Part shown: piece by piece, positions 1-64,000 of the stretch
How positions within the stretch are numbered: the stretch's first letter is position 1
Layout of the letters: the number at the start of each line of letters is the position of its first letter
Source: Deltaproteobacteria bacterium
Lineage (GTDB): Bacteria > Desulfobacterota_D > UBA1144 > Nemesobacterales > UBA2774
NCBI GenBank assembly: GCA_040223695.1
Contig: JAVKFU010000015.1
Span: 632,692-696,691, forward strand
DNA: 64,000 nt
Direction: 5' to 3'
Made by a program: the position numbers and the translations under genes
The notes under the pieces: generated by a model
Databases searched by the model: none
The model's input: the letters and a program-made list of their open reading frames with translations, nothing else
What the model was told of the DNA's origin: nothing

Positions 1-452
1 CGAATTCAGACCCCAAACCCAAAATCTTCTCCATCGGCCATTCTAACCGCACTTTCGACGAGTTCGTCGGGATTTTGACGCACTACGGTATCGAGACATT
101 AGCCGATATAAGGAGCTATCCGCACTCGGGAAGAAACCCGCATTTTGACAAAGAGCGGCTCGAAAAAGAGCTGCCGCCACTCGGCATCGAGTATATATGG
201 ATAAAAAAACTGGGCGGTATGCGGAAAGAAGGATACGGGGAATATATGAAGACGGACGGTTTCTCGGAAGGTCTCGGGGAACTCGAATCCAAAGCAAAGG
301 GAAAAAAGACCGCGTTTATGTGCTCGGAACTGTCGTGGCGGAACTGCCACAGGAGCTTCGTCGCAAGGGCCCTTCACAGCCGGGGCCGTGAGGTCGTGCA
401 TATTCACAACATAGACGAGGCCGAGATACACTCGGTCCTGCCGGGCTTATAA
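1..452 (+). CDS. DUF488 family protein (5' partial; continues upstream of the window)
   Basis: The reading frame is open from nt 3 and translates to ...IFSIGHSNRTFDEFVGILTHYGIE.... The conserved CSEL...WRNCHR motif is typical of DUF488. The track ORF 75..452 begins at an internal TTG. Confidence 0.7.
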   Translation, partial: NSDPKPKIFSIGHSNRTFDEFVGILTHYGIETLADIRSYPHSGRNPHFDKERLEKELPPLGIEYIWIKKLGGMRKEGYGEYMKTDGFSEGLGELESKAKGKKTAFMCSELSWRNCHRSFVARALHSRGREVVHIHNIDEAEIHSVLPGL

Positions 453-458
453 AACAGC

Positions 459-1046
459 TTATTGAGGGGTATTACCCTTTCCCCTGGGCGGCTCGTATCC
501 GCATACGAAGTTGGCTATGATTTCACTTACCGTGCCCCCGGGAATTGGGTTCCTGTTCGTAGCTATGTTCTCCATATAGACCATCTTGCCGAGGGAGTCA
601 TAGAATTTGGACGACATGTACATGTATGTCTTTTCCTTACAATTGATAGAGGAAGCGATCATCACCTCCCTGTAAAGGAGGCCGTCGGAATCCTTCTGAT
701 CGGCGTCGAACACCAGTTTGCTCCACGACATAACCTCCCCTTCTATAGTGTCGATTGTGGAGGTGTCAATGTAAACTTTATAATCCCTGTCTCCCTCTAC
801 TTCGGTTACCAGGAACCAGGCCTCATCTTCATTAAGCGCAGCGGTTTCAGTGCCCCCCGGGGCGGCCTGTCCATTATCAGCACCCGAGACCGGGGCCCTT
901 TCCGCTCCGGCTTGGGTATTAGAGGCCGGATCAGCGGCAAACTCTCTTCCCGCGCACGAGGCAAGAACCGTGAGCAGTATTAAAGGCACAACCGTCAGCT
1001 GAAATGTTTTCAATAAATAATCGAGCATTACGTGTGATTTTGTCAT
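459..1046 (-). CDS. hypothetical lipoprotein (signal peptide + LASC lipobox)
   Basis: N-terminal hydrophobic segment followed by ...LTVLASCAG. No recognisable catalytic motif. Confidence 0.45.
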   Translation of the reverse strand: MTKSHVMLDYLLKTFQLTVVPLILLTVLASCAGREFAADPASNTQAGAERAPVSGADNGQAAPGGTETAALNEDEAWFLVTEVEGDRDYKVYIDTSTIDTIEGEVMSWSKLVFDADQKDSDGLLYREVMIASSINCKEKTYMYMSSKFYDSLGKMVYMENIATNRNPIPGGTVSEIIANFVCGYEPPRGKGNTPQ

Positions 1047-1154
1047 GGTTAATTACTCTCAATTTATACGCAACCGCACCGGCAGATAAGGGAAATCCGC
1101 AAACCCGCAGGCCGGATAAGCTCTTAAATGTTCAGGATTTTAGTATATAAAAAG

Positions 1155-1763
1155 TTACTCTTGTTTATCCGCGCTGCTTTTTTCGGTATCGGCGCTTTTA
1201 GCTTCACCCGATTCTTCGGTTTTAGGGTCCGGCTGCCGCTTCATCTTTTGTGACCTTAATTTCATAATTTGCTTTCTTCTTAACTGGATTAAATCCTGCT
1301 CATGTTGTTCTATAGATTTATTTACCTGCTCGTACATCTCCTTACCCAACGCGTCGCGAACAATAACGAGGGCGTCAACGAAATTATTCGAAGCCTTATT
1401 ATTAATTGCGTTTGCTTCCTTAATTTCCTTCTTCAATTCTTCAGGGTCAAAGGAAGGGTCCTCTATCTTTTTCATTATCTGAAAATGCAATTTTTTTAAT
1501 TCATTCTCTTCATTACTCAAACTGACCACGTATTTTTTCCGTACTTCTGAAAGCTTTTGCTTTTGTGCATCAGTTATTCCCATACTATCGGCAGTGGAAA
1601 TTATATCACCAAGCATTTTGCTGTACTTCCCGGCCATAGGGGTTATAACCCTTTTGCCTAATCTCATTCTGTTATCAGGATCCCGGGACTTCCTCCCCTG
1701 CTCGGCGAAGCACAAGCCAAATGAGAGCATAAAAATTAAAGCGGATATCAGTGCTAATTTCAT
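1155..1763 (-). CDS. periplasmic Spy/CpxP-like (LTXXQ-motif) protein
   Basis: Signal peptide, helical and K/E-rich sequence. The ITDAQKQKL and MYEQVNKSIEQ segments resemble LTXXQ repeats of the Spy/CpxP family. Confidence 0.4.
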   Translation of the reverse strand: MKLALISALIFMLSFGLCFAEQGRKSRDPDNRMRLGKRVITPMAGKYSKMLGDIISTADSMGITDAQKQKLSEVRKKYVVSLSNEENELKKLHFQIMKKIEDPSFDPEELKKEIKEANAINNKASNNFVDALVIVRDALGKEMYEQVNKSIEQHEQDLIQLRRKQIMKLRSQKMKRQPDPKTEESGEAKSADTEKSSADKQE

Positions 1764-1798
1764 CTATATACCTCCAATGTATTCAATGACGGAATAGT

Positions 1799-2134
1799 TT
1801 AACCAATATTTTTCTGTTTTTCGTCAGAAATTTTATTAATCCCGTAACGGGAGAGCCATGCCTTCAGCACTTCCAGCATATAGTTCTTTTCAGCACTGGT
1901 AAGCTCGTGGTCTTCCGCTTCGATCCCATGCCACTTAAAGAGGCATTTCCTGCAGCATGTGGCGGTCGCGTGCTGCGCGATAAACACGGGATGGTTCCGC
2001 ATGGGTGTCTGCCTTCCGTCGTTCGGAGGATTACGAGGGGCAAGCCTTTCAAGCATTGAACAGATGTGTCTTAAGCCACAATAACAGGTGTAGTATATTC
2101 TACAATTGCCTGCTAATTCTATATTGACAATCAA
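1799..2134 (-). CDS. DUF4186-like small Cys-rich protein
   Basis: The ATCCRKCLFKWHGI motif resembles DUF4186. About 110 aa. Confidence 0.4.
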   Translation of the reverse strand: MIVNIELAGNCRIYYTCYCGLRHICSMLERLAPRNPPNDGRQTPMRNHPVFIAQHATATCCRKCLFKWHGIEAEDHELTSAEKNYMLEVLKAWLSRYGINKISDEKQKNIG

Positions 2135-2267
2135 GCCCCAAACCTATAACCCGCTGAAAATATTAAGTTTCCTGAATATTTATATACTTGGCATGGCTTT
2201 TGCACTTATATACAATATACAAGCATCTATGAAGTTTTGATTTGTTACAGGAGGGGAAAGCAAAGAA

Positions 2268-2816
2268 ATGTATAAATTGAAGAGAAAACAGATAAAAGAG
2301 GTTATTGTTATAGGGGTACTTTTTGGTTTGGTTATCCTTCTATCCGCATTTATGACTTCCTGTACTCAGGATGAAAACAGGGAGGATGAAGTAGTCGAAG
2401 TCGAGAATGAAAATGTAGACACCACTACCGAAGATGAAGAAGCCGTTGAATCCTTACAAAATGAAGTAGAAGAAGCAGAAACAGATAATGATAAAGACCC
2501 CGCTAAAGCCAGTCCCGCCGAGGGCAAAGAAATATTTGCACAGAATTGTACGCCGTGTCACGGTCAGGATGGAACAGGGGAAGGTCCCACGGCAGCTGCG
2601 CTTGATCCCAAGCCCAGGGATTTAACGGATGCGTCATACGTGTCCACACTGAGTAATGAGCATCTGTTTAAAGTAATTAGCGGCGGGGGATTGGCGGTCG
2701 GTAAATCCGCTGCAATGCCTGCATGGTCAAACAGTTTGTCGGATGATGACATACAGGATGTCATTTCTTACATAAGAAAGGATCTATGCAACTGTGAGTT
2801 TGAATCTACAAACTAA
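2268..2816 (+). CDS. c-type cytochrome (class I, lipoprotein-anchored)
   Basis: Single CTPCHG haem-binding motif. A Met-containing AAMPAW segment lies downstream. N-terminal signal with Cys lipobox, then an acidic linker. Confidence 0.8.
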   Translation: MYKLKRKQIKEVIVIGVLFGLVILLSAFMTSCTQDENREDEVVEVENENVDTTTEDEEAVESLQNEVEEAETDNDKDPAKASPAEGKEIFAQNCTPCHGQDGTGEGPTAAALDPKPRDLTDASYVSTLSNEHLFKVISGGGLAVGKSAAMPAWSNSLSDDDIQDVISYIRKDLCNCEFESTN

Positions 2817-3132
2817 TATCCGGAGGATTCTTCCGGTTTTAATCGGGAAATAGCTGGAAAATTTGCTCTATAACTATCCACACACCTTTCCTGTAGCGGG
2901 AATAGATCAAGTCCTGAATGATTTTTACATTCCAACCCAGGAATCATTACTCTTTATTTTTTCTTATTCAACTAATTTATGATCAATTGACATTGGACCG
3001 TATGTGCACTAATAATTATTAATGATGACGGGCAATTGTTGGTCGAGAATCGGATATTACCTCGGTAGCAGGGAATATTATGCTGGGATGACTATAAGTC
3101 ACAGTCTTTTTTAAGAAACCAAGAGGCGCATT

Positions 3133-5181
3133 TTGCCAATAAAGCCGATAAAAATGAGGAATGAGGAAAAATCCTATCTGATAGACATGGATGAACTATT
3201 CCGTACGATTTTTGAAAGAGCGGCGATTGGAATAGCTCTGGTAGATCTTGATGGACGTCCGATTACGATTAACCCAGCCCTCCAAGAAATGCTCGGCTAT
3301 ACCAAAAATGAAATAAGCAAAATGGTTTTTACCGAGTTTACTCACCCCGAAGACGCGGCTAAAGATTGGGAATTGTACCAAAGACTTGTATCCGGGGAAA
3401 TAGATCATTATCGAATGGAAAAGCGATATTATCGCAAAAACGGTGAAATTGTACACGGGTTGTTAAATGTATCGCTAGTAAAAGCTGCGAAAGATGATTC
3501 GAACTATATTCTGGCTACGGTAGACAATATTACAGACCGAAATGAAGCGGAGTCAGACATAGCCCTGCTTAATCAACTTATGCAAGCGGTGCATAATTTT
3601 CTCGACCTAGAAGAACTTTATAATGTTGCGTTGGACAATATTAAGTCCATGGATAGTGTAGACATGGCTATAATTTATTTGGTAGACGAAGAAACCAATG
3701 AAGCGGTAATGCAGGCGCAAAGAAATTTCCCCGAGACATTCTTAAAAAGGGCATCGAGGATACCTCATCCGAAGGGAATAACCTGGAAAGTAATAAACAG
3801 AGGGGAAATCATCAATATCGAAGACGCGCAGAAGGATCCGGATATCGGACCCGCGGGCAGAGAGCTTGGACATCATAGCATATTGGGAATACCGATATCT
3901 TCAAAAGAAAAGACAATAGGCGTAATATGGTTTCTCAGCTACAGGGAAAGAAAGTTTAACAAGAGAGAAGTACGGGTGCTTTCCGCTTTTGGTTATGAAA
4001 TTGGTATCGCCATTGCAAAGGCAAAAATGATTCAAGAATTAAAACTCAAGCAGGAGCAGCTTATACAATCTGAAAAGCTGGCATCAATGGGACAGATGAT
4101 ATCCAGCATTGCTCATGAAATTAACAATCCGCTCACCCCCATTATCGGTTATTCACAGAAACTTTTGACGAGAACCGATCTGGATCAAAAGCTCAAAGGA
4201 TCTTTGGAAATAATGCACGACTCAGCACAAAGGGTCTATAAAATAATCGACAAACTATTGTCATTCTCAAGAAAATATGCTCCTGCCAGAGAGCCGGTAG
4301 ATATCAACAGCCTGGTGGAAGAGTCGCTTGAGTTCAGAGCGTACCAGCTAAATCTGGCGAATATAGAAGTCGTTAAAGATTTAAAACCCGATATCCCTAA
4401 AGTAACGGCGTCCCCCAATCAGATTCAGCAAGTACTTACAAACATGATTATAAATGCCGAGCAGTCTATTTCTTCATCTAAAAATCATGGCCGTCTGCAA
4501 GTTAAAACAAAAATTAAAAACAAGAAATGGATAGAAGTATTTATTGCAGATGATGGTCCGGGAATTCCAAAAAAAATAGCAGGAAAGATATTCGATCCAT
4601 TCTTCACCACTAAGGACCCGGGAAAAGGAACAGGTCTGGGCCTCTATGTCGCCTATGGGATTATAAAAGATCATGGCGGTAATATTGAGCTTCTAAAAAA
4701 CGGCAAAAAGGGAGCTAAATTTGTAATTGAGTTCCCTATAGAGGATTCGATTATGAAACCAAAAATAAATCCTGAAGAGCAATCGGGTAATAACTTAAAT
4801 ACGATTAAAAAGAAACGAGTGCTCATTGTAGAAGACGAAGATATGATAACAGAACTAATTAAGGTAGTCCTCGAACAAGAAGACAATACAGTGGAAATTG
4901 CCAAAAATGGAAGAGAAGCGCTAGAGAAAATAAGAACAACACATTATGATGTGATTGTGTCCGATGTAAAAATGCCGGAAATCAATGGAATACAATTCTA
5001 CGATGAAATCAGAGAAAACAACCCCGGGCTTATCAGGAATATTTTATTTATAACTGGTGATCCGAGCTTTGAAACAATGGAATTTCTAAATCAAATAGAT
5101 AACCCTTTCTTGGTCAAGCCATTTAAAATCGAGAAGTTTATGTCCTGTATCAGTGAGCTTATGGCACATGAAAATCTCTAG
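3133..5181 (+). CDS. hybrid sensor histidine kinase/response regulator (PAS-GAF-HisKA-HATPase-REC)
   Basis: The H-box is [11 protein letters not shown]. ATPase G1/G2 boxes are DDGPGIP and GTGLGL. The C-terminal receiver carries [10 protein letters not shown]...[18 protein letters not shown] and GAF-like regions lie at the N-terminus. Confidence 0.9.
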
Positions 5182-5294
5182 TCCAGGGAGCTTACAGTTC
5201 TTCTGGACAAGTGAAAATGTGATTGAGCCTCTTATCATTCCTCACCTGCTTTATCGTAATTCCAACTCCCTCGTTAGAGAACCGCTAGCTTGTC

Positions 5295-5714
5295 TCAAGC
5301 CGTGCTCAGAAGATCGCAGTACGTATCGAAAGCGGAGATGGTGCTTTCCACAGCCTTTCTATGATATCTCTGAAGATCCCTGGTGAGCTTCTCGACTTTC
5401 CTCTTATTAATCTCCAGGAGCTCCCTGTTAAACTCACCTACATTTCCAATATGCTCCGCATACGGGCTCAGGCGATGCTCAAACGGCTTTATCATAGGCT
5501 TTATTTCCAGAGTGTTCTGAAGAAAATCGAGAAACCCGAGCTGCATGGAAAGCATGAGCTCCAGCTGCATATCAATGGCTTTGAGCGACTCTTCCATTAA
5601 AGACTTATTAAAAGCGATCCATCCCTGATAATTTTCTTTCGCACTCTCGGCCTGTTTCCTGACGCTTCCTTCCACATCGACGACTTTAAGTCTTTTTTGT
5701 CCTTTTTTAACCAT
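5295..5714 (-). CDS. hypothetical protein (possibly phasin-like)
   Basis: Start assigned at MVKKGQ (GGAGG lies 5 nt upstream), not at the longer track start 5774. Helical and K/E-rich. The phasin resemblance is weak. Confidence 0.35.
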   Translation of the reverse strand: MVKKGQKRLKVVDVEGSVRKQAESAKENYQGWIAFNKSLMEESLKAIDMQLELMLSMQLGFLDFLQNTLEIKPMIKPFEHRLSPYAEHIGNVGEFNRELLEINKRKVEKLTRDLQRYHRKAVESTISAFDTYCDLLSTA

Positions 5715-6037
5715 TTCTTGCCTCCCCGGTATTAATTTTATACATATTAATTGTGCATAATTCGTGCCGTACATACTATATATGCTTAACTAAGCGTTTT
5801 AGGGTGGTTACACGGTCCGCGAAATACCGGCACGCTGTACTGTGTCAGAAAATCTTACGCGTGTATCAGCCCTTACCGCTTAGCTTTTTTTATTTTCCGG
5901 CATACTGAACTTACCCAATGCTTCCTGGCTTCGGCCCCGGTGCTTTGCTCCGGAGCGGGGCCTTTCCTACCTGGTCTTCGGATATCACTTCCCAAAAAAT
6001 CAGCGGCAGATCAGATGTATCTCAACAGGAGTGCTTT

Positions 6038-6406
6038 TTAGACAATTTCTTCAAGATTGAGGACTTCTAGGAGCTTCAAGCGAAGTTCATAGGCTTCTCT
6101 CGCGCGGCTCTGGGGGAATTTTTCAATGGGGAACTTGGCTATCGCTTCTCTGAGAGCGTCCAGGCTGTGGTCAGACGCTGTGGATACTACGCGCAGGAAT
6201 GTCGGATGTATCTCGGCTTCGATATCAATATAGTCTATATAATGGTGAACAGGGGGCGTGCACATAGCGGTCACCGGACTGCAAAGGATGTCCTTGCCTC
6301 TTATATCCGTAGGTTCCGCGTTCGGCGTGGGCTGGTGGAGATACCACTCTACTTTATCTTTATGTTTAACGAACTCCTCTATGAACCCATCTACAGAGTT
6401 GATCAT
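6038..6406 (-). CDS. hypothetical protein
   Basis: 122-aa ORF with no recognisable motif. Confidence 0.4.
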   Translation of the reverse strand: MINSVDGFIEEFVKHKDKVEWYLHQPTPNAEPTDIRGKDILCSPVTAMCTPPVHHYIDYIDIEAEIHPTFLRVVSTASDHSLDALREAIAKFPIEKFPQSRAREAYELRLKLLEVLNLEEIV

Positions 6407-7177
6407 TTAACCGTCCCGAAACCAGTTAATGCTTTCTTCAATTTCAATGTGAAGACCCAGTACTTTTATTATGCTTGTTTGGTGTCGTAAATGCAAATAC
6501 GGTGGGCTGAGTTAACCTGACCAGATAAGGCAGAATTTTGGGGAAGATAGCGAAAAAGTAGTTGCTCCATTGTTTTTTAAGACTGGATTGCCGCGGTCGC
6601 ATAATTCGCTCTCTCGCAATGACGGTATTGGGGTTAGGCGGAGGAATAAAGAAGAAGGGATCGCCCTTCGATTGGACTCAGGACGAGCGGGTTTTTAAAT
6701 GCTCATAATTGGTAAATCCCCCTTAATTTGGCTTTAAATATTCGGTGCCGGGAGTCGATCAACGCATGTGCTATTAGCCAAGGGCATCCTGTTCCTCCGA
6801 TTTGTCGGAACCGTTCCCCTTTTTCTAAGGGGGTATTTATGATCTTCTCGGCGATTACTCCTGAAACAGCTCGTCGTCAGGGTATATAGGCGCGGGGACT
6901 TTGTTTTTTACAGGCCCGATAGCCTGAAGGTAGAGAAATATGGAACGTATCTCTTCATGGCTCAGCTGTGACTGAACGTTTTCAGGCTTGAGCGGGAAGA
7001 GCGCCCTCCCCTGCCTGCCCGTATAGTCCTGCTCATTGTGCAGAAAAGGCTTCTCCATGCCCGGTCATTCGTTTTTTAACCAGCAATATGGGCCGGTTTC
7101 CCCATTTATAAATTTTGAATATATAATTTCATATCAATCAGCTTTTTATCAACTACACCTTAGAAGGAGGAGAATCG

Positions 7178-9073
7178 ATGTTCAATCTCACATCTTTAGA
7201 CGTGCGCAAAAAGTTTATTTTAGCGCTCGTTGTACTGGCTTCACTATTCAGCGGCGCTGCTCTAACCTATGCACAGGATGCGGCGGGTCTGTTTGTAAGC
7301 AGCTTCGGCAACAACAGGGTAAACGAGTATAACGCGACCACCGGGAACTTCGTCGATATATTCGCCGAGGGAATCGTTAGCGGACTCGACGGTCCCTGGG
7401 GTATTGCATTCGGCCCTGACGGCAACCTGTATGTAAGCAGCTTCGCCACCGATGAGGTAATCCGGTATGACGGGGAAACGGGAGTTATGATTGACATATT
7501 CGTATCCCAGGGCTCGGGCGGACTGGACCAGCCCTTTACTCTCGTATTCGGTCCCGACGGCAACCTGTACGTCGTTAGCACCGGCACAGGACAGGTACTG
7601 AGCTACGACGGGGAAACCGGCGCTTTTCTGGATGTATTCGTAAACTCCGGAAGCGGGGGCCTTGACAACCCTTACGGTATAGTATTCGGTCCCGACGGCA
7701 ACGCTTACGTGACGAGTGCCATCTCAGACAGCGTGATACGCTATGACGGAGAAACCGGCGTTTTTATTGATGTTTTCGTTCCTGCCGGAAGCGGAGGGCT
7801 GGCTCTACCGAGCGGCCTCACGTTCGGTCCCGACGGGAATCTGTATGTTAACTCGCGGGGCGATAATTCAGTGCTCAGTTATGACGGAGAAACCGGCGTT
7901 TTTATCGATGTTTTCGTTCCTGCCGGGAGCGGAGGGCTAGATTCCGCCGAGAGCAACGCTTTCGGCCCCGACGGGAACCTCTATGTAAGCAGCCGGGGAA
8001 ATGATTCCGTGCTCCGGTACGACGGGGAAACGGGCGCGTTCCTGGACGCTTTCGTTCCGGAAAGCTCAGGCGGCCTCGACGACCCCTTCGGATTTGTTTT
8101 CGGACCCGATGAGGATCTCTATGTGACCAGTTTCGGAAGAGACCAGGTGCTTAAATATGACGGGGAAACGGGAGCTTTTATCGAAATTTTCGTTTCTCAA
8201 ACGAACATTGGTCTCGACCAGCCCGAGGGTCTCGTATTCGGTCCTGACGGGAACCTCTACGTAAGCAGCCGGGGCAGAGACGAGATACTCCGTTTTAACG
8301 GAAACACAGGTGCGCTGATAGACGAGTTCGTCCCTCCGGGGAGCGGCGGACTGGATAACCCGCGCTCGCTGGTTTTCGGTCCCGACGACAACCTGTACGT
8401 TGCCAGCTCCGGGAGCAATGAGATACTACGCTACGACGGCGTGACAGGAGCGTTTATCGACGCATTCGTAACCACAGGGAATGGCGGATTGGAAGACCCG
8501 TTCGGTCTCATATTCGGTTCGGACGGCAATTTATATGTAGCGAGCCGCGGGACAGACGAAGTATTAAGGTATAGCGGCCTGACGGGGGCGTTTATAGACG
8601 CTTTCGTTCCTGCTGGCAGCGGCGGGCTGGAGCGCTCCTGGGGACTTGATTTCGGACCCGATGGAGACCTTTACGTAACAAGCGTCGGCACCAATGAGGT
8701 GCTCCGGTATGACGGAGTGACGGGGGCGTTTATAGATGTATTCATAACCGCTGGCAGCGGCGGATTGAGTGGCGCTTTCTGCCTGCTGTTTAACCCCGAC
8801 GGCGACCTACTTGTATGCAGTTTCTTCACCAATGAGGTGCTGCTCTATAATGGCCAAACCGGGGCGTTTATTGACGCTTTCGTTAGTGCGGGCAGCGGCG
8901 GGCTGAACGGTCCGACCGGCATTGTCTTCAGAATAATCTCAAGCAACGGCAGCAGCGGCTGTTCCATTGCAGAGGCCGGAACGAAGGCATCATTTCCGCT
9001 CGTTCTTCTACTGGCTCCGATTTTATTCCTGATGTCGAGAAGGCTTATGCGTGTTAGCAGAAAAACTGTTTAA
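7178..9073 (+). CDS. NHL/SMP-30-like beta-propeller repeat protein, secreted, with C-terminal sorting-signal-like tail
   Basis: RBS aggagg lies upstream of the start. A signal peptide is present. About 13 tandem 43-aa repeats follow the pattern GPDGNLYVSS...VLRYDGETGAFIDVFV. The tail SSGCS...FPLVLLLAPILFLMSRRLMRVSRK ends the protein. Confidence 0.8.
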   Translation: MFNLTSLDVRKKFILALVVLASLFSGAALTYAQDAAGLFVSSFGNNRVNEYNATTGNFVDIFAEGIVSGLDGPWGIAFGPDGNLYVSSFATDEVIRYDGETGVMIDIFVSQGSGGLDQPFTLVFGPDGNLYVVSTGTGQVLSYDGETGAFLDVFVNSGSGGLDNPYGIVFGPDGNAYVTSAISDSVIRYDGETGVFIDVFVPAGSGGLALPSGLTFGPDGNLYVNSRGDNSVLSYDGETGVFIDVFVPAGSGGLDSAESNAFGPDGNLYVSSRGNDSVLRYDGETGAFLDAFVPESSGGLDDPFGFVFGPDEDLYVTSFGRDQVLKYDGETGAFIEIFVSQTNIGLDQPEGLVFGPDGNLYVSSRGRDEILRFNGNTGALIDEFVPPGSGGLDNPRSLVFGPDDNLYVASSGSNEILRYDGVTGAFIDAFVTTGNGGLEDPFGLIFGSDGNLYVASRGTDEVLRYSGLTGAFIDAFVPAGSGGLERSWGLDFGPDGDLYVTSVGTNEVLRYDGVTGAFIDVFITAGSGGLSGAFCLLFNPDGDLLVCSFFTNEVLLYNGQTGAFIDAFVSAGSGGLNGPTGIVFRIISSNGSSGCSIAEAGTKASFPLVLLLAPILFLMSRRLMRVSRKTV

Positions 9074-9474
9074 ATAATAACTATGGAGAGAGCTGGGGGC
9101 ATAGTAAGCCCCCTTCCTCTCTCCGCTTTTATACCAACCGTTTCAATCAATGACGGGTCGGAGTTTGTCCTGAGTTTATTATCGGGGTGAAAATGACATC
9201 CTTCGACCGGGGTCAGGATGAAGGGATTTGCGGGATTGCCGCAGCCATAAAAGAAGCCGCGCAATTACAGCTTTCACTCGTCATTGAGAGCAACGGGGGC
9301 TACCCCCCTCATTCCACTCACGTGCATGTACCTTGCATGGTCATGTCCCTTAATTTTATTATAGCAAAATAGTGAGATTATAGAGCTTAAAATAAAAAAC
9401 TTGAGAAAAAGGGTTAACAAGTTTAATATAATGCATTATAATTAGATTGATTTTCTCTTAAAGGAGGATGTACC

Positions 9475-10044
9475 ATGACGCGCCTTTTCCCTGCGGTTAC
9501 GGCACTCTTGCTAATATTTTCAGCATATGCGCCCGGGGCGCAAGCCCAGAATCCGGAGGGAGTAGGCGTCGTTGTGGATATACACTGGCCCTCCCAGCCG
9601 AACCACCTCCGCTATAACGTCGGGAACGGGGATGTAGTTACCGGGCGCTACGGTTATTACAGGCCGCCCGGTTATTATAATCTCCCGATTACGCACAGCG
9701 ACAACAACGTGCTTATCATAACCAAACCCATAAGCAAAGCGCGCACTTATATAATGTTCGAGGGTGTCAATATAGACCCCGAACTATTGAAGAAAAAGCT
9801 CGGCAGGCTCGAAGGGGTGATAATGGATGTGGGCACGGATGAATGGGCGCTGCAACTGGGAGACCAGGTACATATTACTACAGAGGACTTTTACGGGGCT
9901 ACGAAAGTAAACCTTACTTTCATACGGTGCGGCAGGTGGGAGCCGATTGCCGAATTTTCTTTCGTAAACCACCTAATACCGCCGCATACTCAACCCTCGG
10001 CTGAGGCGGCGCCTTATATTCCGTATATCTCGCAGATTGAGTGA
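9475..10044 (+). CDS. hypothetical secreted protein
   Basis: Cleavable signal peptide ending in AYAPGAQAQ. RBS aaaggagg lies upstream. Confidence 0.5.
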   Translation: MTRLFPAVTALLLIFSAYAPGAQAQNPEGVGVVVDIHWPSQPNHLRYNVGNGDVVTGRYGYYRPPGYYNLPITHSDNNVLIITKPISKARTYIMFEGVNIDPELLKKKLGRLEGVIMDVGTDEWALQLGDQVHITTEDFYGATKVNLTFIRCGRWEPIAEFSFVNHLIPPHTQPSAEAAPYIPYISQIE

Positions 10045-10199
10045 CTCTCACGAACATACTTTTTAAGCATACGCTTACTTCTAAGCTGGAATTTTGAAGA
10101 TTAGTTATAAAGGACCGCGGAGGTTACCCCCTACGTTATATTCGGAAGTAATCCCCCGCGGATTATTTTCTAATGTCTAAAGACCGTTACCGGACGAGC

Positions 10200-10700
10200 T
10201 TACTGTAAGACGCTTTCCGGCGGGGCCTCGGATTCGGCCGGCTCGTAATAAGGCGACTGCGGCTGCTGCAGAAGAATATTATCCGTCGGAAGGTCTTCCG
10301 CCGTATAGACTATATCCGCAACATCCGGCGGAACGCCCATTTCACCGTAGGAGACGAGCTTGCCGTCCCTTATCTCGGCTCTTATAGCGTATCCGCTTGT
10401 AAGCGCCTTCTCCTGAGCGTCCGTTACCTTGATTTCGTGCTCGATTCCGCTATCCACCTCGACGAGCCTGATCATGTCATCGCCGACTAGTGTAACGATG
10501 CCCGTAACACTGCCAGATGATTCGACATGCCCCGGCATAGCTTGCGGCTCGTGCATCCTAGAGTCGCTATTCTCCGCCGGCGCTTCCATCGCCTCATCGA
10601 AGCTCGGCTGTTCATAAGAACCCTTTTCCTCGGCATAGCCTGCGGAAGCGAGTCCCGTAACAGCTAAAAGCATTAATGTCGTCGTCAGTATCTTTTTCAT
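10200..10700 (-). CDS. hypothetical secreted protein
   Basis: Signal peptide, acidic sequence. RBS aggagg lies upstream on the minus strand. Confidence 0.5.
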   Translation of the reverse strand: MKKILTTTLMLLAVTGLASAGYAEEKGSYEQPSFDEAMEAPAENSDSRMHEPQAMPGHVESSGSVTGIVTLVGDDMIRLVEVDSGIEHEIKVTDAQEKALTSGYAIRAEIRDGKLVSYGEMGVPPDVADIVYTAEDLPTDNILLQQPQSPYYEPAESEAPPESVLQ

Positions 10701-11323
10701 TTTTACTACCTCCTGTACATAAAATTTTTACCGACTTTCGGATATACATAATTGCAACCGGCATGCCAGAACCGGGCATGAGGATAAAATACAGTTATAA
10801 TAGAGAGTTACGGCTCTCCGGGCTCTCGCAATAGTTTTGAACAGGTTGACTATTGTATCGTTAAATACAGTGAGGAGTGTATGAAAAAACACAATATATT
10901 GAAAAAGGAGGGAACGCGAGACGAAAGATGAGATTGCCGCAGGGAGTATATCCTGAGTTTATCGAAGGAATCGCAAAAATAAAAAAAGGCAAAGACCGGA
11001 TTTCTCATGTATATTCGAAATGATAGGGCGGGTGAAGACAAACATTCATGCCCCCCATCCTAATCCCCAGCTGCAGAGGGGAAGGTTAGGATGGGGGGGC
11101 ACGGAAGGCGGAGTGGGGGAAATAGGGGCGTCCTTCGATTGGACTCAGGACGAGGGGCAGATAACCTGTACTCGTATTCGGGAGTAAGCGAACTGAAGAC
11201 GGTGATTGGTCAGGCCGGGGAAATAGGAAGAAATCGTATATGAGCACAGATTCTGCGCAGAATTCGTATGCCGGCGGGTGCTTACCTGCTAAAGCCGATG
11301 CGGATGCTGGAATGCTGTAAATC

Positions 11324-11611
11324 TCAATCCTTTTTCTTTGCGCCCTTTTCTTTTTTTGCGGGTTTTTTCTTCTTTTCCGTATTATCCACTACCATTCCGG
11401 TGTGAAGGACGTAAACGATGCGGTTTATGATATGGTGCACGTTACGGTATTTATCCTCAAGCTGATACTGCGCAAGCTCGAGCCAGTCAATAAGTATTTC
11501 CGTTATTGGAATATTCTGTTGCTCACTGCGGCTCACTATCATCTTTTCCAGATCCTCTACCCCCATCCCCAAGAGCTCGAATTCCTTTTCCCTGTCAGTC
11601 ATCTCAGCCAT
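11324..11611 (-). CDS. hypothetical protein with Lys-rich C-terminal tail
   Basis: 95-aa ORF. The C-terminus reads KKKKPAKKEKGAKKKD. Confidence 0.4.
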   Translation of the reverse strand: MAEMTDREKEFELLGMGVEDLEKMIVSRSEQQNIPITEILIDWLELAQYQLEDKYRNVHHIINRIVYVLHTGMVVDNTEKKKKPAKKEKGAKKKD

Positions 11612-11759
11612 AAGTTATTCTCCTTGTTCGGTTTAAATCGAAGACGGGCGTTATATCCGAAGATTACTGCGTCCGCCCGGATTCTGACCCCAACTATATT
11701 ACAGTACGATTAAATCATTAACAATTGCGTATCGCAGCAAGTATCAATATACTATTTTT

Positions 11760-12173
11760 ATGAAAAGAGCGATATTAATCGCAGCATTGGTGTTTATTCC
11801 TCTGACAGCCCTGAAAGCAAACGCTCAAAATTACCTGGAGGGCATGATGTCAGAGCACCCCGAATGGTATATCAATGTCACGGATTGGTCGGTTTACGCA
11901 ACCTGGAGCGCGGTCGCGATAATCCATCACGTAACTATCGAAAACACGAGCGATATAACGTATAAGGACGTAAAAGTCAGGGTCTGCTACACATCCAATT
12001 CCCCCGGAGGAGCGGGCTCAATCGTAAGCCAGGAGGTGGGGGTTCTTCCCGTAACGCTTCCACCCAAAACCAAGGCGACCTATCTCAAGTCGGGCGTCAC
12101 CATAGGGGCGGGGTCCCAGTTTATGAACGCTGTCGATATACAGGTTTTAGGCGCGACCCCTGTGCTCGATTAA
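11760..12173 (+). CDS. hypothetical secreted protein
   Basis: Signal peptide ending in LKANAQN. Confidence 0.45.
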   Translation: MKRAILIAALVFIPLTALKANAQNYLEGMMSEHPEWYINVTDWSVYATWSAVAIIHHVTIENTSDITYKDVKVRVCYTSNSPGGAGSIVSQEVGVLPVTLPPKTKATYLKSGVTIGAGSQFMNAVDIQVLGATPVLD

Positions 12174-12890
12174 AGCGGTCTATCCAACGGCCGGCATAAC
12201 AAGCGCTTTGATTCAGCCTATGTATCCTGAAAATCAAGGGTTTTAAGCAATGAATATTTAGCCCGGCTCCTGCTTTTAGCTCGGAATTGCTTCAAAAATT
12301 AGGAATTTCTCACCAATCATCCAAAGAATTTTTCATTTTATGAAAAAATATGCACAAAAAGTGATGCAAAAAATTTTAAAGTTTGCTATACTCTTTGTTA
12401 ACCGGTTGTTACTACCTGAGCCCCGTCAACAGAAGGTGCGGGTCCTCTTGGCAGGGACCAGTATTCTTTCGGGGCTCACTCGGCATAATATTTACTGTAT
12501 TAAGTTGCTAAGATTTTGAGTGTTTGTTTTAGATAAATCTGGCAAAAATGTAGTTGGAAGAAGTAGAGAAGTATTGGATTGTCCGTAGTGGAAGCAGAGA
12601 AAAACTATGATTTTATCAACGGTTTGCAATTCGTTACCGTAGAGTTGTATCTTCAATATATCTCCAAGGCATGTATAGCGCCAGGCATTAACCTCTCGCG
12701 ATAGCATTTATCCGATCGTTTCAGCCTTCATTTTTATAGAGAATAAAATTATCCCTTCACAAACTATCTTTTTTTGTATTATAATTGGATTGGGGTTATC
12801 GAAGTACATTATTGCTTTCAGATTTACGCCGCTTACGGCGGCAGGGTCGTTGCCGTACGGTTAAACACAAGCCTTAAAGGTCGGAAGAAA

Positions 12891-13451
12891 ATGGCAAACC
12901 AGTGGGGGACCATCGGGATTCCCTCCGAGAGCCGCTTTGTTAAGCTCTACTTTGAGCCCGCGAGCGAACAGTTCCTTGCCCACTTCTACAAGGGTCTGGG
13001 AGAGGGATACGGCGTAAAGAGCATATACGCGAGACACTTCTCGGACGAGACATATAGGAAGATCACACCCGAGGACGAGAGCCTCACGTATGAAGACGTT
13101 GTGCTCTGCCGCGATCTTTCAAGGGTTTTCGTAAACGTTTTCAAGGTCAGGATGCGCAGCAATAATTTCGTAGGCTATGAATGGCACTCGGTGCAGGCGA
13201 TCGATACCGACACCGGGGAGGTATGCGTTTTGCTGTCCGCGCGCGATCTGGCCGTAGAACCCCCCTATGTCAAAGCATGGATAAGCCGCCTGAGGAAGGT
13301 GAAGGAAAGCGGAAACGCGATTATCTGCACAATTGCCTTTAAAAGAATGAGGGAGGGTCACGGGACCGCAATCGAGAATTACATTTGTAAAATCAATTCC
13401 CGGACCGGGCAGTACAAGAGAGTAACCAGGCTCGGAAACGAGCAGCCGTAA
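12891..13451 (+). CDS. hypothetical protein
   Basis: Start chosen at MANQWG, not at the longer track ORF starting 12774. No motif recognised. Confidence 0.4.
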   Translation: MANQWGTIGIPSESRFVKLYFEPASEQFLAHFYKGLGEGYGVKSIYARHFSDETYRKITPEDESLTYEDVVLCRDLSRVFVNVFKVRMRSNNFVGYEWHSVQAIDTDTGEVCVLLSARDLAVEPPYVKAWISRLRKVKESGNAIICTIAFKRMREGHGTAIENYICKINSRTGQYKRVTRLGNEQP

Positions 13452-13554
13452 AATAATCCAACGCAAAAATTCCACATCTAAAGGGATTTAACTACCAGCT
13501 GGTTTTTACAGTATTGCAGATTCCTTTCAGAAAATATTACCTGAAGTGTGAGGC

Positions 13555-14340
13555 TTATCTCTTCCCGTCCACCAGCTCCATAAACTCCTCGCGGTCGCCG
13601 TTAAAGACGTTCAGATCGACAAAACCCTCTATGCCGATTAGCCTTCCCCGGTTGGCATACTGCCAGAAGCTCCATTCCCTCTTATCCGGGAGACGGGGCG
13701 ATGAATAGATATCCCGTATCCATATCTTTTGCCCGGGCAGCTCACCCGCCAGAAACTCCTCATAGGACTGCCGTGTTGCGTATATGAGAGGGCGCTTGCC
13801 GTACCTTGACTCCATAATATTGGAAAATTCCGCAATCTCCTCCAACACTTCCTCTTTGGAAGGCCTTGCGCTGCAGTTACCCCCGAACTCGAGGTCGATC
13901 ACAGGCGGAAGAGTGTTTTCCTCCACAGGGACCGTGTCGATATAATTCATCGCCTGCTCATAGCCCGTTTTGCAAAACGTGAAGAAATGATAGGCCCCTC
14001 TGACAAGGCCTATCTCGTGCGCTTTATTCCAGTTCTCCTCGAACTTCGTATCCTTGTGGTCTCCGCCCTCCGTAGCTTTGATGAAGGCGAAGTCGAGCTC
14101 CTCCCGATCGAGAAGCGGCCAGTCTATCGCGCTTTGATGGTGTGAAATATCTATACCGCGCACAGGGAATCTGGATGTACCGGGATAGTTGAGCCGCAGA
14201 TAACCTTTCTCGAAGAAAATGAAGGTCGTCACGCCAAGGACGATAAAAAACGCTGAGACGGCGATTATCCTGTTCATAACGCGCTCATACCTCACCAATA
14301 TTATACTTATTAGGCTCGGATAATCACTTCGCACATTCAT
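13555..14340 (-). CDS. GH25 family lysozyme (membrane-anchored muramidase)
   Basis: The motifs GIDISHHQ, DFAFIKATEG and AYHF are diagnostic of GH25. An N-terminal TM helix is present. The true start is probably the internal Met at about 14277. Confidence 0.8.
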   Translation of the reverse strand: MNVRSDYPSLISIILVRYERVMNRIIAVSAFFIVLGVTTFIFFEKGYLRLNYPGTSRFPVRGIDISHHQSAIDWPLLDREELDFAFIKATEGGDHKDTKFEENWNKAHEIGLVRGAYHFFTFCKTGYEQAMNYIDTVPVEENTLPPVIDLEFGGNCSARPSKEEVLEEIAEFSNIMESRYGKRPLIYATRQSYEEFLAGELPGQKIWIRDIYSSPRLPDKREWSFWQYANRGRLIGIEGFVDLNVFNGDREEFMELVDGKR

Positions 14341-14399
14341 CGCCTCAGGCGCCTACCGTAAATATGGAATCAAACATCCGGTATCCTGTATGAATAAGA

Positions 14400-14771
14400 A
14401 TGGAGAAATATATTCTAATCTACCCCGCCCTTTTCGCCGTCGGGTTCGTTAACGGGGCAATGAGAGAGCTTGCATACGGGAAGTATCTGGATGAGTACCC
14501 GAGGCACGTGGTCGGAACGATAACCGGGACAATCCTTATCGGCCTGGTCATTTACGCCATTAATTATTTCTGGCCGTTTCAGGGCAGGAGGCAGGCTTTT
14601 CTTGTCGGTGTAGTCTGGGCGGCACTCACGATAATTTTCGAATCCGCCATGATTCTCTTCATGATGAAAAAGGGTATTAGTCACGTATTAAGGGAATATG
14701 ACGTGACCGAGGGCCGGCTATGGCCGTTTGTGCTGCTTTTCGTGATAATTTTTCCCGTGCTGATAGCATGA
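14400..14771 (+). CDS. hypothetical integral membrane protein (4 TM)
   Basis: Four hydrophobic segments. Confidence 0.45.
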   Translation: MEKYILIYPALFAVGFVNGAMRELAYGKYLDEYPRHVVGTITGTILIGLVIYAINYFWPFQGRRQAFLVGVVWAALTIIFESAMILFMMKKGISHVLREYDVTEGRLWPFVLLFVIIFPVLIA

Positions 14772-14962
14772 AGCGGTAAGGAAAAATGAATATAGTGACA
14801 AAAATTGCCGATTCCCGCTCTAAGGATTTGAAAATCGAGCTTGCTTGGCTTCTCACCCGGAATCCGGCAATGATCAGTTGCGATTTTAACGCTTAACTAC
14901 CCGTTATGGTTCAAAGAAATCTCAGAAAGATAGGTAATAACTGTATCTGAATCCGGCCTTTA

Positions 14963-15358
14963 TTAATCTTCCTCGACCTGATACTGCCTCTTCTTTCCGC
15001 TAACGGAATGGACCAAAGCCTCAATGACCTTTAACTGCCCCTGTTTTTCCACAACAAGAAAATCTATATCGTAAAGCGTACCATCATCGTCCGTGAAATC
15101 GGCACAGCTTACGTAGAAATTTCCCTTTTTAACTATTCCGCTATGGAGATCTTTAAATTCAAGCTCTAACAGTTTTCCCTCAACGGCATCGTAAATAATA
15201 TAATCCCCATCATAGGTATTACTCTCAACATGACTGCTCATCGCGGAATGAATATTCTCGCGCAAGTCACCACTTATATTGGGATCATCCGCAGCCGCAG
15301 CGGGCATAACAAGGCCCGTAATAAACAATAAAATAGTACCCAGTAATAGAATTTTCAT
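14963..15358 (-). CDS. hypothetical secreted protein
   Basis: Signal peptide with AAAADD cleavage region. Confidence 0.45.
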   Translation of the reverse strand: MKILLLGTILLFITGLVMPAAAADDPNISGDLRENIHSAMSSHVESNTYDGDYIIYDAVEGKLLELEFKDLHSGIVKKGNFYVSCADFTDDDGTLYDIDFLVVEKQGQLKVIEALVHSVSGKKRQYQVEED

Positions 15359-15487
15359 TTAAACTACCTCCTTTCATTATTGCCTTACAATTATAACGGA
15401 TTTCTCGGCTCGAGGATTGCATTTCACAGGAAATGAGGCGGACAAAATAATCCCCCCTGCCTCTGGATCCGCGCGGAGAACAAAAAT

Positions 15488-15775
15488 ATGGCTATGAAAC
15501 TCGAAAACGTGGTGCCGTTCGGGAGGTCTTACGACGAGTACAGGCTAATGTTCGCCCTGTCGGAGGAAGATCTCGACAAGAAGATAATCAGCGTCGCCGA
15601 CGCGCCCGCCGCCTTTAGCGTAAGTATGAAAAAGCGGGGTAGCAGAGTTATATCGGCGAATCCTCTGTACATTTTTGGCATCGATGACATCGAACGGCGG
15701 TTCTATAAAGCCCTAGATGAGGTAATAGGACAGGTTAGAGACTCGCCCGGTGGCTGGATATGGGCCATGAGATGA
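15488..15775 (+). CDS. hypothetical protein (possible degenerate methyltransferase N-terminal fragment)
   Basis: Weak resemblance to the N-terminal region and SAM-binding loop of class I methyltransferases. The ORF terminates early. Confidence 0.25.
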   Translation: MAMKLENVVPFGRSYDEYRLMFALSEEDLDKKIISVADAPAAFSVSMKKRGSRVISANPLYIFGIDDIERRFYKALDEVIGQVRDSPGGWIWAMR

Positions 15776-15960
15776 TGCGGGTGGGGAGAGTGGAATAGTT
15801 ACTTAAGAAAGTTAATATACTTTAAGAAGCGGGGGGAGAGAGACTTTCACATTTTTTAATAAAAAGGAGCTATCCTATAAACCCGGATGTAATATATTTA
15901 TAAGTCGTGAACGTATTCAATCGGACCGCCAGAAAATAAGAAATGTCGGAGGGTGATTAG

Positions 15961-16146
15961 ATGAAAGGTATGATTTTGTTGGGATTGGCTTTGTTCTTAT
16001 TAAACTGCTCCGGGGCATCCAAGGCAGATAGAGCCCGGGAACACCAGGAGTATCACAATAAAAGAATAGACTGCGAGCAGACCAAGAATACAAGCGAGAA
16101 CGCCAACATCACTCAATGCACGACTATCAGACCGGACGCCAAATGA
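15961..16146 (+). CDS. small lipoprotein
   Basis: The MKGMILLGLALFLLNCSG lipobox is preceded by ggagggtga. Confidence 0.4.
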   Translation: MKGMILLGLALFLLNCSGASKADRAREHQEYHNKRIDCEQTKNTSENANITQCTTIRPDAK

Positions 16147-16210
16147 TTCCGCCTAACACCGTAAAAAAAGACCTTGCCTGTCCCGGCTGTGGCATAATAT
16201 AATTCCCGCT

Positions 16211-17287
16211 ATGACAATTAAAGACCCGATGCACCCTGATGAGATAACGCCTGAGTGGATAACCCACGCGCTCAGAGAGGGAGGAGTGCTTAAAAAAGCC
16301 TCCGCTAAGTCTCTCGCAAAGGATATTCTGGGACAGGAAATAGGCTTTCTAAGCAGTGTCGTGCGGGTGAGAATCGAATACGATGCTCATGAGAAAGACG
16401 CCCCCCTGTCGGTAGTGGTTAAAATCGAACCTGAGGAAGGGGACTTCCGGCAGTTCGGCGATGAGCTTCACGCGTTTCAGAGAGAGATACGGTTTTATAA
16501 GGAAGTAGCGGTAAATGTTCCGGTACGGCTTCCCCGCGTTTACTATGCGGTGGACGAACCGCCTGCTTTTTCGATGGTAATGGAGGACCTGAGCTCTTTT
16601 ACGCCGGGTGACCAGCTCGTGGGTATGCACGAGCGGCAGGTTATGGATACGGTAGAAGAGCTGGCCAGGCTGCAGGCCCGGTACTGGAACAATGAAGCGC
16701 TGGAAAAGCTTGAATGGATGCCGGATAGAAACGGGGTAAGTGACGATTACGCTCAGAAGTGGGAATCTTTCGTTACTCACTTCGGCCAGTACCTGGAACC
16801 GGAGGGGCTTGAATTGGGGGAAAAGTTATGCCGTTTTATCGACTGGAAGAATAAAGAGATCGCCAAAAGGCCAAAGACGATCGTTCACAGCGACCTGAGA
16901 GAGGACAATCTTTTATTCGCGCCGCCGGGTTCTCCGGACCCGATCATAATAATAGACTGGCAGCTTGCGGTGAAAACCCTCGGGACGTTTGACGTCGCGA
17001 GACTAATGGGCGGAAGCGAGCTGCCCAAAGAACGAAAGAGGCATCAGCTCAGGGTGCTGAGAAAGTGGCACGATACGCTTCTAGAAGAAGGGGTGAGCGG
17101 TTACACATGGGAAGAGGCCTTGTACGATTTCCGCCTGGCCGCGCTCTCCGTCCTATGCTTTCCGGTACATTTTCATGTGGGAGTAATCGGAGCCGAGGGC
17201 CGCACAAAGGAGCTGGCGAAGGTTATTGTATCGCGTAATTTCTCTTCAGCGGTTGACCTGGACGCCGGGTCAATACTGAAAGAGTGA
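16211..17287 (+). CDS. phosphotransferase (APH/CHK kinase-like) family protein
   Basis: Brenner-type motif HSDLREDNLLF, plus IIIDWQLA. These are typical of the aminoglycoside/choline kinase fold. Confidence 0.75.
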   Translation: MTIKDPMHPDEITPEWITHALREGGVLKKASAKSLAKDILGQEIGFLSSVVRVRIEYDAHEKDAPLSVVVKIEPEEGDFRQFGDELHAFQREIRFYKEVAVNVPVRLPRVYYAVDEPPAFSMVMEDLSSFTPGDQLVGMHERQVMDTVEELARLQARYWNNEALEKLEWMPDRNGVSDDYAQKWESFVTHFGQYLEPEGLELGEKLCRFIDWKNKEIAKRPKTIVHSDLREDNLLFAPPGSPDPIIIIDWQLAVKTLGTFDVARLMGGSELPKERKRHQLRVLRKWHDTLLEEGVSGYTWEEALYDFRLAALSVLCFPVHFHVGVIGAEGRTKELAKVIVSRNFSSAVDLDAGSILKE

Positions 17288-17340
17288 TTTCGATAATTGA
17301 TGGGGCTTATGTTAATTCCTAGACCGCAGGTGAGCGTTCT

Positions 17341-17772
17341 ATGGCAAACGGTTTTACTGTAAAGGAAAAGATTGATCGCCCATCGGATGAAGTTTGGTCA
17401 TTCCTTACGGATATGAGTCAAGCCGGTAAATGGATGACGGGCGTTGAAAAAATAAAACCTGTTACCCCTGGGCCGATTGGTTTGGGCTCACGGTTTAGTT
17501 TTGTCTCTCGTGGCGCAGAACGCGAGACGGAAGTGTCCACTTGGGAACCACAGAAGGTGATTGCTTTAACCTCAACACAAGGCGGGATTACTGCAACATA
17601 CGAGTATTCAGTTAGTAGCCATAATAACTACACTGAGGTTCGACTCAACGCCGTATGCAAAGCCAAAGGATTTTGGAAGATCATTCATCCACTTATACTG
17701 TTTCTAATGAAAAAGAGCGATTCAAACCATTTGGCTCGTTTGAAGAATGCAATAGAAAATTCAGGCTCTTGA
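17341..17772 (+). CDS. SRPBCC (polyketide cyclase/START-like) domain protein
   Basis: About 140 aa. The VKEKIDRPSDEVWSFLTD...WMTGVEKI N-terminus is typical of SRPBCC. Confidence 0.5.
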   Translation: MANGFTVKEKIDRPSDEVWSFLTDMSQAGKWMTGVEKIKPVTPGPIGLGSRFSFVSRGAERETEVSTWEPQKVIALTSTQGGITATYEYSVSSHNNYTEVRLNAVCKAKGFWKIIHPLILFLMKKSDSNHLARLKNAIENSGS

Positions 17773-17889
17773 AGGGTGGATTTGTCCAACAATAGAAATA
17801 AGATTATGAGGATTTCAAGTGAGATATATGTTCGCCATAATATGAAAATAAAGTAATATGGTTGTATAAAGTGTCTACGGAGGGCCAGC

Positions 17890-18234
17890 ATGTCAGAACA
17901 AATATTGGACCACCACCTTAGCGCGGTCAATGAAGGGGATATAGAGGCGATTCTCGAGGACTATACGGACGAGTCCAAAATAATTAATTCCAGAGGCATA
18001 ATTACGGGGCTGGATAATATCAGAGACCTTTTCACGACCTTTACAAGGGATATCATTCCTACGGGCGCAAAATTCGAGCTTACGAACAAGACCGTGGACA
18101 GCAATGTCGCGTACATAATCTGGAATGCCGAGTCCGCCGCATACAAAATTCCCTTCGCTACCGATACATTCCTTTTCGAGAACGGGAAAATCAAGGTTCA
18201 GACTGTCGCGTTAATATTGGAACCGAAAAAATAG
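17890..18234 (+). CDS. NTF2-like/SnoaL-like domain protein
   Basis: About 114 aa. The LSAVNEGDIEAILEDYTDES pattern is seen in SnoaL-like/ketosteroid isomerase-like proteins. Confidence 0.55.
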   Translation: MSEQILDHHLSAVNEGDIEAILEDYTDESKIINSRGIITGLDNIRDLFTTFTRDIIPTGAKFELTNKTVDSNVAYIIWNAESAAYKIPFATDTFLFENGKIKVQTVALILEPKK

Positions 18235-18271
18235 CTGTAACATAAATTCGTCTCGAAATTCGACCCGGTTT

Positions 18272-18631
18272 GTGAAATCCGAGATTATGACTATTGACGA
18301 GTATATGGACAAGCTCCCGCTCGACAGGCGGGAGAGGATAATGAAGCTTCTCCGGCATATTAAGACATGGTTTCCCGGTGCGGTCGTAACCATGAAATAC
18401 AAGATGCCGACCATTGAGAAGAATGGAAACTGGGTAGCGGTCGCGAATCAAAAAAACTACATCGCGCTTTATACATGCTCCGAGGAGCACATTGCCCCTT
18501 ACATCGAAAAGCACCCGGATATAAGACACGGAAAAGGCTGCATTAATTTCAGAGACAACGATGAAATCCGTTATGACGACCTGAAAAACGTCGTGTCAGG
18601 CGCGCTTAACGCTAAGAATACGCACACATAA
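18272..18631 (+). CDS. DUF1801 (YdhG-like) domain protein
   Basis: Size and the motif FPGAVVTMKYKMPTIEKNGNWVAVANQKNYIALY are typical of DUF1801. Confidence 0.5.
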   Translation: MKSEIMTIDEYMDKLPLDRRERIMKLLRHIKTWFPGAVVTMKYKMPTIEKNGNWVAVANQKNYIALYTCSEEHIAPYIEKHPDIRHGKGCINFRDNDEIRYDDLKNVVSGALNAKNTHT

Positions 18632-18697
18632 GCGGCTTTGCCCTCTCCCTCGTCACCCGTTAAATTAATTTATACAAATAAAGCAAAAGGTGGTCTT

Positions 18698-19729
18698 ATG
18701 AATGAAGGCTCAAAGAGGAATCTAAGGTTCGGCCTGTGGTACGATTTCAGAAACCCCCCGCAGTGGAGACGCCCTTATGAAAAGGTATATTCGGAAATAC
18801 TGGATCAGATAGCGTGGGCGGAGGATATAGGGTTCGATGACGTCTGGCTCTCGGAGCATCACTTCACCGAGGACGGATACTCCCCTTCCCTCCTCCCCAT
18901 ATCCGCTGCGATAGCGGCAAAAACAAAGAAGATAAGAATAGCGACCGGAGTAGCGCTCCTTCCGCTTTACGATCCGGTAAGGCTGGCCGAGGACGCGGCG
19001 ACGGTGGACATAATTTCGGGCGGCAGGTTCGAGCTCGGCGTGGCGGTCGGGTATAAAGTGGACGAGTTCCGGGGGCTCGATATAGACATAAGCGAGAGAG
19101 GCGGGCGCACGGACGAGGCGCTCGAAATAATCACAAGGCTCTGGGCGGGAGAGAAACTGGACTACAAAGGGGAATATTTCAGGGTCGGTAACGTAAGTAT
19201 TTCCCCCGAACCCGCGCAAAAACCGGGACCACCCTTATGGATTGGCGGGTTCGTGCCGGCGGCTCTCAAGCGCGCGGTGAAATACGGGGACGGATACATG
19301 GGCGGAGGCGGGCCTATCGAGGAATCCTACAAATTATATGTGGAGGAACTCAAGAAGGCGGGCAAGCCCACAGACAACGTTAAGATCGCAGACGGCATCC
19401 ACTGGCTTATTGTATCCGAGGACCCTAAGAAGACGTGGGACGAGGCAGCTGAGCATGTGATATACCAGGCGAACAAATACAACGAGTGGTTCAAGGAAGC
19501 GGGGATGTCCGGCGTATACGAGCCGATAAGGGACAAGCAGCACCTGCGAGAGCTCGGAAGGCTTAACGTAGTCGACCCCGATATCTGCATAGACATGATT
19601 AACAAGCACCTTGAAAAAGCCCCGCTTACGCACTTTCTCTCGTGGACGCTTCCGCCGGGGCTTCCCGCCTCGTGGGCGGAGCCGCATTTAGAGTTATTTT
19701 CAAAGAAGGTTATTCCCGCTTTCAGATAA
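18698..19729 (+). CDS. LLM-class flavin-dependent oxidoreductase (luciferase-like monooxygenase)
   Basis: Start at MNEGSK, preceded by aaaggtgg. LRFGLWYDF...DIGFDDVWLSEHHF is the LLM signature. TIM-barrel sized. Confidence 0.8.
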   Translation: MNEGSKRNLRFGLWYDFRNPPQWRRPYEKVYSEILDQIAWAEDIGFDDVWLSEHHFTEDGYSPSLLPISAAIAAKTKKIRIATGVALLPLYDPVRLAEDAATVDIISGGRFELGVAVGYKVDEFRGLDIDISERGGRTDEALEIITRLWAGEKLDYKGEYFRVGNVSISPEPAQKPGPPLWIGGFVPAALKRAVKYGDGYMGGGGPIEESYKLYVEELKKAGKPTDNVKIADGIHWLIVSEDPKKTWDEAAEHVIYQANKYNEWFKEAGMSGVYEPIRDKQHLRELGRLNVVDPDICIDMINKHLEKAPLTHFLSWTLPPGLPASWAEPHLELFSKKVIPAFR

Positions 19730-19751
19730 GCGCGGAAGGAAGGAAGGTAAT

Positions 19752-20024
19752 ATGCATCTCAGAATCGAAATCTGGATGAATGATAATATAGAGTGGTCGC
19801 TCGAAGGAGAAGGCTCGCCTCTTCAGTTTCAGCAGGCGGGTATAAAGCTCCGCCACCTTTTCCCCGAAGAAGAGGAGTTACAGCTCGTATTCGATAAGGA
19901 TAATATTGCGACTGTCGAGCTTTCAAACGCTATGGAGCAAATTAAATCCCTCTCCGGGGGAAAAAATGTAATGCTATGCGACAAAAATTATGAAAAGATG
20001 ATGATGTTCATCTATAATGATTGA
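19752..20024 (+). CDS. hypothetical protein
   Basis: 90 aa. Preceded by ggaaggaagg. Confidence 0.35.
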   Translation: MHLRIEIWMNDNIEWSLEGEGSPLQFQQAGIKLRHLFPEEEELQLVFDKDNIATVELSNAMEQIKSLSGGKNVMLCDKNYEKMMMFIYND

Positions 20025-20624
20025 ATGAACCGCCGAAATAAAATCAGCCTGGCCGGCATATCGATATTCCTGATCGCTCTTTTACTGTCATTCACCGGAT
20101 CCGCCTCCGCCGCCGAGGGAGAAAAAGACAGGGAAAGCGGGAATAAGAAGACCTCTGCTGAGGTTTATAAGAGCAGGCACGGATTTTCCATAAAATATCC
20201 GGAAACATGGAGGCTTGAGACCCAGGTCGAGCTGTACGAGAGCCTCGATGAGGCGGAAAAGGAGGGCGGGAACTACTTCGCCGTTATGAGCTATCAGGAA
20301 GACGAGCCGCGCATGAAGGGTTTTCACTATTTCCCCGCCGATACGCTCAAGATCGAGGCCTGGATATTCCCGGATTACGGGAACTCCCTCGCCGAGCTTA
20401 TTACAGAGACGAAAGGAATCGCTCGTATAGATGACTTTGAAATCGGAGGTAAGAAAGCCAAGAAGGTATGGCAGGTGATTGAAGAAGGGATGCTCGAAGG
20501 GGAAGAGGTTTACTCGATCTATTTCGTGGATGGAGGGAAAAAAGTAATATTCACGTGCTATCCGAATTATACGAGGCTAACGGATAAGTTCGAGGAAGTT
20601 GTCGGGAGCTTCAGGTTCGAGTAG
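20025..20624 (+). CDS. hypothetical secreted protein
   Basis: Signal peptide ending in GSASAAEG. Confidence 0.45.
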   Translation: MNRRNKISLAGISIFLIALLLSFTGSASAAEGEKDRESGNKKTSAEVYKSRHGFSIKYPETWRLETQVELYESLDEAEKEGGNYFAVMSYQEDEPRMKGFHYFPADTLKIEAWIFPDYGNSLAELITETKGIARIDDFEIGGKKAKKVWQVIEEGMLEGEEVYSIYFVDGGKKVIFTCYPNYTRLTDKFEEVVGSFRFE

Positions 20625-20779
20625 CGGAGATTAATCTCCCCTTGTTGCACAGTACACACAAAGAACCCTTAATAAAGAATGAGTCCATGACCACACTTCT
20701 GTTCGCCGAACCCGTGTTTTTGTGACGAAATACAAAATGATGCGACTTGGGGAGGGCATGTACCGGGCCTGAAATACCC

Positions 20780-22651
20780 TTAGTCGAATAATTCAACGAG
20801 CGGGTTTCCGGTCGCGCCGTTCGGGAAGGGGATTTTCAAGAGCGCGGAAATAGTAGGGGCTATATCCGTAATCTCAACAGGCCTCACGGACTCCCCCTCT
20901 TTTATCTTCCATCCGTAAAATACGAGCGGCACGTGAGTGTCGTAGTTGTAGGGTGCTCCGTGGGTCGTGCCCTTCTTGTCGAACCTCTTCTTGTACTCTA
21001 TCCAGGAGGGCTCCATGATGATGGCGACATCGCCCGACCTCTTTCTGTTAAAACCGTTCTGTACCATAAGCTTCCTGCCCCGGCTGAATTCCGCCTTGTT
21101 GAGATCGGACGCCGTAACCGCGTCCGCAACACCGTCAAGTGCCATCATATACCTGACGACCTCACTTTCGACCTCCACAATATTAAGCCTGGAGTCCTTT
21201 GCAATAGCCTTCCGGTCGAGATACACCTGCTGGTTGCTGTAGCTTAAAACCGCGTCCGTATCCCCCAAGTCGAATTTCTCTTTAAGGTATCGGTTGAGAT
21301 TGTCCTTCACGTCGTCATCGTCCATAAAATAACCGGCGGGGATGCCCTCATCCTGAAGGTAGAGCGGAACATCGACAGCACCGTGGTCAGAAGTGAGAAA
21401 CACGAGGTAATTCCCCTCCCCTACACGCTCGTCTATCTCATCGAGAATCCCGGCGATATCCCTGTCGAGCCTTATGTAAGCGTCCTCGATCTCCATGGAG
21501 CGCGGCCCGTAGCTGTGGCCGATTATATCGGTAGCGGAAAAGCTCACTGCCATAAAATCGGTGATTTCGTCCCTTCCAAGCGCAAGCTCATCGTCCCTCA
21601 AAGCCGCAATCGCGAAGTCAGCCGTAATCGAATTTCCGTAAGGGGTGTGTTTGATGAGCCTTCCCCATTTGCCCCTGAATTCCTTTTCATTCTCCGTTAG
21701 GACCTCCACCAGATCGTACGGGAGAACAGGCGGTCTGTAGTTCCCGCCCTCATCCTTACCCCTTATGGACTTTTCGTATTTCTCGTTGCCCTCGTCACTC
21801 GCGGAGTATTTCGATTTATCGAGGAGGGTCTTCCATTTTCCGTCTATACCCGGTTGTTTCAAATATTTTTCGGCTGAATACTTCTCGTTAAAAGTTCTTA
21901 CCCAACCCGGCAATTGAAGCGTCCGTTTATCTCTATTCCCCTCCGCCCTGTAATAATATGAGCTTGTAATCCAGGTCCCGGTGTTATCGTCGAGCCAGTA
22001 CGCAGCGTTGCCCAGATGCCCCGCAGGCATTATCGCCCCTCTGTCCTTGAGCGATATCCCGATTACGACCGACTCCATGTTCGTCGCAAGTCTGAACTCG
22101 TCCGTTACGGTTGTGACAAGCATGTTTCCCGGCGATCTTCGACCCGTTGAATCATCACTATCTCTCCCTTTTTCAATCCCTACCGGAAATACAGCGCCGT
22201 CATAGGCGCAGTACATTTCATCGCCCTTGTTTCCTAAGGACCTGTCGAACCAGCTATTTCCTATAATCCCGTGCACGGAAGGTGTAGCGCCAGTGTAGAT
22301 AGATGTATGTGTGGGACAGGTTTTGGTAGGCGCAAAGTTGTATTTTGTATTATTGAAACTGTATCCGCCCTTTACCAGCTTCCTGAAGCCGCCGTCCCCG
22401 AACCTGTTCCAATAGCGCGGAAGGAAATCATAGCGCATCTGATCGACGATTATTCCCAGGATGAGCCTCGGCGATGAATCGCCACGCACTACGGGAGCGG
22501 GGCCCATCGTTGGCGAAGGGCTCTGAGTCGCGGCAATCTTGATGCTTTCTTTCCTTTTCGTCCTTTCAGGCCTCTCACAGGAATAGAGAATAACGACGGG
22601 CAGGATCAAGAAAATCAATATTCGGACACGGGATAAAAATAAGAATTTCAT
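20780..22651 (-). CDS. alkaline phosphatase superfamily protein (PafA/NPP-like), secreted
   Basis: Signal peptide. GIIVDQMRYDFL, TKTCPTHTSIYTG and FLTSDHG are AlkP-core metal-site motifs. 623 aa. Confidence 0.75.
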   Translation of the reverse strand: MKFLFLSRVRILIFLILPVVILYSCERPERTKRKESIKIAATQSPSPTMGPAPVVRGDSSPRLILGIIVDQMRYDFLPRYWNRFGDGGFRKLVKGGYSFNNTKYNFAPTKTCPTHTSIYTGATPSVHGIIGNSWFDRSLGNKGDEMYCAYDGAVFPVGIEKGRDSDDSTGRRSPGNMLVTTVTDEFRLATNMESVVIGISLKDRGAIMPAGHLGNAAYWLDDNTGTWITSSYYYRAEGNRDKRTLQLPGWVRTFNEKYSAEKYLKQPGIDGKWKTLLDKSKYSASDEGNEKYEKSIRGKDEGGNYRPPVLPYDLVEVLTENEKEFRGKWGRLIKHTPYGNSITADFAIAALRDDELALGRDEITDFMAVSFSATDIIGHSYGPRSMEIEDAYIRLDRDIAGILDEIDERVGEGNYLVFLTSDHGAVDVPLYLQDEGIPAGYFMDDDDVKDNLNRYLKEKFDLGDTDAVLSYSNQQVYLDRKAIAKDSRLNIVEVESEVVRYMMALDGVADAVTASDLNKAEFSRGRKLMVQNGFNRKRSGDVAIIMEPSWIEYKKRFDKKGTTHGAPYNYDTHVPLVFYGWKIKEGESVRPVEITDIAPTISALLKIPFPNGATGNPLVELFD

Positions 22652-22827
22652 TGATGCGCTTCCTCTATTATTCCCACAAGCAGATTTTACAACGGATTTG
22701 TTAACTTTGCGTTAAAATATAATTTCATAAGTGGATCGGGTTCGAATATCAAGCGCATTTACTTTATAAGAAAATCGAATTCAGTCATACTTAAGACTAC
22801 TATACCGACGAGGAAAATTGTACGCAA

Positions 22828-23205
22828 TTGTCCGGAAAGAAATTATTTATATTCATTCTCGCGTTTGCGGTAATTATCACGGGGCTGCTCGCGTTCCGCT
22901 ACCTTCACGGAACGCATACGGAGTATTGCCCGCTCTCGCATAAATTAAGCGACACGGCGGACTGCGTCGTTCTGCACAAAGCCCGGGGCAGAGTGCTCAT
23001 ACGCCATGCCGACAGATACAGGGTCGATTACTATATTGAGATAATCGACGGCGGAGAGTCCTATAAATACGAGATCCCCGAATACAGCGTGAACGGACCC
23101 GCCCCTAAAAAATTCAGGGTAAGGATGATCGAAAACGAACTCGGCGCCGTTACCGTGAACGGCGAAAGACTAACGCTCCTTCCAATTTCAAGCGGCGGGA
23201 GATAG
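22828..23205 (+). CDS. hypothetical membrane-anchored protein
   Basis: One N-terminal TM helix. Confidence 0.4.
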   Translation: MSGKKLFIFILAFAVIITGLLAFRYLHGTHTEYCPLSHKLSDTADCVVLHKARGRVLIRHADRYRVDYYIEIIDGGESYKYEIPEYSVNGPAPKKFRVRMIENELGAVTVNGERLTLLPISSGGR

Positions 23206-23214
23206 AGCCAGAGA

Positions 23215-23742
23215 CTAATCAAAAGTAATCACTTCAAAACAGCGGGGCGGGATGGAGTCGGAGCAGAAATTGCATGTTGCGTTTTCTACCCTAACACCGG
23301 GGATATTGATAAAGAGCGAGAGCTTGTCTATCTGAAAAGGCCTTATATCCTCCAGAGTCCCCGCGAATTCACCCTTCACGAATCTTCCGAGCTGGTTCTG
23401 GGATGTTTCAAAGAGGTTCATCGTTTCGCAGTCGGAGAACTCAGCGAGCCAAAGTGCGGAGGTGTTCAGGAAACTGAAGATGGTTCCGGGGTTCGGAGTA
23501 CCTTCGAGAACCGCAACAACCCAGTCAATTGAAAACCTGTCCCCAGTCTCCTGACCGGTGCACTTGATGCAGCTGAGCCCGTCCTGCTGCCCAATGGCCA
23601 GGATTGTCTGGGACGGGCAGGAGCTCCGCTCGAGGTTCACGCCGAAGCATCCGTCTATTTCGGAATCGCAGGATATGAATACAAGAGTTGCAATAGCGGA
23701 AATAAAAACAAAGAGTCCGGCTTTGAGGTATTGATTAACCAT
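23215..23742 (-). CDS. hypothetical secreted Cys-rich protein
   Basis: Signal peptide and 10 Cys residues. Confidence 0.4.
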   Translation of the reverse strand: MVNQYLKAGLFVFISAIATLVFISCDSEIDGCFGVNLERSSCPSQTILAIGQQDGLSCIKCTGQETGDRFSIDWVVAVLEGTPNPGTIFSFLNTSALWLAEFSDCETMNLFETSQNQLGRFVKGEFAGTLEDIRPFQIDKLSLFINIPGVRVENATCNFCSDSIPPRCFEVITFD

Positions 23743-23892
23743 TATATTTAAAGTATAGCTAAAAACGACGGGACTTAATTTATTTTCTTTGATTGTTATA
23801 ATATCAGCAGCACGATTTTTCTATCACCCCGTTTTTGCAGTTAAAATTAGTCCCCTGGAAATTTATGAGAAAGAATATTGTAGGAGAAAAGA

Positions 23893-24288
23893 ATGGTTTA
23901 TGAATACAAATATATAATTTTAGTTTTATTCGCAGTTATTTTGCTGTCGGCCGGATGCAAGGAATCCCCGAACCTTCAGCCCGAGCTTACAGGGGTGTGG
24001 ACAAGAACAATAGGCAGCGGAGAAGACACGATAGAGGGGATATTGAAATTCGACCCCGACGCCACATTCGACTTTACGTTCAAGGGCGATTCGAAAAACC
24101 ATGAGGACACGGAAGGCAGGTACAGCCTCGAAGGGAATCAAATAACCTTCATAGATAACTCATGCGTCGACGCCGGCACGTATACATTCATGGTCAGGAA
24201 CAATGTACTGACATTCAAAGAAGTCAAGGACGACTGCGGTCCCCGTAAAGCGGACCTCAACGGCGGATGGAAGCGGGTGGAGAAATGA
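23893..24288 (+). CDS. hypothetical lipoprotein
   Basis: LLSAGC lipobox. RBS aggagaaaag lies upstream. Confidence 0.45.
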   Translation: MVYEYKYIILVLFAVILLSAGCKESPNLQPELTGVWTRTIGSGEDTIEGILKFDPDATFDFTFKGDSKNHEDTEGRYSLEGNQITFIDNSCVDAGTYTFMVRNNVLTFKEVKDDCGPRKADLNGGWKRVEK

Positions 24289-24487
24289 TTGCTGGTTTTT
24301 ATGACGGTTATTTCTTCGATACTTAATAGTTAAGCAAGCCCTCCGACCGTGCGCTCGCAGGCAGTCAAAGAGTACCTACCCCGGCGCCTGAATCGAACCT
24401 ACAGCATAAATCACAATGCCGCTTGACTTAGAGTGCGCTCTAACTTGTATACTTTCAATTGATTCAGAAAAGACGAGGAATAATAGG

Positions 24488-24880
24488 ATGAATAAACCGT
24501 TAAAGATAAAAGACGTCTCGGAGTTAACGGGGCTAAGTAAACATACTCTCAGATACTATGAGAAAATAGGCCTGATTGACCAAGTAAAAAGGAGGGGTGA
24601 CGGCCATCGTTACTACTCCGAAAACGATGTAGCCTGGATAGAGTTCCTGAATAGACTCCGAGTAACGGGAATGCCTATAAGCCGGATGAAAACATTCGCA
24701 GATCTCAGGCGGAAAGGTAATTCAACAGCGGGGGAACGCAGGGAGATGCTCGAGAATTTTAAGGACGATTTATACCAAAGGCTGACTGATCTTAGTAAAC
24801 ATCTGGAGGCAATTGAGAAAAAGATAAAACATTACAAAGAACTTGAAAAAAAGACGAAGTCAATGAGGAGTAAGTCATGA
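24488..24880 (+). CDS. MerR family transcriptional regulator
   Basis: Start at MNKPLKIKDVSELTGLSKHTLRYYEKIGLI. HTH, then coiled-coil dimerisation helix. Confidence 0.85.
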   Translation: MNKPLKIKDVSELTGLSKHTLRYYEKIGLIDQVKRRGDGHRYYSENDVAWIEFLNRLRVTGMPISRMKTFADLRRKGNSTAGERREMLENFKDDLYQRLTDLSKHLEAIEKKIKHYKELEKKTKSMRSKS

Positions 24881-25269
24881 ACAAACAAAATGCAGTTGAA
24901 AAATTCTTCTCCGGAATCGGAGGGGGTAATATGGATGAGATTCTTGAAGCCGTTCATAAAGACGCGGTTTTTGAGGCACAGGGACCCGGTACAGTACCCA
25001 TTTACAATACATTTCACGGGAAAGAAGGAGTAACAGAGTTTGTGCGGATATTAGGTGAATTGTTCGATACAGAGGACTTTAAGGTGTATGTAACCGCCCC
25101 TCACGAAGATTATATTTTCGCCTACGGTCTGATGAAGCACCGGGTCAGGGCGACAGGAAAGATATTCGAGTGCGAATGGGCTCTGGTGTGTAAAATAAAG
25201 GAAGGTAAGATAATATCCTACAAGATGTTTGAGGATACCTTCGCGCTTGAGAGAGCATTTAAGGCTTAG
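24877..25269 (+). CDS. SnoaL-like/NTF2-like domain protein
   Basis: Start overlaps the merR stop by 4 nt (ATGA). About 130 aa with a ketosteroid-isomerase-like pattern. Confidence 0.6.
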   Translation: MNKQNAVEKFFSGIGGGNMDEILEAVHKDAVFEAQGPGTVPIYNTFHGKEGVTEFVRILGELFDTEDFKVYVTAPHEDYIFAYGLMKHRVRATGKIFECEWALVCKIKEGKIISYKMFEDTFALERAFKA

Positions 25270-25404
25270 CGCATGAGGCATTCGAAAAAAAGAGACAGAT
25301 ACAATATGCTTATAAGCAATTTAAGAACTCATACAGAGTAAAACCAGTATATAAACAAAAAATAGAGGATTGAATTAAATGTATCCTAGTTAATAATTTA
25401 TATT

Positions 25405-27006
25405 ATGTCTTCAGAAATAGTCAGATACATAAACAAAAAAGACGCCGAACTGCTTCATGAAATAGAACTAGCAGCTAACCAATCAGATCACGACACAGCT
25501 CTAAGATTAACAGAAGACAGACTCGCTAAACCTATCGATTTGTCTCGGCCATCAGAAAGACTACTTAAAGGATCACTAGCCGGTTGGCTAATTGACATAG
25601 GGACTGAATCCGGACAGGAACAAATTGTTAAAAAAGGTCTTTCTATCTTGGAGAATGAGGAGGCGGTCCTTCGTAAAAATGTAACTCAAGCCAGCTATGA
25701 TTATAATATTGGAAACGCTTATAGTTCATTATTTGACCTTAAAAAAAGTAAACCTGGTTTCAAATTAAATCCATCCGAAATCCAAGACATCGTTAAGAGT
25801 AAATCTCGATATTGGAGAGCTTACAAATCCCTACAAACACACGATAGAGCGTTCTGGGCAAAGTTGTGGGTCAACCTTGGTAATTGTTTGTTAAAATGCA
25901 ACCGAGTTGTAGAAGCGATTATATACTATGATGATGTAATTACTGAATATCCGAAATTTCCACAGGCAAATGCAAGCAGGGCTGATGCCTTACTCAAATT
26001 AAATGAAATATCAGATACCTATTCAATCAATTTACTCGCTCAAGCGATTGAGGGGTATTCAGTAGCAAGCGATTTTGCAGATACATTGTACAATCGTCAA
26101 GCTTGGCATATGCGCTCAGAATTACTGAAACAAAAATTATTAGAACATGGATACGACAGCAAAAATATAGAACATGAAACTTCCGAAACTGAATCAGAAC
26201 ATAATCAGCACTCAAAATATCGTAAATTTTGCTTAGAACAACATCTATCCCTTTCTGAGCATTCTATTTACTGTGGATGCGCTGGAGCTAGAAGTGATGA
26301 TCTCACAGTACCTAAATCATCCGGGCCAATAGGAGGTAATTTTGTTCCTAGAATGGAGTTCATATTAAATCGAGTTAAGTCAGAGTTTACATTTGCTAGA
26401 TTGATGTATTACCAAGCAGTACTTCCTTTAGAATCCGAATGGGACCTCTTGGAAGATGAAATCCGAATAACACAACTATTTGAGGATGAGATGCATGGCC
26501 CTCGCTCTGAAATGCTACGTCTGAGTTTTCGAAATTGTTTTGCAATACTTGATAAAATTGCAATGGCAATTTGCGAATTATTCGAATTAGCTCAGCCTAA
26601 GGAAGTATTATATTTTGAGAGCTTCTGGCGATCCCGATGGGAACGTATAAACCAAATCGATAATCCGGCAATAGTTGCCCTATACGCACTCGCTACAGAT
26701 TTAAATAGCAAAACAGGAGATTGGCCTGAGTTTAAAGAATGGCGTAATGCAATTGAACACAGAATCTTTTGTGTTCTTCAAAAGGAAAATTTTCACTCTG
26801 ACCCCTATTCTGTAGTTAATCAAAATGCAGGGGACCTAGTCGTTCCGTTAGATGTATTCCATCAGCGCGCTTTATTTTTATTAAGATTGACCCGTTCCGC
26901 TATATTCAGCTTTGTATTTTGTGTACGTTATGAAGGTTCTAAACTTACCGAAGGTGATCCTAGCAAAGCAATTACGCTAAGAGGCCGCAATGAGGAAAGC
27001 GGATAA
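25405..27006 (+). CDS. TPR-like + C-terminal HEPN-domain protein (LA2681-like; predicted RNase/defence protein)
   Basis: The C-terminal region contains RNAIEH, matching the HEPN Rx4-6H (RNxxxH) motif. The N-terminal about 250 aa are helical and TPR-like. The gene lies in a markedly AT-rich segment. Confidence 0.5.
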   Translation: MSSEIVRYINKKDAELLHEIELAANQSDHDTALRLTEDRLAKPIDLSRPSERLLKGSLAGWLIDIGTESGQEQIVKKGLSILENEEAVLRKNVTQASYDYNIGNAYSSLFDLKKSKPGFKLNPSEIQDIVKSKSRYWRAYKSLQTHDRAFWAKLWVNLGNCLLKCNRVVEAIIYYDDVITEYPKFPQANASRADALLKLNEISDTYSINLLAQAIEGYSVASDFADTLYNRQAWHMRSELLKQKLLEHGYDSKNIEHETSETESEHNQHSKYRKFCLEQHLSLSEHSIYCGCAGARSDDLTVPKSSGPIGGNFVPRMEFILNRVKSEFTFARLMYYQAVLPLESEWDLLEDEIRITQLFEDEMHGPRSEMLRLSFRNCFAILDKIAMAICELFELAQPKEVLYFESFWRSRWERINQIDNPAIVALYALATDLNSKTGDWPEFKEWRNAIEHRIFCVLQKENFHSDPYSVVNQNAGDLVVPLDVFHQRALFLLRLTRSAIFSFVFCVRYEGSKLTEGDPSKAITLRGRNEESG

Positions 27007-27087
27007 GCACTTCAATTTGACTTTCCGATATTTTGCTCTATTTAATGTATTTTAATATCAAAACACTGACTATGGAGGTACAAGTTA

Positions 27088-27408
27088 ATGATATGTCAGA
27101 ATTGTCGAGAAAACATAGATAGTGAAGATGCAAATCTGCCTTGTCCAAAATGCGGCTCAATGGACAGACAACTTCACATTAAGGATTCAGCAAATCTTGC
27201 TGATGCAGGCAACTTGATTAAAACCTTTTATAAAATACATCCAGAAATTCTTGTTTTGACAATATTGCTCGCCTTCATTGGAATATTAGTTGGAATACAT
27301 TTGAATCCGATTTATGGGGTAGTTATTAACTTTATAGATTTGACCTTGTTTTTTCTACTTCCACATTGGATAGAAAAAACAAATGAAAACTCTATCTTTA
27401 AGGAGTGA
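27088..27408 (+). CDS. small zinc-ribbon membrane protein
   Basis: CQNC...CPKCGS zinc ribbon followed by two TM helices. AT-rich, and co-located with the HEPN gene. Confidence 0.4.
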   Translation: MICQNCRENIDSEDANLPCPKCGSMDRQLHIKDSANLADAGNLIKTFYKIHPEILVLTILLAFIGILVGIHLNPIYGVVINFIDLTLFFLLPHWIEKTNENSIFKE

Positions 27409-27412
27409 AAAA

Positions 27413-27808
27413 ATGAAACTAGATGAATTCATTTACAAGCTGTGCACTGAGGGGAAAAACTTCGCCGCAGTCGCAACAGTGATGCCCGACGGCTCGCCTC
27501 ATGTGAGTCTCGTCTGGGTGGACTCGGACGGGGAGCATATAATTATCAACACCGCGGAAGGACGCCTTAAGCCCGAGAATATCAGACGCGACAACAGGGT
27601 CGCCGTATCTGTTTTCGACGCCGAAAATCCCTATAAACAGGCAATGGTACAGGGAGTAGTCGTTGAGGATACCCACGAGGGGGCGGAAGAGCATATTAAC
27701 CGTATGGCTAAAAAATATCTGGGCGTGGACGAATATCCTCATGGCGGGCCCGACGAGAAAAGGGTTATATTTAAGATTAAGCCCGAGAGTGTTTTCAAGC
27801 TCACGTGA
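27413..27808 (+). CDS. pyridoxamine 5'-phosphate oxidase family (PPOX class) FMN-binding protein
   Basis: Start at MKLDEF after ggag. AAVATVMPDGSPHVSLVWV...IINTAEGRLK is typical of the PNPOx-like split barrel. Confidence 0.7.
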   Translation: MKLDEFIYKLCTEGKNFAAVATVMPDGSPHVSLVWVDSDGEHIIINTAEGRLKPENIRRDNRVAVSVFDAENPYKQAMVQGVVVEDTHEGAEEHINRMAKKYLGVDEYPHGGPDEKRVIFKIKPESVFKLT

Positions 27809-27984
27809 TACCGTACTCAGTGCTCAACGCTTTATTAGGATACTCGGACCGTCATCCACTGCCCGCTTTACCTGAAATACAGTAGATCGGCGGCTTCAGA
27901 ACTTCACATGAGAGCCCTTTAAAAAAGCCCTCGAACAGCCGCATCGAGCCATTCCAGGGCTTTTTCAAAATCTGATAAATATTT

Positions 27985-28149
27985 AGAGACTTATTATGAC
28001 TGGGTTCCGGAATCACCCGAGTCAGATGGCTGCTCCGTTGTAGCGCCTTTATCTTTACCGCCGCACGCTAGTACGTTTGAGGTAGTCAGAACCGCGCCGC
28101 CGAGGGCCAGTCCCAGAGTTATCGCGAGTGTGAATAAAATCCTTTTCAT
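27985..28149 (-). CDS. small lipoprotein (51 aa, below the ORF-track size cut-off)
   Basis: The reverse complement translates to MKRILFTLAITLGLALGGAVLTTSNVLACGGKDKG.... GCAGGAGGT lies upstream of the start. Confidence 0.45.
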
Positions 28150-28338
28150 GAATCTTACCTCCTGCTGGTTTAAGAATAAAGTGTAGCTTAGAGTGTCGGA
28201 TTTTACCAGTTTTATTATCGTAATTAAAAGAAGTAATATGCAAATTTTTCTTTAAGGGGCGAATAGAAGAAAGATTTTTGCGTCTTTTTTCCCTTTTCGC
28301 GTCTATTCTGATGAGAACAAAAAATAAGGAGGCCCGAC

Positions 28339-28440
28339 ATGGCAGAGCAGGAAACAAAAGAAATCAGGTGTGAATGCGAGAATTGCAAGTGTGAGAACTG
28401 TGTTTGCGAATGTAAGTGCACTAGCTGTGATTGCGGTTAA
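28339..28440 (+). CDS. 33-aa cysteine-rich metallothionein-like peptide
   Basis: Sequence MAEQETKEIRCECENCKCENCVCECKCTSCDCG, with 10 Cys in 33 aa arranged as CxC. A strong RBS AAGGAGG lies 7 nt upstream. A hairpin with an 11-bp stem follows the stop codon. Confidence 0.5.
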   Translation: MAEQETKEIRCECENCKCENCVCECKCTSCDCG

Positions 28441-28584
28441 AGAGCCGGGGAAGATTCCGCGCGGGCGCATCTACCCTTTATGCCATATAATATAAGGTAT
28501 GCGCCCGCGGGATAATTATTACTCATAATTCCTTCCCCCAATCGGGGGGAAGGTTAGGATGGGGGATATATCAATTAAGAGAAG

Positions 28585-29190
28585 TTGGACATGGCGGAAA
28601 CAATAAATGGCAGGAATATAATTATGGAAAACACGCCGGAGACTGCTCAGGTATGGGAGGAATTTTCGGGGAACATCAGGTCGCATCTGCTCAGAAAGCT
28701 CAGGCGAAAGGACGACGCGGATGACTTGATGCAGGAGATTTTTATAAAAATACACACGCACATCGAATGCCTGAGGGATAAGAAAAAACTCACGTCCTGG
28801 ATATATACGATAGTCGAGAATACGCTCAACGACTATTACAGGAAGAACAGATATGATTCGGAATTTGACGAGAGCAGGGCCGCTACCAAAGATTCGGCAG
28901 AAGAAAACCCACTGCCCTGCATTACGCAATGCCTGAACGTATTCATAGACCGGTTGCCTATGAAGTACCGTGAGCCGCTCATGTTGAGCGATTTAGAGGG
29001 TAAAAAGCAGAAAGAAATAGCGCGGCGAATGGGTCTCTCCTATTCGGGGCTTAAGTCCAGAGTGCAGAGGGGTCGCCGGATGATAAAGGATATGTTCATC
29101 GAGTGCTGCAAGCTTTCTTTCGATGAAAAAGGGGTAATAAATAAAGAATATCAGGGGATGGAGAACTGTAAAATTTGCGGCGGGGCTTGA
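28585..29190 (+). CDS. ECF-type sigma-70 family sigma factor with Cys-rich C-terminal extension (SigZ-like)
   Basis: Region 2 reads DLMQEIFIKIH. Region 4 reads LSDLEGKKQKEIARRMGLSYSGLKSRVQRGRRMI. The C-terminus reads ECCKL...CKICGG. Confidence 0.75.
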   Translation: MDMAETINGRNIIMENTPETAQVWEEFSGNIRSHLLRKLRRKDDADDLMQEIFIKIHTHIECLRDKKKLTSWIYTIVENTLNDYYRKNRYDSEFDESRAATKDSAEENPLPCITQCLNVFIDRLPMKYREPLMLSDLEGKKQKEIARRMGLSYSGLKSRVQRGRRMIKDMFIECCKLSFDEKGVINKEYQGMENCKICGGA

Positions 29191-29324
29191 TCCGGGTCGG
29201 AAGGTTGTTTGGAATCCGGCTTTAGTGTAGCTTCAACCAAAATATTATCACTAACCATAGCTATATAAACAGCGTCTCATAGCGTTTATATTATAGATAA
29301 CTACACTAGAAAGGGGGCCGAGAA

Positions 29325-29687
29325 ATGATAGAACCAATCACGGGTCTTCCGGAAAATGTTCTCGGGTTTACGGCCAAGGGAAAAGTAACGGCCGAGGATT
29401 ATGAGAAAGTCCTCATACCGGAGGTTGAGAAAAAGCTGGCCAAATTTCCCAAAATTCGTTTCCTTTATTACATAGGGGACGATTTTGAGTCATACGAGGC
29501 CGGAGCGATGTGGGAAGACGCTAAGGTGGGTTTAGGTCATATCACGTCGTGGGAGAAGATAGCGATTGTGACCGATGTCGAGTGGATACGCGTTATGGGG
29601 AAAGTATTCGGCTTTGCAATGCCTGGGATAGTCCGTATTTTCAACAACGATGAGCTCAAGTCCGCAATTGAATGGGTGAGTGAGTAA
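29325..29687 (+). CDS. STAS/SpoIIAA-like (DUF3478-type) domain protein
   Basis: 120 aa. The pattern resembles SpoIIAA-like general stress proteins. RBS aagggggc lies upstream. Confidence 0.4.
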   Translation: MIEPITGLPENVLGFTAKGKVTAEDYEKVLIPEVEKKLAKFPKIRFLYYIGDDFESYEAGAMWEDAKVGLGHITSWEKIAIVTDVEWIRVMGKVFGFAMPGIVRIFNNDELKSAIEWVSE

Positions 29688-29700
29688 AAGTCCGTCCTCG

Positions 29701-29995
29701 ATTCAGAATGTTATTTTTTTACTTTTCCCGACATCACAGAATTGGTGTGAAGAAAATCGCTTGTTAATGCGTTAAGAAATATTTTAGGACGATTCCGAAC
29801 AAGCGAGGAATCGGACGCCCTACGCTATATACAATAATGTTCACATTCTTGCCTCAGCTAACCGCGAACTAATCAAGGAGGAATTAAAACATTTTAGCGT
29901 TAACATGAGATTTTTAGCCATATTCTGTGGAGTCGATGATTTTTGCTTCTTTTCATCAAGGAAAAGAAGAATCTATCTTTGCCTTTTAGTCGCTA
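29701..29995. repeat. modular composite intergenic repeat (modules B-C-D), copy 1
   Basis: Contains tcccgacatcacagaattggtgtgaagaaaat, ggacgattccgaacaagcgaggaatcggacgccc and ggaattaaaacattttagcgttaacatgagatttttagcc...gatttttgcttcttttcatcaaggaaaagaag. All three modules are shared with copies at about 34.96, 45.76 and 63.76 kb. Confidence 0.8.
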
Positions 29996-30091
29996 TTCTG
30001 AAACGTTGAAGCCACTGCAGCGATCCCGCCTACTCTTTCTTTCCCTCCCCCTCACAGGGGGAGGGTCAGGGCGGGGGTACTAACTCCCCCC

Positions 30092-33000
30092 TCAATTCAG
30101 TCTCTTCGCCCCCGCATCCTGTATCGCGCTCCTCAGTCTTCCGCCCTGCCGTATGCTCCTCACCAGCATGTTCTCTATCTCGGTCCCTATCGACGCCGCC
30201 GTAGCCCCCGAGCCTCCGTTCACGTTCACGTTGATATCCACATGCATCTCGCCTGAGCCTCCCTCGTCTCCGCCTATCCTCTCGACAAACCTGCTTAACA
30301 GTCCGTCCCCTGTGCCTATACTCTCACGGAACTGGTCCGCAAGCCCCGGCCCACTCGCCACAGCGCTCACGAACTGATTTATCAGCCCGGCCCTCAGCTG
30401 CACGAGCTGGTCCTCGGTCAGCACGGCCTCCCTTCCGTGCAGCACCGCAAGCGTCCCCCTGCCGAAGTCCCGTATCAACCCTCCCGTGCCCTCGGCGAAA
30501 CCCTGCACGTTCTGCAGCACCGACTCTATCGACCTCAGCACCACAAGCTGCTCGTCGTTTATACCCGCTATCGCCTGAAGTCCCTCGATCTCGTTATCGA
30601 ATCCGAACTCGCTCACTTCCTCGAGCTGCGCAAACCTCTCCTCCAGTATCCTTATATACTCCCCGCGTATGAACTCAAACAGCTCTATCAGCCTCTGCGA
30701 CGCCTGGAATGTATTCTGCGCCGTCTGCTCCCCTATGGCCGACAGCCTGTCCTGCAGCGCCTCTATCCGCGCGTCTATCCGCTCGATCTGCGCGTTCTGC
30801 TCCTGGGTCAGCCTCTCTATCTCGGCGTTTATCTCCTCTACTGACCGCCCCCTCGTCTCGGTCAGCTCCGCAAGCGCGTCGAGCCCTCCTGTTACCTGAT
30901 CGAATATAGCCACGAACTCGGGCGAATTCACTCCGAACGCGTCCCCGGCCACGTCGAACAGGGTTTTGAACGCGTCCTCGAGCCGGGCTACGATCTCGAC
31001 CTGCCTTTCGGGATCTACTGTACCGGCAAGCTCCTGCTGAAGCTGCGCAATATTCGACTGTAGCGCGTTTACCTGCTCCACTCCCGTGAGCACCGACTCC
31101 GGGCTGAACAGTATCGAGTCGAGCGTACGCCTTATGGATTCCGCAAGCGACGCGAACTCCTCCGCCAGCCTCAGCTCCTCGTTAAGCGCGTCTATACGCT
31201 CGTCAAACGCCTCCTGTATCCGCTCCTTCTCCTCGTTAAGCCCGTCTATTCTTCTCTCTATCGCCGCTCTTTGCGCCTCGGCAGCCCTTCGGGCCGCTTC
31301 CTGCCGCGCCTGAAAAGCCGCCTGCTCTTCGGCGAGCAATTGGTTCCCCAATCCCGCTAGGTCGTCCAGCAGCGCCTCCTGCTCCGAAAGCGACAGGTTC
31401 TCTATATTGTCCGTAAAGAAGCCCTGCACCTGCCCAATCGCCGTATTGAGGAACCCGGTCAGGTCCACTGAGCTTCCGCCGAATCCCGCGATAGTGCTGT
31501 TAAGCTGGCTTATCTTCCCAATCAGGCTCGATATGGAGCTTACGATTTCCGACGTCAGCGACAGTATCGCGTTTCTCAGCTCGACGTAGTTCTGCACCGT
31601 CTCCGGGTCAAGCTCTGCGTTCTTGATTAATTCCCCTAGCTCTTCCGTCAGTTGATCAATGGACGGCACGGCGTCGAATCCGAGCGTCCGGGAGAGCGAA
31701 TTTACGGAATTAATAGTCGTCCCTATCGCGTCATTTATATTCCCCTCTACTATGTTGAACGCATCGACAAAGGCGTTCAGATCGGCAAGCAGATCCTGCC
31801 CCACTGCCGCTCTCGCCTCCCTCGACCCTGCGCTCTCGAATTCCCGGAATCTCTCGTCGAGGAACGATGCCGCCGCATCGGGCAGTACCCCGAGCGACTC
31901 GAACATGGTCTGCAGGAATCCGTCCACCGCGAACAGGAACTTCGCCTGTATCTCCCCGTTTATAAGCTGATTGAATTTCTCCGCTATCTTCTTCCCCTTG
32001 GCGTCAAACTCGAAAAGCCTCTCCCCCGCGACTACCGTCTCCGTATCAAGCTCCGTATTCAGAAGCTCGTCCGTGAGCTTGTCCGCGAGGTCAGCCGGAA
32101 GCTTGTTGATAATATCCAGAAGGTTATTTACTGCCCCCTGTATCGCGTCGCCTAGAATCTCCTTTATCTTATCCGAGCCGCCAACGCCCAAACCGGCGCT
32201 TCGCTTTACGGATATGTCTATTATGTCGTTTATCAGGGTATCGGTGTCGAGCAGTTCGGATATAAACGCCGCCCTGCGCTCGCCTTCTTCTTTTATGCTG
32301 TCAAACTCTATGTCCAGACGAGGTGTCTTCTTGAATAAGCCGGATAGTAATGGGATGGCTAATGCCGCGGCAACGGCAACTGCACCGAGAATTGACAAAG
32401 CTCCACCTATCCCGCCAATACCTGCAAGAAATCCGGTTGATGGAAGCTCCCCGGCAGCTAAAGTCCCTACACTCACTCCACCGGTCAATCCTCCGACACC
32501 GAGACTTCCTGGCACAGCTGTAGCGGGTATTGTTGCAGCCGCTCCGCCTGCAAATCCAAATAGACCTGCAATTCCGGAACCGCCACCTAATATATCTCCA
32601 ATACTTCCGCCTATACCACCAACACCGCCAACAATATCTGCGCTTCCTCCAGCGCCTCTGGCACTTCCTGCCAACCCGAACAGTGCCCCAATACTTACCA
32701 CAATCTGCTTTGTGACAATCGCCGCAACAAGGTCGAGAAACGACCTGAGTATCGCCTCAAAAGCCTGCTTCACCAAGTCCTTTAAATCCTCAAACTTCCC
32801 GGTCAGCACGTTGAAAAATAAGTCGGAGAAATTCTGACTCATCTGGCTGAGTGTGTTAGCAAAGAAATCCGCTATGAGTTCACTATTCGACCCTACGGAT
32901 TCAACAAAATCCTCGAACCCCTGTTTTATTCCCTCAAAGAATCCGCCAGATTCATTCAGGTTTTCCACTCGCTCCGAAAACTCATCTAACCCCCCATCCG

Positions 33001-34027
33001 CCGCCGTTTGAGCCGCAGTATCTACACCCTCCACACTCGTGCTCATCGTGTCTATAGACTTGCTTGCTTGTCCGGTCTGGTCTATCACACCTTGAAGCCC
33101 GTCTTGACTTAGGTTGTTGGTAGATTCTGTAACATCCTCAGTAACACCGAGAAGTTCCCCCAACTCTTCTTTCGTATGCCCGAATATTACTGCCCCTTCC
33201 CCCGCGTTTTTAACTAAATCAACAAGAGATGTCGAAAATTCACCCTGCGCTGTAGTCCCTTCCTTCATCGCCGCAGACTGCTCCAAGGCCGATTCTCTAG
33301 CTTTATCGTATTGCAGACTAAGACCCTGTAATGTCAGACGGAGGGTCTTAAAACCCCTGTCTTGTTCATCAATTGCCCTTTGTAATTGCGTTGATACTGA
33401 TGGTCCAATAAATTCCTCTAAGCCACGACGTTGAAAATCCTCAACTTTTAGGTCAGGAATGTCAACCGTTAATTCAGGAATTTCTATACCCTCGATTTTA
33501 CCAAATTCTTCATTCAAATCACTCTGTAGCGCTTCTCTATATGCCTGCGCTAACTCTTCAATTGTTCTTCCTTTCGCAAGAAATTGTTCAAATTGTCTTT
33601 TAGCTATTTCTTGCAAATTACCTTCAATAGGTTCTGCTTTTTGGGGATTAACAAAAGGTCTTAGATCTACTGGCAAATCAACTATCACGCTTTCATTAGT
33701 GAACGGTTCCAGAATATCTTTAATAAGCAAGTTGATATTATGACCAATTTCCGCAGCCTGTTCACCACCAATCAACTTTGCAGCGTTCGTTAAAATATTT
33801 CCAAATGGAGAATTTGTTTTAAAAACTCTGTCAAATGCAGATTCCGCTTGTTTCATTGACGATTCAACATCTTTATTAAACTTGAAAAAAGTAGATTCTG
33901 ATGTTTTAGTAATAAACTCAAATCCGTCTCTAAATTCTTCGAATGTACTATTAGCTGTCTTTCCTAATTGTATTAATTGCTCATCTTCTACAATAAACTT
34001 GACCGTAATTTCATTTATCTCTGCCAT
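30092..34027 (-). CDS. giant helical protein, phage tail tape measure protein-like
   Basis: 1311 aa with no signal peptide. Long coiled-coil segments. A central Gly-rich hydrophobic block, GGIGGSIGDILGGGSGIAGLFGFAGGAAA...ALAIPLLSGLF, is typical of tape measure proteins. An AT-rich promoter region lies upstream. Confidence 0.5.
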   Translation of the reverse strand: MAEINEITVKFIVEDEQLIQLGKTANSTFEEFRDGFEFITKTSESTFFKFNKDVESSMKQAESAFDRVFKTNSPFGNILTNAAKLIGGEQAAEIGHNINLLIKDILEPFTNESVIVDLPVDLRPFVNPQKAEPIEGNLQEIAKRQFEQFLAKGRTIEELAQAYREALQSDLNEEFGKIEGIEIPELTVDIPDLKVEDFQRRGLEEFIGPSVSTQLQRAIDEQDRGFKTLRLTLQGLSLQYDKARESALEQSAAMKEGTTAQGEFSTSLVDLVKNAGEGAVIFGHTKEELGELLGVTEDVTESTNNLSQDGLQGVIDQTGQASKSIDTMSTSVEGVDTAAQTAADGGLDEFSERVENLNESGGFFEGIKQGFEDFVESVGSNSELIADFFANTLSQMSQNFSDLFFNVLTGKFEDLKDLVKQAFEAILRSFLDLVAAIVTKQIVVSIGALFGLAGSARGAGGSADIVGGVGGIGGSIGDILGGGSGIAGLFGFAGGAAATIPATAVPGSLGVGGLTGGVSVGTLAAGELPSTGFLAGIGGIGGALSILGAVAVAAALAIPLLSGLFKKTPRLDIEFDSIKEEGERRAAFISELLDTDTLINDIIDISVKRSAGLGVGGSDKIKEILGDAIQGAVNNLLDIINKLPADLADKLTDELLNTELDTETVVAGERLFEFDAKGKKIAEKFNQLINGEIQAKFLFAVDGFLQTMFESLGVLPDAAASFLDERFREFESAGSREARAAVGQDLLADLNAFVDAFNIVEGNINDAIGTTINSVNSLSRTLGFDAVPSIDQLTEELGELIKNAELDPETVQNYVELRNAILSLTSEIVSSISSLIGKISQLNSTIAGFGGSSVDLTGFLNTAIGQVQGFFTDNIENLSLSEQEALLDDLAGLGNQLLAEEQAAFQARQEAARRAAEAQRAAIERRIDGLNEEKERIQEAFDERIDALNEELRLAEEFASLAESIRRTLDSILFSPESVLTGVEQVNALQSNIAQLQQELAGTVDPERQVEIVARLEDAFKTLFDVAGDAFGVNSPEFVAIFDQVTGGLDALAELTETRGRSVEEINAEIERLTQEQNAQIERIDARIEALQDRLSAIGEQTAQNTFQASQRLIELFEFIRGEYIRILEERFAQLEEVSEFGFDNEIEGLQAIAGINDEQLVVLRSIESVLQNVQGFAEGTGGLIRDFGRGTLAVLHGREAVLTEDQLVQLRAGLINQFVSAVASGPGLADQFRESIGTGDGLLSRFVERIGGDEGGSGEMHVDINVNVNGGSGATAASIGTEIENMLVRSIRQGGRLRSAIQDAGAKRLN

Positions 34028-34217
34028 TTCCAGTACCTTGATTAACGTATCGACAAATTAATCTTTCACTATACGTTTACTTTATTCCTTAGATAGATTT
34101 ATAGGTGTTTGCTTGCAATCCCTCTATATTTAGAACCCTTTATTTATATTGTTGATTAATGGATACATATATGTAATTACTTAACTAGACTTCATATTCT
34201 TATTCTTTTATAATAGC

Positions 34218-34544
34218 GTGATGAAAGAAATCTGCTCCAATTGTCTTTACACCGGTGAGTCCGGTCATAGCGGAAGAAATGCTTGCAGGTTCCCTTTGGC
34301 GGGCCTGCTATTGGGAGTGGGTGTAAACGGTATTACAAGCGTAATACCGGATAGTGAAACTTCCGGTTCCACGCTCGTACTCGTAATAATTACTATTGCT
34401 TGTTTATTTACCGCCTTCTATTTACTTTACAGGTGTATCAATAAGAGCAGGAGAGCATGTCCCAAGTGTAACTATGGCGATATGATTGAGATGAATACCC
34501 CGGAAGCGGACAAACTAGTGGAGCAACATAGCCTGAAAAATTAG
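34218..34544 (+). CDS. split zinc-ribbon membrane protein, paralog 1 of 4
   Basis: N-terminal CSNC, two TM helices, C-terminal CPKCNYGDMIEMNTPEADKLVEQHSL. Confidence 0.55.
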   Translation: MMKEICSNCLYTGESGHSGRNACRFPLAGLLLGVGVNGITSVIPDSETSGSTLVLVIITIACLFTAFYLLYRCINKSRRACPKCNYGDMIEMNTPEADKLVEQHSLKN

Positions 34545-34566
34545 TTTTATATTCTCAAATACAAAC

Positions 34567-34914
34567 ATGCAAAAACTTTGCCCAGAATGTAACTATATTG
34601 GATACGAATCCCGTGGACAGAAATCACTTTTAATATGGGGAATAGCTTTAACTATTTGGGGAGCAATAACACTACTTGGCGCACTTATGCTTTATTCCTT
34701 TTCCGTTAGGATACTTGCGTCAGTAATTTGGCTCTCATTTGGTGTTGTTACCTTATATTACTACATTCATTACCCAAACATATGCCCAAACTGCAAGCAG
34801 AAAAAAACCATGATCCCTCTCGACACTCCCAAAGCCCAGGCCCTAATTAAAGATCACAACCTGACTATCCCGCAAGAAACATCACAACAGTCCAGCCCCA
34901 AAACCACTCAATAA
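34567..34914 (+). CDS. split zinc-ribbon membrane protein, paralog 2 of 4
   Basis: MQKLCPECNYIGY..., two TM helices, ...CPNCKQKKTMIPLDTPKAQALIKDHNLT. Confidence 0.55.
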   Translation: MQKLCPECNYIGYESRGQKSLLIWGIALTIWGAITLLGALMLYSFSVRILASVIWLSFGVVTLYYYIHYPNICPNCKQKKTMIPLDTPKAQALIKDHNLTIPQETSQQSSPKTTQ

Positions 34915-34959
34915 CCGAACATATCTACCATCCTTTTTTATCTGTCATTCTGAATGTAA

Positions 34960-35245
34960 ATTAGAAATCTCGTCTTTGTATTACCCTTCTCGACATTCAC
35001 GGAATTGGCGTTAAGAAAATAGAATATTGAGGCGTAAAAATCTTTCCGGGACGATTTCGAGCTAGCGAGGAATTGGACGCCCTTTCCTATAAGAAATAAT
35101 GTAATTAGTCTCGCTTCACTAAACCACGATTCTAATCAGGGTTGAATTAAAAGATTTTAGCCGAGATAGCCCATTTTTAGCCACATTCCGTGCAGTCGGT
35201 GATTTTTGCTTCTTTTCATCTAGGAAAAGAAGAAAGATGATTTAT
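34960..35245. repeat. modular composite intergenic repeat, copy 2 (full length)
   Basis: About 85% identical over about 280 bp to the 45.76-kb copy. Confidence 0.8.
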
Positions 35246-35655
35246 CTTTTTCCCGCCCAGCCTGAACCTTTCGAAGAATGTCATTTAGAGCGCAGCCGAG
35301 AAATCTATTCATTTATCCTTTAGAGTCTGTCATTCTGAACCCTGTCCTGAACTCGTTTCAGGATCATTTCAGAATCTCGATTTTCATCTTTCAATCCTTT
35401 AATTCCCTCCTTAGTAAAAGGAAACGAATGCGAACGTGTGAGCATTTAGACGCCTTTAGTTAAAAGCACTTATGCCCATTATCTACCGGCACATAAACTC
35501 TTGGAATAAAATAGGGTGGATTTAAAATACAATATAAAAACCTCACCTACGCCGCTAGCCTATACTCCACTTCCTCTACATTAACCTTATTATCATATAA
35601 CTGAACGACCACTCTCCCTTCATCCTCAAAATCCCAACTGTGTTATAATTTCCTG

Positions 35656-36030
35656 ATGCAAAAACTCTGCACCAATTGCAATTTCATCGGCAAAGGTAAG
35701 CACGGCCTCTTGTCCGGCAATATCTATGTCGGAATAATAGAAGTAGTTGTGGCGGTAATTATACTCTTTACAGGCCAGAAGCTCCTTCAGTCTTTTATAT
35801 ACGGAGCCGTGGTCGCGGCAATAGTAGCAATAGCCGGACTGATAAATATTATGGACTCGTTCTCGGAGGGCCGGCTCTGCCCTAACTGCGGCAAGGACAA
35901 GATGATCCCGCTCGACACTCCCAAAGCCCAGGTCCTCATCCAAGAACACAACCTCACAGTCGGCGATAATGTCCCCCAAAACACGCAGAATGACCAAAAA
36001 CCAGACCAGTTTGAAGCCCCCAAATCTTAA
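35656..36030 (+). CDS. split zinc-ribbon membrane protein, paralog 3 of 4
   Basis: MQKLCTNCNFIGKG..., two TM helices, ...CPNCGKDKMIPLDTPKAQVLIQEHNLT. Confidence 0.55.
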   Translation: MQKLCTNCNFIGKGKHGLLSGNIYVGIIEVVVAVIILFTGQKLLQSFIYGAVVAAIVAIAGLINIMDSFSEGRLCPNCGKDKMIPLDTPKAQVLIQEHNLTVGDNVPQNTQNDQKPDQFEAPKS

Positions 36031-36214
36031 ATCCATCTCTTAACTTCCATTCATAACCAACTATTATTCCAACATATTTATAGTAACACTGCAATACTTC
36101 GACCCACCTTTGCAACCACAGCGCCACAACCCCGCTTTTGTTTTTTTCATTCCCCCCCTTAGAAAAAGGGGATACAGGGGGATTTTTCCTATTTCTTATT
36201 CCCTAATGCCTTTT

Positions 36215-36395
36215 CCTTTCCCGACATTCACAGAATTGGCGTTAAGAAAACAGATTATCGAGGCGTGAAAATCTTTTAGGAATGGGGCTGAATTAACAGA
36301 TTTTAGCCGAGATGGTCTGTTTTTAGCCAAATTCTGTTAAGTCGATGATTTTTGCTTCTTTTTATCAAGAAAAAGAAGATATAATTTTTTGCTTT
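36215..36395. repeat. modular composite repeat, partial copy (modules B+D)
   Basis: Contains cccgacattcacagaattggcgttaagaaaacag...gatttttgcttctttttatcaagaaaaagaag. Confidence 0.7.
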
Positions 36396-36522
36396 TTTCC
36401 CTTGTCACTACATGTCGGGTAAAACCTCTCGGCAATCTCAAACCCCCCTTATCCTGAGCCCGGTCAAAGGATAAATACATGCCCCGCTTTCAATCCCTCA
36501 CCCATCCATTATCCTATCCCTG

Positions 36523-36930
36523 GTGAAAAAACTCTGCACAAACTGCTTCTACATCGGATACGAAGACAGGTCCACACACGGGAGCTTCAAGACCGAGTCC
36601 ATCCTCTGGGCGGTTGCCTTTGTCCTCGCATTCACGGGCGTTTTCGAGTCCGACCTATGGCTGCCGGCAACCATAACATTCGCACTCGCCTTTTTCTATA
36701 CTCTGACCATCTTCAGGGTAAAGATATGCGTCTGCCCAAGGTGCGGCCGCGACTCCATGATCCCGCTCAAAACCCCCAAGGCGGAGGCTATAATTCATGA
36801 GCACCACCTCGTGATGCCCAGCGAATTCAAAAATCCTGCGCGCACGATCTTCGGCCTCACATTCCGCGACGCGCTCCTCATCCTCACCACCATCCTTATA
36901 ACCGTCATGCTCTACAACCACTTCACCTAA
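36523..36930 (+). CDS. split zinc-ribbon membrane protein, paralog 4 of 4 (GTG start)
   Basis: VKKLCTNCFYIGY..., TM helices, ...CPRCGRDSMIPLKTPKAEAIIHEHHL. An extra C-terminal TM helix is present. Confidence 0.5.
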   Translation: MKKLCTNCFYIGYEDRSTHGSFKTESILWAVAFVLAFTGVFESDLWLPATITFALAFFYTLTIFRVKICVCPRCGRDSMIPLKTPKAEAIIHEHHLVMPSEFKNPARTIFGLTFRDALLILTTILITVMLYNHFT

Positions 36931-36939
36931 CTACTCATT

Positions 36940-37900
36940 CCCACTTAATCCTTTTTCTCCCTCTCTCTTGAGGGAGAGGGTAAGGGTGAGGGGGCACCTT
37001 CTGTTAAGTCGGCGATTTTTACTTCCTTTCATCAAGGAAAAGAAGATATAATTTTTTGACTTACCCTTGTCATTGCGAGCGCAGCGCGGCAATCCCAAAT
37101 CCGTCATGCTGAACTTGTTTCAGCATCTAACCCTTTGCCTTTCCCCTTCCGTCATTCTGAATTCATTTCAGAATCTAGAATTTTGCTTTTGCCTCCCTTT
37201 CACCCCTCCATAATCTCAAGAATCCTATTGACTCCATACCCCCAAATCATCTATAATAATTACGGAGGTAATTATGACAAGCGAGTGTGACAGCCCACCA
37301 GACAGGTTGGTCGAAAATTCGTGAGATCCGAAAATGGTGAGTACTTAAACAATCACCATAAATAATAGCTAAAACTAGCTATTGCTTAAAAAAAGCATAC
37401 AAACCAAAAAGGGAGCCACAGTGCTCCCTTTTCCATTTCTAGATATAGTAAACATTATTTGTCATTACAAACGAATGTGAGAAATCTAACCCTTGCTTTT
37501 TCTTCGTCATCGCAAACCGCAAAGTGGAACGACAACGTCGCATTATCGAAGTTTGTCATGCTGAACTACGATTTCGAGTAAGTAAGGAATCGGGTCCATT
37601 GACAAATTGCAACCGAGTAAGTATTCCCCTATCATGCCAGTCCAAACCCAAAACTTTCAGCATCTAGCCTTTCGTCTTGTCCATTCTGACATTCACATAA
37701 TTAGCGTCAAGAAAATCTTATGTTGATGCGTCAAAATGTTTTGGGCCGGGGCGGAATTAAAACATTTTAGCGTTAACATGAGATTTTTAGCAATATTATG
37801 TGCAGTCGGTGATTTTTGCTTCTTTTCATCTAGGAAAAGAAGAAAGTCTTTATCTTTTAGTCATTGCGAGTGGAGCATATTATGCGTAGCGCGGCAATCT
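36940..37900. repeat. about 1-kb non-coding cluster of stacked repeat units
   Basis: Contains the gagggagagggtaagggtgagggggc hairpin, a D-module end at 37.00-37.05 kb, gtcattgcgagcgcagcgcggcaatc, gtcatgctgaa, cattctgaattcatttcagaatc, a gtcatgctgaactacgatttcgag...gaggaatcgggtcc C-type unit, and a B+D composite at 37.69-37.87 kb. Confidence 0.75.
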
Positions 37901-37910
37901 AATCTTTTCA

Positions 37911-38240
37911 TTAAGAGCCAGCAATACCCCTACGGCGCCCGAGAGCCTCAATCCCTTCCCCCTTGGCGCCCCTTTTCATTTTCCTCTCCTGAGACTTCAG
38001 GGCAAACTCTCTGAACGCCTCATCCACGGCAATCACTACCCGAAACGCCCTCATCTTCGGATGCCCCTCGAACTCTAGCTTCTCCAGGTTATTCCATATC
38101 TCGGAATGCACCAGTGTGCCTACGGTCATCCCCTGCCCGTAGCGCTGAGACTGGCATAGCTCCCATAGAGATACCCACTCCCGCTGGTGCTGGGGGAGGT
38201 TCCGTATAAATCCTTCCGTCTCGTCCCCCGCCTTTTTCAA
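37911..38240 (-). CDS. downstream -1-frame ORF of a G/GT-like pair (candidate frameshift extension)
   Basis: Its frame is open upstream to about 38476, so it overlaps the last about 52 codons of the 38321..38890 ORF in the -1 frame. No conventional start or RBS of its own. Basic sequence. Confidence 0.4.
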   Translation of the reverse strand: MKKAGDETEGFIRNLPQHQREWVSLWELCQSQRYGQGMTVGTLVHSEIWNNLEKLEFEGHPKMRAFRVVIAVDEAFREFALKSQERKMKRGAKGEGIEALGRRRGIAGS

Positions 38241-38320
38241 TATGCGAAGCTCGTCCCTGTCGTTCTTTTCAAACTTGAGCCTGTTCTTCCGCCTGAGTTT
38301 CCTCTTTTCTTCGAGCTGAC

Positions 38321-38890
38321 TTACCCTGCGTCTGATTGAGTCTGCGCGGTACCTTCTTTTTTCCCCTTTGAAGCGGACTTCGAATCCCTCGTATATCCGC
38401 TCGAAGTACTCCCTGACTCTTCCAAAAAATTTTCCTCTTCTTTCTTCTCCTCCTTCGTGACCTTGCCGGCTATGAGCTCATAGCTCGACCTGAAGTTGCT
38501 AAGCAGGAAAGAGGACTTACAGAACTCATTGTAGAGCCATTCTTTAGTGTCCTTGTCGTATAGCACCCGCTCGCCCTTGTCGGTAAGCCCTGTAATGTCC
38601 TGTATGAGGTTATATACCAGGAACTTCGCGGCGCGCTTCGGGTCTCCTCCGAGAATCTTGAAGCTCCTGTCCTCGACAGTCAGGTCTTGCGTAAGGTCCC
38701 TTATCTGAGTAAGCCTCGCCACTGTCGGGTACGGACACTTGAACCCCACCTCGCGCCAGCCCTCGTCGTAACCCACCCACTCGCCTTTCTCGTCCTGGTA
38801 AGCGGGCCAGTCCTCATCCTCTATATCCCTGTAGGGATATATCGTCACATAATTTGATACATGTTTGGTCAAACTCTTAATTTCAGGCAT
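38321..38890 (-). CDS. acidic protein, phage tail assembly chaperone (gpG)-like candidate
   Basis: 189 aa, acidic (EDEDWPAYQDEKGEWVGYDEGW). Its 3' end holds T TTT TTG (about 38422-38428) and GGGGAAAAAAG (about 38355-38365), both inside the overlap with the downstream -1 ORF. Confidence 0.4.
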   Translation of the reverse strand: MPEIKSLTKHVSNYVTIYPYRDIEDEDWPAYQDEKGEWVGYDEGWREVGFKCPYPTVARLTQIRDLTQDLTVEDRSFKILGGDPKRAAKFLVYNLIQDITGLTDKGERVLYDKDTKEWLYNEFCKSSFLLSNFRSSYELIAGKVTKEEKKEEENFLEESGSTSSGYTRDSKSASKGKKEGTAQTQSDAG

Positions 38891-39130
38891 ATCCCCTCCT
38901 TTACACTATTGCACTATGTCATTCTGAACTTCGTCCTGAACTCGTTTTTCAGGATCTATTCAGAATCCAATCCCTTCCCGCTCATCCTGAGCCTAGTCGA
39001 AGGATGTCATTGAGTGGTTGCAAAGCAACAGCGGCAATCCCGTCTTTCTCTCGTCATTGCGAGCCGCAAAGCGGCGCGGCAATCTCGTCCTTTCCCCTCA
39101 ATCATTTAATCCCCTACCGGGAAAAGAAAA

Positions 39131-39178
39131 GCTAAAAAAGGGCTGTTAGCATTCATTTATTGAATATAAACAGCCCCT
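39131..39178 (-). terminator. rho-independent terminator after the 491-aa gene
   Basis: Minus-strand hairpin aggggctgtt-loop-aacagccct, followed by a TTTTTT run. Confidence 0.55.
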
Positions 39179-39190
39179 TAGCAATAATCC

Positions 39191-40666
39191 TTAAACAACG
39201 GCCTCAACCATATCCTCAACTGTTGGCTGGTTGTTCTTCACCGTAACTGTAATGTCCGTATTCGGCGCGCTGCTGGTATCAAGCCTGCCAAGGAAGCTCT
39301 TCTCATCCGTCACCGGGTCCTTCGAGCTCACGCCCGGATGCGGACTCCCCTCGAACTTGGCTTTGGGCACGCTCATTGTCACCTGATGGCTGTTGTCACC
39401 GATATAGGTCCATATAAAGTCGAGCTGCGTCTCTGTTCCCGCAACTGTCTTCTCAGCGAATTGCTGGCTTCCGTACTGATAAGTGAATGAGCCGCTTACA
39501 GATCCTTCCCCGGGGGTGATCGCGCCCTTGATCGGCGACCCTACGACGAAGTTACCCTGTATGGTATTCTCGATCACGAGACTCAGGTTTTCAAACTGGT
39601 TTGTGGTCTGCTCCACACTGTCCACCTGCACGCTCGATTCCCAATGTGCGTAAGGAATGTTTTCAATCGAGGCCGGAGTCCCGAATATGTTCTCTGACAG
39701 TATTTGAAATGCCTTCCCTACTACGTTCATATTGAGCTGCGGAAGGTCGGTCGGGTCCACGTTAAGAGTAAGATTGCTTACCTTGTTCCCCCTGATAAGC
39801 ATGAGCGATTCAATATCGGTAAACCTCAGAAGGAAACTGATACCCTCGGGAATGGTGGAGCCTCTATAAATCGTATGTGTGAAGGGTTTAATTACTTCAT
39901 CGCACGCCGCCCCGTTAGAGTGAGCCTTCCTGAGCCCGTTGGGATGAGCAGCCGAGTCCAGCGTAAGCTGCCCCGCAGCCGTGCTGCCTATCTTTACAAT
40001 CTCTGCGTCATTTCCCGTGCTTAACTGAGCAAACTCACCGGCTGCGAAACCAACTTCGGATGTCACTGATACCGTTGTATCTCCGGCGGAAGCCGCTGCC
40101 GACAAAGTCGTACTTGCCCCCGCTGTTGACGTTCCGACTGTGGTGTAATCACTATTCAAGGCGTGTAAGTAAAACAGCCCCACTGTCGCTATATCGAGCT
40201 CAACAGTCATATCCGCTCCTGTGTCATAGTTTCCCTCACGGAAGTTTGAAAGTACACGCGAGCCGGAGAGCGCCTGCGACCTCTGCAGATCTCTTCCGCC
40301 GGACGGTGTGAAGGACCTCACGTTACCTAGCTTGAACCAGTTATTAGCCGGGTCTACCTCAACCACAGCCTCCCCCGATTCATGCCTGTAGTTTATCTTT
40401 GTGTTCGCGTCGAGACTCACCGTCGTGCCAGACACGTAACCTGCATCCACCTTTACGAATTCCATATTGTTGTCGTTCCCGACCTTAAGAATATCCCCCG
40501 CCGCGATATTAGTATCGCTCGCTACCGTAACGCTAGTCGCTCCGGGGTTAACAGCTGCGGCAAGCGTAGTGGACGCTCCGCCCCCGACCGCGGCTGACGG
40601 CGTCACGCCGTTTACCTGTTCAATCTTGTACCAAATCTCCGCACTTGAGCCTGAAGCCTGTGCCAT
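39191..40666 (-). CDS. hypothetical structural protein with two tandem ~100-aa N-terminal domains; possible phage major tail protein
   Basis: 491 aa, no signal peptide. Thr/Ser/Ala-rich and beta-rich. An internal duplication is visible (ASTTLAAAV...TSVTVAS...AAGDILKVGND / ASTTLSAAASAGDTTVSVTSEVGFAAGEFAQLSTGND). The phage assignment rests on gene-order context only. Confidence 0.3.
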   Translation of the reverse strand: MAQASGSSAEIWYKIEQVNGVTPSAAVGGGASTTLAAAVNPGATSVTVASDTNIAAGDILKVGNDNNMEFVKVDAGYVSGTTVSLDANTKINYRHESGEAVVEVDPANNWFKLGNVRSFTPSGGRDLQRSQALSGSRVLSNFREGNYDTGADMTVELDIATVGLFYLHALNSDYTTVGTSTAGASTTLSAAASAGDTTVSVTSEVGFAAGEFAQLSTGNDAEIVKIGSTAAGQLTLDSAAHPNGLRKAHSNGAACDEVIKPFTHTIYRGSTIPEGISFLLRFTDIESLMLIRGNKVSNLTLNVDPTDLPQLNMNVVGKAFQILSENIFGTPASIENIPYAHWESSVQVDSVEQTTNQFENLSLVIENTIQGNFVVGSPIKGAITPGEGSVSGSFTYQYGSQQFAEKTVAGTETQLDFIWTYIGDNSHQVTMSVPKAKFEGSPHPGVSSKDPVTDEKSFLGRLDTSSAPNTDITVTVKNNQPTVEDMVEAVV

Positions 40667-40803
40667 ATTGTTCCACCTCCGGTTTTTATATAAAAAAGCC
40701 CGGAACGGCCTGAACCGCCCGGGCTTATATTTTTAATTTGTTATTAGTCATCCTGAATTTATTCAGGATCTAAACTTTTATGATCTAATCCGCTTTCATG
40801 AGA

Positions 40804-41931
40804 CTAGTAATTGATAATCTTCCCGTTCTCATCCCATCCTGTAGTCCTCTGATACTGGCTTTGAAAATCATTACGCCAACTGTCGTTCCACTTCCAGTCG
40901 CCGCTTTTTATCTTCCACGTGTTATAGTCCACACTGTTGTCAGCCGATTCGGCATCGAAAACTTCCAGCGCAGCTACACCGGGGTTAGCGCTCTGGAAAT
41001 AGTTATTTTGAATCTCATTATTCGAACTCTTCCATATGCCCAGATGAGTATGGCTCGTATCGTCTGTTGAAGGATACTTTTCAAGTATAAATTTATTATT
41101 GGTAATTCTAGAATTTCGCACATGATGATATATGGCCATTCCCCAGGAATTATCCTCGATCAGGTTTTTTTCGATATCCAGATTTTCTATCCAGGTTGAG
41201 CATTTCGAGCCGTTCATCTGAATCCCCCTGCCCCCGTGATTTCGTATTACGTTACCGCGAATAGCAACTCCGGAAATCCCCTTGCACTCGAAATCAGATA
41301 GATATATGCCGTGGCAGTGTTTGGGACTCGAGCCCCGCCAGTCCTTGTTGTAGCACTCCCCTTTTCCAGTCCCGTTCGACTCTATTATGTTATTTTCGAT
41401 TGTTATATTATCAGTCGATATGATCAGGATTCCCTGATACGTGTTTCGGTGAATTTTATTATTCCGTATGATATTATTGCCTTTGTAAAGCTTTACCCCG
41501 TCCCAGCCTTTCATTACTTCAAAACCCTGAAACACGATCCATTCGGCGTCGATCTCGACCCTGTCGCCTTCGCCCTTTCCCGGAACGATAATAGGCTTAT
41601 GTCCGGGGTAGGCTTCGATTGTAATCGGTCTCAGACGTGTCCCGCTGTTTTTGACAACAATTTTTCCGGTATAGACACCGCCTATTACCCTGATAATATC
41701 ACCCGGGACTGCTGAATCGACAGCTCCCTGTATGGTTGTGTAATCGCCGTTAGCGCCCGGCGCAACTATCTTCACAGATGGCAAGCGCGCACCTGCTGAT
41801 TCGACGCAATCAGCGCAGCTGGAAGGATCGGAGAGAGTGTAAACGCCTCCCACCACAGCCGGGGCCTGGTCGATAAAATATAGAGGTAAAATTGCAGTCA
41901 AGACAACTGACAGAATTGCCGTCGATTTCAT
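40804..41931 (-). CDS. secreted right-handed parallel beta-helix repeat protein (pectate-lyase-fold; possible depolymerase/tailspike-like)
   Basis: Signal peptide. Repeated NNxIxxN / GxxIxxN beta-helix coils: NNIIRNNKIHRN, ITIENNIIESNG, IRGNVIRNHGG. Confidence 0.6.
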   Translation of the reverse strand: MKSTAILSVVLTAILPLYFIDQAPAVVGGVYTLSDPSSCADCVESAGARLPSVKIVAPGANGDYTTIQGAVDSAVPGDIIRVIGGVYTGKIVVKNSGTRLRPITIEAYPGHKPIIVPGKGEGDRVEIDAEWIVFQGFEVMKGWDGVKLYKGNNIIRNNKIHRNTYQGILIISTDNITIENNIIESNGTGKGECYNKDWRGSSPKHCHGIYLSDFECKGISGVAIRGNVIRNHGGRGIQMNGSKCSTWIENLDIEKNLIEDNSWGMAIYHHVRNSRITNNKFILEKYPSTDDTSHTHLGIWKSSNNEIQNNYFQSANPGVAALEVFDAESADNSVDYNTWKIKSGDWKWNDSWRNDFQSQYQRTTGWDENGKIINY

Positions 41932-42204
41932 AATTTACCAGTTGGCTTCCAGACTTGGCGCTGGATAACCGTTTAATATTATAACTGCCAGACATAGTAA
42001 ATAGCTTTTTACGAATTTAATGCATCTTCCACCAGCCTCAGAACCCGACAAAGATTTTTATTTTCCCCTTCCTTTAACATTTTTTACCTTTTACGTTTTT
42101 AAAAATCATCCTGAATTCATTTCAGGATCTCGTCTTTTATAGATACATTCGCAATTTCCCGCCGGTTTCTAGAGCACAACGTCCGTCTATATAAAAATCG
42201 GCTA

Positions 42205-42906
42205 TTAATAAATAGTCCTCCAGGCATAAGCATCCGCCGCGTCCTTTGCGCAAACTTCAATAGTATCCTTTACTCCCGCATTACCTTCTACCATCCAAAA
42301 TTTGCCTCTTTCAGAAACGCTGCAAGTTGGTTTAACAACAGCCCCTCCGTTATCAGAAATTTTAATCCCCCCCGCTTCAACGGAAACCAGGCTCTTTGCA
42401 TAAATACTATCGGGTCTATTGGCGCCGGTTTTCCCAATATCGCCGCTTGCGTCAGTATTAAATATAAAATCACCATCGTAAATTCTAACTCCAATAACAC
42501 GAGAAATACTAGCTACAACAACTCCGTTACCCCAAAACTCAATATTGTTAACACCATTCATTTTAATTCCAGTATCGTCATCTTCGCCTACCAGTCTCTG
42601 GTCAAATATAATTATGTTGTTAGCACCACCTTGGCCTATAACTGTCTGGTCACTTGTATTGACTGAAAGTAAATTTATATCTGCTGTATTAGCTGCGTTC
42701 CTAGCTTTTATAAGAGTAGAGTTATTAGGACCTTTCAGTGAAGCAGAACCAGTTAGGTTGATATCGCCCGCCATACTCCCGCCGGATTTCGGCAGGACAT
42801 TGGAGGGAATTATAATGTCTGCTTCAATAATATCCTCATTGATCTGCGATTGAGCATAACTTGAAATAAGAATTATAAATACGATAACGAGTATAAATTT
42901 TCTCAT
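42205..42906 (-). CDS. secreted protein with tail-fibre-like SGGSMAGDINL motif
   Basis: Signal peptide. LPKSGGSMAGDINLTGS resembles the GG[ST]M[TA]G motif of phage tail fibre proteins. Confidence 0.4.
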   Translation of the reverse strand: MRKFILVIVFIILISSYAQSQINEDIIEADIIIPSNVLPKSGGSMAGDINLTGSASLKGPNNSTLIKARNAANTADINLLSVNTSDQTVIGQGGANNIIIFDQRLVGEDDDTGIKMNGVNNIEFWGNGVVVASISRVIGVRIYDGDFIFNTDASGDIGKTGANRPDSIYAKSLVSVEAGGIKISDNGGAVVKPTCSVSERGKFWMVEGNAGVKDTIEVCAKDAADAYAWRTIY

Positions 42907-42950
42907 GGATTTCTTTTTTACCTCAATTCACCATTCATTCCGAATGTCCC

Positions 42951-43676
42951 TCAGTTTTTCCAAACTCTACGAGTACTGCCTCCTAGCGGCTGCTTTATTT
43001 CAGCTGCTACAGCAGCCCAATCATTACTTGCACTACCGCTCCAATCATATGTTTGACTTGATGAACTTATGGCAGTAACCCCGCTGATGGACAAATCAGG
43101 TCCCTCTGCTATATTTGCTTGCTCTGTCTGTCCAAGATCAGCAGAAAAAGTCAATGCCGCATTGTCTTTATAACACCCTAATGCAATATTTGCACTTTCA
43201 CCGTTTATGGCATTAGGCACGTGAGTAAGAGCTATGCTTGTAGATGCAGCCGCTGTATTTGAAGCGGTTATATCAGGTGCTTCATCGGCTGCATCTATAA
43301 TCGAAACAGCTATCGCTATTCTGTCTGCTGAATTTGCGCTCAAATCGAATGAGACTGTATTTATGCCGATTGCCGGATTTGTAAGATAATAAATAGAACA
43401 AACACGTAAATTATTATTTATCTGGTCAACGGCTTCCGTCAAAGCAACACCGTTATAAGTTAATGAGCTCACAGATTTTGCGGAGGTACTCTCTACACCT
43501 ACTAACACTACCAGGTAATCACCGTTATTGTCATGATTAAAGGTAAGAGTTGCTTGGTTCGTACCCGATCTCTGAGCAGAGGTTACATTACCAATAGAGA
43601 TAGAAAAAGCACTCTCATAAGCTCCAAAAAACATTAATAATAAAAATAAAGCCATATTAACAATAAAACGCGTCAT
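42951..43676 (-). CDS. hypothetical secreted protein (paralog A)
   Basis: Signal peptide. The C-terminal ...GGSTRRVWKN is shared with the next gene. The two genes overlap by 4 nt. Confidence 0.45.
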   Translation of the reverse strand: MTRFIVNMALFLLLMFFGAYESAFSISIGNVTSAQRSGTNQATLTFNHDNNGDYLVVLVGVESTSAKSVSSLTYNGVALTEAVDQINNNLRVCSIYYLTNPAIGINTVSFDLSANSADRIAIAVSIIDAADEAPDITASNTAAASTSIALTHVPNAINGESANIALGCYKDNAALTFSADLGQTEQANIAEGPDLSISGVTAISSSSQTYDWSGSASNDWAAVAAEIKQPLGGSTRRVWKN

Positions 43677-44386
43677 TTCCAGATTCTCCTCGAATTTCCA
43701 CTTGCCTGCGGTTCAGGGATGGCAAAGGCTATAGCCCCCCAGTCTTTTGCGCCACTGCCAATTGTCCAATCCATAAGGAATGTCCCAGTGCTTGCCATGT
43801 TTTTTGTTGACGAGCCTATCTCCAAACTAAAGGAAAATGCTGCTGAATATTGTAAAGTTTGCCCTATTCCATCGGCCGTAAAACCTGCGTTGGCGTTATA
43901 CCCGACGCAATCTACAATTATAGAGTTAGCGTTTGTGGTCGTTACGCTGATTTGTGGGTCATTACTAAGTCCGGAGGCCGTTTGTGTCACATCCGGCGCG
44001 CCGTCATTCGCTCCATTTAAAGTCATACCACCCGCTGTGATATTCTGAGAAGCCGAAAGTGTTACTTCTATATTCGCTGTCGTTACGGTAGGGCGGCTTA
44101 GATAAGCAAACCATATAGTTGTACCGCCCTGAGTTACTGTCGTAACCGTCATTGCTTCGGAGGTGTTGAATTCGACACTAGATACTGTTGTGGTGCCGCT
44201 GTTATAAACTCCGCAGGCAGTCAAATAATCCTCACCTGTATTTACGACCTGACTCCATGAATGGGTCGTTGCCGTTCCATTATAAGTTGACGTAGTTCCT
44301 ACGGTCGGGACTTGCGAATAACTTGCAGTGGCAAACGGAAACAATACGACAAATAAAATAAATGTATATCCAAAAACTTTAGTCAA
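43673..44386 (-). CDS. hypothetical secreted protein (paralog B)
   Basis: Signal peptide. The C-terminus reads ...SGNSRRIWK. Confidence 0.45.
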   Translation of the reverse strand: MTKVFGYTFILFVVLFPFATASYSQVPTVGTTSTYNGTATTHSWSQVVNTGEDYLTACGVYNSGTTTVSSVEFNTSEAMTVTTVTQGGTTIWFAYLSRPTVTTANIEVTLSASQNITAGGMTLNGANDGAPDVTQTASGLSNDPQISVTTTNANSIIVDCVGYNANAGFTADGIGQTLQYSAAFSFSLEIGSSTKNMASTGTFLMDWTIGSGAKDWGAIAFAIPEPQASGNSRRIWK

Positions 44387-44416
44387 TTAACAAAACTCCC
44401 TTAATCTATTGGGAAA

Positions 44417-45267
44417 TTAGTCGATGATATACCCCACACATATCATATAAGTATCTGTTTCAGGTGATACTGCGTTATCAACATCGAACCTAAGAACCTC
44501 ACGTGCGGTCAGGGTATTTGCCGCAGTAACCGACTGCGCAGTTGCTACAGTCCCAGGCCCACTACAGGTGGGGGTTGTATGCGTCATCGCATTACCCGCT
44601 CCGTCCTCCAGACTAACTTGTGCTACCGTTGTAGGCGCTAGGCCGTTATAGTTACACCAAATGTCCGTGATTGTGACCGCGCTCACGAATGAGCCGAACA
44701 ACATATCATCGTCAGCAGCCGCCAGATTCTCTATAACTATGCAATCTGTAAATTTCTCGTTTTTTGTCAATATATTCGCATCGGTTATTTGAGTGTTCAG
44801 TTCTGAAATAGTATCGAGCTCGGTTTCCTCAATAGGGTCAAAATCAACTTCAGCTGTTGATATTGTTTGACCAAGGAGAGTTACTTCACCAGCAGCATCA
44901 GGAAATGTCACCGCTCTTGCGGCAGTCAGTGCCGGTATAGTAATTGTCATGGTGTCCACACCCTCTTGAATCTGAAGGCTCGTATCGTCCAATATCAACG
45001 GCCCGGTCATTGTGCCACCGGCAAGCAGTAGATAGTTACTGGCAGTTATAGTATCCGGCACATCCGCATCTGTAATAGAACTACAAGTAGGAGCCGCATT
45101 GTCATTCAAAATAATGGCAAACTGGTTAGCAGCGCACGCTCCGATTCCTGAATAATTACTTGCGAGCTCCCCATCCTCTATGGTCTGGCCGAGCAGGGTT
45201 ATTTCCCCTGTCGCATCAGGAAAAGTTACTGTCCTGTCTGCAGTCGGGTCTGTGATTTGGAATGTTG
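44417..45267 (-). pseudogene. tail-fibre-like protein, apparently 5'-truncated (no ATG/GTG start; open frame runs to a stop at 45268)
   Basis: Contains LLLAGGTMTGPLIL and a duplicated VTFPDA(T/A)GE(I/V)TLLGQTI segment. The track ORF starts at an internal TTG. The frame is open for about 50 more codons upstream with no plausible start or signal peptide. Confidence 0.4.
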
Positions 45268-45312
45268 TTTCAAAACACTAGCAGATATAATCTAGTAAGG
45301 AATAAAAAGGGC

Positions 45313-45358
45313 ACAAAAAAAACGGAGATGATGTTCTCAGTCTCCGTTCCTTTTGTTT
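45313..45358. terminator. bidirectional rho-independent terminator
   Basis: aaaaaaaa-AACGGAGA-tgatgttctcag-TCTCCGTT-ccttttgttt. An 8-bp stem is flanked by A8 on one side and a T-rich run on the other. Confidence 0.6.
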
Positions 45359-45443
45359 AAATCTTTGTGGGGCGTTGTTCGCCCATTGATATATAAATTA
45401 TACAAATTACACCACGCTGTCAACAACCTTTTTTAAGCTTCTT

Positions 45444-45644
45444 TTAAAAAGTCTCATAGCTCCCATTCGTCATCCCAAGCTCCGCACCCTTTTTTTCATA
45501 GGAGAGCATTTTGCCGTCAATAAAGCCGAACCTTAGCTCAAGCGCCCTCCCCTCCTTCTCAGCAAGCCCGGAGAGAACCTCCTCAGCCCGCTCCCGGTTT
45601 ACGGTATCCCTCATATCTGCCGGCAGCAAATGCAATATCCTCAC
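45444..45644 (-). pseudogene. relic of a sigma-70 (RpoD-family) gene: region 4 fragment only
   Basis: RAEEVLSGLAEKEGRALELRFGFIDGKMLSYEKKGAELGMT aligns with sigma-70 region 4.2 (VL.GL..RE..VL.LRFG...TLEEVG..FGVT). Homology ends abruptly after GMT. Regions 1-3 are absent. Confidence 0.5.
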
Positions 45645-45649
45645 AATTC

Positions 45650-46040
45650 CGTTATTATATTTCTACATGTCTTTAACCTTAAAAAAACGTCATACTGATT
45701 TCATTTCAACGTCTCGTTTTTCAACCCCCTCATCCTGACCACAATCGAAGGATGTCATCCTTTCGTCTTTTTCTTTCCCGACATTCACAGAATTTGCGTT
45801 AAGAAAATAGTTTGTTATGGCTTAAAAATCTTTTCGGGACGATTTCGAGCAAGTGAGGAATCGGACGCCCTTTCCTATATGCAATAATGTCATTAGTCCT
45901 GCTCCACTAAACCACGATGCTAATTACGGTAGTATTAAAGATTTTAGACAGAATGAACTATTTTTAGCCAAATTCTATGCAGTCGGTGATTTTTGCTTCT
46001 TTTTATCAAGAAAAAGAAGGAAATTCTTTATCTTTTCTTT
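45650..46040. repeat. hairpin unit + modular composite repeat copy 3 (full length B-C-D)
   Basis: catcctgaccacaatcgaaggatg hairpin, followed by tcccgacattcacagaatttgcgttaagaaaatag...ggacgatttcgagcaagtgaggaatcggacgccc...gatttttgcttctttttatcaagaaaaagaag. Confidence 0.8.
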
Positions 46041-46096
46041 TTTTCATTATGAAGAGACAACCTATGCGACACAGCCTCATGGCAAAGCCGCCCCCC

Positions 46097-46570
46097 TCAC
46101 GCATCCCACTCTTCCATCATCTCCGCCTCCCACATCTCCCTGTGCGGGCACACCGAGCCGTGCGTCCTCTCGCGGTACGTACCGTCACCCCATCTTTTTT
46201 GATCATGGCAGAACGGGCAGAAGCTCGCCTTCCTTATAAACACCCCGAACATCGTATTCACGAGCCCGAACTGCTCGCGGTTCCCAAATATCCAGACCCT
46301 TATATCGTTCAGCGAGACCTTTTTTCGCCTGAATATTTCGCTCCCGCGTATTGCCTCAGCACGCTTTCCGTCGAGATACATAGATACCGCTTTGTGCTCG
46401 AGGAGCCTTAAACCTGTGACGTAGTTCTCTATGGCCCGTTCCTCTTCGAGCGTCTCCAGATAAGCCCTGAGCAGAGGCGGCACACCCTCGCCCCGCTTGT
46501 ATCTGGAGAAGTACAAAAGAGCTTCCTGTATGTGCCGGTAAATTAGCTGCCTCTCCGCCCCCTTTATCAA
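46097..46570 (-). CDS. hypothetical protein (C-terminal Cys/His cluster)
   Basis: 157 aa. The C-terminus reads CPFCHDQ...CPHREMW. Possibly translationally coupled to the upstream 83-aa membrane ORF (ATGA overlap). Confidence 0.4.
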   Translation of the reverse strand: MIKGAERQLIYRHIQEALLYFSRYKRGEGVPPLLRAYLETLEEERAIENYVTGLRLLEHKAVSMYLDGKRAEAIRGSEIFRRKKVSLNDIRVWIFGNREQFGLVNTMFGVFIRKASFCPFCHDQKRWGDGTYRERTHGSVCPHREMWEAEMMEEWDA

Positions 46571-46818
46571 TGCCTCTCCCCATCCCTTGACCTGGTGCTT
46601 TCTATGAGGTCTCTTAACGACTGCAGGTTATAAGAGATGTTGCTGCCGAGTCGCCGCTTCTTTGCAGTCTGGCCCATGCTGGCAATCGCGCCGATAATCG
46701 TCATCACTATGAGCGGCGTCATGACCCAGAACCATGACCACTGTATTCTGTCCCACAGCTTCGCCGCTACAAATAGCAGATTCAAATAAACCGCAAACGC
46801 AATATAAAAATTATCCAT
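46567..46818 (-). CDS. small membrane protein (2 TM)
   Basis: Two hydrophobic helices. 4-nt overlap with the downstream gene. Confidence 0.4.
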   Translation of the reverse strand: MDNFYIAFAVYLNLLFVAAKLWDRIQWSWFWVMTPLIVMTIIGAIASMGQTAKKRRLGSNISYNLQSLRDLIESTRSRDGERH

Positions 46819-46862
46819 ATCACTACCCCTCCTTTATCTTTCACCCCCATCTTCTTTAAACG

Positions 46863-47620
46863 CCATTGCGAAGCTCCGAAGGAGCCGCGGCAATCTCATC
46901 TTTAAATAAGTCATTCTGAACTACGATCTGGAACGTGTGAGGAATCGGGTCCACCGGCTAAATGTAATCGAGAAAATGTTCCCTGGTCGTAGTTGTTCGA
47001 ATTCAAAATTTTCAGTGTCTCGTTTTTGTTTTTTTGCTTTTGCCCTCCCGACATTTACAGAAATCGCGTTAAAAAATAAATTACGAAATCGTAAAAATAT
47101 TTTTGGGCTGCAGGTGGAATTAAAATATTTTAGACGTAGTAATTTATTTTTAGCTATTTCTGTTAAGTCGATGATTTTTGCTTCTTTTCATCTAGGAAAA
47201 GAAGAAACTATTTTGCTTTTTATTTGTTATTGCGAGCGTAGTAACACGAAGCGCGGCAATCTCATTCTCAATCCCTCTTCATCCTGAGCCTGTCGAAGGA
47301 TGCTCCCCCCTTTTCTTTTTCTTCCTCCCCATCGAGGAGGAAGTTAAGGTGGGGGGGGACACTATTCTCTTTTATATCCCACAGGCATATACCCACAAGC
47401 AATATGCTATCAAGCTATTATATAAAGTATATCCCTTAGAAATATAAACTATCCCAAAACGGAAAAACACACAAGGGGGTTTTTTACATCAGAGGCAACT
47501 AGTCATTGCGAGGCTCCGAAGGAGCCGCGGCAATCTCATCTTTAAATAAGTCATTCAGAACTACGATTTCGAAGGTGTGAGGAATCGGCCAATGGCTGAA
47601 TGCAATCAAGCATGTGTTCC
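46863..47620. repeat. repeat block: two about 110-bp direct copies flanking a B+D composite element
   Basis: 46863-46975 and 47503-47615 are near-identical (gtcattgcgaggctccgaaggagccgcggcaatctcatctttaaataagtcattc(t/a)gaactacgat...gtgaggaatcgg). A B+D module lies at 47030-47225. A GC hairpin aggaggaagttaaggtgggggggg lies at about 47325. Confidence 0.75.
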
Positions 47621-47791
47621 TAGTACATACTTACCCGTACACAAATCTTTCAGCATCTAATTGTTCAAATATCACTTTCATTCTGAGTCCAATCGAAGGA
47701 TACCATTGCGAAGGGGCGAAGCAAGGTACGACAACCTCCCTTCCTTCCCTGATTTACAATCTAAGTCCCCGCCAAAACGTCTTGCTCACCT

Positions 47792-48757
47792 CTACCGCCC
47801 AGCCTCTACAAACTCTACAATCTCCCCAGCGTTCACGTTCAACGAGCTTATCCTGTGCACCCCACCCTCCGTCGTAACGAACTCGTGCCTTATACTCGCT
47901 TCTGTAAGCGCGTCTGCAAACGCCTTGCTCTCCGTCCAGGGAACAACGCAGTCCCCCGTGCCGTGCGCGACGTACATGGGCGGGTCAGAAGCGTCCAGAT
48001 GCGTCGCCGGGTCCGCAAGCTCGATATCCTCGGGCCTGCACCCGTCTACGTTGTACCTGTCCTTGTCCATATCCGGGCAGTCGAGCAGCTCAAGCGCGGG
48101 GCTGGAGTAGCCCGGCTTCATGCAGTTCTTGTCCTCTATCTGCCGCCTTTTTTCCTCGGCGAGCGTCGCCATGTTATAAGGCGCGAAGAAAAGCACCGCC
48201 GCCGATACTTCCATAGAGACCCCCGGGTTCTCAGTTCCTTCCAGCTCCGTAACGCCGGTTGTTACAGCGGCCAGCGCGGCGAGGTGCGCTCCGGCAGATT
48301 CCCCCGCAAGTATAATCCTGCCGGGATCAACGCCAAGTTCTTCAGCATGAATTTTTATCCACCTAATAGCCGCCTTTATGTCGAACACTATCTCGGGCCA
48401 GGGGGCGGATTCATCGCCCGCGTACCTGTAATCGACCGATATAATCTGGTATCCCCCAATAGACGCCATATCGAACGCAATCGGGTCCACATTCTCCTTT
48501 ATACCCCTTATCCATCCCCCGCCGTGTATCCACACAAGAGCCGGGCGCGGCCCATTCACGCCCTTAAGGCGGTAGAGGTCGAGCCTTTGAAGCTTCGTAC
48601 CTCCTTCGACATAAGAGAATGTTTCAGGCTTTTCTTCGAGCCGGTACTCACCCGCCGTCCCCTGCCCGTTGCCTGAGCATGACGCGCCGCCCCTGCAGCC
48701 TGAAACCGCTATCATGATAAGTAAGGTTATTAGTGATACGGATCTAAAAAGTGACAT
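47792..48757 (-). CDS. secreted alpha/beta-hydrolase (esterase/lipase, HSL-like fold-3 family)
   Basis: HGGGW oxyanion motif, GESAGA nucleophile elbow, and a Cys lipobox or signal. Confidence 0.8.
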   Translation of the reverse strand: MSLFRSVSLITLLIMIAVSGCRGGASCSGNGQGTAGEYRLEEKPETFSYVEGGTKLQRLDLYRLKGVNGPRPALVWIHGGGWIRGIKENVDPIAFDMASIGGYQIISVDYRYAGDESAPWPEIVFDIKAAIRWIKIHAEELGVDPGRIILAGESAGAHLAALAAVTTGVTELEGTENPGVSMEVSAAVLFFAPYNMATLAEEKRRQIEDKNCMKPGYSSPALELLDCPDMDKDRYNVDGCRPEDIELADPATHLDASDPPMYVAHGTGDCVVPWTESKAFADALTEASIRHEFVTTEGGVHRISSLNVNAGEIVEFVEAGR

Positions 48758-48843
48758 CGGTAAAACCCGGATATATGTTTGAGGTACTATCTTAAACGAT
48801 TGCGAGATTACATCAACTTTTCATCCCGGCCCGTCCTCTCTCT

Positions 48844-49689
48844 TCACGGTTTGTCCCAATCAAGGAGGCTTCCCCAGGAAACATTCCCTGGCTCGTATCT
48901 CTTCGTAGTAATAACGTCCACATAGCCCCCGGAGGCCTCCTCAGCCGCCCTGACGAGCTGGTTTAAGTCCCCGAGCGAGTCGCTTTTCCTCAAGAGGAAT
49001 TCCTTCGTATTATAATAACTCCTGTCCCTCATCCGTATCCTGAGCGAGTACCATTCTCTATCCGGGGTCTGACCGTCCCCGTGCTGCACTAGTTCCAGAT
49101 ACCATATATCCTCGAACTTCAGATGAACAGGCTTTATGCTCTCCTCCGTGCTGTAAACGATTCCCTCATATGTAACGTTTACGTACATATTATAAAACCA
49201 CAAATTGGCCGCCGCGCATACAATGCCGGCTGCGATCGCAACAGCCTTATACCGTGGTATCTCTCTATAAAGGGGCCATCCTTCATAGGTCCTGAGTAGA
49301 AATTTTCTGACATCGTCCTCCCCTCGCCTCGCGTAAAGATAAGAAAAAACGAACAGCATCAGGAAAAGCGCCATCAGCGCGGACGGAAAAACCGGGTACA
49401 TAAAAAAATCAGTGTATCTGGACGAGTACAGGAGCCCGGAGCCACTCGCGAAATCCCACAGGAGATATGCCTGAACTATGCTCAGGAACAAAGCGGCGAA
49501 CAGATAAATAAAGAATATGTGTAGGTAGTCCCTCGTTTTAAATTTATAAGGTGTTAATCCGTGCCCGAGGGTTTTTATCTCTCCGGACGCAAAATAATCC
49601 TTCAGGCTGATTGGGAAAAAAACAGCCAATATAACAGCGGCAACCAAAGGAAAGCCTACCGCCAGATATGCCTCCCAGCTCATGCCCAC
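48844..49689 (-). CDS. hypothetical integral membrane protein
   Basis: At least five hydrophobic helices. No motif recognised. Confidence 0.45.
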   Translation of the reverse strand: MGMSWEAYLAVGFPLVAAVILAVFFPISLKDYFASGEIKTLGHGLTPYKFKTRDYLHIFFIYLFAALFLSIVQAYLLWDFASGSGLLYSSRYTDFFMYPVFPSALMALFLMLFVFSYLYARRGEDDVRKFLLRTYEGWPLYREIPRYKAVAIAAGIVCAAANLWFYNMYVNVTYEGIVYSTEESIKPVHLKFEDIWYLELVQHGDGQTPDREWYSLRIRMRDRSYYNTKEFLLRKSDSLGDLNQLVRAAEEASGGYVDVITTKRYEPGNVSWGSLLDWDKP

Positions 49690-50760
49690 CCGTAGGGTCC
49701 TCCTGAGAAAAGATATTCAAAATATATCCTACCTCCCCGCAACTTTCACCGTTTTCCGCTATTTATTTTTTATTCCTTCCCTCTGTGAGTGGAAGGTCAG
49801 GACAGGGTGTCATTTCGACCAATAGGAGAAATCTTGTCTTCGCCTTATCGCCGTCATTGCGAGGCTGCAGCAACCGCGGTAATTCCATCTTCCATCCCTT
49901 CTGTTGTAGGAGGGGCATCTTACCGCGAACAAACACCCCCTCATCCTGAGCCCAGTCGAAGGATGTCATGCTTTCATCTTTTGTACGTTATTGCGAGCAT
50001 TCGAAGAATGCGCGGCAATCTTGAATCCGCCACTACTATTATGAACAAGTAACAGTTCTGAGCAAGCGAAGAACTGGTCGCCCTTAGCCAAATGCAATAA
50101 TGATATTGTTTTGCTGAAGATTTACTGTACCCAAAATAAATCGTGTCCATTTGTTGCGTATAACCGTGAAATTATCCCATGTATTCTTTCATCTCTGATA
50201 GATTTCAGAACCCCTTATTGAGTAGAAAAAATATATAACATATATTCAATATGTTTACTATATCACATAGTTTAATACCTTTCTTTTTTTCCTGAGCCAG
50301 AGCCATGGATTCCATAGTTAAAGTTAAATATCACCGTGCCCGGAGGGTCTGTTAAAGTAAAAAACGAACCGTTAATGAAGATTATGTAATATTTTATGTT
50401 TACTATTATATATATTAAGTACAAGATCTTAGCTTCCATATTTTATATATACTTTATATTTTCTCATGCCTTTCCAATAATACTTAACAAACTTCAATTC
50501 AGAATACAGGTACTAAATTAGAATGCACTTTAAGTCGTTTTTGCGCACTTTGCATGCCCTATTTCCCCTATGGCTCTTGTAATTCTTTCATTGTTGTGGC
50601 TATCAACTCTTGGCAAACTCGAGAAAGCCGGGCGTTTACCCCACAACCTGCAATGCATCAGCACAGTGAATAAATTGCAATTTTCTCTCCCTCTATTTTC
50701 AAACGTCTCGGGATTCGGATAGACTGTCATATATTCCATCCCTGAGCCAAGGAGTAAAAC

Positions 50761-51642
50761 ATGATATTGTTGACTGGCGCTACCGGCACGACGGGCCGTA
50801 GAGTTGCCAGGCGGTTATCAAAGTGGGGATATAAATTCAGCGCTCTGGTGAGAGACCCCGAAAAGGCGCAGAACCTGAAGTCTTCCAAAATAGAACTTAT
50901 AAAGGGCAATCTCGATAAGCCCGATTCTCTTAAAAGGGCAATGGACGGTATCGAACATGCTTTTCTCCTGTCGCCAAACACCGAAAATCAGGTAAGGCTT
51001 GAAAAGAACTTCATTGAGGCCGCAAGGGAATCCGGTGTACGTTATATCGTAAAATACTCCGCCATCGGTGCCGACCCCAACTCCCACTGCGATCTGCTTC
51101 GTTGGCACGGAGAGTCCGAGGAGTATCTGGAGCACTCGGGACTTAGATATTCCATTGTCAGACCGAATATCTTTATGCAGAATTTCGTCAACTTCTACGG
51201 TGTCCCCATAAGGGAAAACAGGGAGTTCCACCTCCCGCTCAAAGACGCTAAATGCGGATGGGTGGATGTAAGAGACATAGGAAGACTGATTGCAAAGATA
51301 CTAACTCAAAACGGTAACGCCGAAAAAATATACACCGTTACTGGGCCCGAGTCCCTGAGCGCTGAGGAATTGGCTGATATCTTTTCCCACGCCTTAGGAA
51401 AGAAGGTCAAGTACATAGACATTAAACCCAAGGAGTTTAAAAAAGACCTGCTGAGCGGAGGCGTATCCGAAACACTGGCTTCGGCCTACACTGAGCTGTA
51501 CAAACTCGTAAGTGATGGCCTCTGCGACGTAGTAACCGATACATTCTACGAGACCACGGAAAAACAGCCCCGCACCTTCGATGAATTCGTGGACGATAAT
51601 CTGTCCGAATTCCTCAAAAAGAAATCCAAGTCCAAGAAGTAA
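50761..51642 (+). CDS. NmrA-like/SDR-family NAD(P)-binding protein
   Basis: ILLTGATGTTGRRVARRL Rossmann motif, with an NmrA-like C-terminal half. Confidence 0.8.
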   Translation: MILLTGATGTTGRRVARRLSKWGYKFSALVRDPEKAQNLKSSKIELIKGNLDKPDSLKRAMDGIEHAFLLSPNTENQVRLEKNFIEAARESGVRYIVKYSAIGADPNSHCDLLRWHGESEEYLEHSGLRYSIVRPNIFMQNFVNFYGVPIRENREFHLPLKDAKCGWVDVRDIGRLIAKILTQNGNAEKIYTVTGPESLSAEELADIFSHALGKKVKYIDIKPKEFKKDLLSGGVSETLASAYTELYKLVSDGLCDVVTDTFYETTEKQPRTFDEFVDDNLSEFLKKKSKSKK

Positions 51643-51984
51643 TTACTACTTAATATGGCCAGGTGCGCGTAAACAAACCCCCTCATCCTGAGCTTGTCGA
51701 AGGATGTAATTCTTTTGTCTTTTGCCTTTCCAACATTCACAGAATTAGCGTTAAGAAAATAGCACGAAGCAACCTCGTCTTTTCATCGCTCCGTAGGAGC
51801 CGCCTCTTGCCGCAAACAAAGACTTGTTTATACCGAACGCACTCACTGTGTGCAGTCGAAGAATGCCATATCAATTGACGTAAGCAAGCAAATATTTAGG
51901 TCTTATTGCATTTAAATCTGGTAATACCGGAATAAATTAGCCACCCTCGAAAAAATGCAATCAAGTGCCTCTATACACAAAAAA

Positions 51985-53241
51985 CTAAACTCCTCTCCCT
52001 TCTCTCCCCTCTCTTCCACTCACAGTGAAAATAAGCATCAGAGCTGCTAGTAACGCAATAATAGAGAAAACAACCAGGGGCAGCCTGACAAACATTGCCG
52101 CGAGAAAACCCGCCCCCAATCCCGACGCCACCTCAGCCGCGACTTCAAGCGAGAGATTATTCCCTAGCACACTCCCCTGCTCGTCGAGACCGGCTTTCAG
52201 TGAAAGCATTGACGCCGAGGCAGGAAGCGCTACCGCAAGCGCGAGTCCGGGAAGAAATATCGTTACCCAGAGGGCGGGCTCAGGCTGCGGAACAATGACG
52301 AATACCATAAAAATCGCGAAGAGTATCATCGAGAAAAGTGTAATCGTTCTCGGCGTGTAGAACATTGCAAGAAACCCCGTGAGCCATATGCTTGCTATCA
52401 CCACGGGTACTGCGTTCCATGCGATAAAATTAGATACCTTTGACACTCCCATACCGAACTCGTCCACCAGATACATGGGGAACGCCCGGAAGAATCCGAA
52501 GATAGCGAAATAGACGAGGAAATTTATAAGGTAAATAACCCTGAGCTTTCCCGGAGAAAACACTGCCAGAAAACTCGTGACCGCTTCCCGGTAATTCACA
52601 CCGGTTCTTGTTTCCGGGGGGCGGGTCTCCCTGAAGAGCGCATATGTGAATATCGTAGTCAGTACCAGAAGTATGAAGACAGCCCAGTAAGGTGTTGCGT
52701 AGCTGAACCACGGCACGAGGTCCTTATCCGCGAGCTTGCCCCCGACCAGCGGCCCTATTAAGAACGCGCCGCTGGCGCTCAGACTGATATACGCGAACAG
52801 CCTTGTCCTGTTTTTGACAGTAGTCACGTCGGATACAGAGCTTTGGGCGATTACAATATTCCCCTCCGCAAGTCCTGTTATAAAAGCCGCGGCCATGAAC
52901 AGTGTCAGATTTTTTATTTCGAGGGAATAAGCAAAGACCGCGTAGAAGAAGGTGGTTATCAATAATGAGACGAGAAGCACGGGTCTCCTGCCAAAACCGT
53001 CAGATATCGCCCCTATGATCGGCGATCCGAAGAACTGTCCGAGAGGATAAATGGCAAGCACTATACCTAGCGCAATAGTGCGGTCTGTGTCGAATGGAAA
53101 CGAGCTTAGAATCCCCCCTGTATTCTCCAGAATCAGAGGGGTCATAATTGTAATCATTAGGCTGTAGCCGAGAAACCCGATGAAAATTACGATATACAAA
53201 GGAAGCAATCGGAATAATCCGGAGCCCTGCCGGTCTGTCAT
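51985..53241 (-). CDS. MFS transporter
   Basis: 12 predicted TM helices. G-x-x-x-D-(R/K)-x-G-R-(R/K)-like loop at GAISDGFGRRP. Confidence 0.8.
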   Translation of the reverse strand: MTDRQGSGLFRLLPLYIVIFIGFLGYSLMITIMTPLILENTGGILSSFPFDTDRTIALGIVLAIYPLGQFFGSPIIGAISDGFGRRPVLLVSLLITTFFYAVFAYSLEIKNLTLFMAAAFITGLAEGNIVIAQSSVSDVTTVKNRTRLFAYISLSASGAFLIGPLVGGKLADKDLVPWFSYATPYWAVFILLVLTTIFTYALFRETRPPETRTGVNYREAVTSFLAVFSPGKLRVIYLINFLVYFAIFGFFRAFPMYLVDEFGMGVSKVSNFIAWNAVPVVIASIWLTGFLAMFYTPRTITLFSMILFAIFMVFVIVPQPEPALWVTIFLPGLALAVALPASASMLSLKAGLDEQGSVLGNNLSLEVAAEVASGLGAGFLAAMFVRLPLVVFSIIALLAALMLIFTVSGREGREGRGV

Positions 53242-53754
53242 AGGATAATCCTCCTCCCGTTATAAGGGAGAAACCGGCAACTAATATAATATATGAGCGT
53301 GACTATTTATAGTTTTTTATTCTTAAAGCTGACGAGCGATAGCTTTATCAACTTTGGTACATGGGGTTGATTTACTCCCCCTGGCATAGTTGTATTAAAT
53401 AAAAGGAACAGTACACACTTACCCCAATAACAATTATGCTATTCAGCATCCGACGGTCGAATTCCTAAACTAAACCAAATCAGATCAGGATAGGTGCCCT
53501 TTAGAATAAACCGATTCCCGTCACTCCGAAGGGGCAATGCTCCTGCGGCAATCCCACATCCGTCATTCTGAATTCATTTCAGAATCTCATCTTTTGCCTT
53601 TACCTCTCCCGACATTCACGGAATTGGCATTGAGAAGATATCTTTATCCAAATTTTTCTTGTCATTTCGACCCCTTCGATAAACTCAGGATATACTCTCC
53701 GCTGCAATTCCGTTTTTGTCCTTTATTTCCCGCTTAGCAAAAGCGGGTCGATCC

Positions 53755-54216
53755 CTACTCGCAGTTATTCTCCTTAGCCTGCTTCTTTAGAGCGTCCAGT
53801 TTTGCGTATGTCTCTGCAGCGTTTTTCTTTGCAACGTCAAGCTCCGCTTTCGCTTCCTGCTCACCGGACGTTAGTTTTTCGTATTCCTCAAGCGTTCCCT
53901 TACAGTAATCCCCGCCGTGGTCCTCCCCGGATTCACACTCCTCCGCGGTATCTGCAATCGGTTTTTCAGATCCGGCATAGGTATCCGAATGAAGCTGCTT
54001 ATAATACTTGTCCCAGTTCCGAAACGCTTTCACCTGCTCGTCGTGTGCGTCCTTGTATCCTTTCTCCGCTTCCTTTATCTCTACGGATAATTCCGTGCAG
54101 TCAACATCCTGCCCGTGGGACGAATCATAACCACCTGACAAAACAATTATCGAAAGCCCGGCGATAATCGCCAATCTTAAACCCTTACGTCTCAGCATCA
54201 ATTCCCTCCTGATCAA
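53755..54216 (-). CDS. hypothetical secreted coiled-coil protein
   Basis: Signal peptide, K/E-rich and helical, four Cys. Confidence 0.4.
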   Translation of the reverse strand: MIRRELMLRRKGLRLAIIAGLSIIVLSGGYDSSHGQDVDCTELSVEIKEAEKGYKDAHDEQVKAFRNWDKYYKQLHSDTYAGSEKPIADTAEECESGEDHGGDYCKGTLEEYEKLTSGEQEAKAELDVAKKNAAETYAKLDALKKQAKENNCE

Positions 54217-54412
54217 GATTTGCCTAAATCAAATTAGTTATTCTCAATTATATCAAACCCACCTGAAATTACACACAATAAATTAAGAGTAAAATTCTTT
54301 TTTTTACTTGAAATTCCAAACCCTTAGACTCCCTGGCAATTCACCGGATTTTTGATATTGCAATAGATTATGTTATTTTCAATCCGTTTTGAGAGAACAT
54401 TAGGAGGCAAAA

Positions 54413-55909
54413 ATGAAAAACTGCATTACCGCTGCAATCGTCTTTTTTCTTATTTCAACATTAGCGGATACAAATCTTTACTCGCAGGAAAACATCGAAG
54501 GCCTTGACGCCTTCATAGAGTTGGCAATGGAGCAATACGGGGTGCCCGGGGCGGTGGTCGCGGTTGTTAAAGACGGGGAGGTCGTCTATCTCAAGGGACA
54601 CGGCTTGAGAAAAATCGGCTCTAAAGAGAAAGTAAATGAAGATACCGTATTCCAGCTTGCCTCGGTTACCAAGACATTTACCGCCGCCTCCGTAGCTTCG
54701 ATGGTAGACAGGGACAAGATCACGTTCGATGATAAAGTAGTGAATATAATCCCGAACTTTTCTCTGAAAGACCCCTACCCCACGCGTTACACGACGCCGC
54801 GCGATCTCCTCGCACACAGGACCGGGCTCCCCGCGTTTACCGGGGATTTATTCGACCACCTGGGTTACACGAGAAAGGAAGTCATCGAGAGGATTCGCTA
54901 TATCGAGCCCGCATGCAGTTTCAGAGAGGAGGCAAACTACTCCAACATCGGGTACTTCCTCGCCGGCGAAGTAGCCGCATACGCGGCGGGTAAAGAATGG
55001 GAGGAAGTTGTGGAAGAGAATCTGTTAAAGCCGATGGGGATGAAACATACCGGCTTCACGAGGACGCTCAGCAAGGAAAAAAACGTAGCCTCCCCTCACG
55101 CGCTCGTCGATGGCGAGACTCGTGTAATTCCCCCTAATCAGCAGATGGTGCTTGCCCCCGCAGGGGCGATGACATCCACAGCCTCGGACCTCTCGCGTTA
55201 TATGACAATGCTCCTTTCAGGCGGAAAATACGACGGCAAGGAAGTACTGAAACAGGATTCTATAAGCGAAATGTTCACGCCAGCTATGGTAGACAAACCG
55301 AGCTTCTCGGAGGTTCCCCCGATTTCGGAAGAAACGGGATTCGATTACGGACTCGCATGGGGTATCTACTACTGGAAGAACCATAAAATTCTTGAAAAAG
55401 GCGGCGCCCTCGACGGTATGAGGTCCGTAGTCGTTCTCGTGCCTGAAATAGATCTCGGCATAGCCGTCCTCGCGAACATGAATCTGACTGTTCTGCCCGA
55501 AGCAGTCCGGGCATTTATTCTTGAGAATTATCTCGGGCAGGCTGGGTACGATATGCAGGCGGAAATCATGGAAAGATCCAAAAAGATCGCATCCATGCTG
55601 GGGCTCGACACCACTGCGAAACCGGAGAACCCACAGCCTCCTAGTAAAGATCTAAGCGCCTATACGGGTACCTATGAAAATGAGCTTTACGGGCAATTAG
55701 TCATTTTAAAGGACGTTGATAATTTAAAGGCAGAAGCCGGCCCCGCGAAATACACGGGCAAGCTGACGCATGTAAACTTCGATACTTTCTATTTAAAATG
55801 GCCCATATTCATATCCGCTCCGAATGAGGTAACTTTCTTAATCGACGCCGAAGGTAACGTAACAGAATTTCTCGACAGCGGACTCGGCACATTCAAAAAA
55901 GTGAAGTAA
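54413..55909 (+). CDS. serine hydrolase, beta-lactamase family (class C/esterase-like) with C-terminal extension
   Basis: Signal peptide. SVTKTF provides the S-x-x-K active-site motif. About 500 aa. Confidence 0.8.
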   Translation: MKNCITAAIVFFLISTLADTNLYSQENIEGLDAFIELAMEQYGVPGAVVAVVKDGEVVYLKGHGLRKIGSKEKVNEDTVFQLASVTKTFTAASVASMVDRDKITFDDKVVNIIPNFSLKDPYPTRYTTPRDLLAHRTGLPAFTGDLFDHLGYTRKEVIERIRYIEPACSFREEANYSNIGYFLAGEVAAYAAGKEWEEVVEENLLKPMGMKHTGFTRTLSKEKNVASPHALVDGETRVIPPNQQMVLAPAGAMTSTASDLSRYMTMLLSGGKYDGKEVLKQDSISEMFTPAMVDKPSFSEVPPISEETGFDYGLAWGIYYWKNHKILEKGGALDGMRSVVVLVPEIDLGIAVLANMNLTVLPEAVRAFILENYLGQAGYDMQAEIMERSKKIASMLGLDTTAKPENPQPPSKDLSAYTGTYENELYGQLVILKDVDNLKAEAGPAKYTGKLTHVNFDTFYLKWPIFISAPNEVTFLIDAEGNVTEFLDSGLGTFKKVK

Positions 55910-56077
55910 ATTCAATAGTAACACGTCGCGCCAAAACCAGATATTCGACGAATGAGCGAATTTCAAATATTCAGATACTTTTTCCTTCCTCTCCTGGAGG
56001 GAGGAGAAGCTCGGGACGCGGAATGATTTTAATATTAAATTCGCGGTATGATTATTACTTTCCGCACCACACTAAAT

Positions 56078-56329
56078 CTACGGCCCTGTACACGGCACGT
56101 CCGGCGGTGCATCCCACGCCATAATATCCGTACACCTTTCTAGGTCAGCGCAGCTGATTTGAAACGCCTTATCCTCAGGGTCTGCCGCCGCCAGCCTCTC
56201 AACGCCCACCGGAATATTATTGCAAACACTCGGATCAAACCCGTCTTCCTCGGCGGTCTGCTGTCCCGCGCAGGCGCCGAGCGCGAGAGCCCCGATCATA
56301 AGAGCCGCATATAAACTCTTCCCTGTCAT
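56078..56329 (-). CDS. small Cys-containing lipoprotein
   Basis: ALALGACAG lipobox and six Cys. RBS aggagg lies upstream. Confidence 0.4.
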   Translation of the reverse strand: MTGKSLYAALMIGALALGACAGQQTAEEDGFDPSVCNNIPVGVERLAAADPEDKAFQISCADLERCTDIMAWDAPPDVPCTGP

Positions 56330-56570
56330 TAATCAATCCTCCTTATGCTAATTTTCGCAATCTCATTATACACTAAAAAAAGCGGTCTTTAGCTAAATAA
56401 TCCACAAGCGGTATAAAGCCTTTCGTCCTGAGCTTGTCGAAGGACGTACAACAAATGATACTTTGTTATCAATTGTAAAAGCCTCATTGCCCGCCCGCTT
56501 TATTTCCGTTTCTTCTCTTCCCGGCACTGGCGCTTATTCCTCAAATCCGTAAAAATAATATTCAAAGACA

Positions 56571-57194
56571 ATGAGTAGAAAATCAACTTACCTCATTCCC
56601 TCCCGCACCGTTACCGCCGAGCAGGAGATAAAAAAGAGCAGGTTCATCACAACGGCGGGCCATGCGTCAGATAAAGCCGCAGCCATGCGTTTCGTCGAAT
56701 CGGTACGAAAGGAGCACCCCTCCGCGCACCATAACTGCTACGCATATATAGCGGGGAGCCCGTTCGACACCACTGAAATAGGCTTCAGCGATGACGGAGA
56801 GGTGAACGGCACCGCGGGAAAACCCATCCTTAGCGTGCTTCAGCATAAGGGAATCGGTGAGATTGTTACCGTCGTCACCCGCTATTTCGGCGGCATCAGA
56901 CTCGGCACGGGCGGACTCGTAAGGGCCTATACGGGCTCGGTCACGCTCGCGCTTGATGTATTGCCTTTAAAGAAGCTCGTAACGACGAAGAAGGCCATCA
57001 TCACCGTCCCCTACCAGTATGAAAACGCGGTCAGGCTTGCGCTGGATAAATTCAACATAGCGATAGAGGAGGCAGTCTACACAGACGAGGTTTTGATTGA
57101 AGCCGGAATCCCTGAGGACACGTTAGACAAACTCGCGGATGAAATAATGAATGCCACACGCGGAGCCGCTCGGATCAAGATCAATAAAACTTGA
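56571..57194 (+). CDS. IMPACT/YigZ (UPF0029) family protein
   Basis: KKSRFI...HNCYAY motif characteristic of the YigZ/IMPACT N-domain. About 207 aa. Confidence 0.7.
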   Translation: MSRKSTYLIPSRTVTAEQEIKKSRFITTAGHASDKAAAMRFVESVRKEHPSAHHNCYAYIAGSPFDTTEIGFSDDGEVNGTAGKPILSVLQHKGIGEIVTVVTRYFGGIRLGTGGLVRAYTGSVTLALDVLPLKKLVTTKKAIITVPYQYENAVRLALDKFNIAIEEAVYTDEVLIEAGIPEDTLDKLADEIMNATRGAARIKINKT

Positions 57195-57260
57195 TTTAAA
57201 ACTATATACCTATTGCCTTTATCACACCTACAATTATATTTTTTCGGGAAGGGATCTAAT

Positions 57261-57620
57261 ATGACAGACGACACGACAAGAGTAGGAAATGATATCGACA
57301 CCAATATCGATAAATATTACTACTATCTCAATATGATTACTGAGAACGCCCGGAACGGTTACAATTATATGGTAATAAAATACTGCGCGCTGTCCCTGCC
57401 GCTCATCCCGAGCCTTATAGAAAAAACCAAACAGGATTTTGGCGAATTCGACATCACTACGATCCCAGCGATTGAGCTCGGAGCCAAAATCTGGAGCTTT
57501 CAGGGAAACGAAGAAGGTGTAAAGCAGATCGAGCGCCTTGTCGTATCCTATCCCGAGCTTTCCCCCTGGCGAATCCACATCGACCGCGCTTATAAACAAT
57601 TAAAACAAATCGACCGATAA
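57261..57620 (+). CDS. hypothetical protein
   Basis: Start at MTDDTTRV. No motif recognised. Confidence 0.35.
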   Translation: MTDDTTRVGNDIDTNIDKYYYYLNMITENARNGYNYMVIKYCALSLPLIPSLIEKTKQDFGEFDITTIPAIELGAKIWSFQGNEEGVKQIERLVVSYPELSPWRIHIDRAYKQLKQIDR

Positions 57621-57929
57621 TTTCCCCCCTCTAGTGCCATAATCTTCAAACAAACGTGAAACGCCAAAGGATGCCGCGTCTAACCTACGCGAGAAATCTT
57701 TCTTTATTTTTTATTTCCTTCCCTTCGGAGAGGAACGGTTCTAAGCAACGATTGCGCGCGAGTAAGCAGTCGAAGTAGCTAGTCTAAATGCAAGCCTGCA
57801 ATATTTTATTTCCTTCCCCCCTATAGGGGGGAAGGTCAGGATTGGGGGTGCAGATGCGACTAAAAAGAGCTACCAGACGCCTTCGCTTACCTCGCCATAC
57901 CCCCTAAATCAGCGACCTATATTTCCCTC

Positions 57930-58080
57930 CACGTCATTAAGAACTACGATTGCGAAAAAATGTTTTAGTGCTTTGGGTGGAATTAAAAGATTTTAGCCGC
58001 AATAATCTATTTTTAGCCACATTCTGTGCAGTCGGTGATTTTTGCTTTTTTTCATCAAGGAAAAGAAGAAGTTATTAATG
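57930..58080. repeat. modular composite repeat, partial copy (C-end + D)
   Basis: gtcattaagaactacgattgcgaaaaaatgttttagtgc...ggaattaaaagattttagccgcaataatctatttttagccacattctgtgcagtcggtgatttttgc...catcaaggaaaagaag. Confidence 0.75.
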
Positions 58081-58352
58081 TAGTCACTGCGAGCCGTAAA
58101 GCGGCACAGCAATCTCGTCTTTTGCTTTCCATCGTGAATCCTGAATCGTGCATCTTTCTTCGTTTAAACACCCTCATATTGAGCCAATTCGAAGAATGTA
58201 ATCTATTCATTCCCCTCTTTCCATTATCTCCCTGACTTCTATCGCATTATCCTGAGCAGCACGTCACCCGGTCGCACTTCCCACTTTGAATTCCCACTTA
58301 TATCCTTTATCCTTTTTCCCTGCATTAACAATAAGAGAGGAGCGGAAATAGC

Positions 58353-59144
58353 TTGAAACGCAAAATAATATCTGTGGCAATCATTTCATTACTCTTATAC
58401 CCGGGTTATGCACCCGGGCAGAATAATAGTTCATCACAAGCGGAGAGATCAGCCACGCAGAAAGAAAGCAGATCCGGCGACCAATCACCAAACCTGGAAT
58501 ACGTTCTCACAAATTATTACAAGGCCATAGGCGGTGTACTGAATTGGCGTAATGTACAAACACTGGTCATAACAGGCACGCTGGATACGGGAAGCGCAAA
58601 GCTGTCGACGATTGCAAGAAACATGCGGCCGGACAAGTGCATGGTCGTCTACTCAAAAGACGATTTAAAAATTATCCAGGCCTATAACGGCAGCAGCGCC
58701 TGGGAGCTAAACCCACTGACCGGAATCAACGAGCCTCAGGTAATAAAAGGAGAACTCTCGGAATCCATTAAAGATAAGTGCGATATCGAAGGACCGCTCA
58801 TTGAATTCAGGGAAAAGAACCTGAAAGTCCAGCTTGAGGGCAAGGAAAAGGTAAAGGACGTGGAATCATATAAAATTAAAATTAACTATCCTTCGGGCAA
58901 TGTGCAGTACTACTTCATCGACTCCGAGACTTTTCTCCCGCTCAAAACCGTAAGGGTTATAAAGAGCAGCGGCGGAGAAAACACCGTAACTACTACATTC
59001 AGAAATTATCGCAAATCAGGCGGCATTGTAGTCCCGCACCTTCTCATATTCGAAAACACCGGCCAGACGCCCCCTCACAGACTGATAATAGATTCGGTCA
59101 AGGTCAACTCTCCAATCGATACAGATGTCTTTACTATGCCTTAA
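58353..59144 (+). CDS. hypothetical secreted protein (paralog of 60231..61088; LolA-like size and pattern)
   Basis: Signal peptide. LTNYYKAIGG...WRNVQTLVITGT is shared with the paralog. The LolA-like fold is a guess. Confidence 0.4.
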   Translation: MKRKIISVAIISLLLYPGYAPGQNNSSSQAERSATQKESRSGDQSPNLEYVLTNYYKAIGGVLNWRNVQTLVITGTLDTGSAKLSTIARNMRPDKCMVVYSKDDLKIIQAYNGSSAWELNPLTGINEPQVIKGELSESIKDKCDIEGPLIEFREKNLKVQLEGKEKVKDVESYKIKINYPSGNVQYYFIDSETFLPLKTVRVIKSSGGENTVTTTFRNYRKSGGIVVPHLLIFENTGQTPPHRLIIDSVKVNSPIDTDVFTMP

Positions 59145-59316
59145 ATCTTAAACTCTAAGCCCCAATATAAACTATATTATATCCTGACAAAAAATTCTTA
59201 TTTATAATAAATAGTTATACCAATTAGCTAAAGAAGTGTATCATTATTGTTTAGCGTATCCGGAGCTCCCCTGCAATACCTGCTTGACGGATTCGACCAG
59301 ACAGGCAGAAGAAAAT

Positions 59317-60057
59317 ATGAAGAACCCGAAGGAATTAATACTACCCCTCCTCGTAGTCGTGACGCTGACCGTAGTAGCAACCTGGATTCTTTACAACTTT
59401 CTGGGAAAGTTTATTTTCTATGAAAAACTTCACAGAGGCGGCGTCGAAACGAACGCGGTTCTCCTGGATAAAGGCATCTTCCGGAACGGAAGGCTGTTTA
59501 AGACATCCGTTACCAGCGCTTCAAACGACCACAGGTTCGTAGTGGCCTTCGCTACCGAAGAAGGTGTTACCGGAAAATGCACCATCTCTGTATCCAAGCG
59601 AACATATGATGTGATCTCTAAGCGCGACGAGCTTTTAATTTCCTACCTGCCGGAAGACCCCGCGCAATGCACCATCCCTAACAGCTTTGAACTAAACCGC
59701 TACCTGGTTATTACCGTACTGGCCGTGGCTGTCTTCCTTCTCCTTCTGGCAGCCGGTTTCGTCTTGTATATCTACAAATCATTCAAAAAACCCTCCTCCC
59801 GGCATCTTGTCCCCCTCACAAATAACCTAGACCTTCCGGGCGACGGGCTTACCTGTCCCAAATGCGGCTCCGGGATGACCGAGGGCTACCTCCCCGCCGT
59901 GGGCGGCGTCTCCTGGAGAGACAGAGACGACCCTGTGGGCATTCCAACGATGCTTACCGGACTTCCGGGAACAACTTTTTGGTTAAAACGTCCGAAACTG
60001 CATGCGTATCACTGTGAGTCATGCCATATAATTACGTTTAGGTATGGCTCACAATAG
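59317..60057 (+). CDS. membrane protein with C-terminal zinc-ribbon (CPKCGS...CESCH)
   Basis: N-terminal TM helix, a second TM helix mid-protein, C-terminal Cys4 ribbon. Confidence 0.4.
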   Translation: MKNPKELILPLLVVVTLTVVATWILYNFLGKFIFYEKLHRGGVETNAVLLDKGIFRNGRLFKTSVTSASNDHRFVVAFATEEGVTGKCTISVSKRTYDVISKRDELLISYLPEDPAQCTIPNSFELNRYLVITVLAVAVFLLLLAAGFVLYIYKSFKKPSSRHLVPLTNNLDLPGDGLTCPKCGSGMTEGYLPAVGGVSWRDRDDPVGIPTMLTGLPGTTFWLKRPKLHAYHCESCHIITFRYGSQ

Positions 60058-60230
60058 ACTGTAGTTATTATACTTAATGTCGCAATAGTAATTATCCTCC
60101 CTCTTGTGTTATTTGTGATTCCGCTATCCTTTAAAAAATACCGTAAAAAATACCGTAATTTTCTATTGTATTTCCCGCTTTATCCCTTATTCTTCATAAA
60201 CGTACTTTAATTATTCAGGAGAGCCGATAT

Positions 60231-61088
60231 ATGTTCAGGAAATCGTACCTCTTTATACTGCTCCTATCTGTCACACTCGCAGGCGCTGCGAGCGTGCTTT
60301 CATGTACCAGGGGAGAAGAAAAGGAAAATAAACCGGAAAAGAGCGCTGAAGCAGCCCCCGAACCGACAGCGGGCCCGACCCGGACAAAAGAGAACAAAAA
60401 AAACGACGATGCGGAACTCAGCACTATCCTCACCCGTTATTACGACGCTATAGGGGGTCGTGAGAACTGGGAGCAGGTCGAAGCCATCAAATATACCGGC
60501 AACATGCAATCAATGGGGAAGCAGTTCAAAGCCGCCCTCGTTTACGAGCGCCCTGATAAATGCAGAATAGATTTCAGCGTCGGCAATATATATTTTATTC
60601 AGGCATACGACGGTGAAAGCGCATGGAAATTCAACCCGACAACAAAGGACAGTAAGCCTGAGTACCTCACAGGTGAAGACGCGGATGATCTGAAGGAAAC
60701 CTGCGACTTCGACGGTCCACTAATCGATCACGAGAATAAAGGCTACACGATCGATTACATGGGCAGGGAAAATGTCGAAGGTAAAGACGCCTACAAGCTC
60801 AAAATTACATTCGATACCGGAAACATCGATTACTATTATCTCGCCTCCGAAACCTACCTCCCTTTCCTCGTAAAGGGAACAACAACTTTCGAGGGTAAAG
60901 AGACCGGCACGACGACCACGATCGACGAGTATATTGACACGGGCGGATTAATTCTTCCTTATTATGTCAAATTCGACATGGACGACGTTGAAGGAAGCGA
61001 GATATTCACAGTATCCACTATAGAGGTCAACCCGGAAATCGAGGAAAACGTATTTACTTTTCCCCGCCGCATCGAAGACTCTTACTAA
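60231..61088 (+). CDS. hypothetical secreted lipoprotein (paralog of 58353..59144)
   Basis: ASVLSC lipobox. LTRYYDAIGG...WEQVEAIKYTGN matches the paralog. Confidence 0.4.
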   Translation: MFRKSYLFILLLSVTLAGAASVLSCTRGEEKENKPEKSAEAAPEPTAGPTRTKENKKNDDAELSTILTRYYDAIGGRENWEQVEAIKYTGNMQSMGKQFKAALVYERPDKCRIDFSVGNIYFIQAYDGESAWKFNPTTKDSKPEYLTGEDADDLKETCDFDGPLIDHENKGYTIDYMGRENVEGKDAYKLKITFDTGNIDYYYLASETYLPFLVKGTTTFEGKETGTTTTIDEYIDTGGLILPYYVKFDMDDVEGSEIFTVSTIEVNPEIEENVFTFPRRIEDSY

Positions 61089-62017
61089 CGTAAAATCTGT
61101 GCTTATACCGATTTCTTCCTCTCTCCTTCGTTTGTTAAAAGAGGGCACTCGAGCCCGCTCGTCCTGAGTCCAATCGAAGGACGTCATCCTTTCGTAAGCA
61201 ATACAACGTGGTCTTCTTAGGAAACACACTTGATCTTTTCAGAAGACACACAATGTGTGTGCTTCTTTTCATCAAGGAAAAGAAAATATTTTGCCTTCTC
61301 TGTACCATTGCTAGGACGAATTCGAGCGAGCAACAGTTCTGAGCGACCTTAGCTGAATGCAACGATGTACTTGAACTTTGGGCAAACTTTCTGAAAATAA
61401 AACATTCGGACGCCTTCTGTAAAAGGCATGGTAGTTATTGTGCTACGAGAAGCGGCACTTGAATAGTAAAGCGGCAAGGTAATCCCACTTTTCATACCTT
61501 CAGTTGTAAGAGCGGCTTCCAGCCGCGATTCCTTTAATTTTCTTCTTTAGAAAAAATAGCGTGATTCTACGAATTCTGCGAGAATCCTCTGCCAGCTCGA
61601 CAATCCTTAATGGTCCCATTCCTTCCATATACGAGCAGATGCTATCTGCCGCTCATGCTGAGGCAGGTCGAAGCGCGTCATTTCAAGCCCTTTGATAAGC
61701 TCGGGATAAACTCCGCGCGGCAATACCGTCCTTGTCTTTAGTCCCTTCCTTAGAAAAAGGAAGGTTAGGATGGATTTATTTCTTCCTTTGTCATCCCCAA
61801 ACGCCTTTATCGGAAATCCGATTCCTTAAAATTCCTTCCCCCTTTCGGTTGGGGAAGGCCAGGATGGGGGGCACACCTGTCTCTACAATTTCCCCTCGGA
61901 ACATAATCAGCATATATCCCCGCCACCCCCGCTCCCCTCACCCGAACAATAGCGCATATCATCCGCCGTTGACATCCTACCGCCTTTATGAGAACATCTG
62001 TATTAGAGGCAATATAA

Positions 62018-63448
62018 ATGCTGAAAACTCCCGAAGAATATGCCGAGAGTCTGAGAGCATTCTCACCTATCGTCTATATTAAAGGCAAAAAGATACAGAG
62101 CGTACCGGACGAGCCGCTTCTCCTGCCTGGGCTGAACGCAATCTCTCTCACTTATGAATACGCCCTTCTGCCCGAATACGCCGACACCATGACAGCCGTC
62201 TCTCACGTAACCGGAAGAAGGGTAAATCGGCTGCTTCACATAAATACCAGCCAGGACGATCTGCTCAAGAAGCTCGAGATGATCAGGCTTCTCTGCCGCG
62301 AGACAGGCTGCGCGCAGCGCTACCTCTGTCATGATGCTCTGAACGCGCTCTATGAGACAACACACAATGTCGATCTTGAATTCGGCACTGACTATCACCT
62401 GAAATTTCTCAATTACCTTGAATACGTCCAGGATGAGGACCTTACCACATGCGTCGCCATGACAGACGCGAAAGGCGACCGCTCTAAGCGTCCCCATGAA
62501 CAGCACGACCCTGATCTTTATCTGAGGATAGTTGACCGGAACAAGAACGGGATAGTAGTAAGGGGAATAAAGGCGATTGTGACAGGTGCGCCCTACACTC
62601 ACGAAATAATCGTGCTACCCACACGCAATATGACAGCTGAAGACGAGGACTATGCCGTTTCTTTCGCCGTTCCCATAGACACAGAAGGCGTGGAGATGGT
62701 CTCCCGCCAGGCGGGACGCCCCGGGGAGCCGGGAGCGCCGCTTACCTCACGCTACGGGCAAGCCACTGCGCAAATTCTATTCGATGATGTTTTTGTTCCC
62801 TGGGACAGGGTATTTCTCGCGGGCGAATGGCAGCTTGCCGGGTCTCTCACCGAGAGTTTCGCAACGCACCACAGGCTCAGCTGTATCGGCGCGCGCGCCG
62901 GACTCGGAGATATGCTTATCGGCGCCTCGGTATCTCTGGCCGAGGCTAACGGACTCGATGCTCATAAAACCGGGCACGTCAGGGACAAGATTGCCGACCT
63001 TATAAAATATGTGGAATCTTTCTACGCGTGCGGCGTTACTTCCACAGTTTTCGGGAATGAGACACGCGCCGGTAATTTCATACCCGACCCCGTCTATTCA
63101 AACATCGGCAAGCTCCTTCAGGGCACTCATATTTACGATATGTTCAGAATCGTCCACGATACTTCCGGAGGTATCCTGGTTGCGTCCCCTTACCCGGAGG
63201 ACATGGAATCCCCCGATGTTGGCGAAAGATTAAACCGTTATTTACGGGGACGTGAAGACATACCCGCCGATTACAGAATTTCGGTCGCGAGGCTCCTCGA
63301 AGACATAACCGCGTCTTACCAGGGCGGGTGGTACTCGGTAATAAGCATTTCGGGAGGCGGATCCCCGGAAGCCACCAAGCTCGAAATCATGCGCAAGTAC
63401 GACATAGAAGAGCGTAAATCACTCGCCGAAAAAATTTCGGGCGCATGA
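62018..63448 (+). CDS. 4-hydroxybutyryl-CoA dehydratase/vinylacetyl-CoA isomerase (AbfD) / HpaB-family flavoprotein
   Basis: EEYAESLRAFSPIVYIKGKKI and TDAKGDRSKRPHEQHDPDLYLRIVDRNKNGIVVRGIKA closely match the conserved N-terminal and core of the AbfD/HpaB family. Confidence 0.75.
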   Translation: MLKTPEEYAESLRAFSPIVYIKGKKIQSVPDEPLLLPGLNAISLTYEYALLPEYADTMTAVSHVTGRRVNRLLHINTSQDDLLKKLEMIRLLCRETGCAQRYLCHDALNALYETTHNVDLEFGTDYHLKFLNYLEYVQDEDLTTCVAMTDAKGDRSKRPHEQHDPDLYLRIVDRNKNGIVVRGIKAIVTGAPYTHEIIVLPTRNMTAEDEDYAVSFAVPIDTEGVEMVSRQAGRPGEPGAPLTSRYGQATAQILFDDVFVPWDRVFLAGEWQLAGSLTESFATHHRLSCIGARAGLGDMLIGASVSLAEANGLDAHKTGHVRDKIADLIKYVESFYACGVTSTVFGNETRAGNFIPDPVYSNIGKLLQGTHIYDMFRIVHDTSGGILVASPYPEDMESPDVGERLNRYLRGREDIPADYRISVARLLEDITASYQGGWYSVISISGGGSPEATKLEIMRKYDIEERKSLAEKISGA

Positions 63449-63699
63449 CAACAGCACCCCAGCTGTGCAGGCCGCACATAACTTCTCTGCCTTCCCTACA
63501 CCGTCACTGCAAGCAAAGTGCATCATGCGAGTACAACAATTCCACCTTTGTCTTTTTATCTTTCCCTTTAAATGAGAACGGGTGCAAATGAGTAAGCATT
63601 CGAACACTATTACCTCAAATTAAAGTAAGTTCTTTAGATTTCAGCACAAAAATTATGGAGTAAATTAAGGGGGTGTGACTAATTATCTAAGTACTCCCT

Positions 63700-64000
63700 C
63701 ATGCTGAGCCCAGGCTTTAGTCGTCATCCTAAATTCATTTCGGGATCTGATCTTTTGTTTTTTTCCTTTCTCGATATTCACAAACGATTTCGAGCTAGTG
63801 AGGAATCGATCGCTCTCTCCTAAAAGCCAGCATGTAACTTTCTTGACTCCTATATTTCATATTATCTAATCGGCGTTGAGAAGATCGCTTGTTAATGCAT
63901 AAAAAATGTTTTGGACTTCGGGAGGAATTAAAACATTTTAGCGTTCATAAGGGATTTTTAGCCACATTCTGTGCAGTCGGTCATTTTTACTTCTTTTTAT
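63700..64000. repeat. modular composite repeat copy 4 (runs off window end)
   Basis: gtcatcctaaattcatttcgggatc hairpin, followed by cgatattcacaaacgatttcgagctagtgaggaatcgatcgc...ggaattaaaacattttagcgttcataagggatttttagccacattctgtgcagtcggtcatttttacttc. Confidence 0.75.

Follow-up and report, generated by a model that had tools for sequence, protein, structure and literature searches.

The tape measure proteins (TMPs) of lambda gpH-type siphoviruses are encoded after the gene for the tail tube and those for the frameshifted G/GT chaperones, are more than 1000 amino acids (aa) long, are helical or coiled-coil, and contain an internal Gly-rich hydrophobic segment, and all of these properties are shared by the gene we describe here. 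From general TMP biology, the helical protein would set tail length during assembly and be ejected on infection, when its Gly-rich hydrophobic block would help to form the DNA passage through the inner membrane. In Rhs/CDI systems, a large gene has a conserved part and a variable end, the latter moving together with a small partner gene, and recombination in the conserved region displaces variable ends into “orphan” toxin-immunity arrays. A further comparison is offered by gene 15 of phage HK97, located between the genes for the chaperone and the TMP; its small inner-membrane product, gp15, is an exclusion protein whose block of DNA entry depends on the tail region of the incoming phage (PMC3594210). 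TMPs are also targeted by Tab (PMC10884400) and by SNIPE (PMC13190303).

We analyzed a 64,000-nucleotide (nt) stretch of bacterial DNA (the window) that carries, at 30092..34027 on the minus strand, an intact open reading frame (ORF) with an ATG start; its length of 1311 aa agrees with the original prediction. On the basis of synteny and of matches between its family and TMP PHROGs, we think it likely (a probability of roughly 0.8) that this ORF encodes the TMP of a siphovirus-like prophage remnant carried by a Dadabacteria/Thermodesulfobacteriota-type genome, and that it is a chimeric gene with an exchanged cassette, next to zinc-ribbon genes for which we propose a role in exclusion. Upstream on the same strand are a beta-helix tailspike-like protein (40804..41931; Beta_helix, E 2.5e-16), with 34% identity to the gene that precedes the tube gene in L006/L007; a 491-aa tail tube protein (39191..40666; PF18906 Phage_tube_2, E 2.1e-17, 64 bits, cut-off 27; phrog_290, E 8e-28); a 189-aa G-like tail assembly chaperone (38321..38890), placed between the tube and TMP genes; and a T-like ORF (37911..38477) in the -1 frame relative to G and open from 38477. 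A slippery heptamer, A_AAT_TTT, can be read directly in the sequence at 38426..38432 (minus strand), in register with the G frame, and GAA AAT TTT is kept in 9/9 sequences where it was locatable (the window and eight loci). Identity of the G-like chaperone is 83-91% across most of the related loci and 68% in L016, the T-like ORF is 81% identical to its L001 counterpart, and the order tube, G-like chaperone, overlapping -1-frame ORF and TMP recurs in L006, L007, L008 and L009-L016. Between the chaperone pair and the TMP gene lie only four opposite-strand zinc-ribbon membrane-protein genes; unlike in siphoviruses, this array separates the TMP gene from its chaperones.

The composition of the gene changes strongly along its length. 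GC content, computed in 300-nt windows, is 0.29-0.39 at 33.3-34.2 kb, 0.45-0.50 at 32.7-33.3 kb, 0.49-0.59 at 31.5-32.8 kb, and 0.55-0.63 at 30.0-31.5 kb, with values of 0.38-0.42 in zinc-ribbon genes 1-2. GC3 is 0.28 over codons 1-290 and 0.73 over codons 601-1311 (chi-square 166, p ~5e-38), and at four-fold sites it is 0.30 in the 5′ part versus 0.74-0.77 in the 3′ part. The shift is at synonymous positions and not in amino-acid composition. Taken over 200 codons, GC3 runs from 0.23 to 0.78 within the TMP gene, whereas seven further long ORFs in the window each show a spread of at most 0.13. The windowed GC and GC3 statistics thus bear out the earlier claim of mosaic composition; the shift that had been placed as a break at 32.8 kb is real, but there is no single break, and the main rise in GC3 falls at codons ~200-350 (33.0-33.4 kb). 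A second island of low GC3 coincides with the Gly-rich block (four-fold GC3 0.33). We found the same gradient in 10/10 family genes examined, and in this phage group backbone genes have a GC3 of 0.7-0.88 and the small genes adjoining TMP starts one of 0.3-0.5.

These differences in composition go along with differences in conservation. The low-GC3 N-terminal module (33158..34027, minus strand; aa 1 to ~290) is variable and nearly an orphan: compared with family members it has no similarity before aa ~120 and 27-39% identity up to aa ~286, and an exhaustive search of 1.84 billion representative proteins returned six distant matches, some of them with different core regions. DNA homology to all relatives begins at ~nt 33136 (aa ~298), where GC3 rises. 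Beyond the most conserved core and the Gly-rich block, the “post” segment (31628..32332, minus strand; from KKTPRLD past NINDAIG, aa 566 to ~800) exists as discrete allelic types that are common to truncated and full-length copies of different phages; the window’s “post” DNA is 75-87% identical to the L004 full-length and L008 truncated copies and ~60% identical to other types. The conserved, high-GC3 C-terminal part (30092..31627, minus strand; aa 801-1311; GC3 0.71-0.78) has a backbone-like composition and 70-73% DNA identity to relatives, which ends at ~nt 30087, just beyond the stop codon.

The related loci point to exchange of the variable part. Prophages L006 and L007 have backbones that are 96-97% identical, and what differs between them is exactly the proximal small genes and the 5′-terminal 2.3-2.8 kb of TMP, while the N-module DNA of a truncated L014 copy is 94-95% identical to that of the full-length L007 gene. 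N-module similarity correlated with adjacent small-gene similarity (rho 0.33, Mantel p 0.007), a result that physical linkage alone would also give. Many relatives carry tandem 3′-truncated TMP copies, all ending in-frame in EE.EYRLAA, and a six-frame motif search of the window located ...NVEEVEYRLAA followed by a stop at 35547..35576 (minus strand), the scar of a deleted truncated copy, whose DNA junction also ends truncated TMP paralogues in L004, L005, L008, L009, L010, L014 and L020-L022. The homology onset, the relatives of the N-module and the L006/L007 segment swap support the recombination between modules that had been suggested for this gene. The mosaic is a recurrent, family-wide cassette architecture and not a one-off event in this genome, and related phages appear to swap the AT-rich front end of the TMP together with the small genes for membrane proteins beside it.

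In our reading, the 3′ part of this chimeric gene, from ~aa 600, has the high-GC3 composition of the phage backbone, and its 5′ third makes up a low-GC3 accessory cassette with the divergent promoter region and the zinc-ribbon gene(s) next to it. Homologous recombination within the conserved core and the “post” segment probably exchanges such cassettes and leaves displaced 3′-truncated TMP copies upstream, each with the same EE.EYRLAA junction; in the window, deletion has reduced these copies to a single scar, so that four zinc-ribbon genes and one full-length TMP gene remain. A parallel with Rhs/CDI arrays would be that displaced partial copies keep a conserved stretch and pile up beside the full-length gene, and that a module seen as an orphan in one genome belongs to the full-length gene in another. 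The TMP loci would be a mirror image of those arrays, with the variable end N-terminal and the orphans upstream, and, unlike an Rhs/CDI toxin, the TMP would be a virion protein whose orphans finish in a fixed in-frame peptide.

Alternatively, it is possible, if on balance doubtful, that the gradient was made in place, with a fast-evolving, rarely recombining N-terminal part drifting to AT under mutational bias while the often-recombining conserved part stays GC3-rich through GC-biased gene conversion or codon selection. This would fit the presence of the gradient in every family member and truncated copy examined, whichever N-module it carries, as well as the way GC3 tracks conservation inside the gene (low in the variable Gly-rich block) and the low GC3 of variable fibre-like phage genes; moreover, copies within one genome share patches of 85-93% identity, compared with ~70-75% between genomes, which shows ongoing conversion. 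Against it stand direct swaps of the segment between near-identical backbones, and since the window’s N-module has relatives attached to different cores, import does occur. In-place AT drift and module import are not mutually exclusive.

We next consider whether the element is a prophage remnant or a device still in use. Five related contigs are classed as viral in IMG/VR, relatives carry phrog_240 “head protein,” and downstream of the TMP gene relatives encode an amidase, a GH19-type endolysin, a holin-like gene and virion structural proteins. The genes that follow TMP in relatives (encoding a 265-aa protein, a Gp80-like protein, a 1220-aa virion protein, the endolysin and the holin) are missing from the window, and the ORFs downstream of TMP in L001, L004 and L005 had no match in it. 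Because the relatives’ downstream virion and lysis genes are absent, we regard the element as a prophage remnant, and since distal-tail, virion and lysis genes are missing, it cannot build tails alone. The prophage is decayed and uncultured, and its TMP gene is probably a recent relic. A domesticated tail-only device (e.g., an F-type tailocin) in which the TMP is still in use would agree with the intact tube, G/T and TMP ORFs, all of the same length as those of relatives, and with the lack of head or packaging genes, given that no capsid, portal or terminase was seen in the window or in any related flank examined, so that even the relatives are only putatively complete phages. We nevertheless find such a device improbable: with every gene that follows TMP in relatives lost, it would lack a tail tip or baseplate as well as any means of lysis, and the relatives are viral contigs with the phrog_240 match.

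The extent of the gene also bears on the mosaic, since the deposited NCBI protein P0001 begins at M254 of the 1311-aa ORF. If only the last 1058 codons were the gene, as in this annotation, the AT-rich first 253 codons would be untranslated upstream sequence and a single ORF across the compositional break would arise artificially from extending the ORF. The annotation of the L004 orthologue, P0003, is shortened in like manner, yet we consider this reading very unlikely. From base composition we estimate a chance of ~3e-9 for 253 sense codons at ~33-34% GC, the 5′ part shows GC1 > GC2 > GC3 periodicity, and family N-termini have in common an M-x-[ED]-hydrophobic-alternating pattern. The sequence comparisons support the ATG at 34027 as the start because alignments with the independent N-module homologues P0030, P0033 and P0034 begin at residue 3 of the homologue and at residues 3-6 of the query. 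By inspection, the N-terminus that follows from this start, MAEINEITVKFIVEDEQ, is acidic and lacks a signal-peptide-like hydrophobic segment, in agreement with the earlier claim of no signal peptide.

The same earlier reading had placed a Gly-rich block at about aa 430-560; by composition it is present at aa 451-565 (32333..32677, minus strand), is variable in sequence, and includes uncharged stretches at aa 479-526 and 528-565, with 30-40% Gly and 2-6% charged residues over aa 451-550. Known TMP biology suggests that this block is a putative membrane-inserting segment.

Gene context and family matches support the identification as a TMP, although the query itself falls under every curated cut-off: the match to Tape_meas_lam_C reaches 15.7 bits where 23 are required (aa 364-429, E 0.016), phrog_4070 gives E 0.089, no NCBIfam TMP model matches, and, unlike other siphovirus TMPs, it has no tblastn match among 50,697 deposited phage genomes. 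Its relatives, however, match siphovirus TMP families (Tape_meas_lam_C and PHROGs 58, 1272, 167 and 4070) directly. All 40 invariant columns of a 23-sequence family alignment fall at aa 363-451, essentially the most conserved core (32678..32956, minus strand; aa 358-450, SGGFFEGIKQGF...QIVVSIG), which is weakly Tape_meas_lam_C-like; 11/23 members match that model on the invariant core (best E 3.5e-4), and 11/23 match phrog_1272 or phrog_167. Several members reach E 1e-16 to 1e-37 against TMP PHROGs (phrog_58, 3e-37; phrog_1272, 2e-35). Some of these matches extend into the region shared with the query (e.g., P0005 aa 702-1219 and P0008 aa 526-1196), but since most of the strong ones lie in N-terminal modules that the query lacks, homology to classical TMPs is partly transitive. 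The conserved C-terminal 700 aa form a narrow lineage-specific family, for which a word-indexed search across 5.8 billion clusters yielded only 22 proteins. Matches of the family profile to the PDB are mainly to coiled-coil proteins (SMC, dynein stalk, designed coiled coils), which is consistent with the predicted coiled-coil character without amounting to a direct prediction of it. These matches, MCP among them, are all that would favor a chromosomal, chemoreceptor-like or SMC-like membrane protein, an identity that is effectively refuted by gene context and to which we attach almost no weight: the matches are weak (best E 2e-6) and generic, Pfam gives no MCPsignal, HAMP or SMC domain, and all 22 homologues lie in tail-gene neighborhoods wherever context was retrieved. 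The two findings that would have spoken against the original prediction, such a domain match and a uniform GC profile, were thus both absent.

The small genes beside the TMP gene encode zinc-ribbon proteins. Gene 1 (34218..34544, plus strand; GC3 0.48) diverges from the TMP gene across a 190-nt spacer, and its two-transmembrane (TM) product has hydrophobic helices flanked by CxxC...CPxC motifs. Gene 2 (34567..34914, plus strand; GC3 0.39) had seven homologues in the word-indexed search of 5.8 billion clusters, and the AF2 model of its two-TM product (mean pLDDT 64.5) has one helix at 18-39, another at 45-68 and a C-terminal one at 88-97. Gene 3 (35656..36030, plus strand) is a further two-TM gene, identified by ORF and motif inspection. 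Gene 4 (36523..36930, plus strand; 135 aa), with an extra C-terminal TM segment, is a conserved, backbone-type copy (GC3 0.75), with 68-69% identity to the small gene that comes first after the chaperone in L001/L008 and in L004. A promoter scan around the small genes gave 16 sites against 11.2 +/- 3.0 expected, which is not above chance, and the proteins matched no known exclusion or defence family.

Like the HK97 gene 15 moron, these are genes for small inner-membrane proteins between the chaperone and TMP genes, with a composition off that of the backbone and presumably their own transcription unit. In contrast to gp15/YebO, to which they have no sequence similarity, the proteins have split zinc ribbons around a two-helix membrane hairpin, and unlike gene 15 the genes lie on the opposite strand, form arrays of 3-7 paralogues, and are linked to the exchangeable 5′ module of the TMP gene. 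By analogy, they most likely act like the gp15 moron, as prophage-expressed inner-membrane proteins that would block TMP-dependent DNA entry of related phages. Such a role, if true, would account for the joint movement of these genes and the TMP module, and the swapping of the TMP front end and small genes may reflect a contest over blocking DNA injection.

Directly after the TMP stop, at 29937..29969 on the minus strand, lies an intergenic stem-loop repeat, which we call repeat R. PeSL promoter/stem-loop cassettes, found on either side of shuffled modules in T4-like phages, have been proposed as mediators of modular shuffling (PMC2839356, PMC4122927); repeat R resembles them as a short intergenic stem-loop with a promoter-like motif at module boundaries, although the two have no sequence relation, and it could serve as a promoter, a terminator or a recombination substrate. 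Eight matches to repeat R were found, against 0 expected, all on the minus strand, with the other copies at 35200, 36346, 37013, 37810, 45987, 47172 and 58036. The repeat and its adjacent promoter-like motif recur at module boundaries, all in the same orientation, and an extended form of the repeat spans 29719-29991 and 34981-35254.

The ORF that we examined occupies 30092 to 34027 on the reverse strand as a single frame of 1311 aa, and several features attributed to it in the original prediction were recovered. Its N-terminus is acidic, with no hydrophobic leader that would make a signal peptide, and its Gly-rich hydrophobic block is almost uncharged (residues 451 to 550 are 30 to 40% Gly and 2 to 6% charged), with stretches entirely without charge at 479 to 526 and 528 to 565 in the composition along the protein. 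Sliding-window GC and codon-usage profiles were non-uniform, with GC passing from 0.55 to 0.63 at 30.0 to 31.5 kb to 0.29 to 0.39 at 33.3 to 34.2 kb; the first two zinc-ribbon genes, small membrane-protein genes on the opposite strand next to the ORF, have a GC of 0.38 to 0.42. The shift within the gene lies at synonymous positions. GC3 was 0.28 over codons 1 to 290 and 0.73 over codons 601 to 1311 (chi-square 166, p 5e-38), and at four-fold sites it was 0.30 versus 0.74 to 0.77. Across 200-codon windows, GC3 ranged from 0.23 to 0.78 in this gene and varied by at most 0.13 in each of seven other long ORFs of the window. Since the shift is synonymous, and since GC3 is low (0.33) in the Gly/Ala-rich block, whose amino acid content could have raised GC, we conclude that the compositional change is real and no artefact of protein composition. 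It is not placed as predicted, at 32.8 kb: the change is stepwise, with its main rise at codons ~200 to 350, and the Gly-rich block forms a second low-GC3 island.

The break had been taken to suggest recombination between modules of different origin. This reading is supported with a refinement: the gradient is no one-off event and is a trait of the whole family of tape measure protein (TMP) genes to which the ORF belongs. In all 10 family genes examined, from five other loci, GC3 climbed from 0.20 to 0.42 over the first 100 to 300 codons to 0.75 to 0.90 over the last 500 to 600, and truncated TMP copies showed the same rise, to 0.60 to 0.80 at their ends. The backbone genes of these relatives (tail tube, the tail assembly chaperone ORFs G and T, a 265-aa gene, Gp80, and a large virion protein) have GC3 of 0.70 to 0.88, and the small genes beside their TMP starts have GC3 of 0.30 to 0.50. 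The low-GC block therein is made up of the small gene or genes, the divergent intergenic region, and the TMP 5' part, set inside a GC3-rich backbone.

Exchange among relatives has direct evidence. Two related loci, L006 and L007, have flanks that are 96 to 97% identical and, between these, unrelated sequence that takes in the proximal small genes and the first 2.3 to 2.8 kb of the TMP gene; high identity returns ~35 residues past an NVNDxIGQTI motif. The variable 5' part of the gene, or N-module, of a truncated copy at L014 shares 94 to 95% DNA identity with that of the full-length L007 gene, and a 600-nt "post" segment (from aa 566 to ~800) comes in discrete types, with the same type found in one phage's truncated copy and another's full-length gene. 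In the window TMP gene, DNA homology to any relative starts only at nt ~33136 (aa ~298), and up to residue ~120 there is no similarity to any member of the family. When 1.84 billion representative proteins were searched exhaustively, six relatives of aa 1 to 290 emerged; of these N-module relatives, P0030 and P0034 have another core (GKKGLSSLGVFAGNIATNIA...), and P0035 has the family core (aa 358 to 450, the most conserved part of the TMP). A word-indexed search with aa 1 to 300 returned no homologues, although aa 254 to 300 are covered by a deposited protein of identical sequence, and we read this result as a limit of that tool's sensitivity. Together, these comparisons show module exchange among relatives and a compositional chimera. 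Judging from the architecture, exchange would rely on homologous recombination within the core and the "post" segment, displaced TMP copies would remain upstream afterward, and an intergenic stem-loop repeat (repeat R) possibly aids the gain or loss of units. In situ AT drift combined with GC-biased conversion could also generate the gradient with no foreign origin, and it probably contributes.

A second alternative, that the gene is shorter, is implied by its NCBI model. The deposited proteins for the window (P0001, 1058 aa) and for its L004 orthologue (P0003, 1026 aa) begin at internal Met codons and omit the AT-rich N-module; the stretch left out is 33269 to 34027 on the reverse strand of the window (253 codons) and 7254 to 8219 in L004. 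The shorter model is contradicted by a frame that is open upstream, by codon-position periodicity there, and by homologues whose starts coincide with that of the 1311-aa ORF. Automatic annotation probably misplaces starts in this way systematically when genes are compositionally mosaic, and the practical lesson is that annotation pipelines cut AT-rich N-modules off mosaic TMP genes.

The assignment of the gene as a TMP was borne out by its position in a tail module and by matches of its family. Upstream on the same strand lie a beta-helix tailspike-like gene (40804 to 41931), a tail tube gene of 491 aa (39191 to 40666; Phage_tube_2, E 2e-17; phrog_290, 8e-28), and a G-like chaperone ORF of 189 aa (38321 to 38890), whose 3' end is overlapped by a -1-frame ORF, T, open from 38477. 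A slippery heptamer, A_AAT_TTT, at 38426 to 38432 is in register with G and is conserved in 9 of the 9 sequences where it was located. By sequence, these elements amount to a classic G/GT tail assembly chaperone arrangement, which in long-tailed phages precedes the TMP gene; here, four small opposite-strand genes are intercalated between the two. The related loci have this gene order in common: tube, G, T, small opposite-strand genes, and TMP.

A word-indexed search of 5.8 billion clusters found only 22 homologues of the TMP, all from Dadabacteria, Thermodesulfobacteriota, or "delta-proteobacterium" metagenome-assembled genomes or from metagenomes. When the 23 aligned family members were scanned individually, 11 matched TMP PHROGs (phrog_1272 or phrog_167), with the best family E-values being 3e-37 (phrog_58) and 2e-35 (phrog_1272), and Tape_meas_lam_C was matched by 11 of the 23 on aa 363 to 451, the segment that contains all invariant columns. 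Most of the strong PHROG matches fall in the relatives' own N-modules, which the window protein does not carry, and a few reach the region shared with it. The window protein itself gave no match above threshold to curated TMP models (Pfam PF10145, PF09718, and PF20155; TIGR01760; TIGR02675), and NCBIfam at E ≤ 1 returned no TMP model and nothing relevant. Its best curated match was Tape_meas_lam_C at aa 364 to 429 (15.7 bits against a cutoff of 23; E 0.016), and matches to phrog_4070, a TMP family (E 0.089), and, of coiled-coil type, to Mu Gam were likewise subthreshold. Because these direct scans stayed below threshold, we base the identification on gene context. Pervasive coiled-coil propensity had also been predicted, and a PDB profile search with the family alignment did return matches of coiled-coil type, but these were generic and uninformative about TMP membership; one "Tape measure" chain (E 7e-4) was within noise. 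In its length, its coiled-coil-type matches, its uncharged Gly-rich stretches at aa 479 to 565, and its lack of a signal peptide, the protein nevertheless fits the long, mostly helical, membrane-active type to which TMPs belong.

We therefore identify the gene, from synteny and family matches, as a TMP, a kind of protein already known, here in a phage lineage that is itself unstudied. Among deposited phage genomes none matches this TMP, the tube protein has 20 to 27% identity to tail subunits of ~60-kb Escherichia coli siphoviruses, and the lineage is uncultured. A TMP lies inside the tail tube and its length sets that of the tail; by this known biology, the protein would determine tail length, be ejected, and insert its Gly-rich block into a membrane. 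A cellular coiled-coil protein, such as a chemoreceptor or SMC-like protein, is excluded by the gene context, and a Pfam scan at E ≤ 1 found no MCPsignal, HAMP, or SMC ATPase head, with only generic coiled coils among the PDB matches.

Several relatives (L004, L005, L008/L001, L009, L010, L014, and further metagenome contigs) have, upstream of the full-length TMP gene and in the same orientation, one to three partial TMP genes that reach 1004 aa at most. These truncated copies are intact ORFs of 556 to 1004 aa; each combines a variable N-module of its own with the conserved core, and most lie just downstream of a divergent small gene. All of them end in EE(W/M/V/C)EY(R/Q/M)(L/M/Q)AA and a stop, encoded by a conserved DNA junction, GAGTAYAGGYTGGCGGCGTGAGG, which is followed by an ATATATA box. 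The junction is attached after NVNDxIGQTI, after FDAKGKK, or at several places within the Gly-rich block, for at least 4 to 5 different truncation points, and is in frame in 17 of 17 distinct cases on TMP-like sequence; one copy that carries it has an additional in-frame deletion. The distant protein P0030, whose N-module is of the window type, has ...EQKFQLAA as its C-terminus. In the window, a remnant encoding ...NVEEVEYRLAA and a stop, with the conserved junction DNA, lies at 35547 to 35576 on the reverse strand between zinc-ribbon genes 2 and 3 and is the scar of a deleted truncated copy. In the regions that truncated and full-length genes share, differences are mostly synonymous (dN/dS 0.02 to 0.2), which does not prove selection after truncation.

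The E. coli ssrA tag ends in ...ENYALAA, and the EYRLAA tail resembles the C-terminal part of such tags at the protein level only. Neither the window nor any of ten related loci yielded a tmRNA or tRNA with ARAGORN, which argues against a tmRNA origin of the junction, and Rfam gave no hit in the window. An origin from the end of the T chaperone ORF fails since T ORFs end otherwise, and regions downstream of full-length TMP genes have no comparable similarity that would point to the TMP 3' end. The reading that we favor is that the tail is an in-frame degron or docking peptide under selection; degron function specifically is speculative. Such tails on displaced copies hint at how phages might silence partial structural proteins that could otherwise be toxic. 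Across IMG/VR and JGI metagenomes, the junction motif occurs in this phage group only, apart from one short, unrelated-looking ORF. There, on the 227-kb metagenome contig Ga0272449_1000028 (L025), the motif at ~5774 to 5796 ends a 30-codon ORF (...YFEYRLAA) with no recognizable TMP upstream; this occurrence could be a further scar or due to chance.

The four small genes between the chaperones and the TMP gene, all on the forward strand (34218 to 34544, 34567 to 34914, 35656 to 36030, and 36523 to 36930 for genes 1 to 4), encode proteins of a common design: a knuckle at the N-terminus (MxKLCxxCxYIG), a pair of hydrophobic helices, a second knuckle (CPxC), and a MIPLDTPKAxxLIxxHNL motif. An AlphaFold model of the gene 2 product places the helices at residues 18 to 39 and 45 to 68, with low confidence (mean pLDDT 64.5). 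GC3 is 0.39 to 0.59 in three of the four, against 0.60 to 0.75 in backbone genes. Gene 4 is the conserved copy of backbone composition, 68 to 69% identical to the gene right after the chaperone in relatives; genes 1 to 3 are diverse, and gene 2 has only seven homologues. The proteins matched no convincing family in Pfam (E ≤ 1) or PHROGs (E ≤ 0.1), including gp15/YebO and known exclusion proteins, and a scan of 29.5 to 38.5 kb for sigma-70 promoters and terminators gave counts not above shuffle expectation, which speaks neither for nor against separate transcription of these genes. Relatives have three to seven zinc-ribbon genes each, along with a few signal-peptide proteins in the same slot. 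Proteins of another type, small and secreted or lipoprotein-like with no relation to the zinc-ribbon family, occupy this slot at L004 1287 to 1613, L006 7622 to 7951, and L008 9603 to 9920 (reverse strand, locus coordinates), and these may be likened to Ltp-type exclusion lipoproteins.

In phage HK97, gene 15 is a moron between the chaperone and TMP genes that encodes a small inner-membrane protein responsible for tail-dependent phage exclusion (PMC3594210). The zinc-ribbon genes resemble it in slot, in deviating composition, and in encoding small membrane proteins (with two predicted transmembrane helices), although they have no sequence relationship to gp15/YebO. The TMP is also the recognized target of Tab (PMC10884400) and of SNIPE, from which phages escape by mutations in the N-terminal and central TMP regions (PMC13190303). 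Because the slot is that of gene 15 and TMPs are known targets of Tab and SNIPE, we speculate that the zinc-ribbon proteins may be exclusion factors against TMP-mediated DNA entry, and TMP module turnover could then be a countermove. The more alike two N-modules are, the more alike the small genes beside them tend to be, a modest correlation (Spearman 0.33, Mantel p 0.007) that linked transfer would yield. TMPs are increasingly recognized as a main target of antiphage systems that work at DNA entry or tail assembly (HK97 gp15, Ltp, Tab, and SNIPE), and the TMP front-end cassette and the small membrane-protein genes at the gp15 position would form a natural record of that contest.

These observations raise the potential that the segment from the chaperones to the TMP C-terminal part is a dedicated diversification locus, a tentative reading to which we give a probability of roughly one in five. 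Here, the segment would consist of repeated units that each pair a single zinc-ribbon gene with a TMP 5' portion, truncated copies would be no debris and would form a maintained reservoir of alternative N-terminal and membrane-active modules, and core recombination would fuse the module of any truncated copy to the single C-terminal part. The ssrA-like tail (EE.EYRLAA, or ...KFQLAA in the distant relative) would keep partial products harmless through ClpXP-type proteolysis, and the zinc-ribbon proteins paired with the modules would be module-specific injection blockers, so that the locus would carry both sides of a lock-and-key contest, exclusion and TMP escape. In-frame junctions, intact truncated ORFs, the dN/dS range, and modules common to truncated and full-length copies are compatible with such a reservoir. 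Mosaic TMP genes and a moron in the chaperone-TMP slot are both known. As far as we found in the literature, what is new is the combination of opposite-strand zinc-ribbon arrays, cassette exchange of the TMP 5' module, and tandem truncated TMP paralogues with an in-frame ...LAA tail, of which the window shows only a reduced form. The phylum of this lineage has no cultured phage-host system, and the lineage supplies concrete, testable pairs of module and partner.

Repeat R consists of a stem-loop, CTTCTTTTC-N6-GAAAAGAAGCAAAAATCA, followed by a promoter-like TTGCTA...TAAAAT motif, and the window has eight copies, against zero expected, all on the reverse strand: 29937 to 29969, 35200 to 35232, 36346 to 36378, 37013 to 37045, 37810 to 37842, 45987 to 46019, 47172 to 47204, and 58036 to 58068. 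In two of them, the stem is altered by a compensatory C:G to T:A change, and a doubly compensated form occurs in L005. Copies follow the stop codons of T and TMP, fall between the small genes, and occur at the outer boundary of the phage-like region, with one 11 kb outside it. Possible roles for repeat R are a PeSL-like boundary between modules, a terminator, and an operator.

The phage-like sequence of the window extends over ~29.7 to 47.2 kb, and its TMP, tube, and chaperone ORFs are all still intact. Relatives, five of whose contigs are in IMG/VR, continue past the TMP with the 265-aa gene, an amidase, a Gp80/phrog_240 protein, a virion structural protein of 1086 to 1244 aa, a GH19-type endolysin, and a holin-like gene, none of which has a counterpart anywhere in the 64-kb window. 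Thus, of the tail gene set sought, the tube gene is present and distal-tail or tip genes are absent from the window. Nucleotide homology to relatives stops at nt ~30087, just beyond the TMP stop codon, and scans of the phage-like region turned up no genes for head, packaging, or lysis. Given the absent downstream genes and the end of homology, the element is a prophage remnant. A PHROG scan of ORFs upstream and downstream in the relatives found no capsid, portal, or terminase genes. An F-type tailocin, with which the lack of head genes is compatible, fails for the window, where tip, virion, and lysis genes are absent.

The TMP gene is followed by convergent STAS-domain and ECF sigma factor genes. 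These encode a SpoIIAA-like STAS protein and an ECF-type sigma factor (Sigma70_r2/r4_2) at 28585 to 29687 on the forward strand, where phage homology stops, and they may be host flank or cargo replacing distal tail genes. On the other side, upstream of the tailspike-like gene, four ORFs of ~230 to 240 aa lie at 42205 to 45109 on the reverse strand, with GC3 of 0.28 to 0.42. Three of the four have signal-peptide-like N-termini, two are 31% identical paralogues, and one has a match to phrog_2106, "minor tail protein"; as they have no counterpart in the related loci, they form a further variable, AT-rich accessory block of the same element. A separate low-GC island (24416 to 27006, forward strand; GC3 0.29 to 0.46) encodes a MerR-family regulator and a 533-aa protein combining TPR and LA2681-like HEPN regions, and the latter may be a defense or toxin gene a few kilobases from the prophage remnant.

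Follow-up and report, generated by a model that had tools for sequence, protein, structure and literature searches.

Tandem genes for predicted split zinc-ribbon membrane proteins beside the tape-measure gene of a prophage remnant: a candidate superinfection-exclusion array

In phage lambda the rexAB genes lie behind cI, and lactococcal Sie2009 lies between repressor and integrase. HK97 gene 15 takes a different position, flanked by the tail chaperone genes on one side and the tape-measure gene on the other, and its product is an exclusion protein of the inner membrane (PMC3594210). Other systems are directed at the tape-measure protein or at DNA entry: the prophage-encoded exclusion lipoproteins of the TP-J34 Ltp type (PMC3952083), the prophage-encoded Tab, a soluble protein of 83 aa (PMC10884400), and the cellular defence SNIPE, a TM-anchored nuclease (PMC13190303). 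For protein design we compare LITAF, in which two CxxC knuckles make one cytoplasmic zinc-binding module, with a hydrophobic membrane anchor between them (PMC5142333).

The locus described here lies in a 64-kb stretch of DNA (the window) and has the HK97 gene order. Its tail genes described here are on the minus strand. The tail tube protein (39191..40666, 491 aa) matches PF18906 Phage_tube_2 with an E-value of 1.4e-17. Next comes a candidate for the G-like tail assembly chaperone (38321..38890, 189 aa), in which a GGGGAAAAAAG run spans 38366-38356, and then a T-like ORF (37911..38240) whose frame is -1 with respect to G and stays open from 38477. The G-like gene has homologs at 91% and 81% identity in the related loci L001 and L003; because it matches nothing in Pfam or PHROG, the G/GT label rests on position and frameshift geometry. 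The tape-measure-like gene (30092..34027, 1311 aa) has homologs at 54% (L001) and 39% (L003) identity. With this G/T-like pair, tape-measure-like gene and tube neighbour identified, the placement of the array between G/GT-like and tape-measure-like genes in a first-pass annotation of the DNA holds. That annotation did not mention that the four array genes run in the direction opposite to that of the tail genes; a divergent, AT-rich intergenic region (34028..34217, 26.8% GC) separates the tape-measure start from the first of them. GC3 of the tape-measure gene drops from 0.75 in its 3' third to 0.36 in its 5' third, and a low-GC mosaic patch spans that 5' third together with the first two array genes. 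No RNA gene turned up when the window was scanned with Rfam and for tRNAs. The prophage is a decayed, truncated remnant, yet all four array genes are intact.

These four genes, all on the plus strand, are genuine paralogous protein-coding genes. Paralog 1 (34218..34544) encodes 108 aa if read from GTG 34218, but ATG 34221 (107 aa) is the more likely start. Paralog 2 (34567..34914, 115 aa) starts 22 nt past the paralog 1 stop, and the two are probably co-transcribed. Paralogs 3 (35656..36030, 124 aa) and 4 (36523..36930, 135 aa) follow at wider spacing. The set had been described as same-strand genes of 108 to 135 aa, and the four proteins can be aligned end to end; their invariant residues include C..C in the N-terminal part and CP.C....MI..TP.A......H.L close to the C-terminus. 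Their similarity is far above chance, as pairwise BLASTP E-values run from 3.6e-6 (paralogs 1 and 2) to 1.6e-20 (paralogs 2 and 3). Paralog 1 is the most divergent copy; its motif reads MIEMNTPEADKLVEQHSL and departs from the consensus proposed for all four. The reported composition trend, AT-richer in paralogs 1-2 and GC-richer in 3-4, was confirmed (GC 0.44, 0.41, 0.49 and 0.54 in gene order; GC3 0.48, 0.39, 0.59 and 0.75).

Small ORFs in a repeat-rich, AT-biased region, overlapped by antisense ORFs of comparable length, might be chance ORFs or non-coding repeats. We rejected this explanation as wildly improbable, given protein-level conservation over hundreds of clusters, dN/dS below 0.4 and invariant Cys residues. 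For paralog 4 dN/dS was 0.17-0.36, compared with 0.05-0.06 for the G and tube genes and 0.27 for the tape-measure gene. Proteins identical to paralog 1 (P0050, 107 aa, on a Logan contig), paralog 2 (P0002) and paralog 3 (P0001, from a Deltaproteobacteria MAG) were found. Paralog 3 has an ortholog at 71% identity in L003, and paralog 4 has orthologs at 48-73% identity in L001, L002 and L003 and at about 70% in L020 and L021. In other genomes paralog 1 is joined to a paralog-2-type domain in a single fusion protein; such fusions are common, which argues that neighbouring paralogs work together.

Each paralog has the same layout: an N-terminal CxxC, a two-helix membrane hairpin, a CPxC, then a conserved strand and helix. 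The two to three TM helices expected from the first reading resolve into two hydrophobic helices in paralogs 1-3 and a third, C-terminal one in paralog 4 (residues 108-131, approximately). Among 72 relatives C5 is conserved in 97% and C8, C75 and C78 in 100%; in a broad alignment all four Cys are conserved at 90% or more. Charge follows a positive-inside pattern: K+R counts are 3.4 for the N-terminal segment and 4.3 for the C-side, whereas the inter-helix loop has 0.1. This would place both CxxC halves in the cytoplasm rather than on opposite membrane faces. We made AlphaFold2 models of paralog 3 and of one two-domain fusion protein. In the former (pLDDT 77), helices 23-44 and 47-70 form a hairpin, and strands at 3-5, 11-12, 74 and 83-85 are predicted at both knuckles (pLDDT 81-85). 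Cys conservation, charge and model together argue for the earlier proposal that the two halves form one cytoplasmic zinc ribbon, split by the membrane hairpin, and we consider this likely.

The likeness to the LITAF/SIMPLE-like domain (PF10601) is architectural only. Both have CxxC, hydrophobic anchor and CxxC in order, with the halves on the cytoplasmic side (predicted for the array proteins), and the 22-residue LITAF anchor is comparable to the Pro-Gly stretch of about 20 residues in the short-form relatives introduced below. LITAF differs in its monotopic anchor, where the long forms of the window have two full TM helices, and in having no counterpart of the conserved MIP-x-D-[ST]-P helix. 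Membership in PF10601 was rejected, since the best score was 15.6 bits against a threshold of 23.8 and only 2 of the 72 members matched at all. Nor did hhalign show a relationship to human LITAF (probability 1.4% for A3 and 3.5% for A5, with a hand-entered LITAF sequence).

The paralogs are members of a large family of small inner-membrane proteins that is carried by viruses and has no name. A profile search found 96 relatives at E ≤ 1.6e-12; an exhaustive search found 953 cluster representatives at E ≤ 1e-3, or some 950 clusters at 50% identity, and a second protein search with the broad alignment gave 22 matches and little new. The family had not been recognised at first reading, and nothing scored above threshold when the paralogs, the 72 relatives and the short forms were run against Pfam, NCBIfam, PHROGs and PADLOC. 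Generic zinc-ribbon knuckles and weak LITAF-like matches were all that came up. None of the four paralogs matched a component model of PADLOC-DB 2.0, a sequence-profile search of the PDB gave no meaningful match, and the searches run found no sequence or fold kinship to known exclusion or defence proteins. No match came from tblastn against plasmids, or against cultured phages with a long form. The one cultured phage with a homolog is Ralstonia phage PQ43W (PP405626), where the gene, number 60 at 41385-41630, is unannotated. We regard the family as very probably a real accessory phage membrane-protein family.

In related Thermodesulfobacteriota the position of the array is conserved: the layout tape-measure gene (minus), members (plus), then T, G and tube (minus) is found in the window and in L001, L003, L007, L008, L010, L011, L012, L014/15, L017 and L021, giving at least 10 related phage or prophage loci at the chaperone/tape-measure junction. 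Arrays hold one to seven members. The homologs sit in phage or prophage loci, vary in copy number and are not single housekeeping genes. Of the two observations that the first-pass annotation said would refute it, such housekeeping homologs and CxxC pairs on opposite membrane faces, neither was made, and the suggestion of a cargo role is well supported. The carriers of the array are uncultured organisms. In common with HK97 gp15, the array occupies the niche of a siphovirus accessory gene at the chaperone/tape-measure junction that codes for a small inner-membrane protein, in HK97 made from the prophage (PMC3594210). It differs in its opposite strand, its one to seven copies, its predicted Cys4 zinc ribbon and its putative leaderless promoters. 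PHROG and Pfam family scans showed no homology to HK97 gp15/YebO. Small lipoproteins, a class shared with Ltp, or secreted proteins occupy the same island in related loci; in fold and topology the array proteins are unlike Ltp (lipoprotein), Tab (soluble) and SNIPE (TM-anchored nuclease).

Array members are 26-71% identical between loci, compared with 81-91% for G, and so diverge faster than the tail genes. They are also kept in the remnants L002, L005/6 and L020, where the chromosomal flanks of the window are present and every tail gene has been lost. This retention could be due in part to recent decay rather than selection. It would also suit a lysogenic-conversion function unrelated to phage, in envelope physiology, metal handling, signalling, or recruitment of a partner through the C-terminal helix and tail. 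The C-terminal peptide is conserved, in paralog 2 types together with a tail predicted to be disordered, and resembles a docking motif, and in eukaryotes the LITAF-like architecture is a membrane anchor (PMC5142333). However, the members diversify fast, their copy number is in flux and tape-measure fragments are interspersed among them, which looks like an arms race rather than physiology, and the neighbouring genes include no recurrent partner of metabolic or regulatory kind; we judge this function unlikely.

The same loci bear on the idea that these are holin- or antiholin-like proteins that time lysis, which would suit small proteins that carry charge at their ends and have two or three TM helices. 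Paralog 2 even matches Phage_holin_3_6 weakly (E 0.055, sub-threshold), but no holin family was hit at threshold. The array runs on the strand opposite the late genes and away from endolysin; the scanned flanking genes of the window include no endolysin, and the amidase of L001 is on the other strand, with the tape-measure gene and one more gene between it and the array. Multi-copy arrays that outlast the tail genes, and short forms that are co-oriented with repressors, also fit poorly with lysis timing, which we think very improbable.

Relatives of a short form, in which a Pro-Gly hydrophobic hairpin of about 20 residues replaces the two full TM helices, are abundant in viral contigs. Viral contigs were searched with a degenerate DNA motif, and genome contigs were scanned with a single protein. 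Of 80 IMG/VR motif matches retrieved, 79 were true members, and one narrow motif alone gave at least 115 IMG/VR contigs. In a Pfam scan of nine short-form loci, five had a CI/Cro-type HTH gene directly upstream on the same strand (one of these also with a Peptidase_S24), and in two further loci an integrase adjoined the short form. With a home-made HTH profile, the arrangement of repressor then short form was found in at least 17 of 70 loci. The short forms are thus placed much like rexAB and Sie2009, with no homology to either, while the long forms of the window lie in the tail region and not in an immunity module.

This linkage invites comparison with Rex. A Rex-type abortive-infection or defence effector would be made along with the repressor and, on infection, would open or otherwise disturb the membrane, or bring in a partner, for instance a nuclease, without blocking entry. 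The array proteins are likewise small and membrane-embedded, and in L089 the gene after the short form is a staphylococcal-nuclease homolog. Yet the loci examined have no constant partner gene, PADLOC gave no match, tandem arrays and same-domain fusions are atypical of Rex-like pairs, and the precedent beside the tape-measure gene is entry exclusion and not Abi. We give such an effector only a small chance.

Promoter-like signals lie close to the start codons. A promoter-like site upstream of paralog 1 (34186..34214, plus strand, TAGACT-17-TATAAT) has its -10 box ending 6 nt short of ATG 34221, a spacing that points to a leaderless transcript. Paralog 3 has an extended -10 box (35641..35649, plus strand, TGtTATAAT) that also ends 6 nt before its ATG, again in leaderless geometry, and paralog 4 has a -10-like TATCCT (36510..36515, plus strand) 7 nt before its start; paralog 2 has no -10 box of its own. 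Of 10 further paralog-4-type orthologs inspected, 9 have TATCCT at equal spacing and one has TATCAT. Across the family, TAnnnT ending 6-8 nt before the start codon was found in 25 of 29 members compared with 2 of 33 control genes, and an SD-like motif in 1 of 29 compared with 18 of 33. The pattern suggests that members are leaderless, independently transcribed units, which would permit their expression in lysogens.

Such promoters weigh on a further possibility, that the proteins help their own phage in infection or tail assembly, for example as membrane factors aiding its own tape-measure protein. Members of this lineage invariably adjoin the start of the tape-measure gene, tape-measure 5' fragments accompany them in L007, L010, L012, L014 and L017 (tblastn found none in the array spacers of the window itself), and the low-GC patch takes in the tape-measure 5' third with paralogs 1 and 2. 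But a helper would not be expected on the opposite strand under its own leaderless promoters, to persist without any tail genes, or to have short forms in immunity modules far from tail genes. Moreover, the product of the producing cell is no aid to entry into the next cell unless packaged. We find a helper role very improbable.

Two other elements lie in the region. The first-pass annotation had each paralog preceded by a repeat cassette. The repeat is instead a genome-wide, MITE-like interspersed element of about 190-270 nt, present in about a dozen full or partial copies in the window (including 29.7, 35.0, 36.2, 37.0, 37.7, 45.8, 47.1, 58.0 and 63.9 kb) and also in intergenic DNA of related genomes. 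Copies near the array are at 34970..35270 (plus strand), 36200-36410, 36995-37072 and 37676-37864; they precede paralogs 3 and 4 only, occur twice after paralog 4, and are absent before paralogs 1 and 2. We therefore rejected the cassette, dispersed as it is, as part of the gene family; the split zinc ribbon, the unrecognised family and the cargo role of the annotation are supported. The second element, which may be part of the paralog system, is a small conserved unit 3' of paralog 4 (37228..37433, plus strand). It comprises TTGACT-18-TATAAT, GGAGG, a 16-codon ORF (37275-37325) and three hairpins, with a terminator at 37406-37433. L002, L010 and L021 have it too, at 72-74% identity across some 220 nt, each time immediately downstream of their paralog 4 ortholog.

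The best explanation as a whole, to which we give about an even chance, is that these are moron-like, prophage-expressed membrane proteins that use a split zinc ribbon to exclude phages. The array would be a moron-like accessory island of a siphovirus lineage in Thermodesulfobacteriota, inverted between the G/GT and tape-measure genes. Each gene or gene pair, with what appears to be its own promoter and a leaderless mRNA, would yield product from a repressed prophage independently of the late tail operon. The N-terminal CxxC and C-terminal CPxC knuckles would form one Cys4 zinc ribbon at the cytoplasmic face, linked by the membrane hairpin, and the proteins, in the inner membrane of the lysogen, would exclude other phages as HK97 gp15 does from the equivalent genomic position. 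Perhaps assembled as hetero-oligomers, they might interfere with the DNA entry that the tape-measure protein mediates. Superinfection exclusion is the most plausible function, on the basis of position, expression signals and analogy. An anti-phage role of any kind we rate slightly above even; a block of DNA entry through the tape-measure protein we rate below even. Other prophage-expressed membrane functions would also fit the tape-measure adjacency, fast evolution and retention in remnants.

A bolder version, which we consider unlikely, would make the family the prokaryotic-virus counterpart of the eukaryotic LITAF design, in which a zinc ribbon is clamped to a membrane hairpin, and have it serve as a modular, hetero-oligomerising gatekeeper of the inner membrane. 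Exclusion would then be combinatorial and diversify in step with the N-termini of tape-measure proteins: each paralog, or pair of them, would keep out a different tape-measure type. The domain would have been reused behind the repressor in many unrelated temperate phages. The tandem paralogs, the fusions and the co-travelling tape-measure 5' fragments would reflect such an exclusion system.

A -10 box placed 6-8 nt ahead of the start codon with no SD, the leaderless signature, can serve as a simple marker for finding such genes. The exclusion hypothesis is directly testable, since Ralstonia phage PQ43W is cultured and carries a homolog. The family occupies two classic niches of prophage-expressed genes, behind the repressor and at the chaperone/tape-measure junction, and no phage exclusion protein is known to have its predicted design, in which a membrane hairpin splits a zinc ribbon of the cytoplasmic face. 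If our reading is true, there is a large, wholly unannotated family of prophage-expressed membrane proteins that would bring a new protein class into anti-phage defence at the entry step, help to learn how tape-measure proteins pass through the inner membrane, and give the LITAF membrane anchor a natural analog in bacteria.

The four genes of the array lie on the plus strand at 34218–34544 (p1, 108 aa, or 107 aa from the ATG at 34221), 34567–34914 (p2, 115 aa), 35656–36030 (p3, 124 aa) and 36523–36930 (p4, 135 aa). Their products can be aligned end to end, with pairwise BLASTP E-values of 3.6e-6 to 1.6e-20, confirming the first-pass annotation of four same-strand paralogs; p1 is clearly the most divergent. 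Invariant in all four are an N-terminal C-x2-C and, near the C-terminus, C-P-x-C followed by M-I-x2-T-P-x-A-x6-H-x-L. The C-terminal consensus first proposed does not fit p1 literally.

A profile built from the paralogs found 96 proteins at E ≤ 1.6e-12, all unannotated and all from metagenomes or from MAGs named Deltaproteobacteria or Thermodesulfobacteriota. An exhaustive profile search gave 953 cluster representatives with E ≤ 1e-3, of which 129 reached E ≤ 1e-10; of the top 150, roughly one in four is a two-domain fusion. Fusion of p1-type with p2-type domains occurs in relatives, which suggests that adjacent paralogs act as hetero-oligomers. One member, P0222, is on a 3.9-kb contig labelled as a Heimdallarchaeaceae MAG; it is closely similar to the member at 7581–7964 of related locus L001, so this is likely a mis-binned phage contig. 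As expected for a family not recognised at first reading, no model of Pfam, NCBIfam, PHROGs or PADLOC reached threshold for p1–p4, 72 relatives or the distant short-form relatives, and a sequence-profile search related no solved structure to the family. Pairwise dN/dS among p4 orthologs was 0.17–0.36, indicating a coding sequence under purifying selection, looser than for the G and tube genes of the tail module (0.05–0.06) and similar to the tape-measure gene (0.27).

Hydropathy and AlphaFold2 modelling gave two membrane helices in p1–p3, and a third, C-terminal, in p4. The four cysteines are 97–100% conserved among 72 relatives. Lys and Arg together average 3.4 per N-terminal segment and 4.3 across the 30 residues past the second helix, but only 0.1 per inter-helix loop, so that by the positive-inside rule both CxxC halves would be cytoplasmic. 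The AlphaFold2 model of p3 (pLDDT 77, pTM 0.53) has short strands at residues 3–5, 11–12, 74 and 83–85, helices at 23–44, 47–70 and 89–97, and a disordered tail, the picture expected if a zinc ribbon is split by a helical hairpin. Conservation, charge and modelled strands all support the split zinc ribbon on the cytoplasmic face that had been proposed. Fold searches returned only generic helical hairpins. The eukaryotic LITAF domain likewise has two CxxC pairs around a hydrophobic anchor, of 22 residues, with both halves cytosolic (PMC5142333). This likeness is of architecture only: the family's Pfam LITAF scores are sub-threshold, and the hhalign probability to human LITAF is 1.4–3.5%.

The paralogs run opposite to the surrounding tail genes, a point missing from the first-pass annotation. 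On the minus strand are a tape-measure-like gene (30092–34027, 1311 aa), a T-like ORF (37911–38240, 109 aa), a G-like ORF (38321–38890, 189 aa), a tail tube gene (491 aa; PF18906, E 1.4e-17) and two further genes, whose products are a beta-helix protein and one that resembles minor tail proteins. Relative to the 189-aa ORF, the 109-aa ORF is read in the −1 frame, which is open from 38477; a GGGGAAAAAAG run lies 45 nt ahead of the upstream stop. G/GT chaperone pairs have this geometry, and neither ORF matches a library model. Together with the 1311-aa gene and the neighbouring tube gene, the geometry upholds the placement of the array between G/GT-like and tape-measure-like genes.

The phage-like stretch spans only ∼30.1 to 46.8 kb (30092–46818). 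Ordinary cell genes border it, at one end those for an ECF sigma factor and a STAS protein and at the opposite end those for an esterase, NmrA and an MFS transporter. No capsid, portal, terminase or distal-tail gene was recognised in it; we therefore read it as a truncated prophage remnant. It holds tail genes only and stops directly past the tape-measure gene; complete relatives (L001, L017) extend further, with genes that include Gp80-family proteins, an amidase in L001 and a 1197-aa protein in L017. In loci L002, L005 and L020 the tail genes are deleted and the flanking genes are those of the window (ECF sigma, STAS, esterase, NmrA), suggesting that all represent a single chromosomal prophage site, decayed to different degrees. 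A 66-aa ORF (45444–45644, −) is retained beside the rest of the element in L002 (12337–12627, with a weak Sigma70_r4 Pfam mark) and L003 (14062–14337). Three kb from the remnant, a 533-aa protein (25405–27006, +) with TPR repeats and a HEPN_LA2681 domain (E 1e-36) is possibly a defence or toxin gene; it had no PADLOC match.

GC3 is 0.48, 0.39, 0.59 and 0.75 in p1 to p4, bearing out the GC trend noted along the array. The trend belongs to a wider mosaic: a single low-GC patch comprises the 5′ third of the tape-measure gene, a 190-bp divergent spacer (27% GC), p1 and p2, and the 3′ third of the tape-measure gene and p4 both resemble the T-like gene (0.68). Within the tape-measure gene GC3 falls from 0.75 in the 3′ third through 0.58 to 0.36 in the 5′ third, and the N-terminal ∼270 aa do not align to the L010 homolog, suggesting a mosaic joint inside the gene.

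The repeat cassette reported before each paralog precedes only p3 and p4 and also follows p4 twice; neither p1 nor p2 has a copy in front of it. Its hairpin core, GATTTTTGCTTCTTTTCATCWAGGAAAAGAAGA, has eight copies in the window, all in the same orientation; of the entire 190–270-nt unit there are roughly twelve copies, full or partial, from 29.7 to 63.9 kb (among them 29719–29987, 34970–35270, 36200–36410, 36995–37072, 37676–37864, 45767–46043, 47037–47221, 57957–58070 and 63868–64000), with further copies in intergenic DNA of related genomes and MAG loci. Given this dispersal, we reject the repeat as a feature of the paralog genes; it is a MITE-like interspersed element settled in the array spacers.

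The layout of tape-measure gene (−), family members (+), then T, G and tube (−) recurs in every related locus with enough context (L001, L003, L007, L008, L014/15, L017, L021 and the IMG/VR viral contigs L010–L012), with one to seven members per locus. Identity to the window copy is 81–91% for G, 70–79% for tube and 26–71% for matched array members. One or two intact members persist in three kinds of tail-less locus with the window's chromosomal flanks: L002 (p4 ortholog, 73%), L005/L006 (p3 and p4 types) and L020. That the proteins help the phage's own tape-measure protein we consider highly improbable. The p4 ortholog of L002 (P0009, 10001–10570) has lost its stop codon, gaining 54 codons, and an rve-family transposase gene lies ∼1 kb downstream.

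Partial tape-measure copies (5′ or middle part) are interleaved with members in L007 (3026–4339), L010 (5411–7819, 9033–11942), L012 (3164–5554, 6308–6721), L014 (3783–6371) and L017 (10069–10545), as minus-strand ORFs of 437–970 aa in the interval that separates the full tape-measure gene from the G/T genes. The junction is thus a hotspot of recombination, in which members move together with the 5′ ends of tape-measure genes; the duplicates may be scars of recombination, short but functional tape-measure genes, or artefacts of assembly. Several islands also encode small lipoproteins or secreted proteins with signal peptides on the members' strand (L001 9309–9638; L002 9107–9433; L003 7309–7698 and 7730–8128; L010 12008–12322); the window's island has no counterpart.

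Promoter-like sequences directly precede the genes: TAGACT-17-TATAAT for p1 and TGtTATAAT for p3, each ending 6 nt upstream of the ATG, and TATCCT 7 nt upstream of the p4 start. A −10-like TAnnnT ending 6–8 nt before the start was found in 25 of 29 members from 12 loci, which are related by descent and so are not 29 independent events, against 2 of 33 other window genes and 5–6% of random positions. Shine-Dalgarno-like motifs showed the reverse (1/29 and 18/33). Box and spacing were retained while the proteins diverged to 26–70% identity. This signature suggests individual promoters and leaderless mRNAs, by which the members appear to be their own transcription units, antisense to the tail operon; such predicted independent units match the definition of a moron (PMC3594210).

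Directly 3′ of p4 is a small conserved unit (37228–37433, +) comprising TTGACT-18-TATAAT, GGAGG, a 16-codon ORF, three hairpins and a terminator. The peptide is MTSECDSPPDRLVENS in the window and MGSESDTPPDYMVNNL in relatives, with synonymous changes. The unit shows 72–74% identity across ∼220 nt in L021, L010 and L002, is kept even where tail genes are lost, has an RNA fold z of −4.4 and matches nothing in Rfam; it is a candidate gene for a small protein or an sRNA.

Short-form members, of 66–110 aa, share the pattern C-x2-C-G-x2-G...K-G-S...E-x2-L-W-[hydrophobic]-P-G-L-I-Y-S-x-W-R...C-x2-C...[LM]-[IV]-P-x-[DN]-S-P. Because both knuckles must meet, the hydrophobic stretch of these short forms, which is only ∼20 residues long and has Pro-Gly at its centre, probably forms a re-entrant hairpin. 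A degenerate DNA motif for PGLIYSxWR matched 115 IMG/VR contigs, and 79 of 80 fetched encode true members. In five of nine Pfam-scanned loci a Cro/CI-type HTH gene, one also with a Peptidase_S24 domain (CI/LexA type), is directly upstream on the same strand; an integrase adjoins the member in a sixth, and in L013 the member is between a CI-like gene and an integrase. A home-made HTH profile put the upstream arrangement at 17 or more of 70 loci, a lower bound. Among cultured phages, only Ralstonia phage PQ43W has a homolog, which lies within the head module, in an island of small genes on the opposite strand.

These observations point to a phage accessory gene family, whose products are predicted to be lysogen-made and inner-membrane located. 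The closest precedent, by position, is HK97 gene 15, the original moron, located between tail chaperone and tape-measure genes; its product, a small protein of the inner membrane, keeps the DNA of superinfecting phages from entering, and the specificity lies in the phage tail (PMC3594210). The tape-measure protein is also a target of other defences (PMC10884400; PMC13190303). On these grounds we rank first the superinfection exclusion at the inner membrane raised by the first-pass annotation, whose architecture, position and unrecognised family held and whose repeat cassette did not. We lean slightly toward some anti-phage role, and offer a block to entry as a tentative proposal. A Rex-like abortive-infection effector is unlikely, lysogenic conversion with a function unrelated to phages equally so, and a role in lysis timing would be very surprising. 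The kind of element is already known: a moron-like membrane protein, presumably prophage-expressed, encoded behind the repressor or where the chaperone and tape-measure genes meet. Undescribed in the libraries and literature searched are the protein family itself, the split-zinc-ribbon design, the occurrence in tandem arrays and as fusions, and the predicted leaderless promoters.

Follow-up and report, generated by a model that had tools for sequence, protein, structure and literature searches.

Tagged hairpin repeats in the intergenic DNA of a Deltaproteobacteria bacterium belong to a known bacteria-wide class of REP-type units, one type of which lies beside small GIY-YIG nuclease genes in other genomes

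The intergenic DNA of the 64,000-nucleotide stretch of the Deltaproteobacteria bacterium genome analysed here (hereafter the window) carries about 55 related hairpin units of four sequence types, T1 to T4. The family is real and its units are not new in kind, as they belong to a known, bacteria-wide class of repeats. The explanation that we favour, and consider probable, is that they belong, as REP-type hairpin repeats, to the CGTC-tagged superfamily, which includes Neisseria dRS3/NTS and the 'Ssn-related motifs', and that they are sites of an Ssn-family single-stranded DNA (ssDNA) nuclease, scattered from an IS-like cassette. We demonstrate here the anatomy of the units, the covariation of their stems, their distribution over many phyla and their turnover between close relatives.

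Members of the CGTC-tagged superfamily are defined by a CGTC (also TGTC or CCTC) tag and a CCA tail on either side of an 8-9-bp stem that opens A-T, T-A and has a 4-5-nt loop; they occur mostly as head-to-head dimers and include the Neisseria dRS3/NTS repeats (Di Nocera, De Gregorio & Rocco 2013, PMC3733652). dRS3/NTS (CGTCATTCCCGCG..GCGGGAATCYRG) is a target of the GIY-YIG nuclease SsnA and is bound and cut as ssDNA only, neither double-stranded DNA nor RNA being a substrate. Ssn-related motifs are characterised by their place on the flanks of a single-domain GIY-YIG gene of the cd10448 type. Cleavage needs the 3 nt upstream of the palindrome and binding needs the C past it, the content of the loop being dispensable, and ssDNA-specific binding and cleavage are known for enzymes from Neisseria and Wolbachia (Chenal et al. 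2025, PMC11893778).

The initial annotation had reported a hairpin family at 37130-37160, and the GTCAT head of the unit concerned indeed lies at 37151. This unit is composed of (C)GTC, the arm ATTCTGAA, the loop ttcat, the arm TTCAGAAT and a final C. The T1 units of the window are as follows.

37151-37175, plus strand: the reported T1 unit, with GTC tag, 8-bp stem ATTCTGAA, ttcat loop and C tail (DNA fold -5.4 kcal/mol, z -3.8)
37103-37127, plus strand: T1 unit GTCATGCTGAACTTGTTTCAGCATC, starting GTCATGCTGAAC.. (z -5.5)
40747-40770, plus strand: T1 unit with a 4-nt loop, between a gene's stop and that gene's terminator
42105-42129, plus strand: T1 unit, tag changed to ATC
53562-53586, plus strand: T1 unit, copy identical to the 37151 unit
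63723-63747, plus strand: T1 unit, part-decayed, stem with one mismatch and one wobble
45689-45713, plus strand: T1 unit, degenerate
34944-34969, plus strand: T1 unit, degenerate
35329-35376, plus strand: T1 unit whose loop holds a second, T1-like unit
38918-38967, plus strand: T1 unit whose loop holds a second tagged unit (tTCGTCCTGAAC..TTCAGGATC)
37555-37664, plus strand: T1 arms with an insert of about 90 nt (module B) as the loop
46910-47019, plus strand: T1 arms with a module-B insert as the loop
47550-47657, plus strand: T1 arms with a module-B insert as the loop

The core string CATYCTGAATTCATTTCAGRATC is found without mismatch at 37153, 42107 and 53564 and with 2 mismatches at 63725, against a chance expectation of 0 matches. 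The copies that had been placed at 37.13, 53.56 and 63.72 kb are thus all present, but the one at 63.72 kb, with its broken stem pair and its wobble, is not identical to the others. T1 units also stand at 42.10 and 40.75 kb, where variants had been listed.

Three unit types had been described, all of which we see; a fourth, T4, is present at 35280 and 49809. T2, T3 and T4 share a structure in which an outer stem of 5-6 bp is followed by an internal loop and an inner hairpin; folded as simple hairpins, T2 and T4 are weak (z about -1 to -1.6). Many T3 units have C-GNA-G, a DNA mini-hairpin motif, as their inner loop.

38983-39006, plus strand: T2 unit (gCTC tag) CATCCTGAGcctagTCGAAGGATG
45731-45754, plus strand: T2 unit (CCTC tag)
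47280-47302, plus strand: T2 unit
47679-47702, plus strand: T2 variant CATTCTGAG..CGAAGGATA
49942-49965, plus strand: T2 unit, on whose reverse strand the spurious ORF MTSFDWAQDEG begins
51684-51706, plus strand: T2 unit
56424-56446, plus strand: T2 variant CGTCC..GGACG, the pair compensated
58175-58198, plus strand: T2 unit, degenerate
61160-61183, plus strand: T2 variant CGTCC..GGACG
6662-6685, minus strand: T2 unit
9197-9220, minus strand: T2 unit
11129-11152, minus strand: T2 unit
37069-37094, plus strand: T3 unit, GTC + ATTGC + GAG + CGCAGCG (inner mini-hairpin) + CG + GCAAT + C
37860-37899, plus strand: T3 unit, inner segment longer
39006-39039, plus strand: T3-like unit
39053-39084, plus strand: T3 unit, CCGC/GCGG inner stem (z -3.0)
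46862-46895, plus strand: T3 unit, tag changed to GCC, GCTCC/GGAGC inner stem
47226-47261, plus strand: T3 unit, GTT tag
47502-47535, plus strand: T3 unit, GCTCC/GGAGC inner stem, GAA loop (z -3.5)
49853-49885, plus strand: T3 unit
49987-50020, plus strand: T3 unit, GTT tag, CATTC/GAATG inner stem
53520-53553, plus strand: T3-like unit (GTCACTCC..GCGGCAATC)
58083-58114, plus strand: T3-like unit (GTCACTGCGAG..CAGCAATC)
6586-6623, minus strand: T3 unit
9234-9267, minus strand: T3-like unit
53661-53710, plus strand: T3/T4-like unit whose loop holds a reverse-oriented T2
61677-61726, plus strand: T3-like unit whose loop holds a reverse-oriented T2-like segment
10930-10981, minus strand: T3-like unit enclosing a T2 in plus orientation on the window
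35280-35305, plus strand: T4-like unit GTCATTTAGAGCGCAGCCGAGAAATC
49809-49833, plus strand: T4 unit GTCATTTCGACCAATAGGAGAAATC (type pattern GTCATTTCGAcc..GGAGAAATC)

All eight positions previously given for T2 are correct, and T3 is borne out by units from 37069 to 58083 on the plus strand and at 6586 and 9234 on the minus strand. T2 had been said to start with GTCAT; in the window CCTC or GCTC stands before it and GTCAT after it. T1, T3 and T4 have GTC directly 5' of the palindrome and C directly 3' of it, where T2 has a CTC-type tag (CCTC or GCTC) and G instead. The GTC tag, in the form [C/T/A]GTC, is present in 24 of 28 T1, T3 and T4 units (tallied by eye from the unit lists), and the conserved C that opens the tail is followed by TA, TC or TG, not by CA. 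The spurious small ORFs that the repeats had been held to create do occur, reading MTSFDWAQDEG.. from 49969 (minus), MTSFDRGQDEG.. from 9193 (plus) and MTSFDWTQDE.. from 61187 (minus), but the positions 49763 and 60948 quoted for two of them are the far ends of the ORFs. Among the companions of the units in the intergenic DNA are a long palindrome (LP), module B and G-rich hairpins.

The covariation of the stems is real, and on this point the reading of the units as REP-like hairpins with compensatory changes was right. The third stem pair of T1 is T-A, C-G or G-C among the copies; T2 exists in two paired forms, CATCC..GGATG and CGTCC..GGACG; and the inner stems of T3 differ wholly from copy to copy (GCTCC/GGAGC, CATTC/GAATG, CCGC/GCGG). 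A genome scan in which two stem positions were left free returned the pair combinations C-G 81 times, T-A 48, T-G 3 and C-A once. An anchor-defined alignment scored 0.389 for covariation, compared with 0.159 ± 0.013 in shuffles, and stem covariation stood well above both shuffled and slid controls.

Set beside the CGTC-tagged superfamily, T1 has the CGTC or TGTC tag, an 8-bp stem opening AT and a loop of 5 or 4 nt, while the stems of T2, T3 and T4 fall outside the 8-9 bp of the definition. The likeness, structurally to the CGTC-2 type, extends over the unpaired CGTC/TGTC/CCTC tag, the 8-bp stem opening A-T/T-A, the loop of 4-5 nt and a tail with C first, and also over the many intergenic copies, the several stem variants per genome and the lack of a linked transposase. 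The window's units differ in that their tail reads CTN, not CCA, and often runs into a T-rich stretch; in that the outer stem of T3 and T4 is 5 bp long and encloses a GA-rich internal loop with an inner hairpin that varies; and in that they form co-oriented head-to-tail arrays rather than head-to-head dimers, which is an organisational tendency outside the unit definition. Units of the window's type also range far beyond the five phyla from which CGTC-tagged REPs were reported (PMC3733652). With NTS and Ssn-related motifs the units share the GTC before the palindrome, the stem opening AT, the C after it and a tolerance of loop insertions. T1 stems differ from these in being A/T-rich (ATYCTGAA), and therefore the published SRM pattern, HGTCWYN(0-2)YYVSBRHN(0-5)WNVSBRGN(0-2)RNCYNB, fails to match them: it gave 0 matches in the window and rejected T1, T3 and T4 while accepting canonical NTS. 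The pattern is a search device derived from GC-rich stems. The CTC tag and G tail of T2 fall on positions reported critical for SsnA. In their short tagged hairpins, interleaved with other repeat families and variable between strains, the units also resemble the Neisseria intergenic mosaics (dRS3 with RS repeats) and the BIMEs of E. coli, from which the window differs in its companion modules LP, module B and G-rich hairpins, in the nesting of units within hairpin loops and in a single orientation over about 30 kb. No strings matching the units occur in the supplementary tables of Di Nocera et al. (PMC3733652), and literature searches with raw sequence or with the peptide strings of the spurious ORFs returned nothing useful.

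Every unit at 35-64 kb is on the plus strand, with no inverted pairs among them, and six of the seven at 6.6-11.2 kb are on the minus strand. This orientation stays constant while the neighbouring genes are on the minus strand (38-49 kb) or the plus strand (50-63 kb), and the divergent region at 49.7-50.8 kb is filled with units. Co-orientation across both gene strands fits a strand-specific process at the level of DNA. It also tells against the suggestion, made in the initial annotation, that the units stabilise the 3' ends of transcripts, as do the units in divergent promoter regions. More broadly, the hairpins might act once transcribed, like classical mRNA REPs, in 3'-end protection, attenuation or termination, or in setting relative expression within operons. 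Some units do lie in 3' untranslated regions, such as the T1 unit at 40747 between stop codon and terminator, near-palindromes can fold on both strands, and unit positions and G-T pairs led Di Nocera et al. to argue for roles as RNA (PMC3733652); in viral contigs, moreover, T3 adjoins highly expressed structural genes and favours one strand relative to the genes (the C-rich one in 77 of 102 cases). We nevertheless judge action as RNA to be distinctly unlikely. Beyond the orientation, the invariant unpaired tag and 3' C contribute nothing to the stability of an RNA hairpin, only one T1 has a terminator-like score, the genuine terminators being separate features, and the unit content of orthologous intergenic regions is wholly different, unlike that of conserved regulatory elements. 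In addition, the RNA form is not bound by SsnA (PMC11893778), and the covariance models of Rfam 15 gave no family match at gathering thresholds and only chance-level matches at E up to 5.

A flip in GC skew at about 29-30 kb was considered as a possible replication terminus and set aside, being mostly gene-strand bias in CDS-only skew (left side, plus 0.10 and minus -0.11; right side, plus -0.03 and minus -0.16). A strand-independent component is present on the right side only, and the inference of a terminus is therefore weak. Across other genomes, the strand that bears the units is skewed in opposite ways for the two types, being C-rich for 77 of 102 T3 units and for 41 of 110 T1 units, and there is no universal rule linking skew and orientation across genomes.

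T1-type units are tightly associated with GIY-YIG genes in other genomes. Among 120 loci fetched with the T1 24-mer alone, seven contain a GIY-YIG gene of about 95 codons (PF01541, E 1e-12 to 1e-16), and in a Calditrichia MAG this gene has T1 on both sides. The T1-linked protein is 43% identical (E 9e-28) to the product of a GIY-YIG gene flanked by canonical NTS, and this unit-gene-unit arrangement around small, homologous GIY-YIG genes is a further likeness to the Ssn-related motifs. Starting instead from the protein, independently of the T1 search, we collected 80 metagenomic loci encoding homologues of the T1-linked protein. A GTC-tagged hairpin lay within 400 nt of the gene in 75 of these, and on both sides in 60, at a density of 3.52 units per kb beside the gene and 0.11 per kb elsewhere (32-fold enrichment). 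The nearest upstream unit was forward in 60 of 68 loci (median distance 37 nt) and the nearest downstream unit reverse in 57 of 67 (median 27 nt). The 202 units beside GIY-YIG genes have mostly the stem AT[G/C/T]CTGAA, which is of T1 type, with 8 bp in 184, a 5-nt loop in 161 and C as the 3' base in 199. At these 80 loci T2 is absent, and T3 and T4 are rare and do not flank the gene; modules B and LP, used as lineage markers, were not found in Ssn-bearing loci. No nuclease link was found for T2 or T3: 44 T2-bearing stretches of viral contigs mix GTC and CTC tags and hold a single GIY-YIG gene, about 3 kb from the unit, and 120 T3-bearing viral loci show no recurrent nuclease, only phage structural genes recurring. 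Ssn homologues are themselves scarce in viral contigs (4 loci). The window holds no Ssn-like or GIY-YIG ORF by regular expression, a 5-sequence HMM or an 81-sequence HMM with filters off (best E 1.2), and the contigs of the closest relatives hold no GIY-YIG gene; in this the window, like the gene-unlinked T2 and T3, departs from the Ssn-related arrangement.

A unit is made up of an unpaired (Y)GTC tag, a stem opening A-T, T-A, a short loop and a C directly past the palindrome, and on the explanation that we favour it would most likely work as single-stranded DNA, not as RNA. The tagged strand would fold once it became single-stranded during replication, repair, DNA uptake or transposition, and an Ssn-family nuclease, small and consisting of a single GIY-YIG domain, would then bind the stem and the 3' C and cut 5' of the tag, a few nucleotides away. 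The gene for this nuclease would move as an IS-like cassette of forward unit, gene and reverse unit, and solo units, of which the window has about 55, would be its scattered copies, turning over fast, piling up in intergenic mosaics and able to occupy one another's loops. We infer that the source organism possesses such a nuclease and that it acts on T1, possibly also on T3 and T4; the manner in which solo units would be copied in this scheme is likewise deduced.

The exact T1 24-mer occurs in more than 10 phyla, its hosts including Bacteroidota, Calditrichia, Ignavibacteria, Proteobacteria, Treponema, Patescibacteria, Chloroflexota, Clostridia and Scalindua, among others. Given this, and the near-invariance of the GTC tag, of the AT at the start of the stem and of the 3' C, the earlier proposition that selection acts on structure rather than on sequence is too strong. 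T1 is solitary in many unrelated genomes, and in relatives whose proteins are 76-91% identical the orthologous intergenic regions carry different units, so that the units are independent modules and not pieces of one larger element. They might still be orphan selfish palindromes that a hairpin element active in the past has left behind, that now lack any partner or function and whose hairpin form reflects only the original mode of copying. Many copies are decayed, with tags mutated at 42105, 46862, 47226 and 49987 and stems broken at 45689 and 63723, the window lacks a nuclease or transposase gene, and CGTC families have been suggested to be heading for extinction (Di Nocera et al., PMC3733652). 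Many other copies, however, are intact and identical (37151 and 53562), the compensated variants argue for ongoing constraint or recent copying, the turnover between close relatives implies recent gain and loss, and metagenomes commonly contain cassettes whose GIY-YIG gene is intact (at least 569 confirmed stretches). We therefore regard the relic explanation as unlikely.

A REP-associated tyrosine transposase (RAYT) had been proposed as the partner of the units, which would make them REP or REPIN elements. The general anatomy is similar, with a tag, a palindrome and a high copy number, and inverted T3 doublets reminiscent of REPINs occur in some foreign contigs (L035, L055 and L065). As in GTAG REP/REPIN-RAYT systems and the subterminal hairpins of IS200/IS605, a hairpin with a short unpaired tag would be recognised on ssDNA by a dedicated nuclease or transposase, with orientation effects arising from strand specificity. 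The tag here is GTC, not GTAG, however, and the partner fold is GIY-YIG rather than HUH/Y1. Pfam detected no Y1/HUH transposase among the approximately 45 ORFs of the window, and a jackhmmer search with an IS200 TnpA sequence, a weak probe of limited sensitivity, was equally negative for the window and for 2.24 Mb of related, unit-bearing loci. CGTC units likewise flank no RAYT in the survey of Di Nocera et al. (PMC3733652). Mobilisation by a RAYT is thus highly improbable, and the literature and the present data point instead to a small Ssn-family GIY-YIG ssDNA nuclease.

It is also conceivable, if doubtful, that T1 to T4, module B and LP form one nested, strictly co-oriented set of ssDNA hairpins that goes beyond scattered Ssn sites, with T2 and T3 having strand-specific partners of their own. 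Such a reading could draw on the insertion of units into the loops of older ones, on a forward strand that is always C-rich and on the abundance of T2 and T3 in phage-like contigs, unlinked to Ssn genes. If it were true, the rule of one orientation would arise because units insert into whichever strand the replication fork or the transcription bubble exposes, or because selection acts against cleavage of that strand.

For the window itself, the hairpin repeats account for its long intergenic regions and for spurious 'conserved' small ORFs (MTSFD.., ..PRNDG..), which is useful for annotation. For the wider class, a family of A/T-rich stems that the published pattern overlooked is now tied to the recently discovered Ssn ssDNA nucleases, and the pairing of T1 with GIY-YIG genes adds to the candidate pairs of enzyme and site from which ssDNA tools might be made. 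If they hold genome-wide, the strict co-orientation of the units and their nesting in loops would bear on how CGTC-type repeats multiply.

Between 37069 and 37175, GTCATTGCGAGCGCAGCGCGGCAATC is followed by ccaaatcc, GTCATGCTGAACTTGTTTCAGCATC, a 23-nt spacer and GTCATTCTGAATTCATTTCAGAATC. The three unit types described in the initial annotation were recovered by pattern search, with 0 matches expected by chance for each, and a fuzzy catalogue of the window, later refined, comprised approximately 55 units of four types:

T1: GTC, ATNCTGAA, a loop of 4-5 nt, TTCAGNAT and C
T2: CATCCTGAG-N4-6-TCGAAGGATG
T3: GTC, ATTGC, GAG, a variable inner hairpin, CG(C), GGCAAT and C
T4: GTCATTTCGAcc..GGAGAAATC

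All units in the window are intergenic. Every unit between 35 and 64 kb is on the + strand, and the - strand carries 6 of the 7 units at 6.6-11.2 kb. The micro-ORFs previously ascribed to the units are real and have their starts within the reverse strand of T2, but the GTCAT start attributed to all types does not apply to T2, which is preceded in the window by CCTC or GCTC. Minus-strand T2 and T3 units lie on both flanks of an NHL-repeat beta-propeller gene (7178-9073) that contains ten in-frame 138-nt tandem repeats. An ORF at 25405-27006 encodes a TPR and HEPN_LA2681 protein (E 1e-36) and is followed by small ORFs that immediately precede the half of the window rich in repeats.

As single-stranded DNA (ssDNA), T1 folds into a hairpin with a stem of 8 bp (-5.4 to -6.7 kcal/mol, z -3.8 to -5.5). 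T3 folds with an inner stem separated by an internal loop from an outer stem of 5 bp, with z of -2.1 to -3.5 for copies whose inner stem is long. Nearest-neighbour rules predict weak folding for T2 and T4. A scan of a genome collection with the pattern TCATYCTGAATTCATTTCAGRATC, in which the Y and R positions were left free, returned the combinations C-G (81), T-A (48), T-G (3) and C-A (1). We also collected every GTCAT-N6-N5-N6-ATC in the window and all fetched loci (n=311), a set defined by its anchors only, and found 20 distinct 5' arms, with all six free pairs complementary in 216 of the 311 cases. The covariation score was 0.389 (127 distinct sequences) compared with 0.159 ± 0.013 for shuffled partners, with 0 of 500 shuffles equalling the observed score, and at most 0.177 for slid registers. 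Together, these three tests argue against an absence of significant covariation in the stems. Among 169 foreign copies of T3, the inner segments comprised 87 distinct sequences; each of the 87 can form a hairpin of 2 bp or more, and many have C-GNA-G apices.

Units of the CGTC-tagged REP superfamily are defined by a tag that is unpaired and reads CGTC, or often TGTC or CCTC, by 8-9-bp stems that nearly always begin with AT, by 4-5-nt loops and by short tails; the superfamily occurs in Proteobacteria, Chlorobi, Bacteroidetes, Spirochaetes and Thermotogae, includes Neisseria dRS3 and Rickettsia RPE-4/6, and has no dedicated transposase (Di Nocera et al. 2013, PMC3733652). T1 fits this definition. 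SsnA, a single-domain GIY-YIG protein of 94 aa, binds and cuts NTS (CGTCATTCCCGCGMAVGCGGGAATCYRG), the longer form of dRS3; the substrate of SsnA is the forward strand as ssDNA only, with dsDNA and RNA excluded (Chenal et al. 2025, PMC11893778). The three bases on the 5' side of the palindrome are needed for cleavage and the C on its 3' side for binding; the identity of the loop is dispensable and its extension tolerated (Chenal et al. 2025, PMC11893778). Ssn homologues occur in many phyla, in an IS-like motif-gene-motif layout with flanking 'Ssn-related motifs', and the Neisseria system restricts transformation (Chenal et al. 2025, PMC11893778). The published pattern for these motifs does not match T1-type hairpins and has 0 matches in the window.

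A GIY-YIG gene of approximately 95 aa is present in 7 of 120 loci fetched by an exact T1 24-mer only. T1 units flank both sides of such a gene in a Calditrichia metagenome-assembled genome, and its product is 43% identical (E 9e-28) to that of a GIY-YIG gene flanked by canonical NTS. We then searched metagenomes by protein alone, keeping 80 loci for counts. A GTC-tagged hairpin was found within 400 nt of the gene in 75 of the 80 loci and on both sides in 60, with a unit density of 3.52 per kb near the gene compared with 0.11 per kb elsewhere. Upstream of the gene, the closest unit is forward in 60 of 68 loci (median distance 37 nt); downstream, the closest is reverse in 57 of 67 (median 27 nt). 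Among 202 gene-adjacent units, 184 have an 8-bp stem, 161 a 5-nt loop and 199 a C after the palindrome. The most frequent stems are ATGCTGAA, ATCCTGAA, ACCCTGAA, ATGCCGAA, ATTGCGGG and ATTCCCGC; ATTCTGAA, the stem of the unit under study, occurs 4 times. This association supports well the conclusion that T1-type hairpins are the cognate repeat of one Ssn-like nuclease clade.

The other types are distributed differently. T2 is absent from the 80 nuclease loci but widespread (44 exact stretches), with mixed GTC/CTC tags and a tail of G. T3 and T4 are rare in these loci and do not flank the gene. T3 is abundant in viral contigs (>120 stretches), where Ssn homologues are rare (4 loci); its neighbours there are phage structural genes, and no nuclease recurs among them. 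Given these distributions, the proposed Ssn link of T3 and T4 rests on their common tag, stem start and tail, and that of T2 is doubtful.

Neither a GIY-YIG gene nor a Y1 transposase was found in the 64-kb window. The proteins of this organism are recorded only in Logan contigs of run SRR26209086. A REP-associated tyrosine transposase, suggested as a partner in the initial annotation, is very unlikely to be the right one. The most likely role of the units is as ssDNA hairpin sites for a GIY-YIG nuclease; action at the RNA level and an origin as orphan elements are lesser alternatives.

We also considered whether the units are fragments of one larger element. The part of the window at 30-46.5 kb is a phage-tail-like cluster:

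30092-46570: phage-tail-like gene cluster, including a 1311-aa protein
39191-40666: Phage_tube_2 protein
40804-41931: beta-helix protein

Three IMG/VR contigs (3300028845_000195, 3300010223_000008 and L115) encode proteins with 76-91% identity to those of the cluster. Gene order is kept, but the orthologous intergenic regions hold wholly different sets of units. T1 is moreover found by itself in many unrelated genomes; T1, T3 and T4 occur together on one strand of some foreign contigs. These data contradict the fragment explanation, and the units are separate, fast-turnover modules. In the window they are interspersed with other repeat families and are nested, with T1 in a T1 loop or reverse-oriented T2 in the loops of T3/T4-like units:

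35329-35376, 38918-38967, 53661-53710, 61677-61726, 10930-10981: nested units

Three IMG/VR contigs (L035, L055 and L065) carry REPIN-like inverted doublets of T3, 20-130 nt apart, in contrast to the co-oriented units of the window.

In related contigs, as in each of the two parts of the window, the C-rich strand is the one on which the units read forward. The skew change at approximately 29-30 kb is mostly a gene-strand effect, with a strand-independent component on the right side only, and in other genomes T3 and T1 show opposite strand-skew trends. A single unit orientation is maintained across genes of both strands in the window, which fits a strand-specific process at the DNA level, with replication, transcription or insertion mode as candidate causes.

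Several other repeats and small genes accompany the units. A long imperfect palindrome (LP) of approximately 160 nt, reading CGACATTCACAGAATTGGCGTTAAGAAAA ... TTTTTAGCCACATTCTGTGCAGTCG and then the hairpin CTTCTTTTCATCAAGGAAAAGAAG, has eight copies, and a module of approximately 85 nt (ACGATTTCGAGCAAGYGAGGAATCGGACGCCC..., module B) lies at the apex of the long LP copies and within the loop of three T1 units:

29715-29990, 34978-35253, 36209-36399, 37674-37863, + strand: LP
45766-46040, 47036-47225, 57925-58089, 63748-64000, + strand: LP
51718, 53597: partial LP
29789-29880, 35051-35140, 45839-45930: module B inside LP
37567-37650, 46922-47010, 47562-47645: module B inside T1 loops
50052, 63784: further module B copies

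RNAalifold on five LP copies predicted 40 pairs, with compensatory changes in 13 of them. No LP copy was found in any fetched foreign locus; the sole further copy is on contig L001, which comes from the same sequencing run and overlaps the window end. Module B seems to insert into the loops of hairpins, and is also present in related IMG/VR contigs (L038, L050, L056, L079 and L115). A G-rich hairpin repeat, CCCCC-N-GGGGGAAGGTYAGGRTGGGGG, lies at 11067, 28535, 30047, 47325, 57817 and 61840, with a related copy near 36960 and others in foreign contigs L050, L056, L115 and L124. Repeat mosaics lie between three paralogous small ORFs (34567-34914, 35656-36030 and 36523-36930), whose two CxxC pairs and hydrophobic segments suggest membrane zinc-ribbon proteins; they have no Pfam match, and homologues are found in L038, L079 and L050. 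At 37228-37433, a promoter (TTGACT-18-TATAAT, 11/12 to consensus) precedes GGAGG, a 16-codon ORF (MTSECDSPPDRLVENS) and a strong hairpin terminator (37406-37433); this stretch between repeat clusters may be a gene for a small peptide or an sRNA. An alternative pairing partner for the 3' arm of T2 (CGAAGGATG) is CATCCTTTCG, which lies downstream and precedes a T-run:

45746-45765, 49955-49983, 61173-61197: T2 alternative pairing

T2 would thus adopt either of two hairpins but not both at once, the second of them resembling a terminator.

Collectively, the initial observation of these units is confirmed, and its hairpin constraint and likeness to REPs were correct, whereas selection on structure to the exclusion of sequence was not. 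The units are previously unlisted members of the CGTC-tagged REP/Ssn-related motif class. Their dense, nested, co-oriented mosaic is one ground for interest; in addition, they include a so far unrecognised family with A/T-rich stems, the same unit sequence is spread over many phyla, and T2 and T3 represent families without a known partner.

Follow-up and report, generated by a model that had tools for sequence, protein, structure and literature searches.

Two overlapping reading frames on the minus strand of the window (the whole 64,000-nucleotide stretch of DNA that was analysed) very probably constitute a G/GT-type tail assembly chaperone locus like that of lambda, with programmed −1 ribosomal frameshifting as its mode of expression. 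The first frame (ORF1, gene G) encodes an acidic protein of 189 amino acids (21.7 kDa, pI 4.99), and the ORF coordinates place the second frame at −1 relative to it (Table 1); both points had been made in a sequence-only reading of this DNA, and both were borne out. The same reading had described an open −1 frame beginning at about 38476 and overlapping G by about 52 codons. That frame and its overlap are real, but the frame stays open over 188 codons, from 38477 until it terminates at 37911, and overlaps G by 51 codons. Likewise, the tail added after a slip is basic, as had been claimed, but it would comprise 171 amino acids, not about 125. This extension (T) holds a highly conserved motif, EW.SLWELCQSQRYGQGMTVGTLVHSEIWNNL.

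Table 1. Positions of the chaperone pair, its candidate shift sites and the neighboring tail genes, in window coordinates.
Feature	Coordinates	Strand	Basis
Gene G (ORF1), acidic, 189 aa	38890..38321	minus	ORF listing
ORF2 as listed, TTG start, 109 aa, −1 frame relative to ORF1	38240..37911	minus	ORF listing
T extension, −1 frame, 171 aa, pI 10.3, stop TAA at 37913..37911	37911..38426	minus	
Overlap of zero frame and open −1 frame, 51 codons	38321..38477	minus	
Slippery heptamer A_AAT_TTT, zero-frame register gaA AAT TTT	38426..38432	minus	Conservation in relatives
Overlapping slippery heptamer T_TTT_TTG, zero-frame register correct	38423..38429	minus	Sequence
Nucleotide-invariant block GAG GAA AAT TTT	38426..38437	minus	Codon comparison of relatives
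G4A6G run GGGGAAAAAAG, rejected as shift site	38356..38366	minus	
Tail tube (major tail) protein gene, 491 aa	39191..40666	minus	Pfam and PHROG
Tape-measure-like protein gene, 1311 aa	30092..34027	minus	Size, weak Pfam and PHROG matches

The putative shift site is a 10-nucleotide run, A AAT TTT TTG (38432..38423), in which two slippery heptamers are combined. One of them, T_TTT_TTG, had been recognized in the sequence-only reading in its correct zero-frame register, with coordinates one nucleotide off; the other, A_AAT_TTT, sits one codon further 5′ and had been missed. Of the 42 distinct related junctions, about 36 were intact and had A_AAT_TTT in frame. Codons 152 to 155 (GAG GAA AAT TTT) were nucleotide-invariant across 16 diverged sequences, while elsewhere in G only 4 of the 78 degenerate codons with an invariant residue (5%) were codon-invariant. 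In-frame XXXYYYZ heptamers were also more frequent in the 51-codon overlap than expected (3 seen versus ~0.26 expected). The window pair shows a slippery sequence within the overlap that is conserved where the protein diverges. A_AAU_UUU is an established slippery sequence, being the −1 heptamer of ronivirus ORF1a/1b (AAAUUUU; PMC3169540), although that is the replicase signal of a eukaryotic RNA virus and its biology is unrelated.

The identity of the heptamer varies with distance from the window. Among close relatives, T_TTT_TTG was present in the window only, the others reading TTT ACC or TTT TCN. In a distant relative (L064), T_TTT_TTG stands at the homologous position and the −1 frame opens exactly there, so that the earlier choice of this heptamer as the shift site fits L064, whereas the site conserved in the clade of the window is A_AAT_TTT. 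Three loci (L011-L013) have lost AAATTTT; 9 nt further downstream they have A_AAA_AAG, and their −1 frame opens 6 nt ahead of this heptamer. Four others (L060-L063) have a near-canonical G_GTT_TTT instead. At the slip position of remote family members, three residue patterns (E-N-F-x, D-F-[L/F], and x-K-K) fit three heptamer types; the correspondence of D-F-[L/F] to T_TTT_TTN comes from one locus at the nucleotide level (L064), plus the protein-level pattern. Scans of IMG/VR with the remote G members P0052, P0053, P0058, and P0064 returned no matches.

The decisive evidence for the putative frameshift is comparative. Open-frame length is weak evidence alone, because the tape-measure gene has a stop-free −1 run of 168 codons, and it was dropped as a statistic. 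G had 22 close homologs of 179 to 192 amino acids, and a profile search gave 45 cluster representatives. In all 42 distinct related junctions, T was shifted by −1 against G, and a −1 overlap was retained in about 39 of them, with lengths of 8 to 68 codons in relatives. Mean pairwise amino acid identity 5′ of the heptamer was 0.85 to 0.87 in frame 0 versus 0.50 to 0.58 in frame −1. From the heptamer to the G stop these values were 0.49 versus 0.64, and past the G stop they were 0.36 versus 0.62. Conservation of the −1 frame starts right at the heptamer (GKF[FY]R..YFERIYEG.EVR). The heptamer is thus the exact point at which amino acid conservation leaves frame 0 and moves to frame −1, and such a switch is the signature of shifted-frame translation.

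We found no conserved hairpin or pseudoknot 5 to 9 nt past the heptamer of the kind seen in structure-stimulated −1 frameshifting (dnaX, IS elements, viral pseudoknots). The search for such an element, which the sequence-only reading had proposed as a check, used single-sequence folding downstream of the site (z = −1.7), RNAalifold on 15 sequences (only a weak 5-bp stem ~20 nt downstream, −2.1 kcal/mol), and Rfam (no match at the locus), and nothing conserved emerged. As in lambda, it seems to be the slippery sequence itself that promotes the shift, and not an RNA structure downstream. A Shine-Dalgarno-like GAGGA lies directly 5′ of the heptamer, within the invariant block, and upstream purine-rich elements of this kind may contribute to the shift as a stimulator. 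Escherichia coli dnaX offers a comparison: its heptamer A_AAA_AAG is preceded by a Shine-Dalgarno-like element and followed by a hairpin. L011-L013 have the identical heptamer, with GAGGA ~9 to 10 nt upstream, and the window has a purine-rich GGAGG-like or GAGGA sequence upstream of its heptamer. Unlike dnaX, the window family has no conserved downstream hairpin, and the shift in the window would yield a longer fusion whereas that in dnaX yields a truncated product. The Shine-Dalgarno-like spacing in the window (adjacent, and ~16 nt) also differs from the dnaX optimum.

Neither G, ORF2, nor the full T extension of the window matched Pfam or PHROG at an E value of ≤1, and the window pair is therefore not a direct member of a curated chaperone family (Pfam Phage_TAC_*, PHROG). 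A PDB sequence search with G and a BLASTN comparison of the region with INPHARED phages also gave no match. The links to known chaperones are transitive and run through relatives: the remote G members P0085, P0089, P0091, and P0072 match PHROG 313 or 8233 ("tail assembly chaperone") with E values of 8e-7 to 2e-3, and the T domain of L064, whose alignment to the window T begins at residue 1 (24% identical, E value of 2e-13), matches PHROG 3817 ("tail chaperonin") with an E value of 2.6e-5. An AF2 model of G built on a shallow alignment of the 22 close homologs was unusable (pLDDT 39.6), and a 40-sequence remote alignment gave a model with a pLDDT of 86. This model predicts a folded domain of about residues 1 to 156, closed by a helix (residues 127 to 156) right at the slip site and followed by a disordered 34-residue tail; the zero-frame tail has no predicted secondary structure, and pLDDT is 55 to 68 from residue 151. 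In a fold search of BFVD with G, the named matches near the top were nearly all tape-measure or tail assembly chaperones (best E value of 5.6e-4), with low TM-scores of 0.2 to 0.38. A fold search of the PDB returned nothing significant.

The position of the pair agrees with a chaperone function. The 491-residue upstream gene, which ends 300 nt from ORF1, matches Pfam Phage_tube_2 (E value of 2.1e-17) and the tail protein family PHROG 290 (E value of 8e-28), and this tube gene is also found ahead of the G homolog in L001, L002, L003, L004, L032, and L064. The sequence-only reading had this gene as a structural gene just upstream of the pair, which is correct, and as flanked by terminators, which is not: the consensus scan found one terminator-like site, upstream of the tube gene only (40720..40703). 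The 1311-residue protein, with coiled-coil and glycine-rich hydrophobic segments, has weak matches to Tape_meas_lam_C (E value of 0.016) and to the tape-measure family PHROG 4070. The tube gene lies to one side of the pair and the tape-measure gene to the other, as had been claimed, but the latter is not adjacent in the window, a 3.9-kb insert separating it from ORF2/T. In the relatives L001, L011-L014, L032, and L064, an ORF of 1026 to 1740 or more amino acids follows T directly or one small gene later. L001, L032, and L064 all have the gene order tube, G, T, long ORF, and L011-L016 show its G, T, long-ORF part. Two further features of these neighborhoods were observed: an antisense array of zinc-ribbon membrane-protein cassettes lies between the chaperone and the tape-measure gene in the window, and the gene for one family member, P0092, adjoins ETF genes.

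T might instead be an independent gene that initiates by itself, at the TTG at 38240 or an ATG further on, with an incidental overlap and no frameshift. A separate downstream ORF, 76 to 161 amino acids long, does appear in the ORF listing and in metagenome gene calls, and L032 has an ATG that overlaps the stop codon of G. The starts chosen by the gene callers are inconsistent among relatives, however, and their products truncated; about 60 to 100 conserved −1-frame codons precede any candidate start, and the TTG at 38240 has no preceding Shine-Dalgarno sequence. No −1-frame start codon is conserved among relatives before an internal ATG at nt 762, and this first conserved start lies inside the most conserved motif. 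The two ORFs overlap, and the second is shifted in frame and has no initiation signal of its own. An independent start would also leave the nucleotide invariance of the heptamer unexplained, and we regard two separate genes as very improbable. Slippage by RNA polymerase, which would drop or add a base in the A4T6 run without any slip of the ribosome, has a precedent in the slippage-prone homopolymers that serve some bacterial and IS-element genes (PMC5009743), and in the window a T6 run does adjoin an A4 run. Most relatives, however, have A4T4 only. A4T4 is shorter than the runs usually tied to productive polymerase slippage. Moreover, the conserved feature is the X_XXY_YYZ codon register, which matters to the re-pairing of tRNAs and not to polymerase slippage, and there is very little likelihood that the fusion arises at the level of transcription.

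Decay of a once-continuous gene, split by a 1-nt indel so that the overlap is a fossil, was also weighed. P0092 (313 amino acids, locus L035) encodes the G and T domains in a single frame, stops or indels occur in the related copies L024, L026, L040, and L055, and the tail cluster of the window appears truncated. Yet the same-codon −1 relationship holds in about 39 of the 42 distinct junctions, across roughly 40 to 95% G identity, and both frames are open and under frame-specific constraint. The heptamer is either invariant or swapped for another slippery heptamer, which is not expected of neutral decay. Orthologs in which the ORFs are separate, stand in other frame relationships, or are decayed were looked for and not found, apart from a minority of decayed copies (L049 in addition to those above), and we give a pseudogene scarcely any weight. 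The location of the shift was a separate question, since the sequence-only reading had offered the G4A6G run GGGGAAAAAAG (38366..38356) as a second candidate. This run includes A6 and resembles the lambda GGGAAAG, and one heptamer there, A_AAG_GGG at 38369..38363 (minus strand), is formally in register. The GGGAAAG itself is out of register, however: the zero frame reads aag GGG AAA AAA Gaa and not the lambda G_GGA_AAG. Neither A_AAG_GGG nor the G4A6G motif was present in the 18 other orthologous junction sequences compared. Between the slippery run and G4A6G, the −1 frame encodes residues (FGRVREYFERIYEGFEVRF) that are conserved family-wide, including in the L064 T domain at 24% identity and from its residue 1. 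We dismissed this second candidate, and a shift there has almost no chance of being the actual event.

Programmed −1 frameshifting of the G/GT type, by which an acidic chaperone is fused to a basic extension as the sequence-only reading had proposed, is thus supported by both comparison and context. The single-frame union of the two domains in the distant relative P0092, a natural fusion, speaks for it as well. Under this model, the majority of ribosomes would read ORF1 to its stop at 38321 and produce the acidic G protein. A minority would slip back one nucleotide on A AAT TTT TTG, with tRNA-Asn and tRNA-Phe re-pairing on A_AAT_TTT or tRNA-Phe and tRNA-Leu on T_TTT_TTG, and would go on in the −1 frame to 37911. 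The product would be a fusion protein, GT, of 326 amino acids (38.8 kDa), made up of the G domain (the first 155 to 156 residues) and the basic T domain (the last 170 to 171).

In lambda, gpG and gpGT are produced by programmed −1 frameshifting at G_GGA_AAG (Levin 1993; Xu 2004, 2013, 2014, summarised in PMC5009743). The window pair resembles this system in having a pair of overlapping ORFs placed between the major tail (tube) and tape-measure genes, a downstream ORF in the −1 frame without its own start, an acidic short product with a C-terminally extended fusion as the long product, and no evident downstream RNA structure. It differs in its heptamer (A_AAT_TTT, plus T_TTT_TTG), in the 3.9 kb that separate it from its tape-measure gene, and in the hosts of its family, which are uncultured Thermodesulfobacteriota and Dadabacteria; no sequence similarity between the two pairs is detectable. 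The window G (189 amino acids) and T extension (171 amino acids) are also larger than their lambda counterparts. By analogy with lambda gpG/gpGT (PMC5009743), G would coat the tape-measure protein and the T domain would recruit the tube protein, both G and GT would be absent from the virion, and the shift would be of low efficiency.

Nothing phage-like was found past the tape-measure gene. The tail cluster thus looks truncated, and the locus may belong to a defective prophage where the frameshift has fallen out of use. The cluster contains secreted beta-helix and unknown proteins, the tube protein, the G/GT chaperone, and the tape-measure protein, and is without head genes. It is unlikely, but has some chance of being the case, that it represents a partial tail-like module retained by the host on Thermodesulfobacteriota and Dadabacteria chromosomes and not a prophage remnant. 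If so, the programmed frameshift would have been kept by selection for a nonviral function, and GT genes that stand alone or run in a single frame, as P0092 does, would be further steps of domestication.

For the family as a whole, the G/GT assignment provides a firm annotation for proteins that curated libraries miss directly (~45 clusters at 50% identity); this family from Dadabacteria-type bacteria was previously unannotated. It is consistently mis-called in metagenomes, where gene callers split it into a 189-amino-acid protein and a truncated fragment of 76 to 161 amino acids. The phage frameshift trick is already well known, and knowledge of the mechanism is unchanged. The turnover of the slippery site, with four heptamer types at the same position or ≤9 nt away in one chaperone family, is an example useful for training or testing frameshift predictors such as PRFect (PMC10274946). 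On the very probable reading of the pair as a G/GT locus, lambda-style recoding also reaches uncultured Dadabacteria and Thermodesulfobacteriota, in their phages or prophages.

All genes relevant to the G/T locus lie on the minus strand. Within the overlap between ORF1 (G, the zero-frame product) and the -1 frame extension (T), the zero frame reads gaA AAT TTT TTG, forming two overlapping canonical X_XXY_YYZ heptamers (underscores mark zero-frame codon breaks), A_AAT_TTT and T_TTT_TTG; three in-frame heptamers were observed in 51 codons, versus ~0.26 expected. The sequence-only reading, which proposed a -1 frameshift pair of the lambda G/GT tail-assembly-chaperone type, had noticed T_TTT_TTG but placed it one base off and missed A_AAT_TTT. 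A slip at this first site gives a 326-aa fusion (GT) of 155 to 156 G residues and a 170- to 171-aa extension of pI 10.3, not the ~125 aa estimated earlier. The length of the -1 frame is by itself unconvincing, since the neighboring tape-measure gene has a 168-codon stop-free run in its own -1 frame (window 30092-34027), probably a composition effect.

Features of the G/T locus and its surroundings (window coordinates)
Feature	Position	Strand	Details
Four unknown proteins	42205-45109		230-241 aa; upstream of tube gene; at least 3 with signal-peptide-like N termini
Secreted beta-helix protein	40804-41931		upstream of tube gene
Tail tube protein gene	300 nt upstream of G	minus	491 aa; Phage_tube_2 E 2e-17, PHROG 290 E 8e-28
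ORF1 (G)	38890..38321	minus	189 aa, pI 4.99
-1 frame stop-free stretch	38477 to TAA 37913..37911	minus	188 codons, 51 overlapping ORF1
Heptamer A_AAT_TTT	38432..38426	minus	canonical, zero-frame register
Heptamer T_TTT_TTG	38429..38423	minus	canonical, overlaps A_AAT_TTT
Second motif, GGGGAAAAAAG	38366..38356	minus
Dispersed repeats GTCATTGCGAGC... and GCGCGGCAATC...	37060-37080, 37889-37909, 39044-39064, 39074-39094		short
Insert	34028-37910		3.9 kb; between T stop and tape-measure start
Insert small genes	34218-34544, 34567-34914, 35656-36030, 36523-36930	antisense to tail genes	paralogous, 108-135 aa
Tape-measure-like ORF	34027..30092	minus	1311 aa; glycine-rich hydrophobic core, coiled coils
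ECF sigma factor	28585-29190	+	past tape-measure gene
TPR/HEPN_LA2681 protein	25405-27006	+	past tape-measure gene

Relatives, which provide the decisive test, were drawn from 64 loci (L001 to L064) in metagenomes, MAGs, and IMG/VR. Protein searches with the model fusion returned 22 homologs (179 to 192 aa), all covering the ORF1 part alone, and searches with the -1 product returned 25 proteins (97 to 161 aa), all missing the N-terminal quarter or more, indicating that gene callers split and truncate the locus everywhere. The downstream part was in the -1 frame in 42 of 42 distinct junction sequences carrying both parts, and about 36 of these junctions were intact, with A_AAT_TTT in register. 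GAG GAA AAT TTT, a block of four codons, was identical at every nucleotide in 16 diverged collinear sequences; among the other codons for invariant degenerate residues, 4 of 78 (5%) were codon invariant. Mean pairwise amino acid identity switched frames exactly at the heptamer, being 0.85 to 0.87 (frame 0) and 0.50 to 0.58 (frame -1) before it, 0.49 and 0.64 from the heptamer to the G stop, and 0.36 and 0.62 after that stop.

This conservation pattern contradicts each alternative considered, namely, independent initiation of T, pseudogene decay, transcriptional slippage, and a shift at a second site, and even taken together these are improbable. For independent initiation, the first ATG, GTG, or TTG in the -1 frame is TTG 38240, which lies 79 codons past the frame opening and is preceded by no Shine-Dalgarno sequence; the sole conserved start codon in that frame, an ATG at nt 762, is within the most conserved motif. 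The second site, a G4A6G run likened earlier to the lambda site, does exist, but it reads aag GGG AAA AAA Gaa and is therefore not in lambda's G_GGA_AAG register. It was rejected because it is not present in 18 other orthologous junction sequences and because residues conserved in the -1 frame begin upstream of it. Decayed copies do exist and are a minority among relatives: L024 has one in-frame stop within G, L026 several indels (on a 5x-coverage contig), L040 a T-frame CAG codon changed to TAG, and L049 a mutated heptamer (AAATATT), while L055 retains the G tail and heptamer with a disrupted T frame and L033, L057, and L059 are T-only remnants. Tandem-slippage -1 frameshifting is the best-supported reading, and the overlapping pair noted from the sequence is real and was interpreted correctly in substance.

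On A_AAT_TTT, the slip would re-pair tRNA-Asn (AAU to AAA) and tRNA-Phe (UUU to UUU); on T_TTT_TTG, it would re-pair tRNA-Phe (UUU to UUU) and tRNA-Leu (UUG to UUU). In roniviruses, AAAUUUU is established as a slippery sequence (PMC3169540). The invariant GAGGA by the heptamer and upstream GGAGG-like purine tracts may act as Shine-Dalgarno-like stimulators. No conserved RNA structure was found downstream of the heptamer; the lambda slip site likewise is not known to need one. In lambda, G coats the tape-measure protein and T recruits the tube protein, with the ratio determined by shift efficiency (PMC5009743); by analogy, G and T of the window may play the same roles.

The G family is small, with 45 representatives among 1.84 billion clusters in a full profile search. 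PHROG 313 (tail assembly chaperone) was matched by four remote members and PHROG 8233 (same label) by three (best E, 8e-7), and the T domain of L064 matched PHROG 3817 (tail chaperonin; E, 2.6e-5). AF2 modeling of G gave a pLDDT of 39.6 with 22 close sequences and of 86 (pTM, 0.71) with a 40-sequence alignment. The model is an alpha/beta domain closed by a long helix (residues 127 to 156) that ends at the slip site, past which no secondary structure is predicted; pLDDT is 55 to 68 from residue 151. Near the top of the matches listed in a BFVD fold search, nearly all of those named were tape-measure or tail assembly chaperones (phages Shivani, PM135, JSF10, HHTV-2, and Gemini and Mu FS-gp41; E, 5.6e-4 to 0.17), with low TM-scores of 0.2 to 0.38; PDB searches returned nothing convincing. 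Since neither G nor T of the window has a direct sequence match in Pfam, PHROG, or PDB and the PHROG links run via remote members, the pair belongs to the tail assembly chaperones by architecture and context, not by direct sequence; remote homology and fold similarity lend this tentative support.

The order tube, G, T, long ORF (1026 to 1740+ aa) is recurrent, with all four in L001, L032, and L064 and the G, T, long-ORF portion in L011 to L016; the long ORF of the window has weak Tape_meas_lam_C and PHROG 4070 matches. Going by record titles, the hosts are Thermodesulfobacteriota and Candidatus Dadabacteria MAGs, and IMG/VR contigs carry five relatives. The tail cluster looks partial: in window 20000-50000, no phage-like gene was seen past the tape-measure gene, and a Pfam scan of the larger ORFs found no domain typical of a capsid, portal, or terminase. 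Beyond the four unknown proteins are host-like genes (an esterase and an MFS transporter).

The insert's genes form repeated cassettes of ~1.1 to 1.5 kb with conserved intergenic blocks. Their products, which have no Pfam match, carry Cys pairs at the N and C termini (CxxC, CPxC) that bracket a hydrophobic segment, probably one that spans the membrane, and they share a conserved MIPLDTPKAQ.LI.EHNL at the C terminus. Similar opposite-strand small genes occupy the same place in L002 and L004 and are absent there from L001, L011, L014, L032, and L064. The dispersed repeats resemble REP-type genomic repeats, lie on either side of the G/T pair, and fill the 300-nt tube-G spacer; a similar element directly abuts the truncated T remnant of L057. 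At L005 to L007 (G at 6001-6570) and L033, the pair or T remnant adjoins EamA and pentapeptide-repeat genes with no upstream tube gene, and a T-only remnant in this set is fused to a hydrophobic N terminus; this placement suggests rearranged or eroded prophage fragments. One MAG carries two G/GT copies on different contigs (L018, CAVWAZ010000026.1; L019, CAVWAZ010000027.1), each 95% identical to the window protein in the best tblastn segment.

The heptamer itself varies among relatives. L062 keeps AAATTTT with the G stop one codon later, and the near-canonical G_GTT_TTT is found in L060 to L063. L011 to L013 have lost AAATTTT, with GAT GAT TTC in its place, and have A_AAA_AAG 9 nt downstream, the -1 frame opening 6 nt before it. 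L064, with gene order tube, G, T, tape measure, encodes a G protein 43% identical to that of the window and a T domain that aligns with window T from residue 1 (24% identity; E, 2e-13); its junction reads GAT GAT TTT TTG, giving T_TTT_TTG with a -1 frame stop directly 5' of the heptamer. In the 40-member remote alignment, Phe at the slip position is nearly invariant, and the residue patterns there (E-N-F-x, D-F-[L/F], and x-K-K classes) fit three heptamer types, a fit that DNA sequence confirmed for just a single D-F-L member. The distant relative P0092 (313 aa; L035, 4098-5039) joins the G and T domains in one frame. Its gene adjoins those for electron-transfer flavoprotein on a 5.6-kb contig that carries neither a tube nor a tape-measure gene, and it could be a fused copy that has been domesticated or survives as a fossil. 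The window pair adds a new, previously unannotated member to the well-known G/GT class, and its family provides a tidy case of slippery-site turnover.
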